This document shows, one piece after another, positions 1 through 64,000 of a DNA stretch of 64,000 nt; position 1 is the first letter of the stretch; every line of letters starts with the position of its first letter. The notes below the pieces were generated by a model. It had not been told where the DNA came from. It saw only the letters and a program-made list of their open reading frames with translations, and ran no database searches. The position numbers and the translations under genes were made by a program. The DNA comes from a bacterium (lineage in GTDB: Bacteria; Elusimicrobiota; Elusimicrobia; UBA1565; UBA9628): positions 1,244 through 65,243 of the forward strand of contig JAJZCM010000004.1 of assembly GCA_021846045.1 (NCBI GenBank), written 5' to 3'.

Positions 1-199
1 CGAAGTGATTCAGGTTGATTCGGATGAAAATTTGGTTTATTTGCAGGGCTCCGTGCCGGGGCCTCGTGGCGGATTGGTCAGGGTTTTTGAGACGGTAAAA
101 TCCAGGAAGTCTTGGGTTGAACCCGCGAAGTCTGCCGTTAAGAAAGACAAGATGGGCAACATCATTACGGCCAAAAAGCCGACGGCGGCTAAAAAATAG
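1..199 (+). CDS. rplC: 50S ribosomal protein L3, 3' end (partial)
   Basis: DENLVYLQGSVPGPRGGLV matches the L3 C-terminal motif; directly upstream of L4. Confidence 0.93.
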   Translation, partial: EVIQVDSDENLVYLQGSVPGPRGGLVRVFETVKSRKSWVEPAKSAVKKDKMGNIITAKKPTAAKK

Positions 200-247
200 G
201 GTTTGGTGAAATTAGATATGGCGCAGTCAAAACAAAAAGAGACGAAA

Positions 248-868
248 ATGCAAGCTCCTCTTCTAAACATGAAAGGGGAATCAGTGGGCCAGGTTGATCT
301 TCAAGATACTCTTGTCGAGATCAAGCCCTCTAAGGAATTTCTTCACGAGTATGTGACCGTCTATTTGGCGAATCAACGGGAACGCTCGGCGAGCGTAAAA
401 ACTCGCTCCGAGGTTTCCGGCGGCGGTAAAAAACCTTGGAAACAAAAGCATACCGGACGCGCACGCGCGGGTTCTAACCGGTCTCCTTTGTGGCGGCATG
501 GTGGAGTTATTCATGGTCCGAAGTCAGGGCGGATTCATCTGGAATTTCCCAGACAGAAAGCCCGCAAGGCTCTGGCGCATGCCTTGGCGGCCAAATATCA
601 GGAAGGAAAAATTACGTTTTTGGATTCCGTTCAGGTGGAAGATGCCCGCACCCGCGAAATAGTGTCTTTCTTGAAAAAACTGAATTGTTCTCCGCGGACT
701 GTGTTGGTCATGGAAGAGAAAAGCCCCAAGGTTTCCCTCGCTTCCCGTAACATTAAGGAATTTGTCGTCACTCAACCCGAAAATTTAAACGCTTATCGGG
801 TTCTTTCAGCCGAGCGCCTTCTTCTGACGAAAGCGGCGTGGCAAAAATTAAGCGTTGTGGGAAAGTAA
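248..868 (+). CDS. rplD: 50S ribosomal protein L4
   Basis: KTRSEVSGGGKKPWKQKHTGRARAGS motif; start could also be ATG 218. Confidence 0.97.
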   Translation: MQAPLLNMKGESVGQVDLQDTLVEIKPSKEFLHEYVTVYLANQRERSASVKTRSEVSGGGKKPWKQKHTGRARAGSNRSPLWRHGGVIHGPKSGRIHLEFPRQKARKALAHALAAKYQEGKITFLDSVQVEDARTREIVSFLKKLNCSPRTVLVMEEKSPKVSLASRNIKEFVVTQPENLNAYRVLSAERLLLTKAAWQKLSVVGK

Positions 869-871
869 TTT

Positions 872-1162
872 ATGGAAAATTTTTACGGAATTATCGAGCG
901 GCCTATTCGCACCGAGCGTAGTACCATTCTCAAAGATAAATATAATGTTTATGTCTTTCGCGTGAATAAGTCAGCCACAAAACCCGAAATTAAAAAAGCG
1001 GTCGAGGGCCTTTTTCACGTGAATGTTGAGGATGTTCGCACGATGGTTTTCCCGGGCAAGGTTCGTCGCGTCACGAGAAGTGTCGGGCGAAAGTCGGATT
1101 GGAAAAAAGCCGTTGTGCGCGTTAAAGCGGGCCAGTCAATTAAAATCGGAGAGGAAAATTAG
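872..1162 (+). CDS. rplW: 50S ribosomal protein L23
   Basis: ATKPEIKKAVEGLFHV...WKKAVV; operon position. Confidence 0.97.
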   Translation: MENFYGIIERPIRTERSTILKDKYNVYVFRVNKSATKPEIKKAVEGLFHVNVEDVRTMVFPGKVRRVTRSVGRKSDWKKAVVRVKAGQSIKIGEEN

Positions 1163-2008
1163 ATGGGTCTTAAATCTTATAAACCGTATACCCCCTCTCG
1201 TCGCAATATGACGAGCCCGGATTTCGCGGAATTAACGACCGATACTCCGGAGAAAAGTTTATTAAAAAATCTTCGTAAAAAAGGCGGTCGAAATAATACT
1301 GGAATGATCATGGTCCGCCATCAGGGCGGCGGCCACCGCCGTTCCTATCGAATTATTGATTTTAAACGTGAGAAATTCGGCATTCCTGGGCGAGTCGTTT
1401 CCATCGAATATGATCCGAACCGAAGCGCACGGATTTCCTTAATCAATTATGTTGATGGAGAAAAACGCTACATCGTTCATCCCGTTGGTCTTAACGTCGG
1501 CGATACGATCATGAGCGGTCCCGCAGCTGAAATTAAGATCGGAAACGCCCTGCCATTGTCTGGTATTCCGGATGGAACTTTTATTCATAACATCGAGCTT
1601 CAGCCAGGCAGAGGCGCGCAGATGATTCGCTCCGCCGGTTCTCAAGCGCAGTTGATGGCGAAAGATTCCGGTTTTGCCCAGCTCAGAATGCCTTCGGGTG
1701 AAATTCGCAAGGTTCCTGATTCTTGCTTGGCGACGATCGGACAGGTTTCCAATGCCGATCATAATACCATCAGTTTGGGAAAGGCCGGACGCTCTAGGCA
1801 TTTGGGGATTCGTCCTACGGTCAGAGGCGGTGCGATGAACGCGACCGATCACCCCATGGGCGGCGGCCGTGGAAAATCAAAAGGTGGGAACCATCCGAAA
1901 TCTCCTTGGAATCAGTTGGCCAAGGGTTATAAGACGCGCAAGAAAAGCAAGATTTGGGGTTGGATGATTGTGGCGGATCGAAGGCGCGCCAAGCAGGCGA
2001 CGGCGTAG
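1163..2008 (+). CDS. rplB: 50S ribosomal protein L2
   Basis: [35 protein letters not shown]. Confidence 0.98.
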
Positions 2009-2036
2009 TTCAATTTGACGAGGTTAAGAGAAAAAT

Positions 2037-2321
2037 ATGAGTCGATCGACTAAGAAAGGTCCGTATATAGACGCTAAATTACTTAAAAAAGTGCAGAAGA
2101 TGAACGCTGTCGGGGATAAGAAGATGATTAAAACCTGGGCGCGGGCTTGTGCGATTCCGCCTGAATTTGTCGGGCATACTTTCGGCGTCCATAATGGGCG
2201 CAAATTTTTACCGGTCTACGTGACCGAACAAATGGTCGGCCACCGCTTGGGAGAATTTTCGTTTACGAGATTCTTCAGGTCCCATGGCGGTATGCATAAA
2301 GAAGCGACGGCTCTTACTTAA
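2037..2321 (+). CDS. rpsS: 30S ribosomal protein S19
   Basis: [10 protein letters not shown]...KTWAR...HNGRKF...MVGHRLGEF. Confidence 0.98.
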
Positions 2322-2325
2322 TAAC

Positions 2326-2703
2326 ATGGAAGCTACAGCATACGGACGTTTTCAAAGATACGGGGCGCGGAAAGTCAACCAAGTCCTTGATGAGATTCGA
2401 GGGAAGGCAGTGCTTGAGGCGGAAGAAATTTTGCCGAGCATCCCGCGTATTTCCGGAAAAATGGTCGCGCATGTGGTGAAATCCGCCGCAGCCAATCTCG
2501 CAACCAAGGCGGCCAAGCAAGGCAAGCCCTTGGTTCCGGAGAAAGTTTATATTAAATCTTGTTGGGCGACTATCGGGCCCTTGGGTTCCATGAGACGCGT
2601 CAACCCAGGCCCGCAAGGACGCGCGATGACCTTGCACCGCAAGATTTGTCATGTCACGATTGTCGTTTCAGACTCCTATCAGGAGTCGGGAAAAGGGAAA
2701 TAA
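2326..2703 (+). CDS. rplV: 50S ribosomal protein L22 (divergent beta-hairpin)
   Basis: Between S19 and S3; ARKVNQVLDEIRGK, KSAAAN, GRA..HVTIVV. Confidence 0.93.
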   Translation: MEATAYGRFQRYGARKVNQVLDEIRGKAVLEAEEILPSIPRISGKMVAHVVKSAAANLATKAAKQGKPLVPEKVYIKSCWATIGPLGSMRRVNPGPQGRAMTLHRKICHVTIVVSDSYQESGKGK

Positions 2704-2704
2704 T

Positions 2705-3475
2705 ATGGGAAATAAAACTCATCCTAACGCGATGCGTTTGGGCTACATCCATGATTGGGAATCGCGTTGGTTTTCCTTGAAAGAAATGCCCGCCTTGATC
2801 GGAGAAGATCACCGGATTCGTCTGTTGGTTAAGCAGACCTTTCGCCACGCGGCGGTCAGCGCGATCGCCATTGAGCGCGCGGGAACTTATTTGAGAGTTA
2901 ATGTTCATACCGCGCGGCCTGGAATCGTCATCGGCAAAAAAGGCGCTGATATCGAGTCTGTCCGCAAACAAATTGAAGACATGACCGGCCGCAAAACTTT
3001 TATCAACGTGATCGAAATTAAAGAGCCGGAGTTAGATTCTCGCTTGGTTGCCGAGGCGATTGCCGCTCAGATCGAGAAACGCGCGGCCTATCGTCGCGTG
3101 ATGAGACGCGCCATGGAGCGGACAATGCAGGCCGGAGCCTTGGGAATCAAGGTTATGGTTGGTGGACGCTTAAACGGCTCGGAAATTGCCCGTAGAGAAT
3201 GGGCGCGCGAGGGACGAGTTCCTTTGCATGTTTTCTCGGCCGATATTGATTATGGCTCGGCCGAAGCGATGACGACCGCTGGTCTCATCGGAGTTAAAGT
3301 TTGGATTTTCCGCAAGCAGCTTTTCGTCAAAAGTCCAAAAGAGCTTCTTCTTTTGGCGAAGAAAGATCAAAACGTGACGGCAGTTGTGGCGCCGACTGGC
3401 ATCCAGCCTGTCGCGGCTTCCGCTCCCAAAGAGGCGGCAACTGAGATTGTTAAAGGTTCTGCGGGGATCGAATAG
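2705..3475 (+). CDS. rpsC: 30S ribosomal protein S3
   Basis: MGNKTHPNAMRLG, RPGIVIGKKG, GRLNGSEIAR, GVKVWI. Confidence 0.98.
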   Translation: MGNKTHPNAMRLGYIHDWESRWFSLKEMPALIGEDHRIRLLVKQTFRHAAVSAIAIERAGTYLRVNVHTARPGIVIGKKGADIESVRKQIEDMTGRKTFINVIEIKEPELDSRLVAEAIAAQIEKRAAYRRVMRRAMERTMQAGALGIKVMVGGRLNGSEIARREWAREGRVPLHVFSADIDYGSAEAMTTAGLIGVKVWIFRKQLFVKSPKELLLLAKKDQNVTAVVAPTGIQPVAASAPKEAATEIVKGSAGIE

Positions 3476-3484
3476 GGGAATTTT

Positions 3485-3901
3485 ATGTTGATGCCTAAAC
3501 GCGTTAAATACAGAAAGCCGCACAGCCATCCCCGCATTAAGGGCTTGGCCAAGCGCGGCACCGAGATTTCTTTCGGAGAATTTGGGCTTAAGGCTTTGGA
3601 ACCGAAATGGGTGACGGCGCGCCAGATTGAATCAGCTCGCGTCGCCATCGGTCGCTACCTTAAAAAAGGCGGTAAGCTTTGGGTCCGCGTTTTCCCGGAC
3701 AAAGCAGTGACGAAACATCCGGCCGAGACCCGCATGGGAAAAGGAAAAGGCGCCCCTGATCATTGGGTTTGCGTGGTTAAGCCGGGACGAGTTCTTTTTG
3801 AGTTGGAAGGAATTCCTCAAGAAGAGGCGGAAAAGGCGTTTGGTTCCGCTTCATACAAGCTTCCGATCAAGACCAAGGTAGTTGTTCGAGAGCACGTCTA
3901 A
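3485..3901 (+). CDS. rplP: 50S ribosomal protein L16
   Basis: [26 protein letters not shown]. Confidence 0.98.
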
Positions 3902-3916
3902 TCTAAAGGTTTTAAA

Positions 3917-4129
3917 ATGAAGACAAAAGAACGAGAAGCGAAGAAAAGTTTGACCGTGGCGGAGTTGGAGCAGGAGCTTCGGCAAACGAAAGAAAAGTTG
4001 GCAAATCTTTCTTGGAAACATTCTTTAAGTCCGTTGGATAATCCGATGGAATTGAGAAATTTGAGGCGCTATATCGCCCAGATTAATACTTGGATTTCCA
4101 ATAAGAAGGTGGGTACTCATGGCGCTTGA
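3917..4129 (+). CDS. rpmC: 50S ribosomal protein L29
   Basis: 70 aa, LDNPMELRNLRRYIAQINT; position between L16 and S17. Confidence 0.93.
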   Translation: MKTKEREAKKSLTVAELEQELRQTKEKLANLSWKHSLSPLDNPMELRNLRRYIAQINTWISNKKVGTHGA

Positions 4130-4451
4130 ATCATCCGTTGAAAATTCCAGATCGGCGAGGAAAGTTTTTGAAGGCTTTGTGGTTTCCGACAAAATGACCA
4201 AGACGCGGGTTGTTTCGGTCCAACGTTTGTCCAAACACAGAGTTTATGAAAAGGTCATGAAAAAAAATTCTCGCTTTGTCGTTCATGATGAAGAAGGGGC
4301 TTCGAAATTGGGAGATTTAGTCGAAGTGATGAGTTGCCGTCCCATTTCTAAAACGAAGCGCTGGCGTTTGGTGCGAATCGTTAAAAAAGCTACCGCAGCC
4401 TATGTCGCAACCAATAAGAAAGAAGCTCAAGTAGGAGGCATTGCGGGATGA
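4119..4451 (+). CDS. rpsQ: 30S ribosomal protein S17
   Basis: [24 protein letters not shown]. Confidence 0.97.
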
Positions 4452-4816
4452 TTCAGTTGCGCTCTATTTTGAATGTCGCCGATAATTCCGGCGCGAAGAA
4501 GTTGCAGTGTTTTCATGTGATGGGCGGATCCTACCGCCGTTATGCCGGGGTCGGAGATATTATCGTCTGTAGCGTCAGAGACGCTATTCCGCACGGCGCG
4601 ATTAAAAAAGGGGAAGTCGTCAAGGCGGTCGTGGTAAGAGTTGTCAGAAATTCACGTCGTGCGGACGGTTCTTATGTCCGTTTTGATGAAAATGCCGCTT
4701 GCTTAATTGATGATAAAAACGAGCCCAAGGGAACGCGCGTTTTCGGCCCCGTGGCGCGGGAACTTCGCGATAAAGAGTTTTTGAAAATCATCTCTCTCGC
4801 TCCGGAGGTGATCTAA
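4448..4816 (+). CDS. rplN: 50S ribosomal protein L14
   Basis: [30 protein letters not shown]. Confidence 0.98.
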
Positions 4817-4817
4817 G

Positions 4818-5129
4818 ATGCTTAAAATCCGAAAGAAAGACAAAGTGATGGTCATGTCGGGCAAGGATAAAGGAAAGATCGGCGAAATCGTCAAGGTTTT
4901 TCCCGATAAGATGAGGGTTTTGGTTTCTCAGGTCAATATCGTTTCTAAACATAAGAAGGGAACGCAGACCGACCCAGGTGGGATCCAGAAATATGAGGCT
5001 CCCATTTCTTATTCCAAGGTCATGCTGATGTGCCCAAAATGCGAGAAGCCGTCCCGCGTGGGGCTTGAGCGTCTTCCGAGCGGCGACAACGTCCGGATTT
5101 GTCGTCGTTGCGAACAACAGATTGAATAA
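4818..5129 (+). CDS. rplX: 50S ribosomal protein L24
   Basis: KOW motif KDKVMVMSGKDKGKIG; C-terminal CPKC/CRRC. Confidence 0.97.
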   Translation: MLKIRKKDKVMVMSGKDKGKIGEIVKVFPDKMRVLVSQVNIVSKHKKGTQTDPGGIQKYEAPISYSKVMLMCPKCEKPSRVGLERLPSGDNVRICRRCEQQIE

Positions 5130-5143
5130 CCGAGAAATAGAAC

Positions 5144-5872
5144 ATGGCTACGATAGAAAAAAATAAAACCGAAAAACCTGGGCAGGCGCGTGCGCCTAAA
5201 CAAGCCCATGGCGGAAAGCCGGCCGCTGTTGTTTCTTCCATCGTCGTTTCCGATGGGAAAGAAACTCCGCACCCTAAACCGCGCTTGAAAAAATATTACG
5301 AAGAAGAGTTGCTTCAGGGGCTCATGGAAAAGTGGAATCTTAAAAATCCATTTCAAGTTCCCCGGTTGGTCAAGATTGTCATCAATATGGGCGTGTCTCG
5401 CGCGCGGGAAAATGTTCAGGCTCTTGACTCCGCTCGTGAGGAGTTGGCTCTGATGGTCGGGCAATGGCCGCAGGTGAGAAAATCAAAAAAATCCATCTCT
5501 AACTTTAAATTGAGAGAAGGAATGCCTATAGGCTTGCGCGTGACGTTGAGAGGCGATCGGATGTGGGAGTTCTTGGACCGGATGATCACTATCGCCATTC
5601 CTCGTATCCGTGACTTCCGCGGACTAGAACTCAAAGGATTTGACAGGCGGGGAAATTACAATCTCGGCCTCAGAGACCAGACGATATTTCCTGAAATCAA
5701 CATGGAAAAATCGGTAGGCCAGCAGGGAATGAATATTTCAATCGTTACCTCCGCGGGGCGTGATGACCGCAGTTTGGAATTTTTGACCGCCCTAGGCTTT
5801 CCGTTTAAGAAGCCGCAAAATTCCGCCCAAGGAAAGGCCGGGGTTTTGGTCGCGGCTGGAAAGGAGAAATAG
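5144..5872 (+). CDS. rplE: 50S ribosomal protein L5 with N-terminal extension
   Basis: PRLVKIVINMGV, SISNFKLREG, GNYNLG. Confidence 0.97.
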   Translation: MATIEKNKTEKPGQARAPKQAHGGKPAAVVSSIVVSDGKETPHPKPRLKKYYEEELLQGLMEKWNLKNPFQVPRLVKIVINMGVSRARENVQALDSAREELALMVGQWPQVRKSKKSISNFKLREGMPIGLRVTLRGDRMWEFLDRMITIAIPRIRDFRGLELKGFDRRGNYNLGLRDQTIFPEINMEKSVGQQGMNISIVTSAGRDDRSLEFLTALGFPFKKPQNSAQGKAGVLVAAGKEK

Positions 5873-5875
5873 AAG

Positions 5876-6061
5876 ATGGCTACAACAGCCTGGGTCGCCA
5901 AATTAAGAAAACCTCAAAAATTTTCTACGCGTTATAGAAATCGTTGTCAGATTTGCGGACGCCCAAGGGCGTATTACCGCGATTTCGGCTTATGTCGAAT
6001 TTGTTTAAGAAATATGGCTCACCGGGGGCTAATCCCGGGAGTTAAAAAATCTTCATGGTAG
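5876..6061 (+). CDS. rpsN: 30S ribosomal protein S14, Zn-binding type
   Basis: [21 protein letters not shown]...GVKKSSW. Confidence 0.97.
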
Positions 6062-6067
6062 GATAAA

Positions 6068-6466
6068 ATGGACCCTATTGCTAATCTATTGACTGGAATT
6101 CGCAACGCTAACTCCCGGATGAAAGACCGGGTCGATGTTCCTTATTCTAAAATCAAGTTTGAAATCGTCAAACTGCTGAAAGACGAGGGCTTCATCGCGA
6201 ATTATAAATCTTTGTATCCCGCCGGGGTTAAATACGGAATTCTGCGGGTTTTTTTGAAATATTCTCCGACGAAGGAAGCCGCTATTAGAGGGCTTAAGCG
6301 TGTTTCTAAGCCGGGCTTGCGGGTCTACCGCTCTTATCGTCAGTTGCCGATGAAAAACCCTCATGGGATGTCAATCAGCATTTTGTCTACCCCTCAAGGC
6401 TTCTTGACCGAAAGGCAGGCGATTGAGAAAAAAATCGGCGGAGAAGTTCTCTGCCAGGTTTGGTAA
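6068..6466 (+). CDS. rpsH: 30S ribosomal protein S8
   Basis: MDPIANLLTGIRNA, RVSKPGLRVY, GGEVLCQVW. Confidence 0.98.
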   Translation: MDPIANLLTGIRNANSRMKDRVDVPYSKIKFEIVKLLKDEGFIANYKSLYPAGVKYGILRVFLKYSPTKEAAIRGLKRVSKPGLRVYRSYRQLPMKNPHGMSISILSTPQGFLTERQAIEKKIGGEVLCQVW

Positions 6467-6472
6467 AATATC

Positions 6473-7045
6473 ATGAGTAGAATTGGAAAGCAACCGGTTG
6501 TTATCCCCTCGGGCGTTCAGGTTTCCATCGCCAATGGCCAGATTAACGTCAGAGGCCCCAAGGGTGAATTAAAAGAGCCTCTCCATTCTTTTGTCAGCGC
6601 CGAGGTTAAGGATGGTCAAGTCGTTTTAAGCGCGGACTTGTCGAAGCAGAAAGAAGTTTCCGCCATCTATGGCTTGTCTCGCGCCCGGGTTCAAAACATG
6701 GTCCTGGGGGTTTCAAACGGCTTCAGCAAAGTTTTGGACATTGTGGGGTTGGGATTCCGTGCGGAAGTGGCGGGGCAAAAACTGACGCTGGCGATCGGAA
6801 AATCGCACCCTGTTATTTTTGAGGCTCCCAAAGGAGTGACGTTGGGCGTTGATCCTAAAAAAACCCAGATTACGGTCAGTGGAATCAGCAAAGAACTCGT
6901 TGGAGAGATTGCCGCTAAGATTCGCGGTTTAAGAGAGCCCGAGCCCTATAAAGGGACCGGAATTCGCTATCAAGGCGAACATATTCGCAGAAAGGCCGGA
7001 AAGACGGCGGCTGGAGCTGGCGCTGCCGGCGGGGCCAAGAAGTAG
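6473..7045 (+). CDS. rplF: 50S ribosomal protein L6
   Basis: MSRIGKQPV, GPKGEL, PEPYKGTGIRY. Confidence 0.98.
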   Translation: MSRIGKQPVVIPSGVQVSIANGQINVRGPKGELKEPLHSFVSAEVKDGQVVLSADLSKQKEVSAIYGLSRARVQNMVLGVSNGFSKVLDIVGLGFRAEVAGQKLTLAIGKSHPVIFEAPKGVTLGVDPKKTQITVSGISKELVGEIAAKIRGLREPEPYKGTGIRYQGEHIRRKAGKTAAGAGAAGGAKK

Positions 7046-7054
7046 GAGATAGGA

Positions 7055-7420
7055 ATGAAGGATAAAAAAGTTCGTTTTGAATTCAGAAAAGAAAGAACGC
7101 GCAGAGCCTTGGCCCAATTCTCTTCGGACCGGCCGAGACTTAGCGTTCACCGGAGTTTGCGCCATATTTATGCTCAGGTGATCGACGATTCTAAGGGAGT
7201 GACCGTCGCATCGGTCTCTTCTTTATCCAAGGAGATTCACCAGAAATTTCCGAAATCTGCGAAAAATAAGGAAGCGGCCCAGGCCGTGGGAATGTTAATC
7301 GCCAAAAAAACCGTAGAAGCGGGAGTTAAAAAAGTCGCTTTTGACCGAGGCGGTCACGTCTATCATGGACGTTTGAAAGCCTTGGCCGATTCCGCTCGCG
7401 CCAACGGGCTTGAATTTTAG
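7055..7420 (+). CDS. rplR: 50S ribosomal protein L18
   Basis: [31 protein letters not shown]. Confidence 0.98.
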
Positions 7421-7430
7421 AGAGGATTGA

Positions 7431-8012
7431 ATGACTGAAACCGCATCCGTTCCAGAGAAACAAGAGAAAAAATCCACGGCTCCCGGAGAACATTCTGGTC
7501 CCGCTACCCGCGGCCCTCGGGGTCCGCGCGTGAACGCGCCAAGACTTCCCGGTGAGTTAGTGGAGAATGTTGTAGCGATCAATCGCGTCGCCAAAGTGGT
7601 CAAGGGTGGAAAAAGATTTTCTTTTAGCGCCTTGGTGATTGTTGGAGATGGAGAAGGCACGGTGGGTTTCGGCCTTGGTAAAGCAAAAGATGTTCAGTCT
7701 TCGATTCAAAAAGGGCAGATGCAAGCGAAAAAAGAAGTCTTTAAATTTCCCTTGGTCAACGGCACTATTCCTCATGAGGTCATTGCTAAGTTCGGTTCGG
7801 GTAAAGTTTGGATGAAACCCGCCGCCCCTGGCACCGGCGTTATCGCGGGTGGAGCAGTTCGCTCGGTTTTGGAAGCGGCTGGGGTTAAAAACATTCTAAC
7901 CAAGAGTTTGGGATCTTCGAATCCTTTTAATGTAATTGAAGCAACGTTGCAGTGTTTGCGTCTTTTGAGAACCAGGGAAGCGGTTTTAAAGTTGCGTGGG
8001 AGGGAAAAATGA
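7431..8012 (+). CDS. rpsE: 30S ribosomal protein S5
   Basis: [32 protein letters not shown]. Confidence 0.98.
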
Positions 8013-8458
8013 ATTTAACTTCGTTGTCGCCGCGCGCAGGATCCCGGCGCAAAAGGACCCGCATAGGTCTGGGCGAAGGTTCCGGACACGGCCAGACAGC
8101 TACAAAGGGCCAAAAAGGGCAGCGTTCCCGGTCTGGAGATGGAAAAATGTCCGGCTTCGAGGGAGGGCAGACGCCGCTACTTAGGCGCGTGCCGAAATAC
8201 GGTTTCAGCAATGCAGCTTTTACCAAACGCTATCAAATTGTCTCTTTAACCGACATTGAGCGCGTTTTTAAAAATCAAAAAGAGGTTACGTTAGAATCTC
8301 TAAAAATGCACGGCCTTACCTCTTCTAAGCTTCCCGTTAAAATTTTGGGCGGTAAAGTGGGAATTAAAAACCCTTATAAAATTTCGGTCCACGCGTTTTC
8401 CGCCTCTTCTCGCGAGCAAATAGAGAAAGCGGGTGGGACTGCTGTGGTCATCGGGTAA
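8009..8458 (+). CDS. rplO: 50S ribosomal protein L15
   Basis: [27 protein letters not shown]; ATG overlaps the rpsE stop. Confidence 0.97.
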
Positions 8459-9795
8459 TGGCTCAAAGTCTCACCGAACTCGTCGAATCTCCGGATTTAA
8501 GGCGAAAGCTCCTCTACACTCTCGGGGCGCTCGCCGTTTACCGTGTTGGCGCGGCTATTCCGATTCCCGGAATCAACGCGGACGCGCTCAAATCTATTTT
8601 TAATTCCCAACGCGGCGGACTTTTGGGATTCATTAATATTTTTTCCGGCGGAGCCTTAAGGCGTTTTTCGATTTTTTCGATGGGGGTTATGCCCTACATC
8701 AACGCTTCCATCATCATGAGCCTTTTACAGGGCGCTCATGTTTTGCCGCATTTGGATCGCCTTTACAAAGAAGGGGAACTGGGGCGTCGAAAACTTAATT
8801 CCTATACCCGTTATTTGACCTTGGTTTTGGCCGCTTTTCAATCTTTCGGCTTGACTCTGGCCATATCGAAGATGCCGACGCCAGGAAATATTCCTGTCAT
8901 CTCAAATCCTTCGTGGGGGTTTTACATTTTGACCGTTCTTACTCTGACTTCCGGTTCAATTTTCGTTATGTGGTTGGGAGAGCAGGTGACCGAAATCGGA
9001 ATTGGAAACGGAGTTTCCTTGATCATTTTTGCCGGTATCGTGGGACGAATCCCTAGCGCGATCATGAATATGATTCGCTTGGTTCAGGCGGAAGTGATGG
9101 GGCTTTTGCCGGCTTTGTTGATTCTTGCTTCTATCTTGGTTGTGACCGTTTTAGTCGTGTGGGTTGAAACCGCTCAAAGAAAAATTCCGGTTCAGTACGC
9201 CAAAAGAGTAGTAGGAAGAAAAATGTACGGCGGATCCCAGAGCTATTTGCCGCTTAAAGTTGACCAGTCGGGAGTTATCGCGGTCATCTTCGCCGTTTCC
9301 TTGCTGGCTGTTCCGATTACGGTGGCCAGTTTTGCCCCGCAATCGACCTGGGCTCAAAAAATGCTCCATTTCTGGGGAACGGGTAGCTGGATTTATCAAC
9401 TGGTTTATGCCGCTTTGATTATTTTCTTCTGTTATTTTTATAACTCTGTTTCCTTTAATCCAACAGATTTGGCCGATAATATGAGAAAATCCGGCGGATT
9501 TATTCCCGGATACCGTCCTGGAGATTCAACCGCCAAATACATTGAATGGGTTTTGGAGAGAATTACCTTGGGGGGAGCGCTGTTTGTTGCGGCTATCGCC
9601 GTTCTTCCTGACTGGTTGCGCACGGGATTTAATGTTCCGTTTTATTTTGGCGGCACGGCGCTGTTGATCGTTGTCGGCGTTGCGTTGGACACGATGGGGC
9701 AATTGGAAGCGCAATTAATCATGCGGCACTATGAGGGTTTTTTAAAGAAAAGCCGCTTGAGGCAACGCTGGTTTAACGTGGGGAGCAGTTCATGA
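8458..9795 (+). CDS. secY: Preprotein translocase subunit SecY
   Basis: SIFSMGVMPYINASII, GIGNGVSLIIF, FIPGYRPG, GGTALLIVVGV. Confidence 0.98.
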   Translation: MAQSLTELVESPDLRRKLLYTLGALAVYRVGAAIPIPGINADALKSIFNSQRGGLLGFINIFSGGALRRFSIFSMGVMPYINASIIMSLLQGAHVLPHLDRLYKEGELGRRKLNSYTRYLTLVLAAFQSFGLTLAISKMPTPGNIPVISNPSWGFYILTVLTLTSGSIFVMWLGEQVTEIGIGNGVSLIIFAGIVGRIPSAIMNMIRLVQAEVMGLLPALLILASILVVTVLVVWVETAQRKIPVQYAKRVVGRKMYGGSQSYLPLKVDQSGVIAVIFAVSLLAVPITVASFAPQSTWAQKMLHFWGTGSWIYQLVYAALIIFFCYFYNSVSFNPTDLADNMRKSGGFIPGYRPGDSTAKYIEWVLERITLGGALFVAAIAVLPDWLRTGFNVPFYFGGTALLIVVGVALDTMGQLEAQLIMRHYEGFLKKSRLRQRWFNVGSSS

Positions 9796-10442
9796 TCGTC
9801 GTTTTACTAGGCGCCCCAGGATCGGGAAAAGGCACCCAAGCCAAATTTTTAAGCGCGAAATATGGGCTCGTGCACTTGGCTACGGGGGATATTTTTCGTA
9901 GCGAAATCGCAGAGAAAACCCCGCTGGGAATCAAGGCTCAGGCCTACGTAAAGACGGGAAAACTGGTCCCCGATGATTTAGTGACGGAAATGGTGGCCGC
10001 GCGGTTTAACTCTAATGAAGGGCGTTATTTATTAGATGGTTTTCCCAGAAATCTCGCTCAAGCCCAATCATTGTCTTCAATTCTTGTCCATGAAAATTTG
10101 TCGATTGATTTGGTCGTTTTGCTCAAGATCTCGCAGGAATTGGCCCTGGAGCGCATTATTTCTCGAAGGGTTTGCTCTCAATGTGGAGAAGTTTACAATA
10201 TCCAGACCAAGCCTGCTTTAAATGGAAAATGTAGGACTTGCGGCGGGGATGTCGTTTTACGGGAAGATGATTTTGAAGCGACCGCTAGAAAACGACTGAT
10301 GGTTTTTGAAGATATTACGCGCCCGATGATCGCCTATTATCAATCAGAGTCCGTTTTTAGAGAGGTCGATGCCAGCCGCAAGCCTGAAGATGTCAATGCG
10401 GCCTTGTCGATGCTTATTGATTCAATTTTCGCCAAATCATGA
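9792..10442 (+). CDS. adk: Adenylate kinase (Zn-lid type)
   Basis: GAPGSGKGTQ, LDGFPR, CSQC/CRTC lid. Confidence 0.97.
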   Translation: MIVVLLGAPGSGKGTQAKFLSAKYGLVHLATGDIFRSEIAEKTPLGIKAQAYVKTGKLVPDDLVTEMVAARFNSNEGRYLLDGFPRNLAQAQSLSSILVHENLSIDLVVLLKISQELALERIISRRVCSQCGEVYNIQTKPALNGKCRTCGGDVVLREDDFEATARKRLMVFEDITRPMIAYYQSESVFREVDASRKPEDVNAALSMLIDSIFAKS

Positions 10443-11221
10443 GTTCCACTGTGCTGACGCCAAAGTCCCCTCGGACAGTAGAGATGAAAACCGAAAAAGA
10501 AATTGCCATGATGCGCCGCGCCGGCGCGGTTGTTGCTGGAGCCTTGGCGATGTTGCGGAAAACTCTATCGGTTGGCATGAGCACCAAGGATATCGACGGG
10601 CTGGCGATGAGCTATCTGGAAAAAAATAACGCCAAACCCGCGTTTTTGGGATATCGGGACTTTCCCGCTTCAATTTGCGTTTCGATCAATTCTGAAGTGG
10701 TTCATGGTATTCCGTCGGCGAAAAGAAAAGTTTCAAATGGTGATATTGTGAGTCTTGATTTCGGCTGTATTGTGGACGGTTTTTACGCGGATGCGGCAGT
10801 GACTGTTCCCGTGGGGAAAGTTTCCGATGAGGCTTTAAAACTAATCCGCGTCACCGAGGAGTCTCTCGAGCGCGGAATCGCGTCAGCCTTAGCTGGAAAT
10901 CGTCTTGGGGATATCGGCTTTGCCGTTCAATCTCATTGCGAACAAGCGGGTTTTTCTGTTGTGCGTGATTTTGTTGGGCATGGCATTGGACGCGCTCTTC
11001 ATGAAGAGCCGCAGGTGCCTAATTATGGCAAGAAGGGAACGGGCCTTCGTTTGGTCTCCGGCATGGCGCTGGCAATTGAGCCGATGGTTAATGCCGGAGG
11101 GCCCGAAGTTCGGATTTTAGACGATGAATGGACGGCGGTAACCCGTGATGGGCGGTTGTCCGCGCATTTTGAACATACGGTAGCCATTACCGATAAAGGG
11201 CCGGAGATTTTAACTCGATGA
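10439..11221 (+). CDS. map: Methionine aminopeptidase type I
   Basis: [34 protein letters not shown]. Confidence 0.97.
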
Positions 11222-11460
11222 GAAAAATTAATAGCGAAAAAGAAGAAAAGAAAGGCGACAAGATCGAAGTCGAAGGGAGTATCTTAGAAGCCCTTCCTAA
11301 TGCGATGTTTCGGGTTGAAATTGCCCCGGGGAAAATCGTTTTGGCCCATATTTCAGGTCGGATGAGAATGCACTACATTAAAATTTTGCCCGGAGACCGC
11401 GTCAAACTTGAGCTGTCACCTTATGACTTGACCCGCGGGCGTATTGTTTTTAGGGAATAA
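11218..11460 (+). CDS. infA: Translation initiation factor IF-1
   Basis: [27 protein letters not shown]. Confidence 0.98.
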
Positions 11461-11475
11461 TGGAGAGGTGTTGAA

Positions 11476-11589
11476 ATGAAAGTTAGAGCGAGCGTTAAAC
11501 CGATTTGCCAGAAGTGCAAAGTCATTAAAAGGGGACGAGCTATTCGCGTGTTTTGCTCGAACCCTAAACATAAACAGAGACAAGGATAA
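11476..11589 (+). CDS. rpmJ: 50S ribosomal protein L36 (too short for the ORF track)
   Basis: Translated by hand: [37 protein letters not shown]; SD GGAGAGG upstream. Confidence 0.97.
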
Positions 11590-11605
11590 GTAAAGGAGAA
11601 CGATT

Positions 11606-12013
11606 ATGGCGCGCGTTGCAGGTGTGGATTTGCCTAAAGGGAAGAGGGTGGATGTCGCTTTGCGGTATTTATATGGATTGGGGAAAACGACATCCAACCA
11701 ACTTCTTCAAAAATTAAACGGAGCCGTTGACCCGGCGACCCGTGTGAAGGATTTGACGGAGAACCAAGTTGGTCTCATCAATAACTTATTGGTTAAGGAA
11801 TACAAAGTTGAGGGAGAATTGCGGCGCGAAATTCAATCCAATGTTCAGCGCTTGCAGGAAATCGGCTCTTTCCGCGGACAGCGGCATCGCCGGAACCTTC
11901 CTCTTCGTGGACAGCGGACGCGGACCAATGCGCGTACCCGTCGCGGACGTCGGAGAACGGTGGGAGCGGGAAAGGCTGAAAAGCCTCAAGCGAAAGCCCC
12001 GGCGAAGGCTTAA
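11606..12013 (+). CDS. rpsM: 30S ribosomal protein S13
   Basis: [22 protein letters not shown]. Confidence 0.98.
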
Positions 12014-12028
12014 GGTTTGGAGGCATTT

Positions 12029-12445
12029 ATGACAGAAGAAAAATCCGGCGCCCAAGGCGCAAAACCGGCAATTCCGGCGAAGAAAAAAAATTGGAAACAT
12101 TTGAGTTTCGCGAAAGTGTTTATTCAGTGTTCCTTTAACAATACGATTGTTTCCTTAACCGACGACAAAGGGGATGTCCTCGCTTGGGCTTCCGCAGGCG
12201 TCAATGGTTTTAAAGGAACAAAAAAGGGAACTCCTTTTGCCGCCGGCGTCACGGCCGGAAAGGTGGCTAAAAAAGCCTTGGAATTGGGAGTCAAGCAGAT
12301 TGTCGTTTTTGTAAAAGGTCCTGGGCCCGGACGGGAAACCGCCGTGCGCGCTCTTGGAAACGCGGGGCTGACGATTCTTTCTTTGAAAGATGTTTCGCCG
12401 CTTCCGCATAATGGGTGCCGGCCGCCGAAGTCGAGGAGGGTGTAA
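12029..12445 (+). CDS. rpsK: 30S ribosomal protein S11
   Basis: [29 protein letters not shown]; SD GGAGG favours ATG 12029. Confidence 0.98.
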
Positions 12446-12448
12446 TTC

Positions 12449-13072
12449 ATGGCTAATTATAGCGGACCCGTTTGCAAACTTTGCCGTCGGGAGCAAACCA
12501 AGCTTTTTCTTAAAGGCGACAAGTGCCATACGCGCTGCGTTTTAGATAAGCGTCCAACCAAGCCCGGAATGGCGGGCGTTCAACGGGGAAAAATGTCGGC
12601 TTATGCCGTGCGTTTGAGGGAAAAACAGAAGCTTCGCCGTTTTGTTTTGATGACGGAAAAGCCTTTTCGCCGATGGGTGGAGCAGGCTTCCAAAGCCGCC
12701 AACAGCGGAGCTGAATTATTGACCCTTTTGGAAATGCGGCTTGATAATGTGGTGAGAAGAATGGGAGTCGCTTCTTCTCTCAAAACCGCCCGGCAGATTG
12801 TTTCTCACGGGCATATCAAAGTCAACGGCCGCTGGCTCAATATTCCCTCTTATCGTTGCCGCGTGGGGGATGTCGTCGCCTTGGACCCAAAACTCAAGGA
12901 AAACGTGGGAGTCAAATTGAGCCTTGAAACCGCTCAGAGACTGAACAATCGCCCTAACTATATGGAGTTTGACGTGACCGCAATGTCGGCGAAAGTAACC
13001 CGTTTGCCGGAACGCAGCGAGGTTTCTCTGCCGGTTTCCGAGCAGCTGATTGTCGAATACTATTCAAGATAA
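12449..13072 (+). CDS. rpsD: 30S ribosomal protein S4
   Basis: GPVCKLCRRE, LEMRLDNVV, ARQIVSHGH, IVEYYSR. Confidence 0.98.
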   Translation: MANYSGPVCKLCRREQTKLFLKGDKCHTRCVLDKRPTKPGMAGVQRGKMSAYAVRLREKQKLRRFVLMTEKPFRRWVEQASKAANSGAELLTLLEMRLDNVVRRMGVASSLKTARQIVSHGHIKVNGRWLNIPSYRCRVGDVVALDPKLKENVGVKLSLETAQRLNNRPNYMEFDVTAMSAKVTRLPERSEVSLPVSEQLIVEYYSR

Positions 13073-13090
13073 AACTAGAGAGAGGATGCC

Positions 13091-14092
13091 ATGGCCCATT
13101 ACAAAGAATTGATCTTTCCGCAAAAATTGAGCGTAGATGAGCGGACGATGTCCGATAGTTACGCAAAATTCGTCGCAGAGCCTTATGAAAGAGGCTACGG
13201 ACACACGGTTGGAAATGCGCTCAGACGCGTTCTTCTTTCCAGCCTTGAGGGAGCGGCCGTGACCGCCGTCCGCGTGGAAAAAGCTCCTCATGAGTACATG
13301 ACGATTCCGGGAGTGCGGGAAGATGTGATGAATATTCTTCTCAATCTCAAGAAACTCAGGCTTAAAATGTTCTCTTCCGGACCTGAAATTCTTTATTTAG
13401 AAGCCAACAAAGAAGGCGCGGTTGTGGCGTCTCATATTCAGAAAAACGCCAACGTGGAGATCGTTAATGGGAATTTGGTCTTGGCTCATCTTGAGCCTGG
13501 CGCCAAATTATCGATGGAAATCGAAGTTTCACGCGGGCGCGGATATATCACTGCGGATGAACTTCGCAATCAGAATCACTGGCCGGCCGGGTTTGTTCCG
13601 CTGGATGCTTTATTCTCGCCTGTTTCCAAGGTCCATTATGATGTTGAAAATGCGCGCGTTGGCCAAGTCACCGATTATGATCGCCTGATTTTGGAAATTT
13701 GGACTGATTCGACACTGAACCCCGCGGAAGCGTTGATTCAGGCCTCCAAACTTCTGAGAGAATCTCTCAATATCTTTATCCCCGAGGAAGAGGGCGCTTC
13801 TGCCGCAGGGGCCTCCGAAGCGGGAAGCGTCGAAGGCGTCCCTGAGGCGAAACTCAAGGATATCTTGAACCAATCGGTCGACATGATTGAGTTGTCCTCC
13901 CGCGCGGCCAATTGCCTGAAAGTCGCCCATATTAAAACGGTGGGCGAATTAGTCTCAAAGCGGGACGAAGAGCTTCTCGCAGTTAAAAATTTCGGGCAGA
14001 AGTCGCTTGATGAAATTAAAGAACGGCTGAAAGATATGGGCCTATCTTTGGGAATGGATGTTCCCGAAGGGTCCGTTTCCTCCGCCTCTTAA
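13091..14092 (+). CDS. rpoA: RNA polymerase alpha subunit
   Basis: EPYERGYGHTVGNALRRVLLSS, DYDRL, KNFGQKSL. Confidence 0.98.
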   Translation: MAHYKELIFPQKLSVDERTMSDSYAKFVAEPYERGYGHTVGNALRRVLLSSLEGAAVTAVRVEKAPHEYMTIPGVREDVMNILLNLKKLRLKMFSSGPEILYLEANKEGAVVASHIQKNANVEIVNGNLVLAHLEPGAKLSMEIEVSRGRGYITADELRNQNHWPAGFVPLDALFSPVSKVHYDVENARVGQVTDYDRLILEIWTDSTLNPAEALIQASKLLRESLNIFIPEEEGASAAGASEAGSVEGVPEAKLKDILNQSVDMIELSSRAANCLKVAHIKTVGELVSKRDEELLAVKNFGQKSLDEIKERLKDMGLSLGMDVPEGSVSSAS

Positions 14093-14117
14093 AAAAGCCG
14101 GTTTTTGAGGAGACTTT

Positions 14118-14462
14118 ATGGTAAAAAATATGGGAGCGCGAAAGTTGGGCGTCACCTCTTCCCATCGCCGCGCGATGTTGAGAAATATGGCGACAAGCTT
14201 GTTTATTCACGAGAAGGTGGAGACTACTTTGGCCAAGGCCAAGGAGTTGAGGCCTTTTGCCGAACGCATTATCACCGCCGCAAAAAAAGGCCAGCACTAT
14301 ATGGTTCGTCGCCAGGTTCAAGATAAAAAAGCTTATGAGAAACTTTTTGATACCTTGGCTCAGCGCTATACCTCTCGTCCTGGCGGCTACGTTCGCATCT
14401 TGAAGCTCGCGCAAAGACAAGGCGACGGAGCGCAACGCGGTTTAGTCGAGCTTTTATCGTAG
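14118..14462 (+). CDS. rplQ: 50S ribosomal protein L17
   Basis: HRRAMLRN, TTLAKAKELR, RPGGYVRI. Confidence 0.97.
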   Translation: MVKNMGARKLGVTSSHRRAMLRNMATSLFIHEKVETTLAKAKELRPFAERIITAAKKGQHYMVRRQVQDKKAYEKLFDTLAQRYTSRPGGYVRILKLAQRQGDGAQRGLVELLS

Positions 14463-14471
14463 AATATACCA

Positions 14472-15512
14472 ATGCTTGATTTTTTCTTCCGCCTTTTCTC
14501 CAACGACATGGGCATTGACCTGGGCACTGCCAATACCTTGGTCTATGTTAAAGGCCAGGGAATTGTTTTAAGAGAGCCCTCCGTTGTCGCCATCGATCGG
14601 GAAAGTCGGCGTTTATTAGCCATCGGCGCCGAAGCAAAAAAAATGCTGGGGCGCACTCCGGCATCAATCATCGCGGTTCGTCCTCTCAAGAACGGAGTGA
14701 TCGCCGATTTTGAAGCGACGCAAGAGATGATTAAGTATTTCATCCGCAAAGTGCATAATCGCCGTTCTCTTCTGCATCCGCGGGTCGTGATTGGAATTCC
14801 TTCGGGAATTACCGAAGTGGAAAGAAGAGCCGTTCAGGAATCGGCTCAACAGGCGGGAGCGCGAGATGTGCATCTGATCGAAGAGCCGATGGCCGCGGCT
14901 ATTGGGGCGGATTTGCCGATTTCCGAGCCGAGAGGCAATTTTATCGTGGATATCGGCGGTGGAACGACGGAAGCGGCCGTGATTTCTTTGGGCGGTTTAG
15001 TTGTTTCCAAATCCCTGGATATCGCCGGAGACGAGATGGATGAGGCCATTGTCGCCCATTTCCGCAGAAAATATAATTTGTTGATTGGGGAATCGACGGC
15101 TGAGGAAGTGAAAATTCAGATCGGCTCGGTTTTCCCCTTAAAAGAAGAAAAGACGATGGAGGTTAAAGGAAGAGATCAGGCGACCGGGTTGCCTAAGACC
15201 GTTTTAATTACTTCTGAAGAGGTCAGGCAAGCCCTTTTAGATCCGGTTCAACTGATACTAGACGTCATTAAGAACACTTTAGAAGAAACGCCTGCGGAGT
15301 TGTCCGCCGATTTGGTTGATCGTGGCATTATGCTTGCAGGAGGGGGATCGCTTCTTCGCGGCCTCCCTGACTTGATTCGGCAGGAAACCGAGCTTCCAGT
15401 TCATCGCTCGGCCGATCCCCTGAGCTGCGTTGCTATCGGGACCGGTAAATTCCTGGAAGAACTTGACCGTATAATGGAACACCGCCACAGATTTGCCGTG
15501 ACCCGCTCCTAG
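14472..15512 (+). CDS. mreB: Rod shape-determining actin-like protein MreB
   Basis: [38 protein letters not shown]. Confidence 0.98.
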
Positions 15513-15594
15513 TTTGCGCTATTTGGAGTTGGAATTTCTGCCCGTCGGCGTTGTGTGTTCTTCCTAAAGAAGCGTTGTCTCTAACTAATTGAAT

Positions 15595-16452
15595 ATGCAC
15601 CGCGAGTTGCGGCTAGCCAATCGACTGGCGATTTTCTTCGTTGGAATTTCCGTCCTTCTTCTTTCCTTGCCCTTATCTGGGCCGGTCGCTTCTTTTAAAT
15701 TTGCCCTGCAATATTTGATTGAGCCGGAACTTTATCAGGGTTCTATCGGTCTTGAACGTTTGTCTGAGTTGCCGTCTTCTCTGAAAAAATTATTGCAGGC
15801 CGACATTCAAAATAGGAGTTTAACAGATCAAATCAAAATGGAGCCGGTCTTGGAATCGGAAATCGAGTCGTTAAAAACTGAAAACGATCGATTGCGCTCC
15901 GAAATGGATTTAGGAAAGAGGATTTCCTTTTCATTTGCCTGGGCGCGGGTAGTTAAAAGATCCCCCGCTGATTGGTATCAGGATTTTATTATTTCAATTG
16001 GGAAAAACAAAGGGATTGATCCCAATGATCCGGTTTTTGCCGTCAATGGCCGTAGTCTTGCCGCAATAGGGCGGGTGGTTGAGGTTCGCTCCAATACTGC
16101 GGTCGTTCAGTTGCTGACTAGCGATATTTCTGCGGTTGACTCTTTTATCGTATCTCAAAGTTCCCACACCCACGGGGCGTTTAATGGGCTTGTCCAAGGG
16201 TTGGCCGCTCCGGATTTGCAGATTAGCTATCTTCCGGTTCAAGCCCCCCTCAAGGAAGGAGACAAGGTTTATACTTCTCCCAATAGCGCGAGTTTTCCTC
16301 CATCTATCTTTATTGGGACAGTCGCCAAGGTCTATCCTGTCGATCCATTTCTAATTTTCAAATCCGCCGATATCCGCCCGGCTTTATCGCCGTCCGAGAT
16401 TAATGAGGTTTTAGTGGGCCGCGGAATTAGGAAGACGGAAATCAGCCGATGA
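15595..16452 (+). CDS. mreC: Rod shape-determining protein MreC
   Basis: N-terminal TM, coiled coil LKTENDRLR, IGRVVEV..NTAVVQLLT; follows mreB. Confidence 0.9.
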   Translation: MHRELRLANRLAIFFVGISVLLLSLPLSGPVASFKFALQYLIEPELYQGSIGLERLSELPSSLKKLLQADIQNRSLTDQIKMEPVLESEIESLKTENDRLRSEMDLGKRISFSFAWARVVKRSPADWYQDFIISIGKNKGIDPNDPVFAVNGRSLAAIGRVVEVRSNTAVVQLLTSDISAVDSFIVSQSSHTHGAFNGLVQGLAAPDLQISYLPVQAPLKEGDKVYTSPNSASFPPSIFIGTVAKVYPVDPFLIFKSADIRPALSPSEINEVLVGRGIRKTEISR

Positions 16453-16946
16453 AATTGATCAAGGGCGCGGCAATTTTTTTCTTCGGATTAGTGGGAGAGT
16501 GGATTTTTTCGCGCTATTTATCGTTCCACGGACTTAACCCCCAGATTTTATTGATTTTAACAATCGGCGTGGCGGCTTTCAACGGCACTCCTGAAGCGAT
16601 GGTGTTTGGGTTTTTCTGGGGTCTTTGTTGGGACGCGCTAAGTCTCAATTTGTTCGGCGCGCGAGCTTTGGCTTTGACCCTGGTTGCCTATGGGCTTGGT
16701 CTCGTCAGGAGGCAGGTGGATATGGTTACCCCGGGAGCGCAGGCTATTGTCGCTGTTATCGCGACGGTTCTCTATCGGATGCTCCTGGGATTTATTTATC
16801 TGATTTTCTCCGGTCAGTTCTTGTGGCTGGGATGGACGATTTTCCTTCTTGAACCTGTTTATAACGGTATTTTCTGTTTTATCTTGGCCATTCTACGGCC
16901 CAATTCTTATTTCTCCTCGTCTAGGCGCGGAAGCATTCTTTCATGA
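16449..16946 (+). CDS. mreD: Rod shape-determining protein MreD
   Basis: Polytopic membrane protein with GFFWGLCWD; position in the operon. Confidence 0.87.
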   Translation: MKLIKGAAIFFFGLVGEWIFSRYLSFHGLNPQILLILTIGVAAFNGTPEAMVFGFFWGLCWDALSLNLFGARALALTLVAYGLGLVRRQVDMVTPGAQAIVAVIATVLYRMLLGFIYLIFSGQFLWLGWTIFLLEPVYNGIFCFILAILRPNSYFSSSRRGSILS

Positions 16947-18781
16947 AAAGAAATTTTTCTGCCGAGAGAATGAGGATACTCCTAATGGGGTTTTTTATCA
17001 TATCGGTTGTGATGATCCTAAGGCTTTTCCAGATGCAAATTTTGGAGAGAGCTTCTTATACGCTAGCTGCGGAGCGCAATCGCACCGAGATGGTGTATCA
17101 AACGGCTCCTCGAGGGATTATTTACGATAGAAACGGCGTCCCCCTTGCGACCAACGAGCCGGTTTTTTCCCTCATTTATCTTCCATCGCAATCGACCACT
17201 CAATCTGAGTTGAACCGTTTAGCCGATGAGTTAAGCCGTACCCTGAGGCAAAATCCAGAGGACATATTGGCGAAGCTGGAACAGGCTAGATCGGCTCGGA
17301 CGGCTTTGCGCATCGCCGAAAACCTGCCAGTGCCGGTGATGTTTCGACTCTCGGAGTTAAAGCCCTTTTATCCTGGAATAGATTTGGTGTTGGAAGCGCG
17401 GCGCTATTATCCTTTCGGGTCCTTTGCAAGCCACTTGATCGGCTACATGGGTAAAATTAATCCCAGACAGTGGGTTCGCCTAAAAGCCCGGAATTATCGC
17501 ATGGATTCCCGGATCGGGCGCTTGGGAGTTGAATCGGTTTTTGAAAGGCAGTTGCGGGGAACAGACGGCGCCGTCAAAATAGAGGTCGACGCGCATGGGA
17601 AGATCCAAAAGATTTTAAGACGTCTTCCATGGAAAGACGGGCGGAATGTGCATTTAACTTTGGACGCCATTGTTCAAAAAGCCGCCGATGAGGGGCTGAG
17701 CCGTACTTCGACTCGGAGAGGAGCCGTGGTCGCTTTAGATCCGTCCAACGGCGACATTCTTGCGTTCGCGGCGGCTCCTGATTTCGATCCCAATCAGTTT
17801 TTAGGCGCCGATCCGTTCTCCCTTGATTATTCGACCTTTGTTCCCTCTTCGGTGCCTGAATTTGATCGCGCGATTTCCGGGCTTTATGCCCCGGGCTCGA
17901 TCTTTAAAACAATCGTCTCCGTGGCGGGAATTAATGAGGGAAAATTAGATCCCTCGCAAATTGTTTTTTGTCCTGGTTATTTTAGGCTTGGCCGGAGAAC
18001 CTTCTTGTGTTGGAATCATCGCGGGCATGGGAATGTCGATTTTTTTACCGGCCTTGCAGAGTCCTGTGACGTCTATTTTTATAAGATGGGTCTCGTTATC
18101 GGCGCGGATTTGATCGAGAAATACGAAAAGATTTTTCATTTGGGGAAAAAAACCGGGATTGCCTTAAAGGGCGAGGAGGCCGGTAATTTGTTCGGTCCTG
18201 AAACCTCCATGCAAGAAGGAAAGACTTGGGTTGGAGGGAACACTCTTAATCTCGCGATTGGTCAAGGTCGTCTTTTGGTCACCCCAATTCAGATGGCGGT
18301 GGTTGCCGCAGCCTTGGCTAATCATGGAACTTTATGGAGGCCTCAATACTTGAGATCCATCGCTCCAGAAAGCAACGGGGAAATTTTAAGACAAAGCCCC
18401 CAGCAAATCGGTTTCGTTCGGGCGAGCAAGAAGACCTGGAATTTATTGGACCAGGCGATGGCCTTGGTAGTCGCCTCGGGGACGGCCCGGGGGGCCGCCA
18501 TCAAGGGAATTGAGGTCTGGGGAAAAACAGGAACTGCGCAGAACTCTTCCGGCAAGGATCATGCCTGGTTTATCGCTTTTGCGGCCAAACCCGGACAAGC
18601 CCCTTCGATTGCGGTTTCAGTCCTAGTTGAAAACGGCGGCCATGGGGCTTCCGCCGCCGTTCCTATTGCGCGGCAGGTCATCGCCGCTGCCTTTCGGGTT
18701 GGAAAAAAAATTCAATATCAATGGCCTAAATCTTCACCTAAGAAGATTGATTCTTCCGCCGTGAAGGGAGAGACGCTATGA
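16943..18781 (+). CDS. mrdA: Penicillin-binding protein 2
   Basis: APRGIIYDRNG; transpeptidase motifs PGSIFK, SCD, KTGTAQ. Confidence 0.96.
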   Translation: MKRNFSAERMRILLMGFFIISVVMILRLFQMQILERASYTLAAERNRTEMVYQTAPRGIIYDRNGVPLATNEPVFSLIYLPSQSTTQSELNRLADELSRTLRQNPEDILAKLEQARSARTALRIAENLPVPVMFRLSELKPFYPGIDLVLEARRYYPFGSFASHLIGYMGKINPRQWVRLKARNYRMDSRIGRLGVESVFERQLRGTDGAVKIEVDAHGKIQKILRRLPWKDGRNVHLTLDAIVQKAADEGLSRTSTRRGAVVALDPSNGDILAFAAAPDFDPNQFLGADPFSLDYSTFVPSSVPEFDRAISGLYAPGSIFKTIVSVAGINEGKLDPSQIVFCPGYFRLGRRTFLCWNHRGHGNVDFFTGLAESCDVYFYKMGLVIGADLIEKYEKIFHLGKKTGIALKGEEAGNLFGPETSMQEGKTWVGGNTLNLAIGQGRLLVTPIQMAVVAAALANHGTLWRPQYLRSIAPESNGEILRQSPQQIGFVRASKKTWNLLDQAMALVVASGTARGAAIKGIEVWGKTGTAQNSSGKDHAWFIAFAAKPGQAPSIAVSVLVENGGHGASAAVPIARQVIAAAFRVGKKIQYQWPKSSPKKIDSSAVKGETL

Positions 18782-20121
18782 CGCCCCTTTCTCATTCATC
18801 CGCAAGAAAGAGCCGTCTTGACGGCGCTTTCCTGGGCTCGGTCTTGGCTCTTCTCGTCGTGGGGAGTTTGGCGGTTCTGTCGGCCGCCCGGCCTCTTCCG
18901 TATTACCATCAAGCCCTTGAGCGCCATTTCTCAGCCATGTTTTTTGGCCTTCTTATTTTTGCCGTCGCCGCGAATTTCGCTTATGAGGCCTATGAAGACC
19001 AATTCTGGGTTATTTATGGGACCGTTATTTTCTGCCTCGTCGCGGTCCTGATTTTTGGGACTGTTCATAAAGGCCATCGTTCCTGGATTCAATTGGGTTT
19101 TTTCGCATTCCAACCATCGGAATTCGCCCGAGTCGGGATGGTGTTAATTTTGGCCTCGATTCTTGACAAAAGAGCATTGAAGATGGAGTATGTCTCGACG
19201 GTCTTTATGTCCTTGGCGGCTATTTTGCCGATCGCGGCTTTGATTGTCAAACAACCCGATTTCTCGATGACATTGACTCTTTTTCCTATTTTCTTCGCGA
19301 TGCTTTTTTGCGCTGGAGCCGAATGGGAACATTTGGCGGGTTTCATCGTATTGGCTATTGCCGCGATTTCAATGCCGTTTCTCTATCTATTTTTGAGCGT
19401 CTATCATCCCTTCCCCGTTTCAGGAAGTTTTCTCCGGTTCTTCATGGAGGTATTTAGTTCCAAGGAGTCTGAGTTTGTGTTGGTTTTGGTTTTGGCCGTT
19501 ATTTTTGGGGCAGCCTATTATCTTAATCACTTGATGCATTGGCGCTTAAGAATGAGACTGTTTTTTATTTTTTGGATGTTGCTGACTTCAGGGGTCGTGG
19601 CGGGAATCACGGTCAGCCATAAGCTGAAGGGATATCAAAAAAGCCGGTTTACCGCTTATATCAATCCTCATTCCGATATCCATGGAGCGGCTTATCACGT
19701 CCATCAATCGCAGATTGCCATAGGATCCGGCGGAATCGTGGGAAAGGGACTTTTCTCCGGAACCCAGTCGCAGTTGGGTTTTCTCCCCGAACGGCACACG
19801 GATTTCATTTATTCCGTTATCGGTGAAGAGACGGGGTTTGTTGGCGCCGTCCTCGTCGTTCTTCTTTATTCGGGAATGATTTGGAGGATTGCCGATATAG
19901 GCTTTAACGCACGGGATCGCTACGGGTATCTAGTCTGTTGTGGAATTGGAGCGATGTTTGCCTTTGATTTCATTTTGAATGTAGGGATGTGCCTAGGGCT
20001 TTTTCCGGTCGCAGGAATTCCGCTCCCCTTGCTTTCCTACGGAGGATCCAGCTTGATGGCTAGTTTATGGTCTTTAGGAATTGTCGCTAATGTCGGTAGG
20101 CGCAAGTATGCGCTTTTATAA
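18778..20121 (+). CDS. rodA: Rod shape-determining protein RodA (SEDS family), with internal insertion
   Basis: FQPSEF, QPDFS, QSQIAIGSGG, PERHTDFI, IPLPLLSYGGSS. Confidence 0.95.
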   Translation: MTPLSHSSARKSRLDGAFLGSVLALLVVGSLAVLSAARPLPYYHQALERHFSAMFFGLLIFAVAANFAYEAYEDQFWVIYGTVIFCLVAVLIFGTVHKGHRSWIQLGFFAFQPSEFARVGMVLILASILDKRALKMEYVSTVFMSLAAILPIAALIVKQPDFSMTLTLFPIFFAMLFCAGAEWEHLAGFIVLAIAAISMPFLYLFLSVYHPFPVSGSFLRFFMEVFSSKESEFVLVLVLAVIFGAAYYLNHLMHWRLRMRLFFIFWMLLTSGVVAGITVSHKLKGYQKSRFTAYINPHSDIHGAAYHVHQSQIAIGSGGIVGKGLFSGTQSQLGFLPERHTDFIYSVIGEETGFVGAVLVVLLYSGMIWRIADIGFNARDRYGYLVCCGIGAMFAFDFILNVGMCLGLFPVAGIPLPLLSYGGSSLMASLWSLGIVANVGRRKYALL

Positions 20122-20141
20122 AATTTGATAGGAGGATGGTC

Positions 20142-21839
20142 ATGTCCGAAGAAGAAGTTTCTCACAAGGAAGATTTGAAAGAAGAAGTGGTCGTGAGGCA
20201 GGGCGCGGAGGAAATGCCGGAGAAACCGGCGGGTTCGTCTCCTGAGGGATCCGTGGGCGGAGACGATAAGCGCAGGCCGAAACGCCGCCGTTTCCATCAG
20301 CAGAAACGCTCGGAGCGCCAAAACCCGCGGCATGGAAATGGGCGTCCTTCTCAGGAGTCCCATGTGGCGGCTTCAGAAAATGCCCAAGGACACGCGCAGC
20401 CGACTCCGGTGAAAAGAGAAATTTTGGCAAACGTCAATGCGGAGGAAGTCCGCATTGCGATTTTGGAAAATGGGAAGTTGGTCGAACTCTTCTGGGAAAG
20501 AAAAAACCAGCAGAATCTGGTTGGGAATATTTATAAAGGGGTCATTGAAAACGTCCTTCCCGGAATCTCTTCGGCCTTTATCAATATCGGCTATGATAAA
20601 AATGCCTATCTTTACATCTCGGATGTTTTGGGAGATAAAAACGCCGGGATTGAATCTATTCTCAAAAAAAACCAGCCGGTGATGATTCAAGTCGCGAAAG
20701 AGGCGATTGGAACCAAGGGAATGAAGGTGACCATGGCGGTCAGCCTTCCGGGGCGCTATGTGGTGTTTACGCCTTTTGAAAATTTTGCTGGAGTCTCTAA
20801 AAACATTGAGAATTCCGATGAGAGAGCGAGGCTTTCCGCTTTAATGCAGGGCTTTGTCTCGGGAATTTTGGGCGGGAAGGGATTGGTGGCAAGAACCGAG
20901 GCTGAGGGAATCCCGGCGGATGAACTTGAACGGGAAGTGCGCTATCTCTTAAGTCTTTGGGAAGACATTCAGAAGAGGATGGAATCCGGACAGGCGCCGG
21001 CGCTTCTTCATAAGGATTTGGACTTGACGCTTCAGGTTGCGCGCGATATTTTATCTGAGGACGTCTCAATCTTTTTGTGCGACAACAAAGAGGCGTGCGA
21101 GCAGTTGTCGGAATTCATTGATAAAATCTCGCCCGAGCTTAAAAAGAGAATTCAGTTCTATGAGGGGAAGACCCCGATATTTAAGGCGTTTAAAATCGAG
21201 GAAGGCATTGAAAAAATGCGTAAACCCATCGTCTCTCTGCCTAACGGGGGCTCTATCGTCATTCAAGAGGCGGAATCTCTTTGCGCCATCGACGTTAATA
21301 CCGGACGTTTCACCGGATCGAAATCACAGGAAGAAACAGTCACTCAAACCAATATCGAGGCGGCTAAGGAAGTCGCTCACCAGCTGAGACTGCGAAATAT
21401 CGGCGGCATTATCGTCGTCGACTTTATCGATATGAAAAAGGCTTCCAATAGAAATAAGGTGATGGATGCTTTTGCTGCGGCCCTCCGAGGAGACCGTGCG
21501 AAAATTCGGATACTTCCCATTACCAGACTGGGCTTGATTGAATTGACGAGAGAACGTAAGCGCGAGTCTACGGTCAAATTGATAACCCAGGAATGCCGGG
21601 AATGCCACGGCTCAGGGCGGGTTCTTTCGGAAGAAACGATGCGCATCAAGATTCAAGAAGAAGTTTTGGATATGACGCGCGGACGACCGGGCGGACAAGT
21701 TCGCGTCTGCGTTCACCCGCTCATTGCGGAATTTCTCAAGTCCAAGCAGTCAACGATAGAAAAAAATATTCAGCGTTCGATTAAGATCGAATCTAGCCCC
21801 GCCATTCCCTTGGAGGATTATCGCATTATTTTAGAATGA
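20142..21839 (+). CDS. Ribonuclease E/G family
   Basis: VGNIYKGVIENVLPG S1 domain, IDVNTGRF, GGIIVVDFIDM, CRECHGSG; disordered N-terminus; SD GGAGG favours ATG 20142. Confidence 0.95.
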   Translation: MSEEEVSHKEDLKEEVVVRQGAEEMPEKPAGSSPEGSVGGDDKRRPKRRRFHQQKRSERQNPRHGNGRPSQESHVAASENAQGHAQPTPVKREILANVNAEEVRIAILENGKLVELFWERKNQQNLVGNIYKGVIENVLPGISSAFINIGYDKNAYLYISDVLGDKNAGIESILKKNQPVMIQVAKEAIGTKGMKVTMAVSLPGRYVVFTPFENFAGVSKNIENSDERARLSALMQGFVSGILGGKGLVARTEAEGIPADELEREVRYLLSLWEDIQKRMESGQAPALLHKDLDLTLQVARDILSEDVSIFLCDNKEACEQLSEFIDKISPELKKRIQFYEGKTPIFKAFKIEEGIEKMRKPIVSLPNGGSIVIQEAESLCAIDVNTGRFTGSKSQEETVTQTNIEAAKEVAHQLRLRNIGGIIVVDFIDMKKASNRNKVMDAFAAALRGDRAKIRILPITRLGLIELTRERKRESTVKLITQECRECHGSGRVLSEETMRIKIQEEVLDMTRGRPGGQVRVCVHPLIAEFLKSKQSTIEKNIQRSIKIESSPAIPLEDYRIILE

Positions 21840-23065
21840 CAACCCCTATTTTCGCGTCAAAGGCCTTTCGCCGCTTTTTGATTTTAGCGCCGCTTATTTT
21901 TCCGCTTTCAGTTTTTGCTGAGGCGGCGCCCATTTCAATTGCGTTTGCCCATACCGGCAACCCTCCGAAAATCGTTTCCGGATACCGTTTAGGCTCCGAT
22001 TATTTTTTGGGCGCGGATGAAATGGCGCGTCTTTATGGAGCGCAGATCTATTGGCGTCCGGTATCAAAAATCGTGGAACTGAGCCGCTCGGGGCGTATCG
22101 TCGCTTTTAAGGCCAATGCGGCGGCGGCGTCTGTCTCGGGACATGCGGTTCCGCTTAAGTCTCCTATCGTGTGGAGCGCTTCGGATGCGTGGATTCCGGT
22201 TTCTTTTTTGGAGTCCCCTGCTTTCGCTGACTGGTCCGGGACCCCGGCCTTTTTCGATCAGCGTAAGTCGCTTTTGACGATTGGGGAATCAAAGCCTCTG
22301 TCGCCAGTGATTGCTCCTATCCATCCCAAAGCGGCTCCCGTTGCGAAACCGCAGGTTCCTTATGGACGCATTTGGGTTAGAAAGCTTCGCATCGTCGTTG
22401 ATCCGGGCCACGGCGGAAAGGACCCGGGCGCGAGGGGAATTCATGGCGCTCTTGAGAAGGATATCAATCTTAAAGCCGCTCTGGAGCTTGTCCGTTTGCT
22501 GAAAAAAACCGGCGTTTTCGACGTTCGCTTGACTCGTCACGATGACACCTTTGTCTCTCTTTCCAAACGCTCCGAGATTGCCAACAAATGGAAGGCCGAT
22601 CTGTTCGTTTCCCTTCACTCCAATGCCGCGCAAAACCCCAGAGATTCCGGATTTGAGACTTATTTTATGTCTGAGAAGGCTTCCGACCCGCACGCGCAGC
22701 GTTTGGCGGAGTTTGAAAACTCTTCCATTAACTATGAGTCCAAGTTTCGCCAACAGGCTGAAGTTCAAATGCTCTTGGGCGAGTTATCGAAAACGGAATA
22801 TGTCAACGCTTCTTCGGAGTTCGCGGGTCTGGTTTCCCGGGAGACCAGCGGAGAGGTCAATATCCCGGACAAGGGGGTCGCACAGGCGGGGTTTTACGTG
22901 CTAAGAGGGACTCACGCGCCGGCCATCCTTTTTGAGATGGGATATTTGACCAATGCCAAAGACGAAGAGGATTTAAGGAGCGAAAGTTTTCGCCGGCGCC
23001 TCATGCGCGGTTTATATTCGGGGATTGTCGATTATGCAAAAAAAATCAACCATCCAAAAAAATAG
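21836..23065 (+). CDS. N-acetylmuramoyl-L-alanine amidase (Amidase_3) with N-terminal accessory domain
   Basis: Signal peptide; IVVDPGHGGKDPG, EKDINL, SLHSNA, LFEMGYLTN. Confidence 0.94.
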   Translation: MTTPIFASKAFRRFLILAPLIFPLSVFAEAAPISIAFAHTGNPPKIVSGYRLGSDYFLGADEMARLYGAQIYWRPVSKIVELSRSGRIVAFKANAAAASVSGHAVPLKSPIVWSASDAWIPVSFLESPAFADWSGTPAFFDQRKSLLTIGESKPLSPVIAPIHPKAAPVAKPQVPYGRIWVRKLRIVVDPGHGGKDPGARGIHGALEKDINLKAALELVRLLKKTGVFDVRLTRHDDTFVSLSKRSEIANKWKADLFVSLHSNAAQNPRDSGFETYFMSEKASDPHAQRLAEFENSSINYESKFRQQAEVQMLLGELSKTEYVNASSEFAGLVSRETSGEVNIPDKGVAQAGFYVLRGTHAPAILFEMGYLTNAKDEEDLRSESFRRRLMRGLYSGIVDYAKKINHPKK

Positions 23066-23873
23066 CATTCGGGAGACCGCTCGCCCTATTGGAGTGTTTG
23101 ACTCGGGGATTGGAGGGCTCACCGTTTTTAAAGCTTTGCGCGCATTGATGCCGGAAGAGGATATAATTTATTTTGGGGACACGGCGCATCTGCCCTATGG
23201 TTCGAAATCCAAGGCTTCGATCGTTCAATTTTCGGTTGAGATCGCCCGTTTCTTATGCCGACAAAATATTAAAGCGTTGGTCGTGGCTTGCAATACCTCC
23301 ACCGCGGTGGCCTTGTCCGAAATTAAAAAAGCCGTTTCTATTCCGGTCGAAGGGGTTATTGTTCCCGGAGCGCGGGCTTGCTCCCGGATTGGTTCCCAGA
23401 AAATTGGAGTGATTGGAACCGAGGGGACGGTTAGGTCAGGGGCTTATGCGAAGGAAATAAAAAAATTTTTTCCTCAAGCCCGTGTTTTTCAAGTGGCGTG
23501 TCCTCTTTTTGTTCCCTTGGTTGAAGAGGGATGGTGGAATTTTGACGTGACCGAAGCGGTGGCGCGGATTTACCTCAAATCCCTTCAAAAAGCCCGGGTG
23601 GACTCCCTGGTTTTGGGGTGCACTCATTACCCGGTTATTAAATCGGTCATTGCGCGCGTCATGGGGAGAAAGGTATCGTTGATTGATTCTGGAGAAGAAA
23701 CGGCCAAGGAGTTTGAAAAAACATTGGAGTCGCTCAAATTGAGAAAGAAGAAAGGCCGCGGCTGGTCTCGCTTTTACGCTTCCGATGATCCCGGGCGGTT
23801 CTTGAAGATGTCCCGCCGCTTTCTCGGCTCCTCAATTACGGTCAACCAAGTCTTAAAGAAAAATTTTGAATAA
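23034..23873 (+). CDS. murI: Glutamate racemase
   Basis: IGVFDSGIGGLTV, PYGSKS, VACNTST, LGCTHYP. Confidence 0.97.
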   Translation: MQKKSTIQKNSIRETARPIGVFDSGIGGLTVFKALRALMPEEDIIYFGDTAHLPYGSKSKASIVQFSVEIARFLCRQNIKALVVACNTSTAVALSEIKKAVSIPVEGVIVPGARACSRIGSQKIGVIGTEGTVRSGAYAKEIKKFFPQARVFQVACPLFVPLVEEGWWNFDVTEAVARIYLKSLQKARVDSLVLGCTHYPVIKSVIARVMGRKVSLIDSGEETAKEFEKTLESLKLRKKKGRGWSRFYASDDPGRFLKMSRRFLGSSITVNQVLKKNFE

Positions 23874-23963
23874 CTGCTCAGGTTCGTCATTCCGGCGCAA
23901 GCCGGAATCCAGAAAATCGCTGCTCTGGACCCCGGCTTGCGCCGGGGTGACGTGAGTAGTTAA
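23870..23963 (+). mobile_element. 94-bp MITE-like element carrying an inverted CGTC-REP hairpin dimer (copy 1)
   Basis: Imperfect 12-bp terminal inverted repeats ATAACTGCTCAG / GTGAGTAGTTAA; direct repeat AATTTTGA at 23862-23869 and 23964-23971; core 23885-23952. Confidence 0.85.
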
Positions 23964-23976
23964 AATTTTGAATGAT

Positions 23977-24573
23977 ATGAATGAAACGATCGCTTTAATG
24001 GCGCGGGCCAAGGCTTCCATTGATAATGGCTTGAGTCGGTTGGGCAAGGACATGGATTTCCAAAATCCCGTGGACTCGGTCTTGGTGGTCTTCGCTTCTC
24101 GCGCCGTGGCCTCTTCCAATGCGATAGCCTTGTTGATTTCCCACGGACATGAGATCGAGGCCTTGCCCATCTTGAATGCCTTGAGCATTCTATCGGTATG
24201 GTCGCGCTGGATCATGGAGAAAGACTCGGAAGATAGGGCCAATGAAGCGTTGTCTCAAATCTCAAAACCGGATTGGGTAATCTATTGGCAGAAGGATTTG
24301 TTGTCCGAGCGCGCCGCGCATCTTAATTTTGAAAGCGCGCTTAGACAAATGATCATTGAGCTTAAACCTCTCAGGTTTTACTCTAAAACCGGCAGCGTTC
24401 CCTGGGATCATTTATCCGAAAAATACTTTTTTAGGCCCCCGGCGGCGTCTACGGTGGGCGAGGCCGCGGGCCTTTTTATGACGCATATCGTGGAAGCGTT
24501 GGAAGTTCGATGGAAGGGATATTTTACGGGACTAGAAGAAGTCGCTAATCGACAGCGGAGGCAGAAGGCATGA
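23977..24573 (+). CDS. Hypothetical all-helical protein, weakly reminiscent of DUF5677/HEPN-like folds
   Basis: About 198-aa ORF; stop overlaps the rho-like start (ATGA); family guess is weak. Confidence 0.7.
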   Translation: MNETIALMARAKASIDNGLSRLGKDMDFQNPVDSVLVVFASRAVASSNAIALLISHGHEIEALPILNALSILSVWSRWIMEKDSEDRANEALSQISKPDWVIYWQKDLLSERAAHLNFESALRQMIIELKPLRFYSKTGSVPWDHLSEKYFFRPPAASTVGEAAGLFMTHIVEALEVRWKGYFTGLEEVANRQRRQKA

Positions 24574-25598
24574 ATAATCCTGAACAACATGGATCGGGCG
24601 GCGGTCATTTTGGGCGGAAGAGGTTTCGCCCTCGTTATCGTAACCGTCCCGGGCAAAGGTGGAATAAGAGGCAAAACAACAATCCTAATTCCGGCGGCAT
24701 GGGAACCATGGAGGCGAGATCTCCCCGGGTTTTAAGCGAAATAGAAAAGGCTTTCGCTGACAAAACTCCGGTGGACCCCCATCAATGGATCCAGTTGGAA
24801 AAAGGCTCGTCGGATTTGACGATGCGCGCGATGGATTTGTTGTGCCCCATCGGACGTGGAACCCGGGGCTTGATTGTCGCTCCTCCGAAAGCGGGAAAAA
24901 CCACGATTTTAAAATCGCTATCGAATACTATTTACGCGGTGGACCCGAGCATCAAGCAGTATTGCCTGTTAGTGGATGAACGCCCCGAGGAAGTGACCGA
25001 TTTTAAAAGGAGCGTCAAAGCCGAGGTGTCTGCTTCATCCAGCGACAAGAGCTACCAAGAGCATGTGGCGACCGCGGAGGCGCTGATGGGAAAAGCGATA
25101 GCGGATGCGGCCGGCGGCGCGGATGTTCTGATTCTGCTGGATTCTTTGACCCGGCTTTCGCGCGTTCATAATCAATTCGCGGGCGGGTCCAGGACCATGA
25201 CGGGCGGGCTTGATTCCCGTGCGATGGAAGTTCCCCGCCGTTTTTTCGGGGCCGCTCGAAAATTGGAGGAAGGAGGGTCTTTGACCATCATCGCCACGAT
25301 CCTAGTTGACACGGGCAGCAAAATGGATGATATTATATTCCAAGAGTTTAAAGGCACGGGGAACATGGAAATCGTCCTTTCCCGACAAGCCGCGGAGATG
25401 CGGCTTTTTCCGGCGATGAAGGTTCGCGATTCCGGAACTAGAAAGGAAGAAAAATTATTTCCTCCTGATGTCCTCGAAGGCGTCTGGAAGTTGAGAAGGC
25501 TTTTGGCGGATAAGGGCGACAGCGAGGCCTTGAAGTCTCTGTTGGAGTTGATGCGCACGCATAAAACAAATCACGCACTATTGGGAGCTCTTAAATGA
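24570..25598 (+). CDS. rho: Transcription termination factor Rho-like protein lacking the N-terminal RNA-binding domain
   Basis: APPKAGKT, LVDERPEEVT, LDSLTRL, DTGSKMD, EFKGTGNME, SGTRKEE; only about 55 aa precede the ATPase domain. Confidence 0.93.
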   Translation: MNNPEQHGSGGGHFGRKRFRPRYRNRPGQRWNKRQNNNPNSGGMGTMEARSPRVLSEIEKAFADKTPVDPHQWIQLEKGSSDLTMRAMDLLCPIGRGTRGLIVAPPKAGKTTILKSLSNTIYAVDPSIKQYCLLVDERPEEVTDFKRSVKAEVSASSSDKSYQEHVATAEALMGKAIADAAGGADVLILLDSLTRLSRVHNQFAGGSRTMTGGLDSRAMEVPRRFFGAARKLEEGGSLTIIATILVDTGSKMDDIIFQEFKGTGNMEIVLSRQAAEMRLFPAMKVRDSGTRKEEKLFPPDVLEGVWKLRRLLADKGDSEALKSLLELMRTHKTNHALLGALK

Positions 25599-25981
25599 AC
25601 GACGAAAAAAAAGCCCTTCATAGCGATTTAGCGCCTAAGGCGATTGGACCTTATTCTCAGGCTGTCCAAATGGGAAATTTGGTGTTTGTTTCCGGACAGA
25701 TTCCCGCAGATCCCGCCGGAAATCCGGTCAAGGGAACGATTGCGGATCTGACCAATCAATGCTTGGGGCAAATCGACGCCATTTTGCGTACGGTCGGCTT
25801 GTCTTTGGCGAACGTGGTGAAAACGACGGTTTATATGACCGATTTATCGCAATTTCCGGCTATGAACGAAGCCTATGCCGGACATTTCAACCAGCCCTAT
25901 CCCGCGCGCGCGACCGTGGAGGTTAAATCCCTTCCCAAGGGCGTTTCAATCGAGATTGACGCCGTCGCTATCCGAAAATAA
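25595..25981 (+). CDS. ridA: RidA/YjgF enamine-imine deaminase
   Basis: APKAIGPYSQA, FVSGQIP, PARATVEVKSLP, IEIDAVA. Confidence 0.93.
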   Translation: MNDEKKALHSDLAPKAIGPYSQAVQMGNLVFVSGQIPADPAGNPVKGTIADLTNQCLGQIDAILRTVGLSLANVVKTTVYMTDLSQFPAMNEAYAGHFNQPYPARATVEVKSLPKGVSIEIDAVAIRK

Positions 25982-26003
25982 AATTCGGGGTTTTGTCAAG
26001 ACC

Positions 26004-26032
26004 TTGACAGAAGCCTTTTGTAACGGTAAACT
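26004..26032 (+). promoter_or_regulatory. Putative sigma70 promoter of nrdJ
   Basis: TTGACA (26004-26009), 17-bp spacer, TAAACT (26027-26032). Confidence 0.65.
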
Positions 26033-26085
26033 TCTTCTTACCGTTTGTTTCCCATATAAAAATTTTTCAGACTCGGGGGTTAATC

Positions 26086-28602
26086 ATGAGCCATAAAACA
26101 TCAATCGAAAAAGTTGCGCATTCATCAGGGAGTGTTTTGGTCACCGAAAACCAGTTGAAGGTTATTAAGGATAAATATCTCCGTGATGCGGCGTCTGTTG
26201 AAACGTGGCTCAGGGGAGTCGCTCACAATATCGCTTTAGCGGAAATCATTTACGATTCCCGAGCCGAGGAGTGGGGGGCGTTTGACGGCGTTCATATCGT
26301 TTCTGAAAAAATTCCGGCCTCTTTAGGCGTCGCCGTTTCGCGCATGAACCTTTTTCACGACGGATTGCGTTCTTCTTCAGAGCGGGAGAAGAACTTCGCG
26401 TGTTTGATGTCAAATCTCGAGAAAATTTACCAAAAAAATAAAATTGCGCAATCCTTGGTGTCCACGTGGGAGGATAAATTTTTTGCCTTGATGTCCTCTT
26501 GGGATTTTTTGCCTAATTCTCCGACTTTAATGAATGCGGGGCGGGATTTGCAGCAGCTGTCCGCCTGCTATGTTCTTCCCGTGGCCGATTCGATGGAGGG
26601 CATCAATGATGCCTTGGCCGCGCAGTCCTTGATTCAAAAATCAGGCGGCGGAACGGGTTTTGCTTTCAGCCAGCTTCGCTCCCGAGGAGATTTGGTTAAG
26701 AAAACCCACGGCGTCGCTTCCGGCGCGATTTCCTTCATGCAGCTTTTCGACAAGATGACGGAAGTCGTCAAGCAGGGAGGAACCCGCAGAGGGGCGAATA
26801 TGGGTATATTGCATTACACCCACCCCGAGATCAAGGATTTTATCACTCTTAAATCACAGCCCGGCGTCATGGAAAATTTCAACGTCTCGGTCGCCATTGA
26901 TGAGACTTTCATGAAAGCGGTGGCTGCCGACTCTGAATACGATCTCCTGAATCCCCGCACCAAGGAACCTGCGGGGCGGGTCAAAGCGCGTGAAATTTTC
27001 GACTTGATGGTAGAACAGGCGTGGAAGACCGGAGACCCGGGCATGATCGTCATCGACCGGATCAATTCCTCCGGATCAAACCCCACTCCCGCGTTAGGGC
27101 ACATTGAGTCGACCAACCCTTGCGGAGAACAGCCGCTTTTGCCTTGGGAGCCTTGCAACTTGGGTTCTCTTAATCTTTCTAGTTTCGTCCATGGAAATGT
27201 CATGTCGGGCGAGTTTGATTTTAAGAAACTCGGCGAAGCCGTTCGGACTGCAGTTCGCTTTTTAGATGACGTCATTGAGGTTAATAATTATCCTCTTCCT
27301 GAAATCGAACGAATGGCCAAGGGAAACCGCCGAATAGGCCTTGGCGTCATGGGTTTTGCCGAGGCTTTGGTTAAAGTGGGAATCGCTTATGATTCTGAGG
27401 CTTGTTTTTCTTTCGCCGAAAAATTAATGCATTCCATTAATGACGCGGCGCTCAATGCCTCCGAGGAATTGGCCAAGGAGCGCGGCGTATTCCCGAATTG
27501 GAAAAACTCCGTTTATGATCCGGAAGGATCTCATTTTAGGGGAGAAAGCCGCACGCCTCGCCATTGCGCGCGCACAACCATCGCTCCAACCGGAACGATT
27601 GCTATTGCCGCCGGACTCCAGGGCGGAGGAATTGAGCCCTTCTTTGCTATCGCCTACACCCGCTACAACGCGCAGGCTCTCGCCAAGATCAAAAACGGAG
27701 AAAAACCGGCCGACAAAGACGTCTTCTTTGAGATTAATCCTCTTTTTCAGAGCATCGCCAAGGAAAATAATTTCTTTGGACTCTCGGAAAAGGAATTGTG
27801 GGGCTTAATCGATAAAAATCACAAGTCCGTGCGGGGGCTCTCGGCCGTTCCGGCTAAAATCCAGTCGCTGTTCCCGACCGCCCATGACGTCGGAATCGAA
27901 GATCATGTCCGCATTCAGGCCGCGTTCCAAAAACATACGGATAACGGGGTTTCAAAAACTATCAATCTTCCGCATTCCGCTACGGTTGAGGATGTTCGCC
28001 GGGCTTATCTGTTGGCCTATGAGCTCAATTGCAAGGGAATCACGATTTACCGCGACGGTTCGAAGGCCCAGCAGGTTTTAAACATCGCTCCGGCTCAGGA
28101 GAAAAAGAATCGCCGCGAATCGGTCCAGCGGGCTTTCGGCGTTTCTTCCGAGTATTATCAGATGCGGACCGGTTATGGGCCGCTCCATATTCACATCAAC
28201 TACGATGAGCGGGGCCCTTACCAGATGTTTACCAATATTCCGCCCTTGGGAACTGAAATTTCGGGACTTACGTCTTTAGTGGGAATTCTCCTTTCCAAGT
28301 ATTTTGCGGAGGGAGGAGATCCCATTCGCGTTTTGAAGCATCTCAACTGCGTCAAAGGCGACCGCCCGTCCGGCTTCGGTGAAAATAGGGTGGACTCAAT
28401 TCCCCATGCCATCGCGATCGCCCTTCGTCAGCACTTGAAAAAAACCGGATGGCTGGAAGAAGGCTCGGGCTCGGCTAAGATGGAGGCCGTGCCGCTTCCC
28501 CTGAGCTCGTATTGCCCAAAGTGCTATTCTTCCAATGTTTCGTTTGAATCCGGATGTCCCGGTCCCGTTTGCCACGACTGCGGCTTTTCCGAGTGTTCAT
28601 AA
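26086..28602 (+). CDS. nrdJ: Class II (adenosylcobalamin-dependent) ribonucleotide reductase with C-terminal TSCPD-like domain and Zn ribbon
   Basis: FLPNSPTLMNAG, LSACYV, RRGANMG, TNPCGEQ, CNLGS, TIAPTGT, KGITIYRDGS; no intein seen. Confidence 0.94.
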   Translation: MSHKTSIEKVAHSSGSVLVTENQLKVIKDKYLRDAASVETWLRGVAHNIALAEIIYDSRAEEWGAFDGVHIVSEKIPASLGVAVSRMNLFHDGLRSSSEREKNFACLMSNLEKIYQKNKIAQSLVSTWEDKFFALMSSWDFLPNSPTLMNAGRDLQQLSACYVLPVADSMEGINDALAAQSLIQKSGGGTGFAFSQLRSRGDLVKKTHGVASGAISFMQLFDKMTEVVKQGGTRRGANMGILHYTHPEIKDFITLKSQPGVMENFNVSVAIDETFMKAVAADSEYDLLNPRTKEPAGRVKAREIFDLMVEQAWKTGDPGMIVIDRINSSGSNPTPALGHIESTNPCGEQPLLPWEPCNLGSLNLSSFVHGNVMSGEFDFKKLGEAVRTAVRFLDDVIEVNNYPLPEIERMAKGNRRIGLGVMGFAEALVKVGIAYDSEACFSFAEKLMHSINDAALNASEELAKERGVFPNWKNSVYDPEGSHFRGESRTPRHCARTTIAPTGTIAIAAGLQGGGIEPFFAIAYTRYNAQALAKIKNGEKPADKDVFFEINPLFQSIAKENNFFGLSEKELWGLIDKNHKSVRGLSAVPAKIQSLFPTAHDVGIEDHVRIQAAFQKHTDNGVSKTINLPHSATVEDVRRAYLLAYELNCKGITIYRDGSKAQQVLNIAPAQEKKNRRESVQRAFGVSSEYYQMRTGYGPLHIHINYDERGPYQMFTNIPPLGTEISGLTSLVGILLSKYFAEGGDPIRVLKHLNCVKGDRPSGFGENRVDSIPHAIAIALRQHLKKTGWLEEGSGSAKMEAVPLPLSSYCPKCYSSNVSFESGCPGPVCHDCGFSECS

Positions 28603-28610
28603 AAACGAAG

Positions 28611-28704
28611 GCAACTACTCACGTCACCCCGACGAAAGTCGGGGTCCAGAGCAGCAATCTTCTGGATTCCGGCTTGCGCCGGAATGACGAACCTGAGCAG
28701 TTAC
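28611..28704 (-). mobile_element. 94-bp MITE-like element with CGTC-REP dimer (copy 2, inverted relative to copy 1)
   Basis: Ends GCAACTACTCAC / CTGAGCAGTTAC; perfect 8-bp direct repeat AAACGAAG at 28603-28610 and 28705-28712; near-identical to the reverse complement of copy 1. Confidence 0.87.
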
Positions 28705-28744
28705 AAACGAAGTTTAGCTGTATAGGTTTTGTAGAATAATTGGA

Positions 28745-29362
28745 ATGAAGCGTTTTTACGGCGGTCTTATCGTTTTGGCCTTGGTCGCGGCGACCGGATT
28801 TTTGGCCAAGAAGAGCCGCAAGCCTTATGTGGAGACGGCGCCTTCTTATCGGATCCGAGGCGCGGCCAATGCGCCTGTAACGATCGCCGAATTCTCCGAC
28901 TTTGAATGTCCCGCTTGCCGGGCGGCGGAAGGGCCGCTCAAACAGCTCTTGGCCTTGTACGGCGCTAAGGTGAGGTTTATCTTCAAAGATTTCCCTTTAG
29001 AGATGCATCCCTGGGCTAAGACCGCCGCATTTGCCGCTGAATGCGTGGGAGAACAAGGTAAGTTTTGGGAATTTCATGATCTCTTGTATCAAAACCAAGA
29101 TCAATGGGTGAACGCGAAATCGCCCCCTCAAGCGATAGAGGCGTATGTCAAGTCCTTGGGCTTGGATAACGCGGCTTATAAGGCTTGCTTAAAAGATCCG
29201 ATGACCGCCGCCTTGATCAATGCCGACATTAAAGAAGGCAAGCGTCGATGGGTCGACGCGACGCCGACTTTTTTTATTAATGGGAAAAGATTTATCGGCG
29301 GTCTTCAACTTTCGGCCTTGGGGCCAATTTGGATCGATAAAATCTTAGGCGTCAAAGAATAA
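28745..29362 (+). CDS. DsbA-family thioredoxin-fold protein, membrane anchored
   Basis: AEFSDFECPAC, FKDFPL, cis-Pro motif ATPTFFING. Confidence 0.92.
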   Translation: MKRFYGGLIVLALVAATGFLAKKSRKPYVETAPSYRIRGAANAPVTIAEFSDFECPACRAAEGPLKQLLALYGAKVRFIFKDFPLEMHPWAKTAAFAAECVGEQGKFWEFHDLLYQNQDQWVNAKSPPQAIEAYVKSLGLDNAAYKACLKDPMTAALINADIKEGKRRWVDATPTFFINGKRFIGGLQLSALGPIWIDKILGVKE

Positions 29363-29874
29363 TGGACCATCAAATCGCGGAAAAGCGCTCGTCGGGCGAA
29401 TCTTCCGTTTCCGGGATCGCGTTCCAATTTCTATCCGTCTTGGCTAGGATTTTTATTGGGATTATCTTAATTGCCGCCGGAGTTTCTAAATTGGCGGCTC
29501 CGAAAGAAGAATTCGCGCTGATTATTCAAGCCTACAATTTAGTTTCTCCGTCAACAGCTTTAACCGCAGCCACATTTTTGCCATGGGTTGAACTCTTCAT
29601 CGGCTACAGCCTCTTGGCCGGCTATGCGCTACGTTTGGCGTCTCTTGCCTCCGGAGTTCTATTTATCGTTTTTGATTTCGCGCTTTTGTCTTTGAAAGTC
29701 CGCGGAATTGAGTTGCCCAGTTGCGGTTGTTTTGGAGCTTCTTTCCATCCTGAGCCGAAAATCATGATCGGCGTTGATTTCTTTCTGATCGTTTTATCTC
29801 TGATTGTATTTAAAGTTCGGCCTATTTGGGCGCTTGATTTGTGGGCCGGTCGACGGGAGAATCATGGCAAGTAA
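29362..29874 (+). CDS. MauE/DoxX-family membrane protein
   Basis: ARIFIG, AGVSKL, PWVEL, SCGCFG. Confidence 0.87.
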   Translation: MDHQIAEKRSSGESSVSGIAFQFLSVLARIFIGIILIAAGVSKLAAPKEEFALIIQAYNLVSPSTALTAATFLPWVELFIGYSLLAGYALRLASLASGVLFIVFDFALLSLKVRGIELPSCGCFGASFHPEPKIMIGVDFFLIVLSLIVFKVRPIWALDLWAGRRENHGK

Positions 29875-30259
29875 ACATTTGATTTTGGCGGTAGATGATG
29901 AGGCGTCTCTCTGCGAATTTTACGAAAAGACCCTGCCGCTTTTGGGCTATGACGCCGCCGTTTCTTTAAGCGCTAAAGAAGCGCGGGAAGCCATTCGTGT
30001 CAGAAAGCCGAGTTTAATTTTGATGGATATCATGATGCCTGGAGAAGATGGCATCGGCTTTACGCGGGAGCTTCGCGCTTCCGCAGAATATTCCGACATT
30101 CCGATTATCGTCGTTTCGGGCCTTGCGGATGCCGCGACCTTAAACGACGCCCTTCTGTTCGGCGCCGTCGATTATATCGTCAAACCTGTTGAGCTTGAGA
30201 TATTGAAGTCTAAGATCGAACGGGCGATAGCCGCGGTCGAAAATCGCAAGAAAAAATGA
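29864..30259 (+). CDS. Single-domain response regulator (receiver only)
   Basis: ILAVDDE, LILMDIMMPGEDG, YIVKP. Confidence 0.93.
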   Translation: MASKHLILAVDDEASLCEFYEKTLPLLGYDAAVSLSAKEAREAIRVRKPSLILMDIMMPGEDGIGFTRELRASAEYSDIPIIVVSGLADAATLNDALLFGAVDYIVKPVELEILKSKIERAIAAVENRKKK

Positions 30260-31707
30260 GGGGAGCGCTGGAGTCTCCGCAAGCGTCTCTCTCAAGCCTA
30301 TTTAAAAAGACCTTTTCTCAAGTCCCCGTTTCCATTGAGGCCTTAAAAGGCGACGGTTCGAGCAGAAAAATCTTTCGTCTGCGCGGAAAAAATCTCAGCG
30401 CCATTGGGGTTTGGGGTCCGGAGCGAAAGGAAAATGAAGCCTTCCTTTCTTTTTCCAAGCATTTCCGTAAAAGCGGGCTTTTCGTTCCCGAAATTTACGC
30501 TGAAAATCTCGCCGCGGGAATTTATTTGGAAGAAGATTTGGGGGATATCACCCTTTTTGATTATTTGTCTAAAAACAGGTCCAGACAGAAGATTCCCTCT
30601 GAAGTCGTTTCGGTCTATTTGGAAGTCGCCCGAACGCTTCCGCGTTTTCAAATTGAGGCGGGAAAAAGATTGGACTATTCCGTTTGTTATCCGCGCTCCT
30701 GTTTCGACAAGAAATCGATGCTTTGGGACATGAACCACTTTAAGTATTATTTTTTGACCTTGGCCCATATTCCGTTTGACGAGCAGGCGCTGGAAGAAGA
30801 TTTTGAGCGTTTCAGCGATTTCTTGTCGGCTGCCGATTCTAATTATTTTCTATACCGTGATTTTCAATCAAGAAACATCATGGTTTGTAATGGTCAACCC
30901 GCCTTTATTGATTATCAGGGCGGGCGCCGCGGCGCTTTGCAGTATGATATCGCTTCCCTCGCGTTTGACGCGAAAGCTAACCTTGCCGCCGACTTTAGAG
31001 AAGAAATTTTAGAGGCCTACTTGAAAGCTTTGGGAAAGACCACTTCCTTTAACCGCGCGGCTTTTCTGAAATATTACCCGGGCTTTATTCTCATTCGCAT
31101 CCTCCAGGCCCTCGGCGCCTATGGGCTCAGAGGTTTTTACGAGAGGAAATCCCATTTTCTCCAAAGTATTCCATTTGCCTTGAAAAACCTATCCTGGCTT
31201 TTGGAAACCCAGGAATTGGGGGTTTCCCTGCCCGCTTTTACTCCCCTGCTTAAAAAGATGGCCGCCTCGCCGCAGCTCATGGCTTTGGGCGCGGCTCCCG
31301 CCGCTAAAAAATTGACGGTCAATGTTTTTAGTTTTTCTTATCCGGAGGGGATTCCCCAAGACGCAAGCGGACATGGCGGTGGGTTTGTGTTTGACTGCCG
31401 GGCGCTTCCCAATCCAGGGCGTGATAAAAACATGGCCAATTTAAGCGGGCTTGACGCCGAAGTCATCGCGCTTTTGGAAAAAAGCCCGGAAGTCAGGAAA
31501 TTTTTAGCGTCTATTTTCTCAATTGTCGATCAAAGCGTTGAGAATTACCTTTCTCGCGGCTTTTCCAGCCTTTTCGTCGCCTTCGGATGCACCGGAGGGC
31601 GTCACCGGTCGGTTTATTGCGCGGAAAAATTGGCCGAACACTTGCGAAGAAATACTTCTTTAAGCGCGCCGGTTCGCCATGCGAGTTTGCCGCAGCCGGT
31701 CTCTTAA
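30256..31707 (+). CDS. AmgK-like aminoglycoside/sugar phosphotransferase fused to a RapZ C-terminal domain
   Basis: GDGSSRKIFR, EDLGD, RDFQSRNI, IDYQG; C-terminal SFSY..GIP, FVFDCRALPNP, GCTGGRHRSVY. Confidence 0.88.
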   Translation: MRGALESPQASLSSLFKKTFSQVPVSIEALKGDGSSRKIFRLRGKNLSAIGVWGPERKENEAFLSFSKHFRKSGLFVPEIYAENLAAGIYLEEDLGDITLFDYLSKNRSRQKIPSEVVSVYLEVARTLPRFQIEAGKRLDYSVCYPRSCFDKKSMLWDMNHFKYYFLTLAHIPFDEQALEEDFERFSDFLSAADSNYFLYRDFQSRNIMVCNGQPAFIDYQGGRRGALQYDIASLAFDAKANLAADFREEILEAYLKALGKTTSFNRAAFLKYYPGFILIRILQALGAYGLRGFYERKSHFLQSIPFALKNLSWLLETQELGVSLPAFTPLLKKMAASPQLMALGAAPAAKKLTVNVFSFSYPEGIPQDASGHGGGFVFDCRALPNPGRDKNMANLSGLDAEVIALLEKSPEVRKFLASIFSIVDQSVENYLSRGFSSLFVAFGCTGGRHRSVYCAEKLAEHLRRNTSLSAPVRHASLPQPVS

Positions 31708-31711
31708 ATTG

Positions 31712-32443
31712 ATGGAAGCCTTAATTTTCGCCGCTGGCTTCGGGCGGCGACTTAAGCCTTTGACCGATGAAACCCCGAAGCCCTTGCTGGAGATTGGAGG
31801 CGTTTCCCTTTTGGAAATCGTTATTCGCCGTCTTGTCGCCGCCGGAGTCTCTTCGATTGTCATCAATACCCATCATCAGGCAGAGAAAATTGAGAGTTTC
31901 CTTGCCCGTAAATCTTTCGGGATTTCGATTCAAATTTCCCATGAAGAAGAGATTCTTGAGACGGGTGGCGGCCTTAAGAATGCGGCGCGCTTTTTTTCCG
32001 GCGCCGCCCCTTTTTTTATTCACAACGCGGATGTCTTAAGCGCGGTCGATTTAAGAAACCTTTACCGTTTTCACTTAAATTCTAAAAACGCTCTTGCGAC
32101 GCTGTCGGTCAGGCGACGGACAACGTCCCGGTTCCTTTTGTTTGAAGAAGGTTTCTTGTGCGGGGTCCAGCGGGAAGGTAAAACTTCGTCTTTTTCCAGA
32201 ACCGGCCATTTCGAAGCCTTGGCTTTTGACGGCATTCACGTCGTCAGCCCCGGTATATTTCCAAAGATCCGGGAAACGGGAAAATTTTCTATTATTGATT
32301 TATATCTGCGTTTGGCGTCTGAGGGAGAGAAAATTCAAGCTCTTTCTTCCGACCTGTTTTCTTGGCGGGATATTGGCTCATCCGAAGGGCTTCTTAAGGC
32401 GCGGGCGGAGGCGCCCTTTTGGCTGAAGTCTCTCAAATTTTAA
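31712..32443 (+). CDS. MurU-like nucleotidyltransferase
   Basis: LIFAAGFGRRLKPLTDETPKPL, LETGGG, HNADV, WRDIG. Confidence 0.88.
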   Translation: MEALIFAAGFGRRLKPLTDETPKPLLEIGGVSLLEIVIRRLVAAGVSSIVINTHHQAEKIESFLARKSFGISIQISHEEEILETGGGLKNAARFFSGAAPFFIHNADVLSAVDLRNLYRFHLNSKNALATLSVRRRTTSRFLLFEEGFLCGVQREGKTSSFSRTGHFEALAFDGIHVVSPGIFPKIRETGKFSIIDLYLRLASEGEKIQALSSDLFSWRDIGSSEGLLKARAEAPFWLKSLKF

Positions 32444-32484
32444 GCGAACTTGGAATTTGCTAATATTATGGTCTAGGAGGCGGT

Positions 32485-32961
32485 ATGAAATCTACTTATT
32501 TCAAAGTTTTTGCGTTTGTTTCTCTTTTTGTTTTTGCAGGATCAATGGATTTAAGCGCCCAGAAAACGGCTAGGGTTGTAAAATCCACGGAGGCGGCTTT
32601 ACCCGTCAGCGCCGATTTAGTGCAAGCCAAGGACGTAATTCAAGAAGCCGCCAAAAAATATCCAAAGAATGCGGAATTGCAGATCCAGCTGGGTTTTATT
32701 TTTAAAAAAATGAAGCGATATGGAGATTCAAGACGCGCTTTTGAAGAGGCAGTCAAAATTGATCCAAAACTCGTCGAAGGCCATTATATGCTCGGCTTAA
32801 TCTATGAGTATCGCAAAGAGACTAACAAGGCTCTCAAGGAATGGCAGGAATGCCTCAATTGGGCGTCGGATCCGGAGATGAAAAACACGGCGATTCTTCA
32901 TATTCATCACCTCGATCCTAAATTCCCGATTAGCAAACCCAAGGCCGCAAAGAAAGCTTGA
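32485..32961 (+). CDS. Secreted TPR-containing protein
   Basis: Signal peptide; TPR-like repeats (YGDSRRAFEEAVKIDP, GHYMLGLIY). Confidence 0.8.
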   Translation: MKSTYFKVFAFVSLFVFAGSMDLSAQKTARVVKSTEAALPVSADLVQAKDVIQEAAKKYPKNAELQIQLGFIFKKMKRYGDSRRAFEEAVKIDPKLVEGHYMLGLIYEYRKETNKALKEWQECLNWASDPEMKNTAILHIHHLDPKFPISKPKAAKKA

Positions 32962-33629
32962 TGAAAAAAATTGTTTACATTGTCGCTTGTTTGGGAATGT
33001 TTTTGCCCGGCTGTTCTTCAAGCCCGACAGTTGCCTATAACCCGCGTTTTGATTTTGCCTCGATTAAGAGGGTGGCGGTGGTGAGCTTTAGCGGGTCCGA
33101 TGGGAATGCCGCAGCGGATATGATGGCTCAAGCCTTGGTGGCTCACGGAGCGAATGTTATTGAAAGGCAGCAGCTAGAGGCTATTCTCAATGAAAATCAT
33201 TTGGCCGCCGCCGGAATTTTGGATCCGTCTACGGTTCATCAAATTGGAAAAATTTTGGGAGTCGACGCTCTCTTTGTGGGGAACGTGGTCGCGAGCGCTC
33301 CCAGTCAAAGTTATGTCGTAAACAGCCCGGCTGGATATCCGGCCGTCGGTTATCCTGGTATGTATGGATATGGAATGACTCCGATTCCGAACGGGAATGT
33401 TTATTCCCAGGGTTCTGTCATGGGGGTTCCCGGATCTCAAATCGTCACTTCCGCCGCTCAAGTTTCAATGGTCTCCCGGATGGTGGATGTTCAGACCGGA
33501 CAAATCCTTTGGTCGGCTTCGATGACCTATCAGGGTTTGGATCGCCTGTCGGCGATTACCGACATCACGAATTCCTTCATTAATTCGCTGGTCCCCATTT
33601 GGCCGCAGTTGATTGCGACGAAATCCTAG
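32961..33629 (+). CDS. Lipoprotein, CsgG/HfaB-like
   Basis: Lipobox LPGC; VIERQQLEAILNE, IGKILGVDALFVG, RMVDVQTGQILW. Confidence 0.72.
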   Translation: MKKIVYIVACLGMFLPGCSSSPTVAYNPRFDFASIKRVAVVSFSGSDGNAAADMMAQALVAHGANVIERQQLEAILNENHLAAAGILDPSTVHQIGKILGVDALFVGNVVASAPSQSYVVNSPAGYPAVGYPGMYGYGMTPIPNGNVYSQGSVMGVPGSQIVTSAAQVSMVSRMVDVQTGQILWSASMTYQGLDRLSAITDITNSFINSLVPIWPQLIATKS

Positions 33630-33637
33630 AGCCCTAA

Positions 33638-34510
33638 TTACTTCCAAACGTCGTCAATGAGGCGGGCGGATTTGTCTTGTTGTCCTAAACTTTTAAGTCC
33701 CAATGCGGCTTCCACCGTTTTTAACAGGCTGTAATGGTTATACCACCTTTTCGAGACCGCGCCCGGGCGGACGCCTTCTCCATAGAAGGCGGTGAAGATA
33801 TGATTGGCGCTTTTATTGAATCCGTGGGTGTGGGTATTATAAGAGCCGTCTTCGTCGAAAGTGACGACGAGAAGCTCATTTTTCGGCCATTGAGAGACGA
33901 GAGGTCCGAAAGTCTTTTTAAACCAGCGGTCCGCGTAGCGGACGTCGGTGTTGTGGGCGTCATTTCTTAAGTCGGGAATGTAGAGCGCGAAATCCGGCAG
34001 CGATTTTTTCTGAAAATCGTTTAAAAATTCCTTTGCATTGACCACTTTCGCGCATAAGGCCGGGGTTTTCTGAACGTCTTTATAGCTGAGCATCGGCACG
34101 TGCTTTCTAGCGTAAGTTCCGGCATAGGAGCCTAAAAAACATTGTCCCGGCTTTCCGGGGTAGGCCTCGGCGTAAACCTTCCAGCTTTTGTGGGCCTCAT
34201 CCAATAAATCGCCGATATGGCGGACATTGAGAGCGGCGTCATCATCGGAGCGGATTTTCCAATAGCTTCCGGAAGTTAAAGCTAGATAATTGGGAAGAGA
34301 AGGATGCGTGACGGCGTGGGAATTTTGAAGGAGAGCTCCTTTCTTGGCAAGCGAGGCCATAAAAGGTTGTTTGGCGGCGTCTTGATAGTTCGTGTTCTCA
34401 AAGATGACGATGAGAATTTTGTGGAACGGGAGAAACTTTTTCGCGGGTTTGATCGCGGCAAAGCTCGGCTGAATCAAAAGCGTTAGAAATAATGTGATTG
34501 TCGTTTTCAT
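33638..34510 (-). CDS. Secreted phosphoesterase / acid phosphatase family protein
   Basis: Signal peptide; IFEN, THPSLPNY, RKH.P, NDAH, TFDE, NHYSLLKT. Confidence 0.85.
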   Translation of the reverse strand: MKTTITLFLTLLIQPSFAAIKPAKKFLPFHKILIVIFENTNYQDAAKQPFMASLAKKGALLQNSHAVTHPSLPNYLALTSGSYWKIRSDDDAALNVRHIGDLLDEAHKSWKVYAEAYPGKPGQCFLGSYAGTYARKHVPMLSYKDVQKTPALCAKVVNAKEFLNDFQKKSLPDFALYIPDLRNDAHNTDVRYADRWFKKTFGPLVSQWPKNELLVVTFDEDGSYNTHTHGFNKSANHIFTAFYGEGVRPGAVSKRWYNHYSLLKTVEAALGLKSLGQQDKSARLIDDVWK

Positions 34511-34560
34511 AGGAAGTTTATTGTATCTTTTTGGCCGTTATTTCTTGACAATGCCTGAAC

Positions 34561-35895
34561 TTATTGCGGGCGTGGGGGAGTAGAGTAATAAGAGGTGAAT
34601 TCAGCTTTGGGGCTTCGGGGAGAAACGCAGTGCTTTAAGAAAGCCAGAGCTAGGTAGGAAAAAGCGTGGGCTTCTCTGAGATGGGGGTGAGCTTTTAGAA
34701 ATCTCTCTAGGGCAGACGAAGTCCGTTTAAACGAAGAGGGGGGAAGTATTTCTCCGTTTAAAGTCTCAAGCGCGGTGCGGCAGGGCGCGCGGATGCCCAG
34801 TTTTTTGCAGGCAAGATTTGAGGTTTCTTCGGCCATGAGTCTAAAATCGGACATTTTTCCGCCGCCGATGGTGATGAACCCTTCAATTTTGTCCCGGTCT
34901 GAGTGGTCTAAAACCTCAAATCCGCGCGACAAAAGTTTCTCATTGCCTTTTTGCGCGAGGATGGGGCGTGCGCCGATGATCGTCGAATCATACTTCGGAG
35001 GCAAGGACGGCAAATAATGAGCGGCCGTTTTGAGAAGGTATTGGATTTCTTCTTCCGAGGTTTTGATGCGCCCTGGTTTTTCATCGGTGGCGATATCCGT
35101 AGGGCCGATCAAGGTTCCTTGCGGAGACGGGATGACAAAGACGTATCGTTGATCCTCGGTTTGAAGAATGAGACCAAAGGGGATGAGTTTTTCCTTGTAA
35201 ACCATGTGCGTTCCCTTTTGAAGGCGGAGCGGGATGCGGATTTGGGCAAGGCCGGCCACTTCATCAATCCAAGGTCCCGCGGCGTTGATGATTATCTTTG
35301 CGTAAATTTCTTCCCCATTTGATTTAAGCCCGACGATCTTCCGGTCTTTAAAAATAAACTCATCGGCCCCTCGCCCCCCTTCAACTTCAGCCCCGTATTT
35401 TTGCGCGGCCCCAAGGTTTTTTTGGACGAGTTCGACGGGGTCAACCCACCATTCATCAAATGAAAGAGCGCCGATAAGTCCTTCGGCCCTGAGACTGGGG
35501 ATAAGCGCAAGCGTTTCTTCTTTAGAGAGCCTTAAATGCCTAAGCCCGCCTTTCATCGGTTGGAACCGGTCGTAGGATTCTAAGAGGGTTTCAACCGTTT
35601 CAATTCCGTGAGCATGACCTTGGTAGACCGGCCAAATAATCGGCAGGCGGATTAGATTTTTCCTTGCGATTTGAAGGATATTGCCCGAATCCCAGCAGGT
35701 GGTTTGAGTCGTCAACCGGTCATACATCAAATAGCGAAGCCCCCCGTGGATCATGTGGGACGATGCGGCGGTGGTTGCTCTTCCAAAAGAGTTTTTTTCA
35801 AGAAGAAGCGTTTTAATTCCACGCATGGAGAGATCTCGAATAACTCCAGCGCCCGTAATTCCTCCACCGATAACAACGGCGTCAAAATTTCTTAT
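34561..35895 (-). CDS. FAD-dependent glycerol-3-phosphate dehydrogenase-like protein; probable ATA start
   Basis: Frame extends upstream of the tracked ORF to FDAVVIGGGITGAG; IHGGLRYL, GARP, GGKMSDFRLMAE; in-frame stop just upstream and no ATG/GTG/TTG before the Rossmann motif. Confidence 0.8.
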   Translation of the reverse strand: MRNFDAVVIGGGITGAGVIRDLSMRGIKTLLLEKNSFGRATTAASSHMIHGGLRYLMYDRLTTQTTCWDSGNILQIARKNLIRLPIIWPVYQGHAHGIETVETLLESYDRFQPMKGGLRHLRLSKEETLALIPSLRAEGLIGALSFDEWWVDPVELVQKNLGAAQKYGAEVEGGRGADEFIFKDRKIVGLKSNGEEIYAKIIINAAGPWIDEVAGLAQIRIPLRLQKGTHMVYKEKLIPFGLILQTEDQRYVFVIPSPQGTLIGPTDIATDEKPGRIKTSEEEIQYLLKTAAHYLPSLPPKYDSTIIGARPILAQKGNEKLLSRGFEVLDHSDRDKIEGFITIGGGKMSDFRLMAEETSNLACKKLGIRAPCRTALETLNGEILPPSSFKRTSSALERFLKAHPHLREAHAFSYLALAFLKHCVSPRSPKAEFTSYYSTPPRPQ

Positions 35896-37049
35896 TGGAG
35901 CCCCTCTCTTTCGAGGATTTCTTTTTTAAGTTTTAGTTTTTGGATTTTTCCGGTCGCTGTTTTGGGCAAGGAGGAGATGTTTTTCCCGCCGCGGATAATC
36001 ATTTCTTTAGAGCGTCCGACAATGAAGAAAAATCCGTCTTGGTCCTGGTAGCCTAAATCTCCGGTGTAGAGGCGTCCATTTCTTATTGTCTGAGATGTGG
36101 CGGAAGAATTATTCCAATATCCTTTCATGACATTGTCGCCCTTGATCGCGATTTCGCCGGTTTCTCCCCGTGGGAGTTCTTTTCCCTCAGAATCTAAAAT
36201 TTTCATGTCTTGCCCTTTAAGGGCAAGGCCTATGGAGCCGATTTTCCTTTTTTGTGGAGGTGGAGGGTTGATGGAGGAAACGCAAGTCCCTTCCGACAGC
36301 CCGTATCCCTCCAGGATATAGGCGTTGAATTTTTTCTCAAAGCGCTCGAAAACCTCGACCGGCATGGGCGCCGCGCCGCCGCAATAGAGCGGAGATAAAA
36401 GGGTGACGACTTGGGCGTTGACGTGGAAAAGCGGTAGAAAACATAGAAATCGGTCGGATTCGCTCATTCGGGTCGCCTCAACGAATTTTTGCGCGTCAAA
36501 CAAATAATTGTGATGGGTCAGTTCCGCGCCTTTGGGAAAACCGGTCGTGCCCGAGGTATAGATGAGGCTTGCTGAGTCGGTCCCTGACTTGAGCCAAAAA
36601 TCTTTGCTTTCTCCGATGGGCACGAGTTCCACTTTTTTCAGCGTGGAATTTGAACTATGATCGCGGAAGGTTTTAAGTCCGGCCTCGTGAGCCGGTCCTG
36701 TAAACGCGTAGGCGGCTCCGGAGTCTTTTAAGATGAAAGAAACCTCTTCTTCTTTGAGGGAGGTGTTGACCGGAATGGCGATGGCGCCCGTTTTTAAGAT
36801 TCCAAAAAAATGGAGGATGAACTCCGGGCCGTTGGGAAGAATCAGCGCCGCGCGATCTCCGGCTCTGACGCCAAACCTCTTAAGTTTCTCGGCCAGGGCA
36901 TTGGAGGCGAGATCAATTTCTTTCCTGGTCCAAATTTGGTCTTTAAAGAAAAGAAAAGGCTTGTCCGGGTCTTCTTGGGTCCTTTGACTGAGAAGACCTT
37001 GCAGAGTCTCGACGGGCGTATTATTTATCGCTGGATGTGTAAGTTCCAT
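35892..37049 (-). pseudogene. Long-chain acyl-CoA ligase with two in-frame internal deletions (frame intact, function doubtful)
   Basis: YTSGTTGFPKG, EGYGLSE, TGDLG, GRSKEMI, LPKTATGKI present; segments after YCGG and after GGKNI missing. Confidence 0.75.
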
Positions 37050-37114
37050 TTTAAGTATTTTACTTATTAGACGCGTCAAATGGGGTGATGTGAGTAGTTG
37101 TAAAGGGGGTTGTT

Positions 37115-38524
37115 ATGGCGGATGAAGAATCTTCTCGAAAATTTTTGAGGGTGGCCGTTGTGGGTTCAGGGCCATCCGGTTTCTATGCCGCCGAGGCCCT
37201 TCTGAAACAAAAAGAAATTGGGGTCCAAGTAGACCTCTTCGATCGGTTGCCGACCCCTTACGGGCTTGTTCGCGGCGGAGTGGCGCCGGATCATCAAAAA
37301 ATAAAGGCCGTGGCCGTGGTTTATGAGAAAACCGCTCAACTGCCGGGATTCCGATTCTTTGGGAATATTAAACTTGGGGAGGATCTCCAGGTTTCGGATT
37401 TAAAAATGCGTTATCATCAAATCGTTTATGCGGTGGGCGCCGAGACGGACCGGAAAATGGGAATTCCCGGAGAGGACTCTCCCGGCAGCCATTCTGCGAC
37501 CGCTTTTGTCGGATGGTATAACGGCCATCCCGATTATCGGGATCAAAAGTTCGATTTGTCTTCCGATAGCGCAGCTATTGTGGGCGTCGGCAATGTCGCG
37601 ATTGATGTCGCCCGGATTCTGGCCGAAGATCCTGAGATTCTAGCTAAGACCGACATCGCCGATTACGCCCTTGAGGCCTTAAGGCGGAGTAAAATCAGGA
37701 CGATCTATCTTCTAGGGCGCCGCGGTCCGGCCCAGGCCGCTTATTCTCCGGCAGAGATCAAGGAACTCGGAAGTTTAGGGGTGGCGGATTTGGTGGTTCG
37801 CGAAGATGAAGCGCGGTTAGACGATGCGTCGAAGACCGATTATCTTGATCCCGAAAACAAGAAAAATGTCGATTACGTTCAAGGGCTGACCAAGATGGGA
37901 GAAGGGAATAAACCAAAAAAAATTAGGCTGCGTTTTTGCGTCTCTCCCGTGGAAATCACGGCATCCGGCGGCAAGCTTCATGCCCTTAAAATCGAAAGAA
38001 ATCGCTTAACTGTCGATGAAAACGGCCGGGCCAAACCCATTGGAACGGGGCAATTTGAGACGTTGCCGGTCGGCCTTGTTTTTCGTTCAGTCGGGTATCG
38101 GGGCGCGCCCATTCCCGGAGTTCCCTTTGATTTAAAATCCGGAAAGATTCCCAATCAAGAAGGGCGAGTTCTTTCCGCTGATTCAAAAAGCCCATGCGTG
38201 GGGGAATACGTGGTCGGATGGGCCAAAAGAGGGCCTAGCGGTCTTATTGGTACTAACCGAGCCGATTCGGTCGCGACGGTTAAATGTATGTTGGAAGACG
38301 CTCTAGCTGGGAAATTCGGATGGGAAACCGCGTCCTTCGACCAGCGCTCTTCAATGGATGAATTTCTCCGCCAAAACCGCCGCCGGTTTGTTTCTTTTTC
38401 TGACTGGAAAAAACTCGATCAAATTGAAATTGAAGAGGGAAAAAAGAAGGGCAAGGCGCGTGAGAAATTTTCCCGCGTATCGGATATGCTTGGCATTCTT
38501 GATTCAACCGTTGGGACCGCGTAA
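37115..38524 (+). CDS. Ferredoxin--NADP(+) reductase, FprA/adrenodoxin-reductase type
   Basis: VGSGPSGFYAA, PYGLVRGGVAPDH, GVGNVAIDVAR, GRRGP, GWAKRGPSGLIG. Confidence 0.92.
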   Translation: MADEESSRKFLRVAVVGSGPSGFYAAEALLKQKEIGVQVDLFDRLPTPYGLVRGGVAPDHQKIKAVAVVYEKTAQLPGFRFFGNIKLGEDLQVSDLKMRYHQIVYAVGAETDRKMGIPGEDSPGSHSATAFVGWYNGHPDYRDQKFDLSSDSAAIVGVGNVAIDVARILAEDPEILAKTDIADYALEALRRSKIRTIYLLGRRGPAQAAYSPAEIKELGSLGVADLVVREDEARLDDASKTDYLDPENKKNVDYVQGLTKMGEGNKPKKIRLRFCVSPVEITASGGKLHALKIERNRLTVDENGRAKPIGTGQFETLPVGLVFRSVGYRGAPIPGVPFDLKSGKIPNQEGRVLSADSKSPCVGEYVVGWAKRGPSGLIGTNRADSVATVKCMLEDALAGKFGWETASFDQRSSMDEFLRQNRRRFVSFSDWKKLDQIEIEEGKKKGKAREKFSRVSDMLGILDSTVGTA

Positions 38525-38525
38525 T

Positions 38526-39362
38526 TTGAAACGCCTTACGTGGGCTCTCCTCCTCATTTGTCCGAGCTTATCCCCCGCCCAACCGGTGGTTTCCCCGGCG
38601 GATATCGGCTTTCTTGAAAGAGGCTTGTCCGTTGTCGAGGCGCGTCATTTAAAGAGCGCAAAAAAAGAAATTGCCGAAACGCTTATTGGGCGAAAACTTT
38701 TGGCTGAAACCGCTTTTGTTTCCGTTTCAATTGGGAATGTCCCATCGAATCGCTTGGTCGAATACGCCTTTGACCCGCAGCCGCGTCTTTTATTCAATAA
38801 AAACGCTTTGATTTTGCCCGCTTCTCCGGAGCTTGATCTGGCTTTGATTCGAGCCTTGTCCATCGCCTCTTTGGAACTTCCGGTTGCGACCAAGGACAGT
38901 TTTTTCTTCGCGCGGGTCAACCGCGTTTTATTCGCGAGCCAATACAGTTCTCGGCATCCAAAATTCGCAAGAGCTTTTGTTGCAAAAGTTTCGGAGGCGA
39001 AAAAACTCTTTTCAGAGGGAATCGGGCGTGGGGAAATGGAGGGGGATTTGGAAAAAACCGCTTTTGACGAGGTTCTTTTCGCGCAAGACCCGTATTTGCT
39101 CTATCAAGCCGCAGACGCAGTTCCATTTGTTTCCCAGATCGAGGATTTTACGCGGCTATATGGGCCCAACTTTGACGGGGTCACCCCGCAGGCAGGGGGC
39201 AAGATTGTGATCGTTCAGGGGAAAGTCTATCCTGGAATTTTATTTGATGATTCCGTAAAGATTATTCAGTGGGGCGGCCTTCGGCGCGTAAACCAAATCC
39301 ACTTTTATAATAATCAGGATTTGGAACTCTTTTCCCAAAAAGATGCGTTGAGGCCTCGTTAA
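38526..39362 (+). CDS. Hypothetical secreted protein
   Basis: TTG start immediately after the reductase stop gives signal peptide MKRLTWALLLICPSLSPA; no recognised motif. Confidence 0.6.
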   Translation: MKRLTWALLLICPSLSPAQPVVSPADIGFLERGLSVVEARHLKSAKKEIAETLIGRKLLAETAFVSVSIGNVPSNRLVEYAFDPQPRLLFNKNALILPASPELDLALIRALSIASLELPVATKDSFFFARVNRVLFASQYSSRHPKFARAFVAKVSEAKKLFSEGIGRGEMEGDLEKTAFDEVLFAQDPYLLYQAADAVPFVSQIEDFTRLYGPNFDGVTPQAGGKIVIVQGKVYPGILFDDSVKIIQWGGLRRVNQIHFYNNQDLELFSQKDALRPR

Positions 39363-40468
39363 AGCTTTCGGAAAAATATACTTTCCTTGGACTGAAGAGG
39401 TTGGGCTTTGTCGTCGATCATTTGCACGCTGTGCGCCGCGGAAAGAGCGGTGTCCCGCGAGATGATATTTTTTTGCAGCAGATTTTTAAGCCACATGTCC
39501 TTGGAAACCATTCCGACCGAGGCCCCGGCTTGAATCGCGTCGTTAATGGCTTCGAGTCTTCGCTCGCGAATGAGCTGACGGACAGCCGAGGTCGCGAGCA
39601 AAACCTCGGGCGCAATCACCATGCCTTTGCCATCGGCTCTCGGCAAAAGCTCCTGGGAGATGACGGCTTCAATGGTCGAGGCGAACTGATCGCTGAGGAC
39701 TTGTTGATCGGCTTCCGGAAAAGAAGAGATGATTCTTTGGGCTGTTTTCGACGCGTCCCGTGTGTGCAAGGTCGTGATGACTAAGTGCCCCGTTTCCGCG
39801 GCGAGCATCGCGGCTTGAATGGATTTTGAATCCCGCATTTCCCCGATGCACAAAATGTCCGGATCCTGGCGCAGGGCGTCCAAGGTTCCCGTTTCAAAAG
39901 AAGGAGTGTCGATGCCCACTTCCCGTTGAACGAAAATGCAGCGGGCGGGTTTGAAAATAGTTTCGATGGGGTCTTCAATCGTGATTATCTTTTGGGGCCT
40001 TCCGGTCTGATTGAGATGTTCGAGCATCGCGGCCATGGTCGTGCTTTTTCCGCTTCCGGTGGGGCCGGTGACCAAAATGATTCCCGTTCTCCGGGTGATG
40101 AGATTGCCAACGACGGGCGGAAGCCCTAAGGCGGCCAGCGGGTAAATTTTGCTGGTGATGATTCTTATGGTCGCTCCCATCGTTCCCAGTGCGTGGTAGA
40201 GAGAAAAACGGAAACGTCCCAAAGGCTCGATGGCTCTTGAGAAATGGAGCTTAAACTCTTTTTTGAAGGCGTCGATCTCGTTTTGGTCGATAAAGGGTTT
40301 GATGAGCGTCATGATTTGATCCGAAGTTACCGCAGGATGTTTTAAGGCCGCTATTTCACCTGAAACTCGGACCATTGGGGCGGAATTATGAAGGAGATGA
40401 AGATCGCTTCCACCCACCGCGATCGCTTCCGATAAAAGTTGGCTTAAAGTCAGATCTTTGTCAGACAT
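39359..40468 (-). CDS. PilT/PilU family type IV pilus retraction ATPase
   Basis: GPTGSGKST, TIEDPIE, LRQDPD, GEMRD, AETGHLVITTLH, AVRQLIRE. Confidence 0.93.
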   Translation of the reverse strand: MSDKDLTLSQLLSEAIAVGGSDLHLLHNSAPMVRVSGEIAALKHPAVTSDQIMTLIKPFIDQNEIDAFKKEFKLHFSRAIEPLGRFRFSLYHALGTMGATIRIITSKIYPLAALGLPPVVGNLITRRTGIILVTGPTGSGKSTTMAAMLEHLNQTGRPQKIITIEDPIETIFKPARCIFVQREVGIDTPSFETGTLDALRQDPDILCIGEMRDSKSIQAAMLAAETGHLVITTLHTRDASKTAQRIISSFPEADQQVLSDQFASTIEAVISQELLPRADGKGMVIAPEVLLATSAVRQLIRERRLEAINDAIQAGASVGMVSKDMWLKNLLQKNIISRDTALSAAHSVQMIDDKAQPLQSKESIFFRKL

Positions 40469-40537
40469 AAAGTTATGGTTCCCCTTGGTTGTATCAAATT
40501 TGTGACAGAATGGTAAAAAAACGGTAAAGAGTCCGGT

Positions 40538-41185
40538 TCATGTATTTTTTATTCCCTGAGGGCAGAAGGATTTAAATAAGCAGGACTGACATAAGGGCTT
40601 TCTCGCCGCGCAGACTCTTCTACCATGCCGAACCATCGCATGTCCGAAAAAAATCCATTCTTTTCGCGGAATCACCGCCATTAAATCTTTCTCAATAAGC
40701 GCGGGGTTAGTCTTTTTCGTCAGCCCCAACCTGAACGAGACGCGTTTGACATGGGTGTCGACGACGATTCCTTCCGCGAGGCTAAAAGCCGTTCCGAGAA
40801 TGACGTTGGCGGTTTTTCTGGCGACGCCGCGCAGCCTAATCAATTCGGCCATGGTCTTGGGGAGTTTCCCATTAAAGTCTTTGAGAAGAGTCCTTGCCGA
40901 TTCTTGAATCGACAAGGACTTTGAGCGAAAAAAACCGGTTGGGCGGATGATGGACTCAATTTCCTTGATATCGGCTTTGACGTAATCTTCAATGGCTGGG
41001 TATCTCTTAAAAAGATGAGGGGTCACGGCGTTGACCCTTTTGTCGGTGCATTGAGCGGATAAAATCGTGGCGACGGCCAGTTCCCAGGGGGATCCGAAAT
41101 TGAGTTCGCATTGGGCGTCGGGATAAAGCGTTTTAAGGCCTTTGAGAACCTTCGCGGCTTGTTCGGCGCGTTCCGTGACCCTCAT
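40538..41185 (-). CDS. nth: Endonuclease III
   Basis: ILSAQCTDKRVN, GVARKTANV, VDTHV, C-terminal 4Fe-4S cysteines. Confidence 0.96.
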   Translation of the reverse strand: MRVTERAEQAAKVLKGLKTLYPDAQCELNFGSPWELAVATILSAQCTDKRVNAVTPHLFKRYPAIEDYVKADIKEIESIIRPTGFFRSKSLSIQESARTLLKDFNGKLPKTMAELIRLRGVARKTANVILGTAFSLAEGIVVDTHVKRVSFRLGLTKKTNPALIEKDLMAVIPRKEWIFFGHAMVRHGRRVCAARKPLCQSCLFKSFCPQGIKNT

Positions 41186-42912
41186 TTCTTCTTTATGTAA
41201 TAATAATCGAGTCCCAAGCCAATCGGGTCGTCATGAAAATCCCGAACTTCCCGTCTCAAGGCGTAAATGGCGGTCGGATGCGCGACCGGAATATTCAGGG
41301 CGCTTTCGCTCGCGAGCTTGAGAATTTCTTCTGTTAATTTTTTTTGTTTAAGGCGATTGCCGGTTGAAGCGAATTGTTCGAGAAGCGAATCCATCTTGGG
41401 GTCCTTATATTCTTGATCAAGAGGATAGCGGCCGTTTGAGTCATAAAATGCGTAGAGAAAATTATAGGCGTTGGGATAATCGGCATACCAGCCGCGCATG
41501 AAAATCGGCATCAAATGCTTTTCGCTTTTGTCCAAGAAAGAAGGCCAATCAAGCCCGCGAATATCGATATGAAACTTCGGGTTGAGCGCTTCCACGTTCT
41601 TTTTCAGGATAAGGGCAGCGGCCATGCGATTTTCAGAGCCGGTATTATAAGTGAGAGTGAAATGAAAGCCTTTTTCCCACGCTTGTCCATGAAAGGCTCG
41701 CTTAAAATGAGAGACGGCTTTTTGAAGATTATAAGAACGGTAAGGAAAGCGTGTGTTGGCCTGTAAAAGTTTTTGGGGGACGACGCTTTTAGCCAAGGTT
41801 CCTTCGCCTTTTAAGGCGTCGCGGACAAATGTGGGGGCGTCAAAGGCGTAGGTCATGCCGAGGCGGATGTCACGGTCTGAGAAAAAATCGGGAGGTATCC
41901 CGTCTTCTCCCAGATGGCCGGAGCCGATGTCGCGATTAGCCATGGGACTAATATGGAAAGTAAAGAAAAATACCGGGTCGGTGGCTAATCGCGCCAGGTG
42001 GGGAATAATTCTCACTCCGGGGATATTGGAAACTTCGCTTAAGAAAACGGGAGATACGCTGATAGCGTCGGCGCCCCCGGCTTTAAGCATTAATTTCTGA
42101 GTTGAAAATTCAGGAATGGTGCGAATAATTACCTGGGAAAGAGAAGCGGGTTTTCTCCAATAATGATCATTTCTTTTCAGGATGATGTATTTGGAAATGG
42201 AATTCCATAGCGCGAGTTTAAACGGCCCGCTTCCATCCATGTGATTTCGCAGATAGCTGCGGTCTTCAGGGGGATTATTGAAATGGGCGAGAGAGGCCAA
42301 CGTTCCATCCCAGTCTCCATGTTCAACGGCCCAACTCTTCGGCAAAACATAGGACCAGTGGGCCATGATTGAGAGAAAAGGGGCAAAGGGGCGCTTAAGA
42401 GTGATCACGACGTCGTTTCCTTCGACGCGGACGGCTTTAAGCGCTGCGGCAAAAATGGATTTAAGGGACGTTCCTTTTTCCTGGGTGGAACTGATCCCTA
42501 GAATGGGTTCTAAAAGGAGACCCGAGGGGCCGCCGGGCCGATCCATGAGCATAAAGCGAAGCAAGGAGTAGCGAACATCCTCGGGAGTTAAAATTTTTCC
42601 ATCTTGAAAGTGAATGTCTTTGCGGATATGAAATCGGTAGACTCTTCCGCCCGAAGAAATGCCTCCATTTTTGACCGAAGGAACTGTGCTCGCTATTAAA
42701 GGAATTAGGCGCGTAGCGGAATCGGCGTCAAAGCCAATCAACGTATCATAAACGTTAAAAATAACGTTTTGGCTGGCGCTGTCATAAGGATAAGCCGGGT
42801 CGAGGCTTGTGATTTCATCAACCTGAGCGAGAATGAAGGTTTGGGATGAAGCAGAGAACGCCGGACGCGTTAGCGTTAGTAAAATTAAAAATAATCCCCA
42901 TATTTTTCCCAT
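41182..42912 (-). CDS. ABC transporter substrate-binding protein, family 5 (peptide/nickel)
   Basis: Signal peptide; SLDPAY, YDTL, FQDGKILTPEDVRYS, GSGPFKL, RNDHYW, GWYADYP. Confidence 0.9.
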   Translation of the reverse strand: MGKIWGLFLILLTLTRPAFSASSQTFILAQVDEITSLDPAYPYDSASQNVIFNVYDTLIGFDADSATRLIPLIASTVPSVKNGGISSGGRVYRFHIRKDIHFQDGKILTPEDVRYSLLRFMLMDRPGGPSGLLLEPILGISSTQEKGTSLKSIFAAALKAVRVEGNDVVITLKRPFAPFLSIMAHWSYVLPKSWAVEHGDWDGTLASLAHFNNPPEDRSYLRNHMDGSGPFKLALWNSISKYIILKRNDHYWRKPASLSQVIIRTIPEFSTQKLMLKAGGADAISVSPVFLSEVSNIPGVRIIPHLARLATDPVFFFTFHISPMANRDIGSGHLGEDGIPPDFFSDRDIRLGMTYAFDAPTFVRDALKGEGTLAKSVVPQKLLQANTRFPYRSYNLQKAVSHFKRAFHGQAWEKGFHFTLTYNTGSENRMAAALILKKNVEALNPKFHIDIRGLDWPSFLDKSEKHLMPIFMRGWYADYPNAYNFLYAFYDSNGRYPLDQEYKDPKMDSLLEQFASTGNRLKQKKLTEEILKLASESALNIPVAHPTAIYALRREVRDFHDDPIGLGLDYYYIKKK

Positions 42913-42936
42913 AAGAGAAGTATAGAATATAGGGAC

Positions 42937-43078
42937 ATAGCGGAGTGTTCCACAAATTCATTTGCATTCGTCACCCCGACGAAAGTCGGGGTCCAGGCCC
43001 GCGTAAAAGACTGGATTCCGGCTTTCGCCGGAATGACGACGAGGCAAATGTAAGGAAGCGTTGGGGACACTACACTAG
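42937..43078. repeat. CGTC-REP dimer (core 42969-43038) inside a different nested inverted-repeat shell
   Basis: Same hairpin pair as copies 1/2; CATTTGC/GCAAATG inner inverted repeat; outer CGGAGTGTTCC / GGGACACTACA bracketed by ATAG / CTAG. Confidence 0.78.
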
Positions 43079-43174
43079 CCTCAGGCGGCGTAACAAATTT
43101 GTCATTGATTTTAAGGGAAGAGTTGTTATACTTTTGTTTGAGATGCGGAAATTTTGTGGAGGCTTAGAGGTTCT

Positions 43175-45187
43175 ATGAGCGAGCGATATTGGATTTTTCA
43201 AAACAGTCAAGTCATCGGCCCTTTTTCGGTGGAGGATCTATTGTCTCGCCCGGATTTTTCCGATGACGCCTTGGTCTGCCCTGAGGGGCGGCAAGGCACT
43301 GACGCCGGAGATTGGCAAAGAGCGAGTTTAATGCCTTCCATTGTGCAGGCGATGTCCAAGCCTAAATCGCCGGTTCCCCAAGCTGCGCAGAGTCAGGCCG
43401 TTCCGAGCGTGGAATCCGGTGGCGACGCTCTTTTAGTTAAGGAATTGAGTTTGTTAGGGGCTGTCCATGAGAAATTGGGAGCCTTAGGACAAAGCGTGAG
43501 TCAGATGCAGGAATCGGTTAAAGACGTGCGGAGAGAGTTGGACGGCTTCCGATCTAAATTTGATGGCGACAATCGGCAAAGCGAAAATTGGAACCGGCGA
43601 ATTAAAAACCTAGAGGATCTGTCCGCGTCCTTTGGCGGCTTGAAAGACAATATAGAGAAAATTTCCTCCGATTCTCGCGCTCAAGGAGCTTTGCTCGAGG
43701 AATCGACCCGCTCGCAGAAGCGTTTAATCGAGGAACTTAATCAGAAGCTGGAGGCTCTCCCTCTGTCTGGGCAAGGAAGCGCGGCTCTTGAGACGCAAGT
43801 TTCGGATTTAAATTCCCGCATCCAAGAGCTGACGGAAAAAGTCGAGGGGGGTGCGCAGAATTCCGCTTTAAGCGCGTCGTTAGAGGAGTTGCGGGGAATG
43901 CTCGGCGGACTTAAGGATGAAGTTGCGGAGCTAAAACTCAGGCAAGAGCCCGCCGCTTCCGCGATCACCTCATTAGAACAGCCGTTGGGGTCTGCGATGG
44001 CCCAACCCGTTTCACCTCAAACGTCGCCGGAAGGGGCTTCAGTCGGGGTCGCGGGGTTTCCCCCTTCTCCGTTTGCCCCGCCGGCTTCCATGTCCGAAGC
44101 GCCTCAACCGTCCTCCATGGAAACGACGTTCCCTCAAGTCCCGGACAGCGCAGCGCCGGAGTTTATTCTCCCAACCGGCAACATCCCTGATTCAAATCCA
44201 GCCGCGTCTCCGGACATGCCCATGGACATCAGTCAACCGTCCGGTTTTGGAGACAGTCTTATTCAGCCTGGCGCTCCCGTTGGCGCGGAGGCGCCGATGG
44301 GGATTTCAGCCGAACCGGCATCTGCGGACAGTTCTTCTCTCTTTGAATCTCCATCCGAAGCAGCAGAAGCCACGGCCAAAGCGCAGAAAAAACCGAAGAA
44401 GGGAACCTGGTTTTTGATTTCGATCGTTGCGGGAGGCGCTTTGTTTGCTCTCGCTTATGTCCTAGGCCTTATTCCCGGGCTGGAGCTTGCCAAGCCAAAA
44501 CCTGCCGCTCAGCGCTTGCCTCTTGTTTCATCGCCGCCATCTCTTCCCATGCCTAAGCAGTCGCCGATTGCCGCCCCGGCTCCGCTTCCGCCGGAGCAGG
44601 AAACAGCCTTCAAGGATTCCGCGATTCAGATGGTCCAAAATTGGCCGCTATCTTCGGGCGGAAAAACAGTTTCCCAAGCCCTGAGAGCGACCAACGGCCC
44701 CTTAGGAGACTTGAGTCCTTGGAGCGCCGAAAAAATCAAGGATAATCTCTACCAGGTCAATTATCAACCCCCTCCCTCGATGAATGGAATGCGGAAATCC
44801 TACGAGTTCCAGGCGGATTTGTCTCTTCATAAGGTCGTCGGACAAAATCAGGCGGCGGTGAATTTGTTGTCCGGAAAGTCCCAATTTCATCCCATGAAGA
44901 AAAAATTGATAAGGCGCCCGTTGGTCAAGAAGAGAATTCACGTGGTTAAAGGAAAGAAGTTCGCCTCAAGAAAGAAAGTCGTCGCCAAGAAAGCCGTCGT
45001 GAAAAAAACGGAAGAGAAAAAAGGCGACATCATGCCGGGCATTCCAAGTCCGCAACCGGCGACCGGGAGTTCTTCAGCCATGCCCCTTCCGAGATCCTCT
45101 CACGCGGCTCCAACGGCTCAGCCCCAGGCGGCGTCTTCATCGGGGCAAAGTCAGAATCAAGAGTTGGACCAGTTGCTCAAACCCTGA
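43175..45187 (+). CDS. GYF_2-like domain, coiled-coil, Pro-rich single-TM membrane protein
   Basis: YWIFQNSQVIGPFSVEDL..W N-terminus; heptad-rich 90-260; TM WFLISIVAGGALFALAYVLGLI. Confidence 0.75.
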   Translation: MSERYWIFQNSQVIGPFSVEDLLSRPDFSDDALVCPEGRQGTDAGDWQRASLMPSIVQAMSKPKSPVPQAAQSQAVPSVESGGDALLVKELSLLGAVHEKLGALGQSVSQMQESVKDVRRELDGFRSKFDGDNRQSENWNRRIKNLEDLSASFGGLKDNIEKISSDSRAQGALLEESTRSQKRLIEELNQKLEALPLSGQGSAALETQVSDLNSRIQELTEKVEGGAQNSALSASLEELRGMLGGLKDEVAELKLRQEPAASAITSLEQPLGSAMAQPVSPQTSPEGASVGVAGFPPSPFAPPASMSEAPQPSSMETTFPQVPDSAAPEFILPTGNIPDSNPAASPDMPMDISQPSGFGDSLIQPGAPVGAEAPMGISAEPASADSSSLFESPSEAAEATAKAQKKPKKGTWFLISIVAGGALFALAYVLGLIPGLELAKPKPAAQRLPLVSSPPSLPMPKQSPIAAPAPLPPEQETAFKDSAIQMVQNWPLSSGGKTVSQALRATNGPLGDLSPWSAEKIKDNLYQVNYQPPPSMNGMRKSYEFQADLSLHKVVGQNQAAVNLLSGKSQFHPMKKKLIRRPLVKKRIHVVKGKKFASRKKVVAKKAVVKKTEEKKGDIMPGIPSPQPATGSSSAMPLPRSSHAAPTAQPQAASSSGQSQNQELDQLLKP

Positions 45188-45194
45188 GGCTTAT

Positions 45195-45695
45195 ATGGAG
45201 ATGGCGCGTTCCTTGAGGCAGGTGGAAGGAAGCTTAGGCATCCTTTGCGACCGCGTCTCCGTTCAAAGCGCGCGCTTGGATGAACTTCTCTTCCGCGCCC
45301 AGAGAATCGCCTTAAGCGTCAAGAACGGACATAAAAACCCCGATATGATGTTTGGATCCGATCTCCAGCATTTCCGGCAAGAAATTAGGCGCTTCGGTTT
45401 TGACGTCGCCGCCGTGCCCAATCGAGTCGGGGCGATTGAACGCGCCGCCGAATATGACGAAGCTTCCGTCAAGGCCGCACAGTCTTTGATGAGAGTTTGC
45501 GAGCGTTTAAACCGGGATGTCAAGGCCTTGCATGATAAGGCCTTGCTGGCCCATCAACATATGAGGGAAGCGGAATATAAAATCGAAGCTTGGTATTTAG
45601 TTCAAGATATTCAAGAGATGGTCCAACGCGCGCAATCTCTGCCCAACATCGCGAATCGAATCGTGCTGCGCATCAGCAGCCCTCAGGGAGGGTGA
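45195..45695 (+). CDS. Hypothetical helical protein
   Basis: 166-aa ORF tightly packed between neighbours; amphipathic helices. Confidence 0.7.
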   Translation: MEMARSLRQVEGSLGILCDRVSVQSARLDELLFRAQRIALSVKNGHKNPDMMFGSDLQHFRQEIRRFGFDVAAVPNRVGAIERAAEYDEASVKAAQSLMRVCERLNRDVKALHDKALLAHQHMREAEYKIEAWYLVQDIQEMVQRAQSLPNIANRIVLRISSPQGG

Positions 45696-48025
45696 TGCGG
45701 AGATTTTGGCTTTTGTGGATCGCCCTATTATTGTGCGTGCAAGCGCGCGCCACGGCCAAGGCCGTGGACGCATCCACTCAAACTGTTGACGCCCGCATTG
45801 ACGCCGAGGTTCAAGAGGTCAGAAAAGAAGGAGATCAGGCATTTTTAGAAGGACGCTTCAAAGACGCTAAAAATTCCTATCGCTATCTGGAAGTGATGGG
45901 CTCAGGAGTTGATCGCCCCGATGAAAATTTGGCGATTTTAGATCGGGACTTGGGCGATAACGACCAAGCCTTGGCCCATTGGTTGAGAGCTTCCTTAAGC
46001 TCCAATGCGGACGGATTTGTTTTTAATCAAAAAGGCTGGTCGTATCTTTCCGCGGGAGATTTCCGAGACGCCAAGGAGGCCTTTTCTCAGGCGCTGAAGT
46101 ACTCTTTAAATTCGGCTCAGCAGGCGGAGTCTTATTTGGGAATGGGTATTGAGGAGAACTTAGATGGTCACCCAAAGTTGGCCATTAAACCCCTCAGCCT
46201 CTGTTTGACCAAGAGCCCCTATATCCTTTCTGTCGCTTACAACAAGACCGGAGAGACGGAACTGCGCTTGGGAAACCCGGAAGCGGCATTGGCTGCTTTG
46301 AATCAAAGCGTGGGCCTGGATCTTTTTAACTTTGAGGCCATGGTTGATTTGGCCAGGCTTCAATTTAAAATCGGAGAAGATAAGGATGCTTGGATTCTTT
46401 ACCATCATCTCATAGCTTTGGACCCCGGCAATGCCGTCTTTATCAAAATTCTCAACTCCATACAGAAATACTTGGTGGAGCCGCCCAGTCAGATCCTGCC
46501 GGAAAGGCGGATTTCAAGACCTTTTTTGTCAGGGGATATTTCAACGGAAGAAGATGTTTCGAGCCCCACCATTCGCGTTGCTCTCTTCTGCGGAGAAAAA
46601 GGACGGCCTCATACGATGACGCGAGTCTATTTTATGACGAACCGTTCGTTTAAGCTGGTGTCCAACAATAACGAAGTGATCCGTGACAATGTCGCGCCTT
46701 ATAATCAATGGCAGATTTCTTTCGAATCGGAAAACGGGCTGGTAGAAGTCCGTGATACCGAAGACAATATCGAATATGCGACGAAAGAACCGTTTAAAAT
46801 CATTCCCTCTTCGGGATCCTTGGGCTCAGTTTTGCTTAAAAGCGCTCATTTTTCAAGTACGGTTGGATTTGATTCCGGGGACCGGGAGTTGCGCGGCGCA
46901 ATCGAGGTCTTTCCCAATCCCAACGGATTTAAGCTGGTCAATGAGACCGGAGTTGAGGATTATCTCTATGGGGTGGTCGGGCGGGTCATGAGCGGGCAAA
47001 GCCCGATGGCGGCCCACCAGGCCGAGGCGGTGGTTGCCCGCACGACGGCTTTGTGGTATAAAAGTTTGGGGCGGCCCAACCTGGAAAAAACCGATATTTG
47101 CGATTCTTCCGCTTGTCAGAGTTATCGCGGCGTCACTTCTGAGATGAGTCGGTCAACAAAAGGCGTTCAAGACACTCTCGGTGAGGTTCTATCTTATGAC
47201 GGCCGCGTCGCCAAGGCCGCATGGCACCAGGATTGCGGAGGGTTTACGGAAGACGGCGCGGACTATCCGGATCCTGCGCTTAAAAATTTGGTTTCGGTTG
47301 CCGATGCGCCGACAGAGATTCCTCCTTCCGCGTCGCTGACGCCTTCCCCAAAGCGCGACGTGGACGCTCGGCCTTCGGCCTTGACCCCGCCGTCATCTCC
47401 GGCTGATTTTGAGCGTTGGATGCACGGTTTTCCTCCAGATAACCTTTTCTCAAATAATGCCGCGATTCGGCAAACTTTTTCCCGGTGGGTGAGAATTATC
47501 CCTTCGGATTCCATTCGGCAAAGAATTCAGGCCTTTAAAGACATCGGAAAAATCAAGCGCATTGAAATCAATCGCAGATCGGCAACCGGACGGGTTTTGC
47601 AGATGACGGTAGTCGGGGCCAAGGGACGCTGGATCGCCCAGGGGTTTTCCCAAATTCAGAAAGCGATGTCCCCGCATTCGCTGCGCTCAAGTCTTTTCAC
47701 TATTACGCCCGTTAAAGATGGAAGATTTGTCCAATTTTTCATTTTGTGGGGAGCGGGAACTGGGAGCGGTCTTGGGCTTTGCATGGATGGAGCCTTGGGG
47801 CAGGCGAGCTTGGGCATATCTCCACGCGGTATTCTTGCCAAATACTTTCCTAAATACCACATTGAGAAAGCCTACGGAACTTCTTTCGAAAAAAAACCTT
47901 CTCCGGGTTCGGGAAAATCTTCACGGAAAAAACGCGCGATCAATAAGCGTTGGAAAAAACACAAGTCCATCAAGAAAAAGGCCAAGGAGAAAACTTCCGA
48001 TTCGTTGCCTAAAGCGAAAAATTAG
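45695..48025 (+). CDS. Secreted TPR + SpoIID/LytB domain protein
   Basis: Signal peptide, several TPRs, LRGAIEV, EDYLYGVV, ART, D..CQSYRG, GG.TE, RSSLF, G.GSG.GLC..GA. Confidence 0.87.
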   Translation: MRRFWLLWIALLLCVQARATAKAVDASTQTVDARIDAEVQEVRKEGDQAFLEGRFKDAKNSYRYLEVMGSGVDRPDENLAILDRDLGDNDQALAHWLRASLSSNADGFVFNQKGWSYLSAGDFRDAKEAFSQALKYSLNSAQQAESYLGMGIEENLDGHPKLAIKPLSLCLTKSPYILSVAYNKTGETELRLGNPEAALAALNQSVGLDLFNFEAMVDLARLQFKIGEDKDAWILYHHLIALDPGNAVFIKILNSIQKYLVEPPSQILPERRISRPFLSGDISTEEDVSSPTIRVALFCGEKGRPHTMTRVYFMTNRSFKLVSNNNEVIRDNVAPYNQWQISFESENGLVEVRDTEDNIEYATKEPFKIIPSSGSLGSVLLKSAHFSSTVGFDSGDRELRGAIEVFPNPNGFKLVNETGVEDYLYGVVGRVMSGQSPMAAHQAEAVVARTTALWYKSLGRPNLEKTDICDSSACQSYRGVTSEMSRSTKGVQDTLGEVLSYDGRVAKAAWHQDCGGFTEDGADYPDPALKNLVSVADAPTEIPPSASLTPSPKRDVDARPSALTPPSSPADFERWMHGFPPDNLFSNNAAIRQTFSRWVRIIPSDSIRQRIQAFKDIGKIKRIEINRRSATGRVLQMTVVGAKGRWIAQGFSQIQKAMSPHSLRSSLFTITPVKDGRFVQFFILWGAGTGSGLGLCMDGALGQASLGISPRGILAKYFPKYHIEKAYGTSFEKKPSPGSGKSSRKKRAINKRWKKHKSIKKKAKEKTSDSLPKAKN

Positions 48026-48029
48026 CCCC

Positions 48030-49667
48030 TTAGCGGGCGCTCGGGCCTCCATCGATAAAGAGAAAGGAAACAGGGAACCCATAGCGGCGGCTTAAAATGG
48101 GGGCCTGTTGTTTTAGGAACTCCATCAGCTCTTTCTGGCGGCGCAGTCTTTCGGCTTGTTGGCCATGGCTTCTTTCCCCATTTTGCGAGATGCCTAGATC
48201 CATCGCGAAAACGACATTGAGAGGGGCGCCGGTTTCTTTTTCAAGGAGGGCTTGGTTTTTCTTGTAGGTTTCAAGTTTATAGAGGACTTTCCCTTCCAGG
48301 ACGTGTTCCTTGGCTAAAAGAACGCGGGAGGATTTCGCTTCCACGAGATAGGTCGTTCCTTCCGGGCTTTTGACAAGAGCGTCGATCTCGGTGGTATAGC
48401 GGCCTTCGGGGTCGAACAGTTCGTGTCCGCTTTGGAGCACCTGATAACCCTCTTTATAATAGTGTTCGAGCGTTTTAAGCTCTAAAAGAAGCCCAGTGTA
48501 GCGGCTGTAGATCACGCCTTCTGATATTTTCTGCAGCGAATCCTTATCGTAATTGGCGGTTAGCTCATTGAGGGCTTTACGCATATCTGGGGCGTTTTTT
48601 GGAATTTGAGCGATGTCGTCCAAGTAAACAAAGCGGAAGCGGTTGCCATAAGATTTATTAAGCCGCGCTTCTTCGAGCTTTAAGAAATTTTTAATCTCCT
48701 GATATCCCCGGGCGTCAAAACCCAAGACGACCCGATCTAAAGGGCCAAATTGCCGTTCCGCCTTTCCACCTTTTTTGAATTCCGTCTCGACCTCTTTGAT
48801 GTAGGAGGAAACGCGGCGAATCCCTTCTTCGATCTCGGATTTGGGATTGGGCGAAGGGTGAAAAAAGACCCGATGAGTGTAGATTGCGGTTCTCTGCCCA
48901 TCGATGCGGGTGATGGCGTCCAGCCAGGTTAAAGTCTCATCCATGTGTTCGTTGATTTTTTCGAGAGGATGTTGGGGCGCTACGTGTTCGATAATTTTAA
49001 TCTTCGCCCAAACGTCCGCGTAAGAATCGTCCATGACCCCTAGGCTCTCGCGGAGATCCATTTTTCCTTGATAGAGGTTGACCAGGTGATGCACTTCCTG
49101 GTAGTACTGCGCCGCTTTTCCGGAAATCCGCACGCCGTCATCGTTGACGACAAAAGACGATTTTTCTTCAACGGGATTGGGCAATTGCGCTTCTTGAGAA
49201 GGGCGAATGCTCCCGTCAAATAAAGGAGAAGAGGATAAATCTTCCGGCCGTTCCGATTTTAGGGGCGTGAAACGACTGGAATCCGCGCCAAGCATGTGTT
49301 TGATCTGGCGGGAAATTTTCTTTGTGGACTCCTTGATGGCTTTAGGAAAATTCTTGACGGAAGACTTTTGAGCGGTTTTTTCCTCTTCAATCCGAGGGCT
49401 TGTTTCTTCCCTTAGAAGAGAGCGCGGAATTTGAACTCCATCGGGAGAAAGCGCTCTGTCAAGGTTTAGAGAATCTTCCAGCGATATCGGAAGATTAGGA
49501 TTTACGGGAGATTCAATCGAGAGAGCCGGAATTTCTGGGGGTAAAGATTCTTGGGAATGGATGGCCTCGCCTTGAGATTTACCGACGATGAAAATGAGTG
49601 ATAAAAGAGTGAAGCCGGCCAAGGAATTTGTTTTGATTTTTTGGGAGCGACGCTTTTGTGTTTTCAT
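48030..49667 (-). CDS. Signal-peptide protein with C-terminal PD-(D/E)xK nuclease-like domain
   Basis: LELKTLEHY..GYQV..TEIDALV..TYLVEAKS; hydrophobic N-terminus. Confidence 0.72.
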   Translation of the reverse strand: MKTQKRRSQKIKTNSLAGFTLLSLIFIVGKSQGEAIHSQESLPPEIPALSIESPVNPNLPISLEDSLNLDRALSPDGVQIPRSLLREETSPRIEEEKTAQKSSVKNFPKAIKESTKKISRQIKHMLGADSSRFTPLKSERPEDLSSSPLFDGSIRPSQEAQLPNPVEEKSSFVVNDDGVRISGKAAQYYQEVHHLVNLYQGKMDLRESLGVMDDSYADVWAKIKIIEHVAPQHPLEKINEHMDETLTWLDAITRIDGQRTAIYTHRVFFHPSPNPKSEIEEGIRRVSSYIKEVETEFKKGGKAERQFGPLDRVVLGFDARGYQEIKNFLKLEEARLNKSYGNRFRFVYLDDIAQIPKNAPDMRKALNELTANYDKDSLQKISEGVIYSRYTGLLLELKTLEHYYKEGYQVLQSGHELFDPEGRYTTEIDALVKSPEGTTYLVEAKSSRVLLAKEHVLEGKVLYKLETYKKNQALLEKETGAPLNVVFAMDLGISQNGERSHGQQAERLRRQKELMEFLKQQAPILSRRYGFPVSFLFIDGGPSAR

Positions 49668-49821
49668 GTAACTGTTGTAACATTCCTGGCGCATGAGCGT
49701 ATGGGTCTAAAGGCCCAGAAGGTTTCCGGCAAAAGGCCCAGTAGGGTGATATTTTAAAAGAGCGGAAAAAAGAGTTATAGTATGAATAAAGGCTGACATT
49801 CAAACGATAGATGGAGTTCCA

Positions 49822-51690
49822 ATGACAATTCAATCTAAGGACGCGCCCCGAACCCAGACAAAACCCGTAGAAGAACTTGAATCCGTGACTATTCGCTTCG
49901 CCGGGGATTCCGGTGATGGTATTCAATTGACGGGCATGCAATTTACGACCTCGACCGCTCTTGCGGGAAACGATTTGTCGACGCTGCCGGATTATCCCGC
50001 GGAAATTCGCGCTCCCGTCGGAACTCTCCCCGGCGTTTCGGGGTATCAGATTCATTTCAGTTCCCGCGAAGTGCTAACCCCGGGGGACGCTCCCGATGTT
50101 TTGGTGGCGATGAACCCGGCGGCCTTGAAAGCGAACGTCAAGGACCTTAAAAAAGGCGGGATTTTAATCGCGAACGTGGATTCGTTTACGCCTCAAAATT
50201 TGACAAAGGTCAGCTACGAGAAAAATCCGCTTGAGGACGGATCGCTATCGGACTTTCGCGTCATCAAGGTTGACTTGTCTCGACTGACGGGAAATTCTTT
50301 GAGCGGCTTGGCCTTGACCAAGGTCCAAGTTGAGCGCTGTAAAAACTTTTTTGCGTTGGGAATGATGTATTGGCTTTACGATCGCCCGATGGAAGGAACG
50401 CTTAAATGGATTGAGGCTAAATTTAAAAAGACGCCCCTTCTCATCGACGCGAATAAAAAGGCCCTTTTAGCCGGGAACGCTTACGCCGAGACAGCTGAGA
50501 TCTTTGGATACCACTACCGGGTTAGAAAAGCCTCCTTGGCGCCGGGGCTTTACCGCAACATTACCGGAAATGAGGCGACGGCCTTGGGCTTTATCGCGGC
50601 GGCGCAGGCCTCGGGGTTGGGGTTGTGGTACGGTTCGTACCCGATTACTCCGGCTTCCGACGTTTTGCACGAGCTTTCCAAACATAAGGTTTTTGGCGTT
50701 AAGACCTTTCAAGCGGAGGACGAGATTGCCGCCATTGGATCAGCGATTGGCGCGTCGTTTGGCGGGCATTTGGCGGTGACTGGAACAAGCGGCCCGGGAA
50801 TCGCCCTTAAATCCGAGGCGATAGGCCTTGCGGTTATGACGGAGTTGCCGGTGGTTATCCTTGATGTTCAGCGTGGCGGCCCCTCGACCGGTCTTCCAAC
50901 CAAAACCGAACAAGCGGATCTTTTGCAATGCCTTTACGGACGGAACGGCGAAAGCCCTGCGCCCGTCATCGCGGCGTCTACGCCGTCGGATTGCTTTGAT
51001 GCGGCGCTGGAAGCCTGCCGAATCGCGATCAAATATATGACGCCCGTCTTTCTTTTGACCGACGGCTATTTGGCTAACGGGTCCGAGCCGTGGAAAATTC
51101 CAAGCGTTTCCGACATCAAGAAATTCGTGATGGCGACGCTTCCTTCCGTGGATCAGTTTAAACCGTATCTGAGAGACGAGAAAACCTTGGCCCGGCCTTG
51201 GGCCTCTCCGGGACTAGCGGGTTATGAGCACAGAATCGGTGGAATTGAAAAGCAGGAGATCACCGGCAATGTCAGCTACGATCCGGAAAACCATGAGAAA
51301 ATGGTCCGCTTGCGGGCGGCCAAGGTCAATAAAATTAGCCAGGAAATTCCCCCAACGCAAGTTCTAGGCCCTACTAAAGGAAAGGTTTTGGTCATCGGAT
51401 GGGGAAGCACTTACGGCGCAATTTCCGCCGCCGTTAAGAATTTGCAGAATAAGAAAGAATCGGTATCGGCGATTCATTTGCGCTATTTGAATCCGCTTCC
51501 TTCCGATTTGGGAGATTTGTTGGCAGGCTTTGAAAAGATCGTGGTTGCGGAGATGAATTTGGGGCAACTCCTCAAAGTCATTCGCGCGAAATTCGCCATT
51601 CCGGCGATTGGGTTTAATAAGGTCAAGGGCCAGCCCTTTAAAATAGCGGAAATCGAGAGCTTCGTTGAGACGGTTTTGAGAGGATCATAA
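49822..51690 (+). CDS. korA: 2-oxoacid:ferredoxin oxidoreductase alpha subunit (fused gamma-alpha)
   Basis: FAGDSGDGIQLTG, YPITPASD, QAEDEIAA, DVQRGGPSTGLPT; sucCD context suggests 2-oxoglutarate. Confidence 0.92.
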   Translation: MTIQSKDAPRTQTKPVEELESVTIRFAGDSGDGIQLTGMQFTTSTALAGNDLSTLPDYPAEIRAPVGTLPGVSGYQIHFSSREVLTPGDAPDVLVAMNPAALKANVKDLKKGGILIANVDSFTPQNLTKVSYEKNPLEDGSLSDFRVIKVDLSRLTGNSLSGLALTKVQVERCKNFFALGMMYWLYDRPMEGTLKWIEAKFKKTPLLIDANKKALLAGNAYAETAEIFGYHYRVRKASLAPGLYRNITGNEATALGFIAAAQASGLGLWYGSYPITPASDVLHELSKHKVFGVKTFQAEDEIAAIGSAIGASFGGHLAVTGTSGPGIALKSEAIGLAVMTELPVVILDVQRGGPSTGLPTKTEQADLLQCLYGRNGESPAPVIAASTPSDCFDAALEACRIAIKYMTPVFLLTDGYLANGSEPWKIPSVSDIKKFVMATLPSVDQFKPYLRDEKTLARPWASPGLAGYEHRIGGIEKQEITGNVSYDPENHEKMVRLRAAKVNKISQEIPPTQVLGPTKGKVLVIGWGSTYGAISAAVKNLQNKKESVSAIHLRYLNPLPSDLGDLLAGFEKIVVAEMNLGQLLKVIRAKFAIPAIGFNKVKGQPFKIAEIESFVETVLRGS

Positions 51691-52728
51691 ATGGAAAACC
51701 ACAAGGAAATCGAAAATCTTCCGGCTTCGGGACCGGTTCTGTCCCGCAAGGACTTTGTCTCCGATCAGATGGTGCGTTGGTGCCCCGGCTGCGGAGACTT
51801 CGCGATTTTGGCCACTGTTCAAAAGCTGATGCCGGCCTTGGGCATCCCGCGCGAAAAAATCGTCTTTGTCTCGGGAATCGGATGTTCATCCCGATTTCCC
51901 TACTACATGAACACCTATGGATTTCACTCAATTCACGGCCGCGCCCCAACGGTGGCGACCGGGCTCAAGTGCGCCCGGCCTGATTTGATGGTTTGGGTCG
52001 TCACCGGCGACGGGGACGGGCTTTCCATTGGCGGCAATCACCTCGTTCATGCCTTAAGACGCAATGCCGATATTAAGATTCTCCTGTTCAATAACCGCAT
52101 TTACGGCTTGACCAAGGGGCAGTTGTCTCCAACTTCCGAGATGGGGAAAAAAACCAAATCGACCCCTTATGGCTCGATTGATTATCCGCTTAATCCAGTT
52201 GCCGTCGCCCTCGCGTCCGAAGCCACGTTCGTGGCCCGGGCCGTGGATACGGATTTAAATGCCTTGTCCCAGGTTTTGGATAAGGCCGCCAAGCATAAGG
52301 GTTCCGCCTTAATTGAGATTTTCCAGAACTGCATCGTCTTTAACGATGGAGCGTGGGCGGAAGTCTCAGACAAAAGCCTGCAAAGCGAGGCGACCTTGGT
52401 TTTGGAGCACGGCAAGCCGCTGGTATTTGGAAAAAATAAAAATAAAGGTATTCGCCTGAAGAATTGGAATTTGGAAGTCGTGGAATTTGAACCCGGAAAC
52501 GTGCCCGCCGATGTTTTGATTCATGACGAGACCTCGGCTCCCTTGGCTTATCTTTTGTCCCATATGGATCGTCCGAACTTTCCGGTTCCCCAAGGGGTGT
52601 TTCGCAATGTTTCCCGCCCGATTCTCCATGAGATGATGGAGGCTCAGGTTGCCGAGGCGAAAAAATCATCCTCTGCGGATTTAGAAAAGCTGCTCAAGGG
52701 ATCCGAAACTTGGACTGTGGCGGCTTAG
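51691..52728 (+). CDS. korB: 2-oxoacid:ferredoxin oxidoreductase beta subunit
   Basis: WCPGCGD, SGIGCSSR, TPP motif GDGDGLSIGGNH..NN. Confidence 0.93.
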   Translation: MENHKEIENLPASGPVLSRKDFVSDQMVRWCPGCGDFAILATVQKLMPALGIPREKIVFVSGIGCSSRFPYYMNTYGFHSIHGRAPTVATGLKCARPDLMVWVVTGDGDGLSIGGNHLVHALRRNADIKILLFNNRIYGLTKGQLSPTSEMGKKTKSTPYGSIDYPLNPVAVALASEATFVARAVDTDLNALSQVLDKAAKHKGSALIEIFQNCIVFNDGAWAEVSDKSLQSEATLVLEHGKPLVFGKNKNKGIRLKNWNLEVVEFEPGNVPADVLIHDETSAPLAYLLSHMDRPNFPVPQGVFRNVSRPILHEMMEAQVAEAKKSSSADLEKLLKGSETWTVAA

Positions 52729-52737
52729 GAGAAAACC

Positions 52738-53904
52738 ATGAAACTATTGGAATATGAAGGAAAAGAACTCTTGAGAGCAGTCCAGGTGCCGCTCCCGGAA
52801 TTTGGAGGCGTCATTGATAAGCCGGCGCAGGTTAATTCCATTTTAAAGCGGTTGAAGAAAGGTCCCTGGGTTTTAAAGGCCCAGGTTTTAGCCGGAGGCC
52901 GCGGCAAGGCCGGTGGAGTTAAATTGGCCAAAACCCCGGCCGAGGCCCGCGCTTTTGCCAAAGCGATGATTGGAATGAAGATGGCAACTCATCAGACCCA
53001 TGGCCAAACGCTCAAGGTCGAGCAGGTTTTGGTTGAACAGGGCGTAAAAATTGAAAAAGAATTCTATTTTTCCGTTGCCATCGATAGAAAAATAGGCTCC
53101 CCGGTTCTGATTGTCTCTTCCCAAGGTGGAATGGAAATCGAGACCTTGGCCTCGGAACATCCGGAAGAGATCATCAAAAAGCCCGTGGATTCGGTTTACG
53201 GGCTTTTGCCTTTCGCGGCGAGAGCCCTGGCCTTTGAGCTGGGAGTTCCGGCGGAATATGTTTCTTCCTTTACCAAGACTGCAATGACCTTGGTTAAACT
53301 CTTCATCAATAAAGACATGAGTTTGCTCGAAATTAACCCCTTGGTCTTGACCCCGAAGGGTTTTGTGGCCTTGGACGCCAAAATCGTGACCGACGATAAC
53401 GCCTTATTTCGCCACGCGGATTTCGCCTCAAGAGTCGACATCGAATCTTCTCCCGCTGAGAAAGAAGCCAAAAAGCACGACATTTCCTATGTCGGGCTTG
53501 ATGGAAACATCGGATGCATGGTCAACGGCGCGGGGCTAGCCATGGGGACGATGGACACCATCGCCTTGGCCGGAGGCAGTCCGGCGAATTTCTTGGACGT
53601 GGGTGGCGCTGCCAATCAGGAACGGGTTGAGCGGGCTTTCAAAATCATTCTTAAGGACCCGAAGGTCAAAACGATCTTAGTCAATATCTTCGGCGGCATT
53701 GTCCGCTGCGACATGATCGCCGAAGGCATTTTGGCCGCGCTCAAAAAAATGAAGCTGAAGGTTCCCTTGGTTGTTCGTCTGGAAGGAACTAACTCCGACA
53801 AGGGCCGGGAAATTTTAGACCGTTCGGGAACCCGCTTGATCACAGCTTCCAGTCTCTGGGATGCCGCGCAAAAAAGTGTTCAAGCCGCAGGGGGGAAAAT
53901 CTAA
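52738..53904 (+). CDS. sucC: Succinyl-CoA synthetase beta subunit
   Basis: KAQVLAGGRGKAGG, EINPL, GCMVNGAGLAM, NFLDVGG, NIFGGI. Confidence 0.97.
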   Translation: MKLLEYEGKELLRAVQVPLPEFGGVIDKPAQVNSILKRLKKGPWVLKAQVLAGGRGKAGGVKLAKTPAEARAFAKAMIGMKMATHQTHGQTLKVEQVLVEQGVKIEKEFYFSVAIDRKIGSPVLIVSSQGGMEIETLASEHPEEIIKKPVDSVYGLLPFAARALAFELGVPAEYVSSFTKTAMTLVKLFINKDMSLLEINPLVLTPKGFVALDAKIVTDDNALFRHADFASRVDIESSPAEKEAKKHDISYVGLDGNIGCMVNGAGLAMGTMDTIALAGGSPANFLDVGGAANQERVERAFKIILKDPKVKTILVNIFGGIVRCDMIAEGILAALKKMKLKVPLVVRLEGTNSDKGREILDRSGTRLITASSLWDAAQKSVQAAGGKI

Positions 53905-53971
53905 TGCCTATTTCTATGAAATACGAGGGCGGCATTGTCCCGTCCTTAAAATCTTGTGAGGAGAGGGACTA

Positions 53972-54859
53972 ATGAGCATTCTGTTAAATAAGGATTCTCG
54001 CATCATCGTTCAAGGCTTTACGGGATCGGCGGGCTCTTTTCATGCGGAAAAGTGCATGGAATACGGCTCTCAAATTGTAGGGGGAGTCACTCCCGGACGC
54101 GGCGGCGCGACTCATTTAGACCGCCCGGTGTTTAATACGGTGGAGGAGGCGGTTAAAAAGACCGGGGCGAATGTCTCCCTAATTTTTGTTCCCGCGCCTG
54201 GCGCGGCTGATTCCGTCATGGAGGCGGGAAAAGCCGGCATTCCTCTTATCATTTGCATTACCGAAGGAATTCCCGTTTTGGACATGGCCAAGGCCAAGCA
54301 GTTCTTAAAAATTTATGCTCCGCAGACCAGGCTTATAGGCCCCAATTGCCCCGGGGTCATTACTCCCGAGGAGTCTAAGGCTGGCATCATGCCAGGCTAT
54401 ATTCATAAGAAAGGCCCCATTGGGATCATCTCTCGTTCGGGAACCCTGACTTACGAGGCAGTGCATCAATTGAGTCAAAAAGGGCTCGGGCAGTCGACAG
54501 TAGTCGGAATCGGTGGCGATCCGATCCCGGGGTCAAATTTCGTGGACATTTTGGATTTGTTTGAGCGCGATCCTCAAACGGAAGCGATGGTCATGATCGG
54601 GGAAATCGGGGGCTCGGCTGAGGAAGATGCGGCAGCTTTTTACAAAGCTCACATGAAAAAGCCTCTCTTTATTTTCATCGCTGGAAAAAGCGCTCCTCCG
54701 GGACGGCGAATGGGGCATGCCGGGGCCATTGTTGAGGGCTCCTCCGGTACCCATGCCTCCAAAATCGAGGCTTTGAAAAGCGCTGGCGCGGTCGTGATCG
54801 AGAATTTAAGCGATATCGGCGCAACGGTCGCCCGGAATTTCAAACCCGTCGCGGTTTAA
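53972..54859 (+). CDS. sucD: Succinyl-CoA synthetase alpha subunit
   Basis: [29 protein letters not shown]. Confidence 0.97.
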
Positions 54860-54874
54860 AGATAAGATTCCTTA

Positions 54875-54897
54875 AAAAAGGGGACAGTCCCCTTTTT
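54875..54897. terminator. Perfect palindrome AAAAAGGGGAC-A-GTCCCCTTTTT, probable bidirectional terminator and dispersed repeat
   Basis: Just after sucD; a similar copy at 62562-62582. Confidence 0.7.
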
Positions 54898-55011
54898 ATT
54901 TCCTCGCTTACAAACCAGTCTATAGTTTGGGATACATATGGTTGGGAAACATGCTAATGTTTAGGCGTGAAACTCGATGGCCGCACCCTCAGCCACGAGA
55001 CGTCCGAGGAA

Positions 55012-55624
55012 TGAGGCGCTCCCAGTTCTTCGGACCACGGTTGACCTGATTTGAGCTGGTCTTTGCCGTTGTCGTTTGAAGATAAGAAGAAAGTCATCGT
55101 AGGCCGTTCCTCTTTCTTTTTTGCTTCTTTTTTTCTGTGAATTGCTGTGGACAACTTCTCAACGGCGTCCCCAGCCATGCCTCAACTCTCACGACCTTCT
55201 TCCCTGCCAGTATGCACAAGCCGGCGTTTGATAGTCCAGCGATTGATGCAACCGCCCGACGAAGATATTGTCGAGAAACCGGCCCCGACCGTCCATGCTG
55301 ATTCGGACCCCGGCATTCTCCAGCCGCCCGAGGTAGTCCTCGCTCGTAAAGATCCGCCTCAAGCGCATCGTCGGAACTCCGGCCTGTCATCGGGGCCGAA
55401 AACACGCCAGGCAATCCTTCCAGAGCCTGCTTTTTCCACCGCGTAATCGCCGTCGGATGAACCTCGTAGCGGGTTGAGCGTCCGGTCTTCCCTCAACGCA
55501 GACACCACCACGCGGGCTTTGAAGTCCGCACTATACTGTTTCTGCAGTTTTCGCATCTTTTTGCTCCCCATTTAAGGTCATTTTACCACCTCAGCCCCTG
55601 GTCCGAATTTTTGGGAGCGCCTCA
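55012..55624 (-). mobile_element. IS3-family remnant, internally deleted (copy A)
   Basis: TG..CA ends with inverted repeats TGAGGCGCTCCCA-N4-TTCGGACCA; OrfA YSADFKARVV, HPTAITRWKKQ; OrfB pieces ISMDGRGRFLDNIFV and HQSLDYQTP. Confidence 0.88.
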
Positions 55625-55747
55625 GTCTTTGGGCCAGTGGCTCAGGTTGGTCAAGGTTCCGCTCTTGACCTTGCCGTGCTCCCGATAGGACTCGCGCAGG
55701 AGGACGGCGGGGGGCGAATTTCGATTGGGTATCGTGTGTATGAACAT
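55625..55747 (-). pseudogene. IS1634-family transposase N-terminal fragment cut by IS3 copy A
   Basis: MFIHTIPNRNSPPAVLLRESYREHGKVKSGTLTNLSHWPKD, then TGA supplied by the IS3 end; possible element end GGGGAACTTCAGCTTAA at 55882-55898. Confidence 0.75.
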
Positions 55748-56004
55748 GCTTACTATAATGTGAATAATAAAGCGTATTTATAATATATAAATACGCGTAA
55801 AATGTAATTTGCATGCCTGCATTATGCGCATAAAAAAGATGGAATCTGCTGGCAGGATATAGGTTTTTAAGAAAAACGGGCGGGGAACTTCAGCTTAACG
55901 TTCACTATTTTCATTTGATCCTCCAAACCACGTCCTGTTTAGTTTATCATGAGACAGTGAGTTTGTCAGGGGTCTAAAGTCTTAGAAGAGTTCCGGCAAA
56001 GGAC

Positions 56005-57588
56005 CTAGTGTGGATGGAGCATTCTACGCGCGGCGGTTTGGTCGCCAATGGCGATGCTCAAGAATACGTTCTTAAGGTTTTTTTTCTCGCCATCTAAGGC
56101 TTTGAGCTTTTGTCCGTAAGCGGTCCAGGAGAAGAATTCCCGTGCGATTTTATTGGCCCAGCTTTTCCAGCGCGGCTCCGGTTGTAAAATAGAAGAGAGA
56201 CGATAGGGGACCATGATAAAATCTTCGACGTCCGTAAAAAGATGAGGCCTTATTTGAGAGCTCCCTTGCATTAAGCGGTCGGCTTCAGCGGACTTTTGAG
56301 GCCAATGATTGACGAGATCGGTCAAGGCTTTGGAATCGCTTAAGTTAAGGGCATTGAGCCTGTCGAAAAATTTTTGTCCGCGCTGAAGGTATTCCCCGCG
56401 TTCTTGATCGGTGACGGGGCATGCCGCGATGGCTTCTCTCAGTTGAGGCGATAGATTTTTTTCTTCTTTGAGAATGCGGCTGATTTCTCCTTCTAAAAAT
56501 GCCGCATTGATCCATCGGGAAGATTCCTTTTGGAGATTCCCCAATCTTCGGATGAATTCAAGCGTGATTTCTTTGGGATTTTGTCCTTTCAACGCAAATT
56601 CATCAAAAGCCGCGATGGCCTTTTCCGCGCGCGCGATGGTCTTTGATTGAACTTGAAAATCCCTTGGAAGGGAAATCCCTTTTTTTTGGACTTCGCTTAA
56701 AAGAGAAAAAAACGTTGCGGGGTCTTTAGCTTGTTGATTTGAAATTTTAATTCCCAACTCCTTGGCTAAAGCCAGAGCTTCTTCTTCGTTTAGACGCAAT
56801 TTCAGGTTTGAAACATCAAATTTCATTCCATAGGAAGGATAGGAGAGGGTTTTGTAGCCCAGATATCCTGTCACGACTAAAGGGGGAGCTCCCGGGATAT
56901 TTTCTCTTGCCATTTGACTCTGAAGGGCCGCGACAGCGGGCGAGTATCCGGATAAATTGGAAGCGCTCAAGCGGCTGTAAAAGTTTCCAGTCAAGGTCGT
57001 GTCCGGAGACTGGGGGGATGAACCTTGCCGCATTCTGCGGATGATGGCCTTAGACCCGCTGCCGCGTCCTTCAAAGAGATTGTTGAGTATTTCCACTCTC
57101 TCTTCGTTGGTCATGGTTTTGTCGGAAAGCATCGAGCGTTCTTGCTTGCTTGCTCGTTTAAGCCGGTAGTAGGCGTTGTGGACGGCGCCAGGATTGGGCT
57201 CTAATTGACTCAATTCCTGATTCATCCTGTTTTCAAAGTCATGGTTTCCGTTGGCGTCATCGGCCTCAAGCCCCAAGCCGATAATCGCGCCCGCTTGAGG
57301 ATTTTTTAAAAGCCAGGCCTCTATTTCCTTAGTCTTTTCGAGACTGTTTTTTGATAGAGAAATTCTGTCTCCGATGGAAGAATGAGCGATTCTTTCGGCT
57401 AGGGCTTTAGCGAGCTTCGGATTTGATTCGATAAGGCGTTCTTCTTCTCGAACTTTTTGAGTCAACTGCGCGTTGGTTTGGGAGCGCGCTTGAGAAATAA
57501 AAAAAAACAGTCCCATCGTGGCAAGGGCCGTAGAGGAGGCTTTAAAAGAAACTGAGATAGCGGTCTTCGTATTCCGGAAAAAGCCCAT
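56005..57588 (-). CDS. Hypothetical secreted protein (527 aa)
   Basis: Long ORF with signal-peptide-like N-terminus; alternative start ATG 57516. Confidence 0.75.
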   Translation of the reverse strand: MGFFRNTKTAISVSFKASSTALATMGLFFFISQARSQTNAQLTQKVREEERLIESNPKLAKALAERIAHSSIGDRISLSKNSLEKTKEIEAWLLKNPQAGAIIGLGLEADDANGNHDFENRMNQELSQLEPNPGAVHNAYYRLKRASKQERSMLSDKTMTNEERVEILNNLFEGRGSGSKAIIRRMRQGSSPQSPDTTLTGNFYSRLSASNLSGYSPAVAALQSQMARENIPGAPPLVVTGYLGYKTLSYPSYGMKFDVSNLKLRLNEEEALALAKELGIKISNQQAKDPATFFSLLSEVQKKGISLPRDFQVQSKTIARAEKAIAAFDEFALKGQNPKEITLEFIRRLGNLQKESSRWINAAFLEGEISRILKEEKNLSPQLREAIAACPVTDQERGEYLQRGQKFFDRLNALNLSDSKALTDLVNHWPQKSAEADRLMQGSSQIRPHLFTDVEDFIMVPYRLSSILQPEPRWKSWANKIAREFFSWTAYGQKLKALDGEKKNLKNVFLSIAIGDQTAARRMLHPH

Positions 57589-58216
57589 AATCTTTTAATT
57601 TCTTCCCTAGAACCGGCAAAATATCCTTATCTCCGGAGACGGCCTTTTCAAACAAAGACTCGATTTCCCTCCGATGGCCGTCTTCTTGGAATTTTTCCGG
57701 GTTAAACAGGCCGCGCCTTTCCATGTCGCGCAGATGAACGGGAAAAGACCGGGCCGATTCATCGAGAGTAAATTTCATCAAGGCCAATGACCAAGCCGCG
57801 TCCGGACATCTGATGACCGCTTGATTGGATAATTCACGTGATTTGATGTCCGCTTGAATTCGAGACGCGACCTCTTTGGGGGATTCGGAAACCACCTGAA
57901 CTGAAAACCCCTTGTTTTGAAACTGGTATTCAAGGGCTCTTAGAAATTCCCCATAGCTGGATTTAAGCCAATCGGCAAATTCGTTTGATTCGGGGCCGAA
58001 TCCCTCGAATCTCTCGGCCAAGGTCTGTGGAGTGATGATCCGGGGCTTATGGCTGACGACTTCCCCTTGCCTTAAGCGCGTTTTGTCTTTAAGGTCATCA
58101 ATGGGGGAGATAAGGTGGTATTCGATATGCGTGGATCCAAAGGTCGCTAAAGCCGCTTTCGGCGCTTCAAGAATGCGGGTGCGCTTTAAATAGTTGAAAA
58201 TAAGAGACTGGTCCAC
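57542..58216 (-). CDS. Conserved-looking hypothetical protein (224 aa)
   Basis: LATFGST..Y, FEGFG, FPEYEDR..FF; TGG-TATAAT 6 nt upstream of the GTG. Confidence 0.8.
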   Translation of the reverse strand: MDQSLIFNYLKRTRILEAPKAALATFGSTHIEYHLISPIDDLKDKTRLRQGEVVSHKPRIITPQTLAERFEGFGPESNEFADWLKSSYGEFLRALEYQFQNKGFSVQVVSESPKEVASRIQADIKSRELSNQAVIRCPDAAWSLALMKFTLDESARSFPVHLRDMERRGLFNPEKFQEDGHRREIESLFEKAVSGDKDILPVLGKKLKDYGLFPEYEDRYLSFF

Positions 58217-58262
58217 GCCTTTATTATACCAAAGGGGGACTTGCCGATTCTCGCCTGAAGTT

Positions 58263-58574
58263 TTACTTTCCGGGGTTTTTGGCCTTGGGAATCAGCCGGT
58301 CGAAGTCTTCCCCGCGCAGGGTTTCCTTTGTCCTCAACTCTTCCGCTGCGGCTTTGAAAACTTCCCAGTTGCTTTCAAGAGTGGTCCGAGCCGTCTGGTA
58401 GGCGTCTTCTACGAAAGAGTTGACCTCGGCGTCGATGGCCTTTTTGGTCTCTTCGCTCCTCGGCTTTTGGTTTTGTCGTTCGTTTTCAAATCCATAGCTG
58501 ACGCGCCCGATTTTTTCGGACATTCCAAATTTCATGACCATGTATGTGGCGATTTCGGTCGCTTTTTCAAGATC
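58263..58574 (-). pseudogene. FtsH / peptidase M41 C-terminal fragment abutting IS3 copy B
   Basis: SDLEKATEIATYMVMKFGMSEKIG, SEETKKAIDAEV, KETLRGEDF; no AAA domain or HEXXH. Confidence 0.82.
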
Positions 58575-58942
58575 TGAGGCGCTCCCAGTTCTTCGGACCA
58601 CGGTTGACCTGATTTGAGCTGGTCTTTGCCGTCTCACCGAAATCTCCGGGGGGCCAAGTTCTATCATCGCCCGCCGCTCCTCAAGTCCAGGGCCCCATTT
58701 TTTTAGCCACTCCAGCTCCACTTTCAGCCGACCTATCTGCTCGTAAAGATCCGCCTCAAGCGCATCATCGGGACTCCGGCTTGCCATCTCGTTGAGCGTC
58801 CGGTCTTCACTCAACGCGGACACCACCACGCGCGCTTTGAAGTCCGCACTATACTGTTTCTGCAGTTTTCGCATCTTTTTGCTCCCCATTTAAGGTCATT
58901 TTACCACCTCAGCCCCTGGTCCGAATTTTTGGGAGCGCCTCT
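58575..58942 (-). mobile_element. IS3-family remnant (copy B), different internal deletions
   Basis: 58-bp end identical to 55012-55069; the other end matches 55560-55624; OrfA LYEQIGRLKVELEWLKK, OrfB start EERRAMIE..ISVRRQ. Confidence 0.88.
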
Positions 58943-59046
58943 CTTTTGTCGGGCAGGTGGAGCGTGGTCTTAAAAAACCAAGTCTTAGGACGCTTAAAAT
59001 CCTGGCGTTGGTCTTTGAAATTAAGGCGGGAGAACTTCTTGATGAA
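58942..59046 (+). pseudogene. XRE-family HTH regulator, C-terminal fragment
   Basis: SFVGQVERGLKKPSLRTLKILALVFEIKAGELLDE; N-terminus replaced by the IS3 end. Confidence 0.7.
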
Positions 59047-59071
59047 TCTTCCCGCCGCGCTCCCGCCTATC

Positions 59072-59326
59072 CTCTCGTCCCTAAAAATGACTCAAACCTA
59101 TCTTGGAATCATGACGGAGCCTCTTCAGCAGGGCGTAAGACAGGTAGACGCGATACTGCCCGAGGCTTTTCTGGAGGAGCCCACCTCGCCTGAAATGAGC
59201 GAGGTTGCTGGAGTTTGCTCCAGTTTGCTGGACGTATCAGTCCCTCAAATTGGACACCACTGTGGACACCAACCCCTTTTGGAGCCCGAAGCTAATATTG
59301 AAAAAACTGTTACAATAGCAATGTAA
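59072..59326 (+). pseudogene. Possible tyrosine-integrase C-terminal remnant
   Basis: LSSLKMTQTY resembles GHSSxKMTxxY; contains tandem TGGACACCA repeats; stop 1 nt before the tRNA. Confidence 0.5.
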
Positions 59327-59327
59327 T

Positions 59328-59399
59328 GGGCCTGTAGTTCAACGGATAGAGCGCGTGGCTTCGAACCACGAGATCCGGGTTCGATTCCTGGCGGGCCCA
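59328..59399 (+). tRNA. tRNA-Arg (anticodon TCG), CCA not encoded
   Basis: Acceptor GGGCCTG/CGGGCCC; anticodon arm CGTGG-CTTCGAA-CCACG; T-arm CCGGG-TTCGATT-CCTGG. Confidence 0.95.
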
Positions 59400-59520
59400 A
59401 ACTTCTTCCTTCATTCATTACCTGCTTCGATTATTTTGTAACAAAAAAGCCCTTGAAATAATCTTGTTCGGGGGCTATCCTTGCTTCAGGATTGGTACGC
59501 TTATTTCTTTGGAGGAAGGT

Positions 59521-60483
59521 ATGAAATATTGGGTTTACATTGACGGCAAAGTTCCCGGCGCCTATTCGGCAGATGAGTTGTGGCGGCTTTCCGGTTTTTC
59601 CTCAACCACCTTGGTTTGTTCGGCTGAGGGAGAAATTCAAGACAAGAACTGGCGCTATGCCGGGGAATTTTCCGAGATTGCCCAGGCCGGAAAGAAGCAG
59701 ACTTTCCGCCCGCCGGCGCCGCCGTCGGCTGAAAACGGGCTTTTAGGGGTTGAAAATCCCGCGGAAGCCCTTGAGTCGGCCGAGGCCAAGATTTTTCTTC
59801 ATGTAAAAGAGCTGATGTCGGAAATCGAAGGCGCCCGGCGCGAAAAAAATCTCCGCGTTTCTTTGCAGGACCGGGTTGAGGGCATGAACCGTGATTTGAA
59901 GCAGGGGCTGGAGGAAAAATCATCCCTTGAGAAGAAGGTCGCAGCGATGGAAAAAGATTTATCACGATTGAATAAGGAGGGTCGGGAGAGTTCTGAGCGT
60001 CTCAACATCCTTTTAAAGGAAAGGGAAGAAGCCGTGGCCTTGCTCAAGGCCGATTTTGAGAAAGAGCATTCCCAGTCCGAACGACTCAAGGGCCAGATTA
60101 AGGAACTTTCCGAAGATTTAGCGATTCGCAACGGATTGGTCAATCGCCTAGCTGAGGATTTGGCGGACAAGGAAAAAAATTTAATGCAGTCTCTCGGGAT
60201 CATCAAAAGACTGGAAGAAGAATTGCGCGGAATTTCCCCCAATCGGACGGTTGGGGAAGATGCGTCTTCCATTAAAGCTTCCGAGGCCGAGCCCGCTGAT
60301 GAGCGCCCCTTGCCTTCGGTGGGAAACAGCGCCTCGCCTCAAATATCTTCCGGATCCGCCGTTTCTTCCGGCGAGTCCAACGGCGGAAAAAAAGGCGGAT
60401 TTTTCTTCAAGAATCGTCATCAAGCTCCCTCTAACTCCGCCTCCATATCACTCCTGCAGCTAAAGAAGAGCATCAGGGATTAA
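59521..60483 (+). CDS. GYF_2-like domain + long coiled-coil protein
   Basis: MKYWVYIDGKVPGAYSADEL..TLVC..W; SD GGAGG; heptad repeats; no TM seen. Confidence 0.75.
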   Translation: MKYWVYIDGKVPGAYSADELWRLSGFSSTTLVCSAEGEIQDKNWRYAGEFSEIAQAGKKQTFRPPAPPSAENGLLGVENPAEALESAEAKIFLHVKELMSEIEGARREKNLRVSLQDRVEGMNRDLKQGLEEKSSLEKKVAAMEKDLSRLNKEGRESSERLNILLKEREEAVALLKADFEKEHSQSERLKGQIKELSEDLAIRNGLVNRLAEDLADKEKNLMQSLGIIKRLEEELRGISPNRTVGEDASSIKASEAEPADERPLPSVGNSASPQISSGSAVSSGESNGGKKGGFFFKNRHQAPSNSASISLLQLKKSIRD

Positions 60484-60485
60484 AA

Positions 60486-60562
60486 TTAGCAGTCGCCGGC
60501 AGCGATTGACAACTCTGTTTTTCTTTATGCTATAATTAGCAGAGAAGGTGAGCGATTGCTAA
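60486..60562 (+). promoter_or_regulatory. groESL promoter with two CIRCE-like (HrcA) operators
   Basis: TTAGCA-N15-TGACAA (60486-60512), TTAGCA-N15-TGCTAA (60536-60562); TTGACA 60506-60511; TGC-TATAAT 60528-60536. Confidence 0.8.
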
Positions 60563-60597
60563 AGTCGCTCTATCAAATATCAGGAGGATTGCAAGGT

Positions 60598-60909
60598 ATG
60601 GCAGAAGCAACTCTGACGAAAGTGAAAATACAGCCTCTCGGGGATCGCGTTTTGGTGAAACCCATCGAGGCCAAGGAAACCAAGCGCGGCGGGCTCATTA
60701 TTCCCGACACCGCGAAGGAAAAGCCGCAGGAAGGCGAGATCGTCGCCTGCGGAAAAGGGAAAACCGCCGAAGATGGCAAAGTTCTCCCAATGGACGTCAA
60801 GGCCGGAGACAAGATTTTGTACGGAAAATACTCCGGATCTGAAATCAAAATCGACGATCAAGACTACCTGATCATGCATCAGGATGACATTCTCGGAATC
60901 CTGAAATAA
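60598..60909 (+). CDS. groES: Co-chaperonin GroES
   Basis: [37 protein letters not shown]. Confidence 0.98.
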
Positions 60910-60921
60910 CTGGAGGAATAA

Positions 60922-62553
<1,632 letters not shown>

Positions 62554-62591
62554 TTAATCGAAAAAGGGGACAGTTCCCTTTTGGAGACAGG

Positions 62592-62623
62592 CCCCCGGGT
62601 CGAAAGGCCCGGGGGTTTTTTTT
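62592..62623 (+). terminator. Intrinsic terminator of groESL
   Basis: CCCCCGGGTC-GAAA-GGCCCGGGGG followed by T8. Confidence 0.88.
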
Positions 62624-62626
62624 GGA

Positions 62627-63001
62627 TTATTTTTTGCGGCGTTGCCGGCTTTTCATTATTTCAACGACGACTTCCCGAGTTTTTGGCATGGCCACGGGCC
62701 TTTTGTGAACTCGGACCAGAACCGAATCCAAGCGAGGTTCTTCGTCTAAGACATGCAGGGCGATTTCCCAGGCCAAGCGCTCGATTAAAAGGCGCTCTCC
62801 TTTTTCGGCCAAGGACCTGGCAAGCCTTTCGATTTTAAAGTAGTTGGCGCTCAGCTTCAGGACATCGCGGCGGCCTGCCGCGGTTAAATCAAGGGTTAAA
62901 ACAAGATCGAGGGTGATTTTTTGGGGCTTTTTTCTCTCTTCAAGAGTGACGCCCAAGCGGCTTTCGCATTCGATTCCGAGGATTTCAATTTTAGAGCTCA
63001 T
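62627..63001 (-). CDS. folB: Dihydroneopterin aldolase
   Basis: LGVTLEERKKPQ, ANYFKI, LLIERLA, VRVHK. Confidence 0.88.
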   Translation of the reverse strand: MSSKIEILGIECESRLGVTLEERKKPQKITLDLVLTLDLTAAGRRDVLKLSANYFKIERLARSLAEKGERLLIERLAWEIALHVLDEEPRLDSVLVRVHKRPVAMPKTREVVVEIMKSRQRRKK

Positions 63002-63027
63002 AAGGACTAAATGATATAATGATTCTT

Positions 63028-63954
63028 ATGAGCGATTCCAGAAAAATTATCGTTATTGGATCCGGCCCTGCGGCCTATACCGCCGCGATTTATTCCGCCC
63101 GGGCGGATTTGAACCCTTTGATCATTGGCGGAATGGCCACCGGCGGCCAGTTGATGCTGACTTCCGAAGTTGAAAATTTTCCCGGTTTTCCGGAGCCGGT
63201 TCTGGGCCCGGAATTGATGGAGCGCATGAAAAAGCAGTGCGAACGCCTGGGGGTGTCGATCATTGCCGAGGACGTCTCGAAAATCGACTTATCCTCCCGC
63301 CCTTTTAAGATTGAGACGACCGAGAGCAAGGCCTTTACCTCTGAGACCGTTATTATCGCCACCGGAGCCACCGCCCAATGGCTGGGCCTAGAATCTGAGA
63401 GGCAATTGAGGGGGCATGGAGTCAGCGCCTGCGCTACCTGCGATGGTTTTTTCTTTAAAGGAAAAGACGTGGTCGTTGCCGGAGGCGGAGACACGGCCTT
63501 GGAAGAGGCTTTGTTTCTTTCTAAATTCGCCAGTAAGGTCATTGTCGTCCATCGCCGCGACCAATTGCGCGCCTCCAAGATCATGCAGGAGCGGGCTTTT
63601 AAGAACCCCAAGCTGTCTTTCGTTTGGGATTCGGCTATTTCCGAGGTTTTGGGCGCCGGACACGTTTCCGGGGTTCGCGTTAAAAATATCAAGACCGAAA
63701 AAATTTCCGACATTCCCTGCCACGGGTTTTTTGTCGCTATCGGTCATAAACCGACGGTGGATTTTTTGGGCGGACAGCTAAAACTCGATGATCATGGTTC
63801 TATCGTCACCGACGGTCGAACGCGGACTTCCGTTCCCGGGGTTTTTGCCGCCGGAGACGTGATGGATTCCCGCTACCGCCAAGCCGTCACCGCCGCCGGG
63901 ACCGGCTGCATGGCTGCTCTTGAGGCCGAGCGGTTTTTGGCCGGAGAAAAATAA
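63028..63954 (+). CDS. trxB: Thioredoxin reductase
   Basis: IGSGPAAYTAAIY, VENFPGF, CATCDG, GGGDTALEEA, AAGDV..YRQA. Confidence 0.97.
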   Translation: MSDSRKIIVIGSGPAAYTAAIYSARADLNPLIIGGMATGGQLMLTSEVENFPGFPEPVLGPELMERMKKQCERLGVSIIAEDVSKIDLSSRPFKIETTESKAFTSETVIIATGATAQWLGLESERQLRGHGVSACATCDGFFFKGKDVVVAGGGDTALEEALFLSKFASKVIVVHRRDQLRASKIMQERAFKNPKLSFVWDSAISEVLGAGHVSGVRVKNIKTEKISDIPCHGFFVAIGHKPTVDFLGGQLKLDDHGSIVTDGRTRTSVPGVFAAGDVMDSRYRQAVTAAGTGCMAALEAERFLAGEK

Positions 63955-64000
63955 TGCCCGCAGCGGAAGTCTCTCGCTCGCGTTTTCCTTCCTGGCTTCG

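What the first reader, a model, noticed from the sequence alone, without database searches (positions are those of the whole stretch)
23862..23971. MITE that carries a REP hairpin dimer: 12-bp TIRs, 8-bp TSD, inserted at gene 3' ends
Copies 23870-23963 and 28611-28704 are both 94 bp, near-identical and inverted. Each has an 8-bp flanking duplication (AATTTTGA, extending to 12 bp; AAACGAAG, perfect) and TIRs approximating GTAACTGCTCAG. Removing copy 1 rejoins murI (NFE-TGA) to the next gene's ATG one base later; the insertion keeps the protein unchanged by supplying TAA. The core is CGTCA-hairpin-CCAG..CTGG-hairpin-TGACG with GNRA loops and compensatory stem changes (GGC/GCC vs GAC/GTC), so the structure is under selection. 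CGTC-tagged REPs are known and usually linked to HUH-type mobility without TSDs. TIR/TSD packaging implies a DDE transposase (8-bp TSDs occur in IS256, IS1, ISL3 and IS1595 families) moves the REP dimer, which would be a hybrid REP-MITE system.
Basis: partly seen in the sequence, partly recalled or inferred. Interest (0 to 1): 0.8.

Follow-up and report, generated by a model that had tools for sequence, protein, structure and literature searches.

The report
Small transposon carrying paired REP hairpins
Two 94-bp insertions in this Elusimicrobiota genome are copies of a small non-coding transposon, found in several bacterial phyla, that carries two "CGTC-tagged" hairpin repeats, which shows one way these widespread repeats get copied around genomes.

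Summary
Copies at 23870-23963 (+) and 28611-28704 (-) are 94 bp and 86/94 identical. Each has imperfect terminal inverted repeats (consensus GTAACTRCTCA) and a perfect 8-bp flanking duplication. Five related genomes (94% identical RNR protein) have clean empty sites at both positions, so these are real insertions.

Elements with the same ends occur in unrelated MAGs (Ca. Competibacteraceae, an unclassified bacterium, another Elusimicrobia MAG) and in metagenome contigs. Of 33 distinct full-length elements, 19 have flanking 8-mers matching at 7/8 or better. None of 66 displaced control pairs does. Targets are A+T-rich and often lie next to stop codons.

The core hairpin, CGTCATTCCGGCGCAAGCCGGAATCCAG, is a known repeat. 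It is a CGTC-1 REP (Di Nocera 2013) and matches the Neisseria NTS / Ssn-related motif (Nat Commun 2025) at 26/28, the two differences forming a compensated stem pair. Its described partner is a GIY-YIG ssDNA nuclease, not an HUH transposase.

I found no autonomous element. An IS1595-family element in a relative has different ends. IS66 shares only the GTAA start and the 8-bp duplication. A third hairpin dimer in the window lacks these ends.

Coxiella QMITE2, a MITE holding a GTAG REP, is a precedent. Verdict: a real MITE and a new variant of a known kind, with the transposase unidentified.

The parts
23862..23869 (.). Left copy of the target-site duplication of copy 1 (AATTTTGA); it forms the last codons of murI.
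   Evidence: Relatives carry this sequence once.
23870..23963 (+). MITE copy 1, 94 bp. Left TIR 23870-23881 (ATAACTGCTCAG) and right TIR 23952-23963. It supplies the murI stop codon TAA at 23871-23873.
   Evidence: Absent from five related loci.
23885..23912 (+). Hairpin A of copy 1: CGTCATTCCGGCGCAAGCCGGAATCCAG (CGTC-1 REP / Ssn-related motif).
   Evidence: It matches the NTS consensus from PMC11893778 at 26/28 by my own position-by-position comparison.
23925..23952 (-). Hairpin B of copy 1: CGTCACCCCGGCGCAAGCCGGGGTCCAG, in inverted orientation.
23964..23971 (.). Right copy of the target-site duplication of copy 1 (AATTTTGA).
28603..28610 (.). Left copy of the target-site duplication of copy 2 (AAACGAAG); it starts one base after the RNR stop codon (28600-28602).
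28611..28704 (-). MITE copy 2, 94 bp, inverted relative to copy 1. Its ends are GTAACTGCTCAG and GCAACTACTCAC. Its hairpins are at 28622-28649 and 28662-28689.
   Evidence: Absent from five related loci.
28705..28712 (.). Right copy of the target-site duplication of copy 2 (AAACGAAG).
42936..43078 (-). Third hairpin dimer (hairpins at 42969-42996 and 43011-43038) inside an indel of about 143 nt. It has different imperfect outer inverted repeats (AGTGTCCCCAA.../...TTGTGGAACACT and CATTTGC.../...GCAAATG). It has no GTAAC ends and no clean duplication.
   Evidence: A strain whose neighbouring SBP protein is 98% identical has CGCGGCT in its place.
23034..23873 (+). murI (glutamate racemase), the host gene whose 3' end received copy 1.
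   Evidence: Pfam Asp_Glu_race; gene call in L001.
26086..28602 (+). Class II (B12-dependent) ribonucleotide reductase, the host gene directly upstream of copy 2.
   Evidence: Pfam; names given by sources to its homologs.

Best explanation
The feature is a 94-bp non-autonomous DNA transposon (MITE). It has about 11-bp imperfect terminal inverted repeats (consensus GTAACTRCTCA). It inserts by a staggered cut that leaves an 8-bp duplication, with a preference for A+T-rich DNA at or just after stop codons. It encodes nothing, so a transposase made elsewhere must move it. By analogy with other TIR/TSD elements this would be a DDE-type enzyme, but I did not find it. IS66-like is only a guess. Almost all of the interior consists of two inverted copies of a 28-nt CGTC-tagged hairpin (CGTC-1 REP, also called NTS or Ssn-related motif). 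In Neisseria this motif is bound and cut as single-stranded DNA by the GIY-YIG nuclease SsnA. The MITE therefore acts as a vehicle that plants pairs of these hairpins at new sites. Shown here: the insertions, the TIRs, the 8-bp TSDs, the empty sites, the multi-genome distribution, the hairpin's identity with the published motif, and stem covariation. Inferred: the class of transposase, and any role of an Ssn nuclease or of the hairpins in this organism.
For: Both copies have perfect 8-bp flanking repeats and 9/12 TIRs. Five related loci from four or more assemblies lack both insertions and carry the target once. Elements of 84-197 bp with the same ends occur in Ca. Competibacteraceae CAZGON01 (about 45 loci), in bacterium CBDUZI01, in Elusimicrobia JACQJO01 and in metagenome contigs. 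Of 33 distinct elements, 12 have 8/8 and 7 have 7/8 flanking identity, against 0 of 66 displaced controls at 7/8 or better. The TSDs are 74% A+T in loci that are 51% A+T. Of 23 reconstructed sites, 20 lie outside long reading frames and 10 lie within 15 nt of a stop codon. The hairpin matches NTS = CGTCATTCCCGCGMAVGCGGGAATCYRG at 26/28 with a compensated pair. Four of the six window hairpins match the published SRM expression, against 0.25 expected. Across 21 distinct hairpins, 97.6% of stem cells pair and 5 of 8 pairs show double changes, while CGTCA and the C after the stem stay fixed. Those fixed positions are the ones reported as critical for SsnA cleavage and binding.
Against: I found no autonomous element with these ends in the window, in about 1.2 Mb of fetched loci, or in the plasmid collection. 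The transposase class therefore rests on analogy. I saw no GIY-YIG gene in the window or next to any MITE. The terminal bases of copy 1 deviate from the consensus (A...AA), which makes its exact boundary ambiguous over a few bases. About a third of the 33 elements lack a recognisable duplication; these may be old copies or mis-paired ends.
Confidence: 0.8

Rival explanations
1. The hairpins are part of the transposon ends, acting as subterminal binding sites for the unknown transposase. Free CGTC hairpins elsewhere are decayed or truncated MITEs. On this reading the link to Ssn nucleases is irrelevant here.
For: In every family found, a CGTCA hairpin sits 0-6 nt (in one family about 45 nt) inside each TIR, although spacers and stems differ. 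A 62-bp mini-element keeps only the TIRs and one hairpin (L095). Coxiella QMITE2 decays into bare REPs that lack TIRs and DRs (PMC5896051).
Against: The same hairpin occurs as monomers and dimers with unrelated flanks in 19 viral contigs. It also occurs in the window's third dimer and on both sides of ssn genes that have no GTAAC ends. The conserved hairpin positions are those SsnA needs.
Confidence: 0.25
2. The unit is a REPIN-like hairpin doublet moved by a single-strand DNA enzyme (a RAYT-type HUH transposase, or the Ssn nuclease itself), and the flanking repeats are incidental.
For: The doublet architecture resembles REPINs/BIMEs. The Ssn paper notes that NTS-ssnA-NTS looks like an insertion sequence. 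The third dimer is an indel without a clean duplication.
Against: Fixed-length 8-bp duplications abut conserved TIRs in many genomes. CGTC REPs are not associated with RAYT genes (PMC3733652). The reported SsnA cut lies about 3 nt upstream of CGTCA, which is 8-12 nt inside the element and not at its ends. Three distinct ssn loci that I inspected have no GTAACTRCTCA ends.
Confidence: 0.05
3. The element is retained mainly because the host uses it as a 3'-end RNA structure (mRNA stabiliser, processing site or terminator) for murI and RNR.
For: The structure is very stable. The copies sit right at stop codons in both orientations. REPs and MITEs are known to act this way (PMC3733652 background).
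Against: No T-run follows the hairpins on the sense strand, and no terminator-like site is called there. There is no Rfam match. Close relatives do without the element at both sites. Position near stop codons is equally explained by the A+T-rich target preference together with tolerance of insertions there.
Confidence: 0.15

Closest known systems
Coxiella burnetii QMITE2 (Wachter et al. 2018, PMC5896051)
   Same: A short MITE (150-190 bp) with TIRs and variable-sequence direct repeats of 7-11 nt. Its core is a REP palindrome. It is found mainly at ORF 3' ends, sometimes overlapping the last codons. Truncated versions are bare REPs.
   Different: The QMITE2 REP is GTAG-tagged and is an IS1111 target. 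Its TIRs are 17-29 nt and its duplication length varies. The element here carries two CGTC-tagged hairpins, has about 11-nt TIRs and a fixed 8-bp duplication. I could not compare the sequences because the paper text does not print the TIRs.
CGTC-1 REP family, including Neisseria dRS3 (Di Nocera et al. 2013, PMC3733652)
   Same: CGTC head, 8-bp stem beginning A-T, 4-nt loop, CCA tail, mostly arranged as inverted dimers. This is exactly the hairpin seen here.
   Different: That study found no associated transposase and reports no TIRs or TSDs. It did note that all Halothiobacillus neapolitanus CGTC-1 dimers lie inside a 41-bp palindrome, whose consensus differs from GTAACTRCTCA.
NTS / Ssn-related motif with GIY-YIG nuclease SsnA (Nat Commun 2025, PMC11893778)
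   Same: The window hairpin matches the 28-nt NTS at 26/28, and four of six hairpins fit the published SRM expression. The conserved CGTCA and the C after the stem are the positions critical for SsnA cleavage and binding.
   Different: No ssn gene was seen in the window. The paper does not describe MITEs (zero uses of the word), TIRs or TSDs. The ssn loci I inspected are flanked by hairpins but not by GTAACTRCTCA.
IS66 family insertion sequences
   Same: Terminal repeats start GTAA and the target duplication is 8 bp (PMC11946415; ISEc8 ends read).
   Different: The IS66 consensus start is GTAAGCG. ISEc8 (GTAAGCGTACA) matches GTAACTGCTCA at only 3 of the 7 positions after GTAA, which is chance level. 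No IS66 gene was found near any copy.
REPIN / RAYT system
   Same: An inverted doublet of REP hairpins behaving as the repeated unit.
   Different: REPINs have GTAG-type heads, are linked to a Y1 HUH transposase and leave no TIR/TSD signature.

Membership tests
MITE (non-autonomous TIR transposon) | Short, with no coding capacity | tested here: met
   94 bp. The only reading frame touched is the murI stop codon.
MITE (non-autonomous TIR transposon) | Terminal inverted repeats conserved among copies | tested here: met
   9/12 within each copy. GTAACTRCTCA is shared by families in unrelated genomes.
MITE (non-autonomous TIR transposon) | Target-site duplication of fixed length and variable sequence | tested here: met
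   8 bp. Of 33 elements, 19 match at 7/8 or better, against 0 of 66 displaced controls.
MITE (non-autonomous TIR transposon) | Empty sites in relatives | tested here: met
   Both sites are empty in L105-L109.
MITE (non-autonomous TIR transposon) | A cognate autonomous element with the same ends | tested here: not met
   No pair of ends 0.4-6 kb apart with a duplication was found in any held locus. Solo ends are remnants next to housekeeping genes. The search was limited to the loci fetched.
CGTC-1 REP / Ssn-related motif | CGTC head, 8-bp stem starting A-T, 4-nt loop, CCA(G) tail; fits the NTS/SRM consensus | tested here: met
   26/28 to NTS. The SRM expression hits 4 of 6 hairpins against 0.25 expected.
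CGTC-1 REP / Ssn-related motif | Stem kept by compensatory change while the flanks stay fixed | tested here: met
   97.6% paired; 5 of 8 pairs show double changes; 0 of 500 shuffles reach the observed score. The sequence set was chosen by flanks and then stripped of 6 obvious non-hairpins.
CGTC-1 REP / Ssn-related motif | An ssn (GIY-YIG cd10448) gene in the same genome, usually flanked by the motif | tested here: inconclusive
   None in the 64-kb window or in the MITE loci.
CGTC-1 REP / Ssn-related motif | Bound and cut as ssDNA by the cognate Ssn nuclease | not testable with these tools
   Needs a biochemical assay.
IS66-derived MITE | Ends starting GTAAGCG | tested here: not met
   The ends start GTAACTR. 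Only GTAA is shared.
IS66-derived MITE | 8-bp duplication | tested here: met
IS1595-derived MITE | Ends like the resident IS1595-family element | tested here: not met
   The IS1595-family element in L106 has TSD CGATAACC but ends GGGGCTTATCCCTTTGGCAAAAG.
REP/REPIN with RAYT | GTAG-type head and a RAYT gene flanked by the repeat | tested here: not met
   The head is CGTC. No Y1_Tnp domain was found in the window ORFs scanned. The literature reports no RAYT association for CGTC REPs.

The most novel reading that the evidence does not exclude
CGTC-tagged hairpins (NTS/SRM), whose means of spreading has been open since 2013, are disseminated across phyla by one MITE superfamily with conserved GTAACTRCTCA ends. 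That superfamily would be mobilised by a transposase family not yet tied to these ends. Alternatively, Ssn nucleases and these MITEs form a functional pair, for example with Ssn acting on the single-stranded hairpins during replication or DNA uptake to control the element or the flanking genes.
Probability: 0.2. Interest if true: 0.75.

Novelty: new variant of a known kind. Interest (0 to 1): 0.5.

Why it matters
CGTC-tagged REPs are abundant in many bacteria, including Neisseria dRS3/NTS and some Rickettsia RPEs. They were reported to lack any dedicated transposase. The 2025 Ssn study showed what binds them but not how they multiply. This window, with its empty-site controls and relatives in other phyla, shows that at least some hairpin dimers are copied by ordinary cut-and-duplicate transposition inside a MITE. 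That gives a concrete, testable route for their spread and a conserved end sequence with which to look for the enzyme. Locally, one insertion separated two genes whose stop and start codons were one base apart, and it replaced the murI stop codon without changing the protein.

Tried and rejected
1. Autonomous partner. I looked for end pairs up to 6 kb apart with duplications in all held loci, at solo ends and their neighbouring ORFs, in viral contigs (only chance coding hits) and in plasmids. Nothing was found.
2. IS1595. The element in relative L106 has an 8-bp TSD but unrelated ends.
3. IS66. ISEc8 ends compared directly give no similarity beyond GTAA.
4. The idea that the MITE is a deleted TIR-hairpin-ssn-hairpin-TIR cassette. 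Three distinct loci have hairpin flanks but no GTAACTRCTCA. A 334-bp element that could have held a 94-aa gene turned out to be a MITE with another small palindromic element nested inside it.
5. A window-specific left-end pattern in JGI metagenomes gave zero hits.
6. The Neisseria match covering the TIR region (GGTAACTTCTAATTCGTCATTCCC). Only two dRS3 sites were in the 50 kb sampled, so I could not judge whether it recurs. I treated it as chance.
7. Terminator or known RNA. No terminator-like site on the sense strand and no Rfam family.
8. A clean TSD for the third dimer. None was found; the filled and empty alleles differ by 143 nt versus 7 unrelated nt.
9. Searching the literature for the raw end sequences returned only unrelated primers and barcodes.

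Full report
OBSERVATION

Copy 1 occupies 23870-23963 on the + strand and copy 2 occupies 28611-28704 on the - strand. Both are 94 bp. Put in the same orientation they are identical at 86 of 94 positions, and the repeat finder reports 91-nt arms that are 95% complementary.

Each copy is flanked by a perfect 8-bp direct repeat:
- AATTTTGA at 23862-23869 and 23964-23971
- AAACGAAG at 28603-28610 and 28705-28712

Within each copy the terminal 12 nt match their inverted partner at 9 of 12 positions (GTAACTGCTCAG / GCAACTACTCAC). Copy 1 has deviant terminal bases (A...AA). These happen to extend its flanking repeat to 12 nt, which makes its boundary ambiguous by a few bases.

The interior is CGTCA-hairpin-TCCAG, a short spacer, then CTGGA-hairpin-TGACG. 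As single-stranded DNA each strand folds far better than shuffled controls, with z from -6.4 to -10.4. The 28-nt hairpin pattern is expected 0.00 times by chance in the window and occurs three times. The third occurrence, near 43.0 kb, was not in the finding.

GENE CONTEXT AND ORGANISM

The window matches contigs of a metagenome-assembled genome, GCA_027330785.1. The closest named homologs of its ribonucleotide reductase are from Elusimicrobia/Elusimicrobiota.

- Copy 1 lies at the 3' end of murI (Asp_Glu_race). The murI stop codon TAA (23871-23873) is inside the element.
- Copy 2 begins nine bases after the stop codon of a class II ribonucleotide reductase, and its duplication starts one base after that stop.

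Removing copy 1 and one duplicate restores ...KKNFE-TGA-t-ATG, with the ATG at 23977 in frame with the downstream gene (MNETIALMARAK).

EMPTY SITES

Five loci from relatives whose reductase is 94% identical at the protein level keep the same gene order. They are L105 (GCA_021822495.1), L106 and L107 (ENA), L108 (GCA_021842185.1) and L109 (GCA_027406845.1).

- In all five, murI ends ...KKNFE-TAA, followed by one base and the ATG of the next gene. The target AAAATTTTGAAT is present once and there is no element.
- In four of them the reductase-to-dsbA spacer is 39-44 nt with no element. L105 has an unrelated extra stretch of about 55 nt there.

Both copies are therefore insertions in the window's lineage, not ancestral sequence lost in relatives by chance at two places.

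THE SAME ENDS ELSEWHERE

About a quarter of the hits are chance matches inside genes. The rest are short elements with the same architecture:
- about 45 loci in one Ca. Competibacteraceae MAG: a roughly 145-bp element, GTAACTGCTCACCCGTCATTCCGGC...GAATGACG..GGGTGAGTAGTTAC
- nine loci in an unclassified bacterium (CBDUZI01)
- two loci in another Elusimicrobia MAG (L041, L063)
- single loci in other MAGs

A metagenome scan added further families of 105-142 bp.

Counting distinct full-length elements in everything fetched gives 33. Their flanking 8-mers are identical at 8/8 in 12 elements, at 7/8 in 7 and at 6/8 in 4. As a control I took 8-mers displaced 8 or 16 nt outward, and none of 66 reaches 7/8.

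The duplicated targets are 74% A+T, in loci that are 51% A+T. After computational removal of the element, 20 of 23 sites lie outside long reading frames and 10 of 23 lie within 15 nt of a stop codon.

This is a real MITE superfamily. Its ends are GTAACTRCTCA, its duplication is 8 bp, and it prefers A+T-rich DNA at gene ends.

WHAT THE HAIRPIN IS

A full-text search for the hairpin sequence led to the 2025 description of the Ssn nuclease family (PMC11893778). That paper defines the Neisseria Transformation Sequence as CGTCATTCCCGCGMAVGCGGGAATCYRG. The NTS encompasses the classical dRS3 repeat.

The window hairpin CGTCATTCCGGCGCAAGCCGGAATCCAG matches the NTS at 26 of 28 positions. The two differences form a compensated C-G to G-C stem pair. 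The paper's degenerate Ssn-related motif hits four of the six window hairpins, against 0.25 expected in simulated sequence.

The 2013 survey of tagged palindromes (PMC3733652) classifies the same structure as the CGTC-1 REP family: 8-bp stem starting A-T, 4-nt loop, CCA tail, mostly arranged as inverted dimers. That survey:
- equates Neisseria dRS3 with CGTC-1
- states that CGTC REPs, unlike GTAG REPs, are not associated with any transposase gene
- notes that all Halothiobacillus neapolitanus CGTC-1 dimers sit inside a 41-bp palindrome

Across 21 distinct hairpins taken from the fetched loci, 97.6% of stem positions pair and five of eight stem pairs show changes on both sides. The CGTCA head and the C after the stem stay fixed. 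According to the Ssn paper these fixed positions are the ones critical for SsnA cleavage and binding. Because the stem is a DNA palindrome, this covariation cannot distinguish an RNA role from a single-stranded DNA role.

THE HAIRPIN IS NOT TIED TO THESE ENDS

The same hairpin occurs alone or as inverted dimers, with unrelated flanks, in 19 viral-collection contigs.

In the window, the third dimer (hairpins at 42969-42996 and 43011-43038) sits in a segment of about 143 nt that has different, imperfect outer inverted repeats. A strain whose neighbouring SBP protein is 98% identical (L127) has seven unrelated bases (CGCGGCT) in place of that segment. Two further relatives are also empty there, and a third has a different insert. 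I could find no clean duplication for this third element.

Hairpin dimers in this genome are thus carried by at least two kinds of indel. Only one kind has the GTAAC ends.

THE SEARCH FOR THE ENZYME

No pair of these ends more than 400 bp apart with a duplication exists in any held locus. Solo ends are truncated copies next to ordinary genes. The other candidates gave the following results.
- IS1595. A relative carries a 2.85-kb IS1595-family insertion with an 8-bp duplication (CGATAACC). Its ends are GGGGCTTATCCCTTTGGCAAAAG, so it is not the partner.
- IS66. This family fits on two counts, ends starting GTAA and 8-bp duplications (PMC11946415). However, the ISEc8 ends I read directly (GTAAGCGTACA) match GTAACTGCTCA at only three of the seven positions after GTAA. 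That is what chance gives.
- A deleted ssn cassette. All are flanked by CGTC hairpins, which confirms the family. None has GTAACTRCTCA ends.
- The window itself. No GIY-YIG, Y1 or DDE domain was found in the window ORFs scanned.

The transposase remains unidentified. That it is DDE-type is an inference from the TIR/TSD signature.

FUNCTION AT THE INSERTION SITES

No T-run follows the hairpins on the sense strand, no terminator-like site is called there, and no Rfam family matches. A stabilising or processing role for the RNA is possible but untested. Relatives manage without the element at both sites.

COMPARISON WITH KNOWN SYSTEMS

The nearest described thing is Coxiella QMITE2 (PMC5896051). 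It is a 150-190 bp MITE with TIRs and 7-11 nt direct repeats, with a REP as its core. It sits at ORF 3' ends, sometimes overlapping the last codons, and its truncated versions are bare REPs. Its REP is GTAG-tagged and serves as an IS1111 target.

The element here is the CGTC-tagged counterpart. It has a fixed 8-bp duplication and short conserved ends, and it is spread across at least two phyla (Elusimicrobiota, and Pseudomonadota via Competibacteraceae) plus unclassified MAGs. Neither the 2013 CGTC survey nor the 2025 Ssn paper reports TIRs or duplications around these hairpins. A search for follow-up work found none.

VERDICT

The hairpins are a known repeat class whose described partner is a GIY-YIG ssDNA nuclease. 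A REP inside a MITE has a precedent. I rate this a new variant of a known kind, of moderate interest. It gives a concrete route for the spread of CGTC/NTS-type hairpins and a conserved end sequence with which to look for the missing transposase.

Noticed in passing
L106 17361-20211 (a relative of the window organism, ENA ERZ27237304): A 2.85-kb insertion absent from L107 and L108. It has an 8-bp duplication (CGATAACC) and ends GGGGCTTATCCCTTTGGCAAAAG / GGGAATTATCCCTTTCGCAAAAGC. It carries an IS1595-family transposase gene plus four small ORFs.
   Followed up: partly
window 55004-55632 and 58574-58941: Repeated segments (151 nt at 98% identity, 58 nt at 100%, plus inverted arms) holding fragments of an ORF that starts MGSKKMRKLQKQYSADFKARVVVSAL. 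By eye this looks like an IS3-type OrfA, but Pfam gave no hit for the 70-aa fragment. One copy is fused in frame to the C-terminal part of an FtsH-like Peptidase_M41 (58263-58889), next to a tRNA at 59328-59399.
   Followed up: partly
L059 7169-7503; also L023, L047, L050 (bacterium CBDUZI01): In these copies the MITE has itself been a target. A second small palindromic element (ends GGAGCCTGTCGGACTTAAGT) is nested in the spacer. A short palindrome (CCCTGGAC..AAACCATCCAGG) is inserted in the loop of the first hairpin in several copies.
   Followed up: no
L095 2571-2632 (Ca. Competibacteraceae): A 62-bp mini-element with both TIRs and a single CGTCA...TGACG hairpin. This is the smallest member seen.
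   Followed up: no
L105 about 12518-12616 and L128 about 3860-3990: At the sites where the window carries copy 2 and the third dimer, these relatives carry other, unrelated short inserts. The two intergenic spots appear to be recurrent insertion or indel hotspots.
   Followed up: no
L110 1500-1541 (Neisseria gonorrhoeae chromosome, filed as a plasmid in PLSDB): An NTS/dRS3 hairpin preceded by GGTAACTTCTAATT, loosely like the MITE end. BLAST reported 14 matching places in that record, but it gave no per-place coverage, so I do not know how many include the TIR-like part. I could not tell whether the upstream similarity recurs.
   Followed up: partly
L161 2539-2691 (metagenome contig holding an ssn-like GIY-YIG gene): A Y1_Tnp (IS200/IS605-type) gene lies about 1 kb downstream of a hairpin-flanked GIY-YIG gene.
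   Followed up: no
P0039, P0093, P0095, P0108, P0115, P0118 (RNR homologs): Some Elusimicrobia ribonucleotide reductases are about 1250 aa and carry intein/homing-endonuclease Pfam domains (PF14528, PF14890). The window's copy is intein-free.
   Followed up: no

Follow-up and report, generated by a model that had tools for sequence, protein, structure and literature searches.

A Rho-family protein of Elusimicrobiota that lacks the OB-fold domain and carries an Arg-rich disordered tail

Introduction

In the accepted mechanism of Rho, the first step is the binding of C-rich RNA by the primary site in the OB fold, which reads YC-rich rut sites. Binding at this site is thought to tether Rho, to choose its targets and to promote ring closure.

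Canonical Rho of the E. coli type (NF006886/TIGR00767; PDB 1PVO, 3ICE, 5JJI and 6DUQ) has an N-terminal domain (NTD; E. coli residues 1-120) made of a helix bundle (PF07498) and an OB fold (PF07497), together with a connector and a RecA-type C-terminal domain (CTD). Several departures from this plan have been described. Type 2 atypical Rho proteins (Bacteroides thetaiotaomicron, M. tuberculosis, M. luteus and C. botulinum) carry disordered insertion or initial regions, which, according to the text of PMC11347177, are rich in Arg, Gly, Gln and Asn, lie near the RNA-entry face and contain RxR, QN and Pro/Ala-rich motifs. The same text describes RxR motifs in additional regions of Rho, insertion regions rich in Arg that increase RNA affinity in the Rho proteins of M. 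tuberculosis and M. luteus, and one disordered region that drives phase separation. The family NF041509 (paralog_Rho2, ‘short form’), which corresponds to Type 4 Rho of Moreira et al. (2024) and to ‘Group B’ of D’Heygere et al. (2013, as cited there), comprises shortened Rho paralogues with an intact ATPase, often present as a second genomic copy; they are described as having lost the helix bundle only, with the OB fold kept (PMC11347177). A further, single-domain ‘Rho-like’ class was excluded from ‘functional Rho’ by Moreira et al. (2024; NAR 52:8979), the main text of which contains neither a phylogeny of this class nor an account of its tail conservation, its synteny or a link with DUF5677. 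PMC11347177 and PMC13613805 count a protein as ‘functional Rho’ only if it has PF07497, which in PMC11829017 serves as the entry criterion; a family without the OB domain is therefore excluded from such surveys by design. Here we describe a Rho family of this kind, as represented in Elusimicrobiota.

Results

Gene and protein architecture

The gene lies in the window, i.e., the whole 64-kb stretch of DNA that was analysed (Table 1). Its open reading frame and N-terminal string are exactly as quoted in the earlier note, which had read the product as Rho with an intact ATPase motor and with a basic disordered peptide in place of the helical and OB-fold domain. Every motor motif quoted there is present. 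In 32/32 members of the clade described below, the ATPase residues do not vary, and positions in the Q-loop and R-loop are inside the canonical range. The connector and CTD are ~48-50% identical to those of canonical Rho, with which the ATPase residues are shared, and residues ~60-340 of the window protein align to Rho residues ~133-411. The only Pfam family detected was PF00006 (1.1e-18), whereas PDB Rho chains were matched at E values of 1e-74 to 1e-84; the scores were 363.3 bits against NCBIfam NF006886 (cutoff 315) and 345.7 bits against TIGR00767 (cutoff 509.45). An AF2 model from a 101-sequence alignment, which replaced a first run on 15 sequences that was too poor (pLDDT 55), reached pLDDT 79 with residues 50-342 folded, the Q-loop being the sole internal loop with low pLDDT. 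In Foldseek, 280-292 columns superimposed on the Rho connector and CTD at 2-2.6 Å, and the matches included RNA-, NusG- and RNAP-bound Rho structures.

Table 1 Features of the OB-less rho locus, in positions of the window (domain limits of the connector follow PMC11829017)
Feature	Position	Strand	Remarks
Array mreB-mreC-mreD-PBP2-rodA-RNase E/G-amidase-murI	14472..23873	+	Upstream, co-directional; Pfam on contig of a 95%-identical relative
DUF5677-family gene	23968..24573	+	201 aa; candidate partner or regulator; stop overlaps rho start (ATGA)
GGAGG, Shine-Dalgarno-like	24557..24561	+	8 nt 5' of rho ATG, within the end of the DUF5677 gene; read from sequence
OB-less rho gene (tail, connector, RecA motor)	24570..25598	+	ATG start; 342 aa
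Disordered Arg/Gly/Asn-rich N-terminal tail, residues 1-49	24570..24716	+	Net charge ~+10
Arg cluster RKRFRPRYRNR (RxR-type motif), residues 16-26	24615..24647	+	R18, R20, R22 and R24 at least 90% conserved in 101-sequence alignment
Connector, residues 50-84	24717..24821	+	Equivalent to E. coli Rho ~121-155; alignment to E. coli Rho starts at F133
Walker A/P-loop APPKAGKTT, residues 104-112	24879..24905	+	K181, G183, K184 and T185 equivalents invariant (32/32 clade members)
DERPEE, residues 136-141	24975..24992	+	Catalytic Glu (E211 equivalent) and Arg valve (R212 equivalent), invariant
Walker B VLILLDS, residues 186-192	25125..25145	+	D265 and S266 equivalents invariant
Q-loop, residues 204-215 (RTMTGGLD, 208-215)	25179..25214	+	Part of secondary RNA-binding site; K283/T286/G287/G288 equivalents in canonical range
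R-loop DTGSKMD, residues 247-253	25308..25328	+	Part of secondary RNA-binding site; T323-D328 equivalents conserved
Arg finger SGTRKEE, residues 288-294	25431..25451	+	R366 equivalent invariant
ridA (RidA/L-PSP family)	25595..25981	+	Start overlaps rho stop (ATGA); PF01042 1.6e-38

The whole NTD of Rho, helix bundle and OB fold alike, is absent from the window protein. Neither PF07497 nor PF07498 was matched by it in Pfam, just 60 residues precede the connector-core alignment, and an in-frame stop is located 7 codons 5' of the rho ATG. A Rho-NTD/OB HMM run in six frames over the entire window and every related locus gave no match even at E<=10, whereas 74 canonical loci, used as positive controls, were matched at E<1e-5. 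The domain loss proposed previously is thus supported concordantly by Pfam, the upstream stop and the HMM search, and the frameshifted OB segment that had been raised against it occurs in no frame; a hidden OB fold is excluded in the present assembly.

The position of the NTD is occupied by the tail, and its proposed nature as a basic disordered peptide agrees with the model, in which residues 1-49 have pLDDT ~40 and no secondary structure. In the OB-less proteins the tail has 40-130 aa; across the family, 8-13 Arg residues and a net charge of +7 to +11 are kept over lengths that vary between 48 and 120 aa, and the Arg cluster of the window protein aligns to a RRRRRR run in relatives. The motor has a dN/dS of 0.016 and the tail one of 0.13, so that both parts are under purifying selection, which excludes a decaying pseudogene and disposes of the decay of orthologues that had been considered as an objection. 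The fusion point, SExEKAF..KTPVDP..W, is an identical junction in all members of the OB-less family. Whereas in Type 2 Rho the disordered region is added to the OB fold, here it is fused straight to the connector, and the tail is therefore predicted to be the sole RNA-capture element outside the central channel.

The window protein fits the definition of the ‘Rho-like’ class in the text of Moreira et al., with one Rho domain detected. Membership of the NF041509 ‘short form’ is excluded, since that family retains the OB fold and the window protein lacks both parts of the NTD. The latter scored 303 bits against this profile, which includes an OB segment, covering positions 64-358 of 360, and the result was alike for eight other OB-less proteins; all proteins tested scored 288-353 bits, well short of the cutoff of 628. 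The alignment starts at profile positions 17 and 2 in the OB-containing proteins P0142 and P0181, respectively, and only at ~67-80 in the OB-less ones.

Phylogeny and distribution

In a neighbour-joining tree (65 sequences, 283 columns), such as the earlier note had called for, all sampled OB-less Rho proteins formed a single clade outside canonical Rho (bootstrap 200/200), and the window protein accordingly falls outside the sampled canonical radiation. Eight positions discriminate OB-less from canonical Rho; the mean identity is 60% among canonical proteins and 50% between canonical and OB-less ones. The clade also occurs in Planctomycetes, Omnitrophota and marine Gammaproteobacteria. The window protein belongs to an old, monophyletic, multi-phylum OB-less branch. 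The suggestion that the NTD was replaced by the peptide therefore holds as to position, the peptide standing where the NTD would be, but not as to a local replacement event.

Within the clade, an Elusimicrobiota subclade with an intrinsically disordered region (IDR) was recovered (bootstrap 200/200), and all of its traits are found in the window protein: the G/Q/R-rich tail, the Arg cluster, the SExEKAF..KTPVDP fusion, the rho-ridA junction and, a usual though not constant trait of the subclade, a DUF5677 gene upstream. The same architecture, with the Arg cluster positionally conserved, is present in well over 60 Elusimicrobiota species. The sister group of this subclade (subclade B; 58% identity) consists of proteins from marine Gammaproteobacteria, Planctomycetes, Omnitrophota and some Elusimicrobiota-labelled MAGs. 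Both groups have the eight clade-specific substitutions and are fused at the same point, and in subclade B, too, the N-terminus is a basic peptide, though a short one. In contrast, the tails of subclade B are only ~20-50 aa long, with a Lys-rich ‘MTRKxLSLKVKR’ in the gammaproteobacterial proteins, the P-loop K181 is changed to Gly while the Elusimicrobiota clade retains it, and neither DUF5677 nor the housekeeping array accompanies the gene. The long tail is an Elusimicrobiota-specific elaboration of the older OB-less branch. One member of subclade B (WP_163836858.1) is encoded on the S. ruber phage-plasmid pB.

A search for phage-encoded relatives gave, in phage collections, solely canonical-type Rho with ~49% identity. 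A role as anti-phage defence protein was discarded, as the PADLOC match to mad8 was a weak P-loop-only match (E 2.6e-5, 22 bits) and not meaningful.

Genomic neighbourhood

The Elusimicrobiota rho and a lineage-specific DUF5677 gene form a tight, often overlapping pair, and this pair sits inside a conserved mreBCD-PBP2-rodA-RNase E/G-amidase-murI-DUF5677-rho-ridA array; both are new observations. The distance between the DUF5677 gene and the rho start ranges from -14 to +30 nt at 21/32 clade loci, and all 25 loci that were found via DUF5677 have the short rho downstream. The window copy scored 18.6 bits against PF18928 (E 0.0021; Pfam gathering score 27.1 bits), and 13 of the 16 orthologues of the upstream gene matched this family at E<=0.1 (best 4.9e-10). 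For the DUF5677 protein, no relative in PDB and no functional literature were found; its charge is near neutral, so that it is no obvious charge partner for the tail. This candidate partner gene was absent from the reading in the earlier note.

Array genes are kept on the same strand at 18-26 of 31 clade loci, mreB, which falls at the limit of the flanking sequence, being seen at just six of them. ridA is present at 26/31 loci. The rho-ridA junction pattern (rho C-terminus plus ridA N-terminus) was found in 64 stretches among 185,579 species, all from Elusimicrobiota or unlabelled MAGs; these represent the short form wherever the 5' end is readable, and an OB-domain match was found in none of the 64. 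Terminators were not enriched around the gene (22 found versus 18.4 ± 5.0 expected).

Discussion

We see an even chance that the protein is a functional OB-less Rho, i.e., a hexameric RNA translocase with tail-mediated, non-specific RNA capture and a likely role in termination or surveillance. By its likeness to Rho, it would assemble into a hexameric ring and translocate 5' to 3' on RNA at the expense of ATP. In lieu of six OB folds, six flexible Arg-rich tails would capture RNA electrostatically, with little sequence preference, and increase its local concentration at the ring opening; the RNA would then enter the intact secondary site and so trigger ring closure. The DUF5677 protein might serve as an adaptor or regulator of RNA capture or entry. 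Other modes of loading put forward in the earlier note, via a partner or via RNA polymerase, and a part in hetero-hexamers would be alternatives to loading by the tail. The most likely role would be to terminate transcription or to survey naked RNA, with no selectivity for canonical rut sites. Several points count against this reading. Ring closure in canonical Rho is partly due to the occupied primary site (PBS), and contacts made by the NTD help the binding of RNAP, NusA and NusG (PMC11829017), so that a motor without the NTD might terminate poorly on its own. Moreover, the coexistence with canonical Rho and the phage-plasmid copy, both in the sister subclade, are the behaviour of an accessory paralogue, and the OB-containing Rho of two cultured Elusimicrobiota, discussed below, also counts against it.

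The OB-less branch is an old, overlooked part of the Rho family, which has long been without the OB domain while the motor and channel residues that were checked remain under strong constraint, and which in one phylum gained a conserved Arg-rich disordered tail and a dedicated neighbour gene. It thus offers a natural experiment on what the primary site is needed for, on whether disordered basic regions can replace a folded RNA-binding domain in the loading of a ring helicase, and on the use of Rho paralogues. All OB-less forms tested exceed the NF006886 cutoff, presumably the reason why NCBI records label them as plain Rho. As surveys count Rho via its OB domain and annotation says simply ‘Rho’, claims on the presence or absence of Rho-dependent termination in a lineage can err in both directions.

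That the gene is an artefact, namely a canonical rho that was truncated, frameshifted or misassembled, or a decaying pseudogene, is effectively refuted. Assemblies do break at the low-complexity tail-coding DNA, the gene is split over two contigs in several MAGs, and database entries of 280 aa begin at an internal Met; however, more than 60 independent genomes at species level show the full-length architecture, among them a closed 3.80-Mb chromosome (CP096137.1) and a 3.10-Mb contig (CBDIQC010000001.1), and the in-frame stop, the Shine-Dalgarno-like sequence, the lack of an OB remnant in any frame and the selection on tail and motor all speak against it. A possible explanation of another kind is that the protein is an accessory paralogue of a canonical OB-containing Rho encoded elsewhere in the genome, which it would modulate by competition for RNA, RNAP or NusG or by joining it in mixed hexamers, where RNA-recognition sites would be fewer, or alongside which it would serve specialised transcripts. 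The OB-less branch is indeed a distinct paralogous lineage in the tree, its short form is carried by the phage-plasmid pB, and hetero-hexamers were proposed for species that carry two rho genes in the text of PMC11347177. The idea gains support because both forms coexist in one gammaproteobacterial assembly, that of Oceanicoccus (JBALTE01), with a canonical rho at L041 (NTD match 5.6e-54) and a short one at L157. PF07497-containing Rho is also encoded by two cultured Elusimicrobiota, E. minutum and E. proavitum, and a canonical copy may therefore exist in the genome of the window as well. A PNAS 2024 paper mentions a Rho NTD from Elusimicrobia, without an accession. On the other hand, the Elusimicrobiota genes lie in a conserved housekeeping array (24-26/31 loci), while subclade B has none of these neighbours, the proteins combine very low dN/dS with the retained K181, and their tail is long, conserved and of the kind known on primary Rho proteins. 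Canonical rho was found within 10 kb of none of ~100 Elusimicrobiota loci, which is weak evidence. The opposite proposition, that the tail-bearing protein is the only Rho of the cell in these uncultured Elusimicrobiota, appears rather doubtful to us; it would entail rut-free termination with six Arg-rich tails capturing RNA, possibly in condensates, and the DUF5677 protein, translated together with it, as an adaptor or regulator specific to the lineage. Such a protein would be a natural minimal Rho, with the OB domain dispensable for the core cellular job of Rho.

We regard it as unlikely that the protein is a motor for RNA remodelling or decay rather than a termination factor, i.e., a translocase derived from Rho whose task would be to unwind or strip RNA on behalf of RNase E/G or of another RNA-processing machinery. 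In favour of it, an RNase E/G gene on the same strand is conserved at 24/31 loci, placed upstream of rho by three to four genes, gammaproteobacterial short forms often have as neighbours a DEAD-box helicase gene and one like those for pseudouridine synthases, both named by reading the sequences and not by domain scan, and Rho co-purifies with the degradosome of Rhodobacter capsulatus. However, the mreBCD-rng linkage is old and widespread (in E. coli, mreBCD-yhdE-rng), and this proximity is thus probably incidental; the genes that adjoin rho are DUF5677 and ridA, and not RNases, and the catalytic and RNA-contact residues that were checked do not set the motor apart from termination-competent Rho.

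Architecture of the OB-less Rho

The open reading frame proved to be exactly as the earlier note had described it. Its sole Pfam match is the generic ATPase domain PF00006 (residues 85-288). It passes NF006886, the NCBIfam profile for full-length Rho (363 bits, cutoff 315; residues 59-339 on model positions 130-411), and stays under the cutoff of TIGR00767 (346 of 509 bits needed). Solved Rho structures were matched at E-values of 1e-74 to 1e-84, residues 62-336 aligning with E. coli Rho 133-411. Since the E. coli protein consists of an N-terminal domain (1-120; PF07498 at 5-47, PF07497 at 51-125), a connector and a C-terminal domain at 154-419 (PMC11829017), this alignment places the N-terminal start of our protein at the connector.

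The nearest in-frame stop lies seven codons 5' of the ATG. A profile of the Rho N-terminal/OB region, built from 71 canonical rho loci and E. coli, detected canonical rho at 74 loci with E<1e-5 (1e-17 to 1e-58 among the examples). In six frames it gave zero matches at E<=10 over the whole window and over all short-form loci with 10-kb flanks; two additional sets of DNA from related Elusimicrobiota, of 414 kb and 450 kb, were likewise negative. The OB domain is thus absent, as had been claimed, and the frameshifted upstream remnant that the earlier note had considered was found nowhere in the window. An AlphaFold2 model from a 101-sequence alignment (pLDDT 79, pTM 0.76) has residues 1-49 without secondary structure (pLDDT about 40) and a confident fold for residues 50-342, the single floppy internal loop being the Q-loop. 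Foldseek superimposed 280-292 columns of it at 2-2.6 A on Rho chains, including those of RNA-bound, NusG-bound and pre-termination-complex structures.

Among 32 clade members, Walker A K181/G183/K184/T185, D210/E211/R212, Walker B D265 and the Arg finger R366 (E. coli numbering) are invariant, and the Q-loop (283, 286-288) and R-loop (323-328) contain no residue outside the canonical Rho repertoire. Against a 95%-identical relative, dN/dS was 0.016 for motor residues 56-342, where dS (1.24) is near saturation; the tail gave 0.13 (dS 0.77). Both values speak against the decay of orthologues previously considered.

All full-length members share a tail plan: it starts with 'M(M)NEE', continues with a G/Q-rich stretch, a run of Arg and then a Q/G/N-rich stretch, and leads through a Pro-rich linker to the junction SExEKAF..KTPVDP..W. 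Tails of Elusimicrobiota members are 48-120 aa long, with a steady 8-13 Arg and a net charge of +7 to +11; positions M1, N2, G8, R18, R20, R22 and R24 reach at least 90% conservation in 101 sequences. PMC11347177 describes the same motif types (RxR, QN and Pro/Ala-rich) in the disordered 'additional regions' that atypical canonical Rho proteins carry; there, however, they accompany an OB fold, which our protein lacks.

Genomic neighbourhood

In the Elusimicrobiota subclade, the short rho sits in the co-directional array mreB-mreC-mreD-PBP2-rodA-RNase E/G-amidase-murI-DUF5677-rho-ridA. Same-strand murI and ridA were present in 26 of 31 loci each, RNase E/G and amidase genes in 24 each and DUF5677 in 21. 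The distance from DUF5677 to the rho start is -14 to +30 nt in 21 of 32 loci, with an ATGA overlap in seven, the window included; it is 1.8 kb in two loci, and murI abuts rho in the four that lack DUF5677. By profile matching, this fast-diverging family (25-38% identity) probably belongs to PF18928 (13 of 16 orthologues matched, best 4.9e-10); no relative among solved structures and no literature on it were found.

A DUF5677-subfamily scan of the genome collection yielded 31 loci, Elusimicrobiota without exception; each of the 25 that reach far enough downstream has a short rho there, on the same strand and at 284-408 nt. A DNA pattern combining the rho C-terminus with the ridA N-terminus was sought in 185,579 species and gave 64 matching stretches, exclusively from Elusimicrobiota-labelled or unlabelled MAGs, among them CP096137.1, a closed chromosome of 3.80 Mb, and a contig of 3.10 Mb; all stretches with a readable 5' end were of tail type. 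In MAG GFS_2774 a complete DUF5677-rho-ridA locus is present twice, in non-identical versions whose tails differ (JAYTIP010000034.1, L206; JAYTIP010000277.1, L233); the bin may be mixed, or the duplication real.

Two near-identical inverted copies of a repeat bracket the DUF5677-rho-ridA-nrdJ block. The long hairpin that it forms as RNA has a folding energy of -61.6 kcal/mol (z -10.6), and the 16-mer core of the repeat occurs three times against 0.01 expected. The murI-DUF5677 gap is 94 nt in the window versus 2 nt, with no space for the repeat, in the 95%-identical relative. The repeat looks like a mobile MITE/REP-like insertion. ARAGORN and Rfam found one RNA gene in the 64 kb.

Features of the rho region and other elements in the window
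Feature	Position	Strand	Remarks
OB-less rho	24570-25598	+	342 aa, ATG start
Palindromic intergenic repeat	23874-23960	+	~90 nt, inverted pair with 28599-28690
Palindromic intergenic repeat, second copy	28599-28690	-	
Palindromic intergenic repeat, partial copy	37082-37097		
tRNA-Arg (TCG)	59327-59400		ARAGORN and Rfam

Distribution and phylogeny

The best 120 database matches have 280-408 aa and PF00006 only, and every organism-named entry among them is an Elusimicrobia/Elusimicrobiota MAG. A family-specific scan with one genome per species gave 435 relatives. In a 50%-clustered library, 1,739 clusters matched at E<=1e-30, OB-less forms being a handful among the closest 150. Outside Elusimicrobiota they are found in many marine Gammaproteobacteria as well as in Planctomycetales and Omnitrophota, each with group-specific short basic N-terminal peptides; in these groups an in-frame stop lies just 19-60 codons 5' of the motor. 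Cluster names add Hydrogenedentes (P0125, 365 aa) and a Sericytochromatia MAG (P0147, 301 aa), a non-photosynthetic lineage of the cyanobacterial phylum, which bears on claims that Cyanobacteriota have no Rho homologue. Other Rho-motor architectures in the representative library (P0264, 460 aa; P0165, 405 aa; P0177, 600 aa) begin the motor ~10-90 residues from the N-terminus and continue into a C-terminal extension of 95-230 aa.

In neighbour-joining trees all sampled OB-less proteins form a single clade (200/200 bootstraps), divided into the Elusimicrobiota tail-bearing subclade (200/200) and its sister, subclade B (198/200). Canonical Rho are 60% identical to each other across phyla and 50% identical to OB-less forms, from which eight positions discriminate them. 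None of the genes murI, ridA, RNase E/G, amidase and DUF5677 was found beside subclade-B genes in the neighbourhood comparison. Three Elusimicrobia-labelled MAGs (L101, L109, L111) carry a nearly tail-less subclade-B form (19-30 codons from stop to motor); Elusimicrobiota may have two OB-less types, or the bins may be mislabelled.

Predicted role

The chances are about even that the OB-less Rho is a hexameric translocase in which the tail would capture RNA without sequence specificity, possibly aided by the DUF5677 protein. In short-form lineages it may be an accessory paralogue or, less probably than not, the sole Rho of the cell. Canonical Rho is present in Elusimicrobiota, as PF07497-selected entries of E. 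minutum Pei191 (WP_041691396.1) and E. proavitum (WP_052571573.1) attest (PMC11829017 supplementary data). The DUF5677-rho-ridA module also occurs in a MAG labelled 'Candidatus Endomicrobium trichonymphae' (CALRXP010000026.1; L169/L205), where rho has a typical G/Q/R-rich tail; should the label be right, the class Endomicrobiia would include the short form as well as canonical Rho, the latter in E. proavitum.

Subclade B resembles an accessory gene in its behaviour. In the Oceanicoccus assembly JBALTE01, canonical and short rho occur together. The circular 102-kb plasmid pB of Spartinivicinus ruber (NZ_CP048880.1), an apparent phage-plasmid, encodes a 319-aa OB-less 'Rho' (WP_163836858.1; L254, 5908-6867) in a moron-like position: it is the sole gene on its strand there, is flanked by holin genes and by small hypothetical genes, and adjoins terminase and capsid genes. 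It is 83-90% identical to copies at other gamma-group loci, and S. ruber is cultured, making this member experimentally tractable. Gammaproteobacterial short forms (L094-L159) share a Lys-rich start, 'MTRKxLSLKVKR', and a mean mutual identity of 82.5% despite labels spanning many genera and families (e.g., Paraglaciecola, Amphritea, Microbulbifer, Halioglobus and Francisellaceae), which suggests horizontal spread.

Surveys and database records

We found no paper describing an OB-less Rho family. According to Moreira et al. 2024 (PMC11347177), a 'functional Rho' needs both RNA-binding and ATPase domains, and single-domain 'Rho-like' sequences were relegated to the supplement; the Microbiome 2026 survey (PMC13613805) adopts that definition, and the Nat Commun 2025 survey (PMC11829017) takes PF07497 as first criterion. 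OB-less proteins were therefore left out by design. Membership in NF041509 ('Rho, short form') was rejected: that family retains the OB fold, and the OB-less proteins tested score ~300 bits under its cutoff. They do pass NF006886, which presumably explains the plain label 'Rho' that they bear in NCBI records. The locus is broken across two contigs in at least six MAGs (L182/L202, L189/L220, L173/L230, L166/L250, L179/L221 and L082/L134), in or beside the low-complexity tail-coding DNA; such breaks, and the annotation of internal Met codons as starts, account for 'Rho' entries of 280-297 aa.

Follow-up and report, generated by a model that had tools for sequence, protein, structure and literature searches.

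A probable IS630-derived MITE carrying a CGTC-1 REP heterodimer in an Elusimicrobia genome

In the window, by which we mean the whole 64,000-nucleotide stretch of Elusimicrobiota DNA analysed here, positions 42940-43075 form a 136-bp, non-coding insertion unit with TA on both sides (ATAG/CTAG), and we read this unit, with a probability of about 0.87, as a non-autonomous MITE derived from an IS630-family insertion sequence, in which a CGTC-1 REP heterodimer replaces the transposase gene and which was pasted as a unit into a TA dinucleotide. We read it so because the site is empty in relatives, because copies in the source metagenome end at the edges of the shell that encloses the REP dimer, and because the same composite of shell and core is present in at least six assemblies. 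The element therefore belongs to two known kinds, the IS630-family MITE and the CGTC-1 REP heterodimer, and most likely it was moved in trans by an IS630-family transposase. Homology to insertion-sequence ends, presence and absence between genomes, multiple copies and constraint on the hairpins are observed in the data set out below. The parts of the element and its borders are the following.

42932..42937, no strand: extra bases GGGACA beside the left TA, missing in the empty-site relatives (alignment with L236 and L237)
42938..42939, no strand: TA on the left side of what is presumed to be a TA target duplication, lying inside ATAG 42937-42940 (from the sequence)
42940..42968, + strand: left end (inverted repeat) of the putative MITE, GCGGAGTGTTCCACAAATTCATTTGCATT, a diverged IS630-family left end by homology to L163 and to the full-length insertion sequence
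42969..42996, + strand: CGTC-1 REP unit 1, with CGTC tag, 8-bp stem ACCCCGAC/GTCGGGGT, GAAA loop and CCA(G) tail
42997..43010, no strand: 14-nt spacer GCCCGCGTAAAAGA between both REP units
43011..43038, - strand: CGTC-1 REP unit 2, reading on this strand CGTC, stem ATTCCGGC/GCCGGAAT, GAAA loop and CCAG
43039..43075, + strand: right end of the putative MITE, matching full-length right ends at 31-33 of 36 positions
43076..43077, no strand: TA on the right side of this presumed duplication, inside CTAG 43075-43078
43079..43084, no strand: extra bases CCTCAG right of the element, missing in the empty-site relatives

The structure of the element is nested. In its middle are two hairpins of eight perfect pairs each, ACCCCGAC-GAAA-GTCGGGGT at 42973-42992 and ATTCCGGC-TTTC-GCCGGAAT at 43015-43034, and the two REP units to which they belong (42969-42996 and 43011-43038) are mutually inverted, with 29-nt arms that are 79% complementary. 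A perfect 7-nt inverted repeat, CATTTGC (42959-65) and GCAAATG (43044-50), surrounds this dimer; farther out CGGAGTGTTCC (42941-51) equals the reverse complement of the opposite side, TGTAGTGTCCC (43064-74), at 8 of 11 positions, and the edges are ATAG at 42937-40 and CTAG at 43075-78. An earlier sequence-only reading had placed the hairpins, both repeats and the edges just where we find them. By itself the outer inverted repeat is weak: when the 60-nt left flank was aligned locally with the reverse complement of the right flank, the result was z = 1.7 against shuffles, no better than chance, so that the reality of the shell rests on its homology to a repeated family. As single-stranded DNA the whole 142-nt stretch from 42937 to 43078 has a folding energy of -34.5 kcal/mol (z = -5.5), and the only open reading frames that overlap the element, of 61 and 77 aa, are made of repeat sequence. 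At gathering scores no Rfam family is found in the whole window except a tRNA at 59328-59399, and a search of 42880-43180 with E up to 10 gave no E better than 0.66, with scores well short of the gathering level; the weak hairpin-level matches seen at the locus were to Brucella BSnc120 and Xanthomonas sX14.

The first clue to the nature of the shell came from two Elusimicrobia loci, found in the scan with the left REP unit described below, that also carry the right flank of the window. A scan with a motif of this flank, AATGT-AARGAAGCGYTGG-NNN-CACT, gave at least 117 loci among the matches listed, with hosts in Terriglobia, Nitrospirota, Binatia, Verrucomicrobia, Gemmatimonadota, Omnitrophota, Elusimicrobia and others, and among these listed matches the motif is mostly the 3' end of a gene, ..HNQNPRVFVWTA..KIAKCKEALDALH*. 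Many of the matches lie about 94 nt from contig ends, as is typical of an insertion sequence with many copies at which assemblies break. Full-length copies of this insertion sequence measure 1138-1142 bp (about 1140) and run from CTAGTGTAGTG.. to ..CACTACACTAG, the ends being also given as CTAGTGTAGTGCGTCATAAATAGCTTTACAT and ATGTAAAGAAGCGTTGGACGCACTACACTAG; they encode an ORF of 359 aa, which scores 274.1 bits against the IS630-family model NF033545 (cut-off 100) and contains Pfam DDE_3 and helix-turn-helix domains. IS630 transposases are Tc1/mariner-like DDE enzymes that bind the ends of their element via the helix-turn-helix domain. Judged by homology, the shell is the two terminal inverted repeats of this IS630-family insertion sequence. 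The sequence-only reading was thus correct in calling it unrelated to the GTAACTGCTCAG-type ends that enclose other REP dimers of the window.

The two ends are preserved unequally. The right end of the window's element agrees with those of full-length copies at 31-33 of 36 positions, and its left end at 21-23 of 37 positions; compared with the Elusimicrobia copy L163, the left end is 79% identical (31 of 39 positions without gaps, counting CTAG and the first bases of the core), and the element as a whole is 66-79% identical to Elusimicrobia copies. Moreover, 43043-43075 retains the last 11 codons of the transposase (GKCKEALGTLH), with the stop TAG at 43076-43078. In tblastn searches of the window the IS630-family transposase matched solely with its residues 349-359, at 43043-43075, and beyond this 11-codon fossil no transposase was found in the 64 kb with IS630- and IS4-family queries. 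At the right ends of the insertion sequence TA follows in 109 of 117 cases and TAG in 105 of 117, among the matches listed, from which it follows that the stop codon is completed by the TA duplication together with the G of a CTAG target. TA duplication is established for the IS630 family, in which 30 bp of each end suffice for ISY100 (PMC2170065), and for IS630 a preference for CTAG targets is described as well (PMC2170065 and its references). The CTAG-like target proposed from the sequence fits both properties and the flanking counts of the family. At the locus itself the duplication would be the TA at 42938-39 and 43076-77, a 2-nt repeat that carries little weight alone.

The composite of left end, CGTC dimer and right end is not confined to this locus; it occurs in at least nine copies in at least six Elusimicrobia genome assemblies, five of them in Elusimicrobia GWA2_69_24 (L045, L136, L163, L192 and L223) and further ones in at least four further assemblies (L128, L164, L220 and L048). 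The outer repeats, of which the sequence-only reading had allowed that they might be a chance feature of this one place, thus recur with the shell in other genomes as well as in the same metagenome. In these copies, at least nine in number, the junctions are recurrent, ..CATTT(G/A)CATT|CGTCA.. on the left and ..TGACG + 1-9 nt + CAAATGTAA.. on the right, and they abut the inner edge of the inverted repeats, as would fit a capture of the dimer as filler during repair of an excision gap. The insertion sequence also has plain internal-deletion derivatives (L185, L199) and MITEs that have no CGTC core (L188, L201, L207, L143), and in one Elusimicrobia genome an intact copy (L205) occurs together with 100-bp derivatives (L188, L201, L207). 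Among the copies no empty shell was seen, the smallest derivative being of 100 bp.

The source of the window is a mine-drainage metagenome, and its contigs give an independent view of the repeated unit. At the locus the depth of the study contigs is 30-50 in the flanks, about 180-680 in the shell and 10,000-20,000 in the hairpins. Contigs as deep as the source genome (27-40x) match the locus between 42937/8 and 43066-43080, and loose contig ends accumulate at 42938 and 43078; matches and loose ends at the edges of the shell together imply that the repeated unit has the coordinates of the element. Shell and core are found on at least four other contigs of genome-like depth in this metagenome, and these siblings, with 15-19 substitutions and 5-7 gaps, are about 83-88% identical to the copy in the window (about 12-17% diverged), which means that the family is old and gives no sign of recent activity. 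By its sequence, the copy in the window is likewise an old, moderately decayed MITE copy. In the source runs, whose contigs show presence rather than absence, no copy of the insertion sequence at 80% nucleotide identity or above was seen; conserved DDE patches were matched, one of them on a 2813-bp contig of genome-like depth.

Comparison with relatives shows what the site looks like when it is not occupied. Three Elusimicrobia assemblies encode relatives, 80-83% identical, of the solute-binding protein whose gene lies beside the element. At L236 and L237, where the flanking protein is 80-81% identical, the intergenic site is empty and reads GAATATAG|CGGGCGTAAC (..ATATAG|CGGG..); shell and core are both missing, and the window is longer by about 152 nt. 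Compared with these sites the insertion is not a clean addition of element and TA, for about 14 further bases are found, GGGACA on the left and CCTCAG(G) on the right. The GGGACA piece equals the terminus of the right end minus 6 nt, and these left extra bases may be the remnant of an older end. Within the source study itself the place is variable, too: an allele of run X2 skips 42932-43087, and an allele in one run has a different insert of 77-79 nt here. Such a different insert is also present in L238.

The insertion lies in a region with promoter-like sites, by which we mean consensus matches only. The two hexamers that concern us are these.

42926..42931, - strand: -10-like hexamer TATATT of the solute-binding-protein gene (41182-42912, - strand), part of an intact site in L236 and L237
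43098..43103, - strand: -35-like hexamer ATGACA of the leftward promoter-like site, in the window some 166 nt away from its -10

L236 and L237 have a sigma-70-like site, ATGACA-16-TATATT (10 of 12 positions), aimed at the solute-binding-protein gene, and back to back with it TTGATT-16-TATACT, aimed at the divergent gene. A leftward site of the ATGACA-16-TATATT type is no longer found in the window, where the element precedes the start codon of the solute-binding protein by 25 nt; judged from this alignment, the insertion separates the -35-like and -10-like hexamers of a site that is kept in L236 and L237. The sequence-only reading had put the element between divergent promoters. The intergenic position with back-to-back sites agrees with that, and the statement can be refined in that the element splits the leftward -35 from its -10. 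An effect on the predicted promoter of the ABC-transporter solute-binding-protein gene may be expected, and the insertion is a candidate for a natural mutation of this promoter in the Elusimicrobia population of the mine drainage. On transcription of the locus the metatranscriptome contigs of the source study, which do not cover it, are uninformative.

As to the core, Di Nocera et al. (2013) defined the CGTC-1 REP by a CGTC tag, an 8-bp stem, a 4-nt loop and a CCA tail, mostly arranged in head-to-head dimers (PMC3733652), and on comparison of its sequence with this description the core joins two unlike CGTC-1 REP hairpins head to head, as a heterodimer. The unpaired CGTC tag is found at 42969-72 (+) and 43038-35 (-), and likewise in the four other units of the window; both units of the dimer have eight perfect stem pairs and the GAAA loop, the CCA tail follows 6 of 6 REP units in the window, and the tags point outward in 3 of 3 dimers. 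The A-T and T-A pairs at stem positions 1-2, 'almost invariably' found in CGTC-1, are present in unit 2 (ATTCCGGC) and absent from unit 1 (ACCCCGAC), whose stem starts with AC rather than AT, a variant that is consistent across phyla.

We scanned the left unit over one genome per species and obtained at least 120 loci among the matches listed, which fall in delta-, alpha-, beta- and gammaproteobacteria, Elusimicrobia, Gemmatimonadales, Verrucomicrobia, Chloroflexota, Nitrospira, NC10, Omnitrophica and others. A partner unit, CTGGATTCCGGC-TTTC-GCCGGAATGAC or a compensated variant of it, stands 4-61 nt downstream in roughly two of every three of the 120 matches that were examined, and this partner lay outside the search pattern. 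From this cross-phylum sample came 79 head-to-head dimers with usable 60-nt flanks and spacers of 4 to 61 nt, while the pattern recognised no partner in 41 other matches. Across the 31 distinct variants of unit 2 found elsewhere (two mis-parsed units left out), 99.2% of the cells are paired and 5 of the 8 pairs show compensatory changes, which was matched by 0 of 500 shuffles; pairing and compensatory changes together show that the hairpin is under constraint. The combination of a CCCC stem with a TTCC stem is thus, on sequence comparison, a heterodimer conserved across phyla, its 27 + 27 nt being nearly invariant from Elusimicrobia to Proteobacteria. A spacer similar to GCCCGCGTAAAAGA occurs in the Elusimicrobia copy L220, as GCCGTAAAACGATT. 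The stem variant GAC/GTC is rare elsewhere (3 of 125 dimers) and is common to the IS630-type copy and one of the 94-bp copies of this genome described below, a shared rarity which suggests that cores were exchanged or that they were captured from a local pool.

It had been suggested that genes for RAYT/HUH or GIY-YIG enzymes might be found beside the core. This expectation was not borne out: 1005 ORFs within 700 bp of the dimers at 120 loci were clustered, and no family occurs at more than three loci, so that no recurrent neighbour gene is seen. The result agrees with the 2013 statement that CGTC REPs have no dedicated transposase (PMC3733652).

Other ways of explaining the locus must be weighed against these data. 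If the outer repeats were due to chance, the core would be a free-standing REP dimer, like a BIME or a REPIN, placed by a RAYT-type enzyme or formed in situ, and both the weak inverted repeat of the flanks (z = 1.7) and the lack of a significant flanking repeat around about 49 of the 79 CGTC dimers from other genomes would agree with it. However, about 29 + 37 nt of the flanks, 11 transposase codons included, show homology to insertion-sequence ends, the repeat unit of the siblings starts and stops at the outer edges of the shell and not at those of the core, and neither RAYT nor a recurrent gene is found near CGTC dimers, in line with PMC3733652; we give this explanation scarcely any chance at all. 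A two-step origin at this place, by which a coreless IS630-type MITE arrived before a CGTC dimer entered its centre, has in its favour the coreless MITEs of the same insertion sequence (L188, L201, L207, L143) and the description by Di Nocera et al. of REP dimers 'inserted within' palindromes (PMC3733652). Still, the junctions recur in at least nine copies from at least six other assemblies and in source contigs of the same depth, and such recurrent junctions mean that the composite predates the insertion at this locus; the empty sites, moreover, lack shell and core together. That the two steps happened here is extremely unlikely.

It is also conceivable that the structured block is primarily a host regulatory element, such as a 5' leader, a terminator or a protein-binding site, and not a mobile one. 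Its position 25 nt ahead of the solute-binding-protein start codon, its stable fold (z = -5.5) and the terminator-like score of one hairpin with a T-run on the - strand are of the kind expected from such an element, yet it is missing from the orthologous promoters L236 and L237, is replaced by a different insert in L238, has no Rfam match and splits a promoter-like site that is otherwise conserved, and we regard a primarily regulatory block as very unlikely. Several further ideas were dropped: integron attC sites, for which the spacing of about 500 bp in L068 had been considered, in view of the insertion-sequence ends and of no array being present here; CRISPR repeats for their wrong spacing; and an inside-out composite of two insertion sequences since the terminal bases face outward.

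In the IS630-derived MITE that we prefer, the sequence of events would be as follows. Around the CGTC dimer, the left end of the insertion sequence would have been retained over about 29 nt and its right end over about 37 nt; the composite would have been cut and pasted whole into the TA of an ATAG, duplicating this TA, within the spacer of the promoter-like site of the solute-binding-protein gene; and the transposase would have been supplied in trans, with the dimer dispersed along as a passenger.

The same kind of dimer is found in the window within another shell, in two comparators.

23870..23963, - strand: 94-bp element with the other shell and a CGTC heterodimer; 8-bp direct repeats AATTTTGA (23862-69, 23964-71)
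28611..28704, + strand: second 94-bp element with the other shell; 8-bp direct repeats AAACGAAG (28603-10, 28705-12)

The stems of these two dimers are equal to those studied here, the spacer differs (12 nt) and the ends are (G/A)(C/T)AACT(A/G)CTCA. Because their 8-bp duplications are perfect and are not the product of a TA-duplicating enzyme, the other shell was moved by a different enzyme. No copy of this shell, with GTAACTGCTCAG ends and 8-bp duplications, was present in any fetched locus. In other genomes, flanking inverted repeats at z of at least 4 surround 27 of 79 dimers and fall into at least eight unrelated sequence classes, about 49 of the 79 having no significant flanking repeat. 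One flank class, CAATGYCRTTAACTTAAG, is the end of a 1438-bp element with an IS4-family transposase, which scores 175.6 bits with NF033592 (cut-off 115), and the MITE forms of this type have 9-11-bp duplications, with L036 among them carrying the same CGTC heterodimer. Both the IS630-type and the IS4-type elements also have MITEs with other cargo, mostly palindromic.

One dimer is thus seen in different end types, namely the IS630 type, the 94-bp type with 8-bp duplications and, in other genomes, the IS4 type, as the sequence-only reading had stated on fewer of them. Its further view, of a modular cargo captured by different transposase systems, holds as far as different ends and enzymes are concerned, while the capture is something we infer. 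In a more general form, CGTC REPs would spread mainly as modular MITE cargo on the ends of unrelated insertion-sequence families (IS630, IS4 and the element with 8-bp duplications), with the palindromic dimer favoured since it aids the formation or the movement of the MITE and with cores exchanged within a genome; we put this forward tentatively, as a possibility that is rather less than even. Formation could be aided if the dimer were a self-complementary filler that lets two repaired ends anneal after excision, and movement if a cruciform or hairpin brought together ends only about 70 bp apart. The dimer may have come into the shells by repair capture, by insertion into the centres of MITEs or by recombination.

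Among known systems the nearest is CGTC-1 itself, including dRS3 of Neisseria and RPE-6 of Rickettsia, which is alike in tag, stem, loop, tail and head-to-head layout (PMC3733652); the dimer is a heterodimer here as in H. neapolitanus and C. taiwanensis, and likewise has no associated transposase gene (PMC3733652). It differs in that one unit has AC rather than AT at stem positions 1-2, in that Elusimicrobia, Gemmatimonadota, Nitrospirota, NC10, Chloroflexota and Omnitrophota are outside the five phyla listed in that paper (PMC3733652), and in that the dimer is embedded here in identifiable insertion-sequence ends. An enclosing family-specific repeat is also known around the CGTC-1 dimers of H. 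neapolitanus (a 41-bp palindrome) and the GTAG-15 dimers of A. variabilis (long palindromes), and no 'empty' palindromes were seen there (PMC3733652), just as no empty shell was seen here; those palindromes, however, are regarded as possible targets with no link to a transposase (PMC3733652), whereas here they are IS630 and IS4 ends.

IS630 MITEs such as mini-ISY100, with ends of 30 bp (PMC2170065), are alike in being short and non-coding, with IS630-type repeats, TA flanks and presumed cut-and-paste in trans. The parent here is another, environmentally widespread lineage of 1140 bp, with ends GTGTAGTG.. and CTAG flanks in about 90% of the copies listed, and the interior is a foreign REP dimer instead of leftover DNA of the insertion sequence. 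A relation of this type is also known in S. pneumoniae, where RUP is linked to IS630-Spn1. RUP is listed as a MITE (PMC3733652). QMITE2 of Coxiella burnetii is likewise a MITE with a REP interior, the short versions of which 'are essentially REP elements' according to the excerpted text of PMC5896051; in contrast it has a GTAG REP and variable direct repeats of 7-11 nt and is itself a target of IS1111, and in the same excerpts no parent insertion sequence is named for its ends (PMC5896051).

GTAG REP doublets are moved in the REPIN/RAYT system by REP-associated tyrosine transposases (Y1 HUH). The likeness is in the inverted doublet of REP hairpins that acts as one repeat unit, and the differences are the CGTC tag, the absence of a RAYT-like or recurrent neighbour gene, and the DDE-transposon ends with TA duplication.

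REPs are among the most abundant non-coding repeats of bacteria, and we know of no mobilising enzyme for the CGTC superfamily. Those who described the CGTC REPs suggested 'a broad spectrum of transposases' (PMC3733652). In the limited collection of literature searched, CGTC-tagged repeats appear together with MITEs only in PMC3733652 and in the excerpted text of PMC5896051, and as far as this literature shows it is new that the repeats enclosing CGTC dimers are the ends of IS630- and IS4-family elements. The MITE copy at this locus is, for its part, ordinary and ageing. What it suggests about the family is that hairpins without a transposase of their own could be moved by the enzymes of other elements, and a CGTC dimer within IS630 or IS4 ends with the expected duplications offers a concrete route for the movement of CGTC REPs, which can be assayed by transposition. 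It also suggests that many of the 'naked' REP dimers may be worn-down MITEs.

As shown by comparison with related Elusimicrobia, the IS630-derived MITE (42940-43075) splits a promoter-like site pointing at the solute-binding-protein gene on the - strand, whose -10 TATATT (42926-42931) and -35 ATGACA (43098-43103) now lie on either side of the element. In the two relatives where the insertion site is empty, the same promoter-like site is unbroken (L236, 3960-3987; L237, 1668-1695; 16-nt spacer, 10/12), and it stands back to back with that of the divergent gene. About 14 additional bases, which the empty sites lack, adjoin the MITE (42932-42937 and 43079-43084). Taking 6 nt out of the right-end terminus GGGACA[CTACAC]TAG gives GGGACA-TAG, so the GGGACA on the left may be left over from an older element end. 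The same TA/ATAG site holds a different insert, of 77-79 nt, in a third relative (L238, upstream of 4001) and on a 6174-bp contig from run X2 of the source mine-drainage metagenome, which represents an allele co-occurring in that community; this insert has no evident inverted repeat.

In the parent IS630-family element (L121-L235), the reading frame of the transposase continues right up to the element's final base, and its stop codon TAG is made of the duplicated TA and the G of the CTAG target, for example in L212 (3554-4695). At about 7133-7180 of locus L194, a right end is directly followed by a left end with one CTAG common to both (..CACTACGCTAGCGTAGTGAGTC..), and therefore this arrangement represents tandem or adjacent MITE copies.

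The cargos observed in the MITEs are nearly all palindromic. The same IS630- and IS4-type shells also carry other REP-like palindromes, namely GTCATTGCGAG...CTCGCAATGAC and GTCATTTCGA...TCGAAATGAC (loci L154, L216, L231, L232, L170; L287). In two loci, CGTC dimers are arranged in a way unlike that of the dispersed MITE copies: three dimers in one orientation lie about 490-510 bp apart in L068 (14-1036), and the dimer in a Vicinamibacteria contig (L109, 1-200) belongs to a head-to-tail array. Both hairpins of the main element (42973-42992 and 43015-43034) weakly match the Rfam model BSnc120 (Brucella sRNA 120) at its positions 46-65, with E of 0.66-1.9, and this model probably contains a CGTC-type REP hairpin; the only Rfam match at gathering score within the window is the tRNA gene at 59328-59399.

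The same CGTC heterodimer is enclosed by another shell, with inverted repeats (G/A)(C/T)AACT(A/G)CTCA, in both of the following elements:

23870-23963, 94-bp element, perfect 8-bp direct repeat AATTTTGA on both sides
28611-28704, 94-bp element, perfect 8-bp direct repeat AAACGAAG on both sides

The two shell types of the source genome have in common a compensated stem variant, CCCCGAC/GTCGGGG, seen in the IS630 type at 42973-42992 and in the 94-bp type at 28626-28645, and also present in locus L164. As this variant is rare, being found in 3 of the 125 dimers of the cross-phylum sample among the matches listed, its presence in both shells suggests that cores have been exchanged between them or captured out of a local pool.
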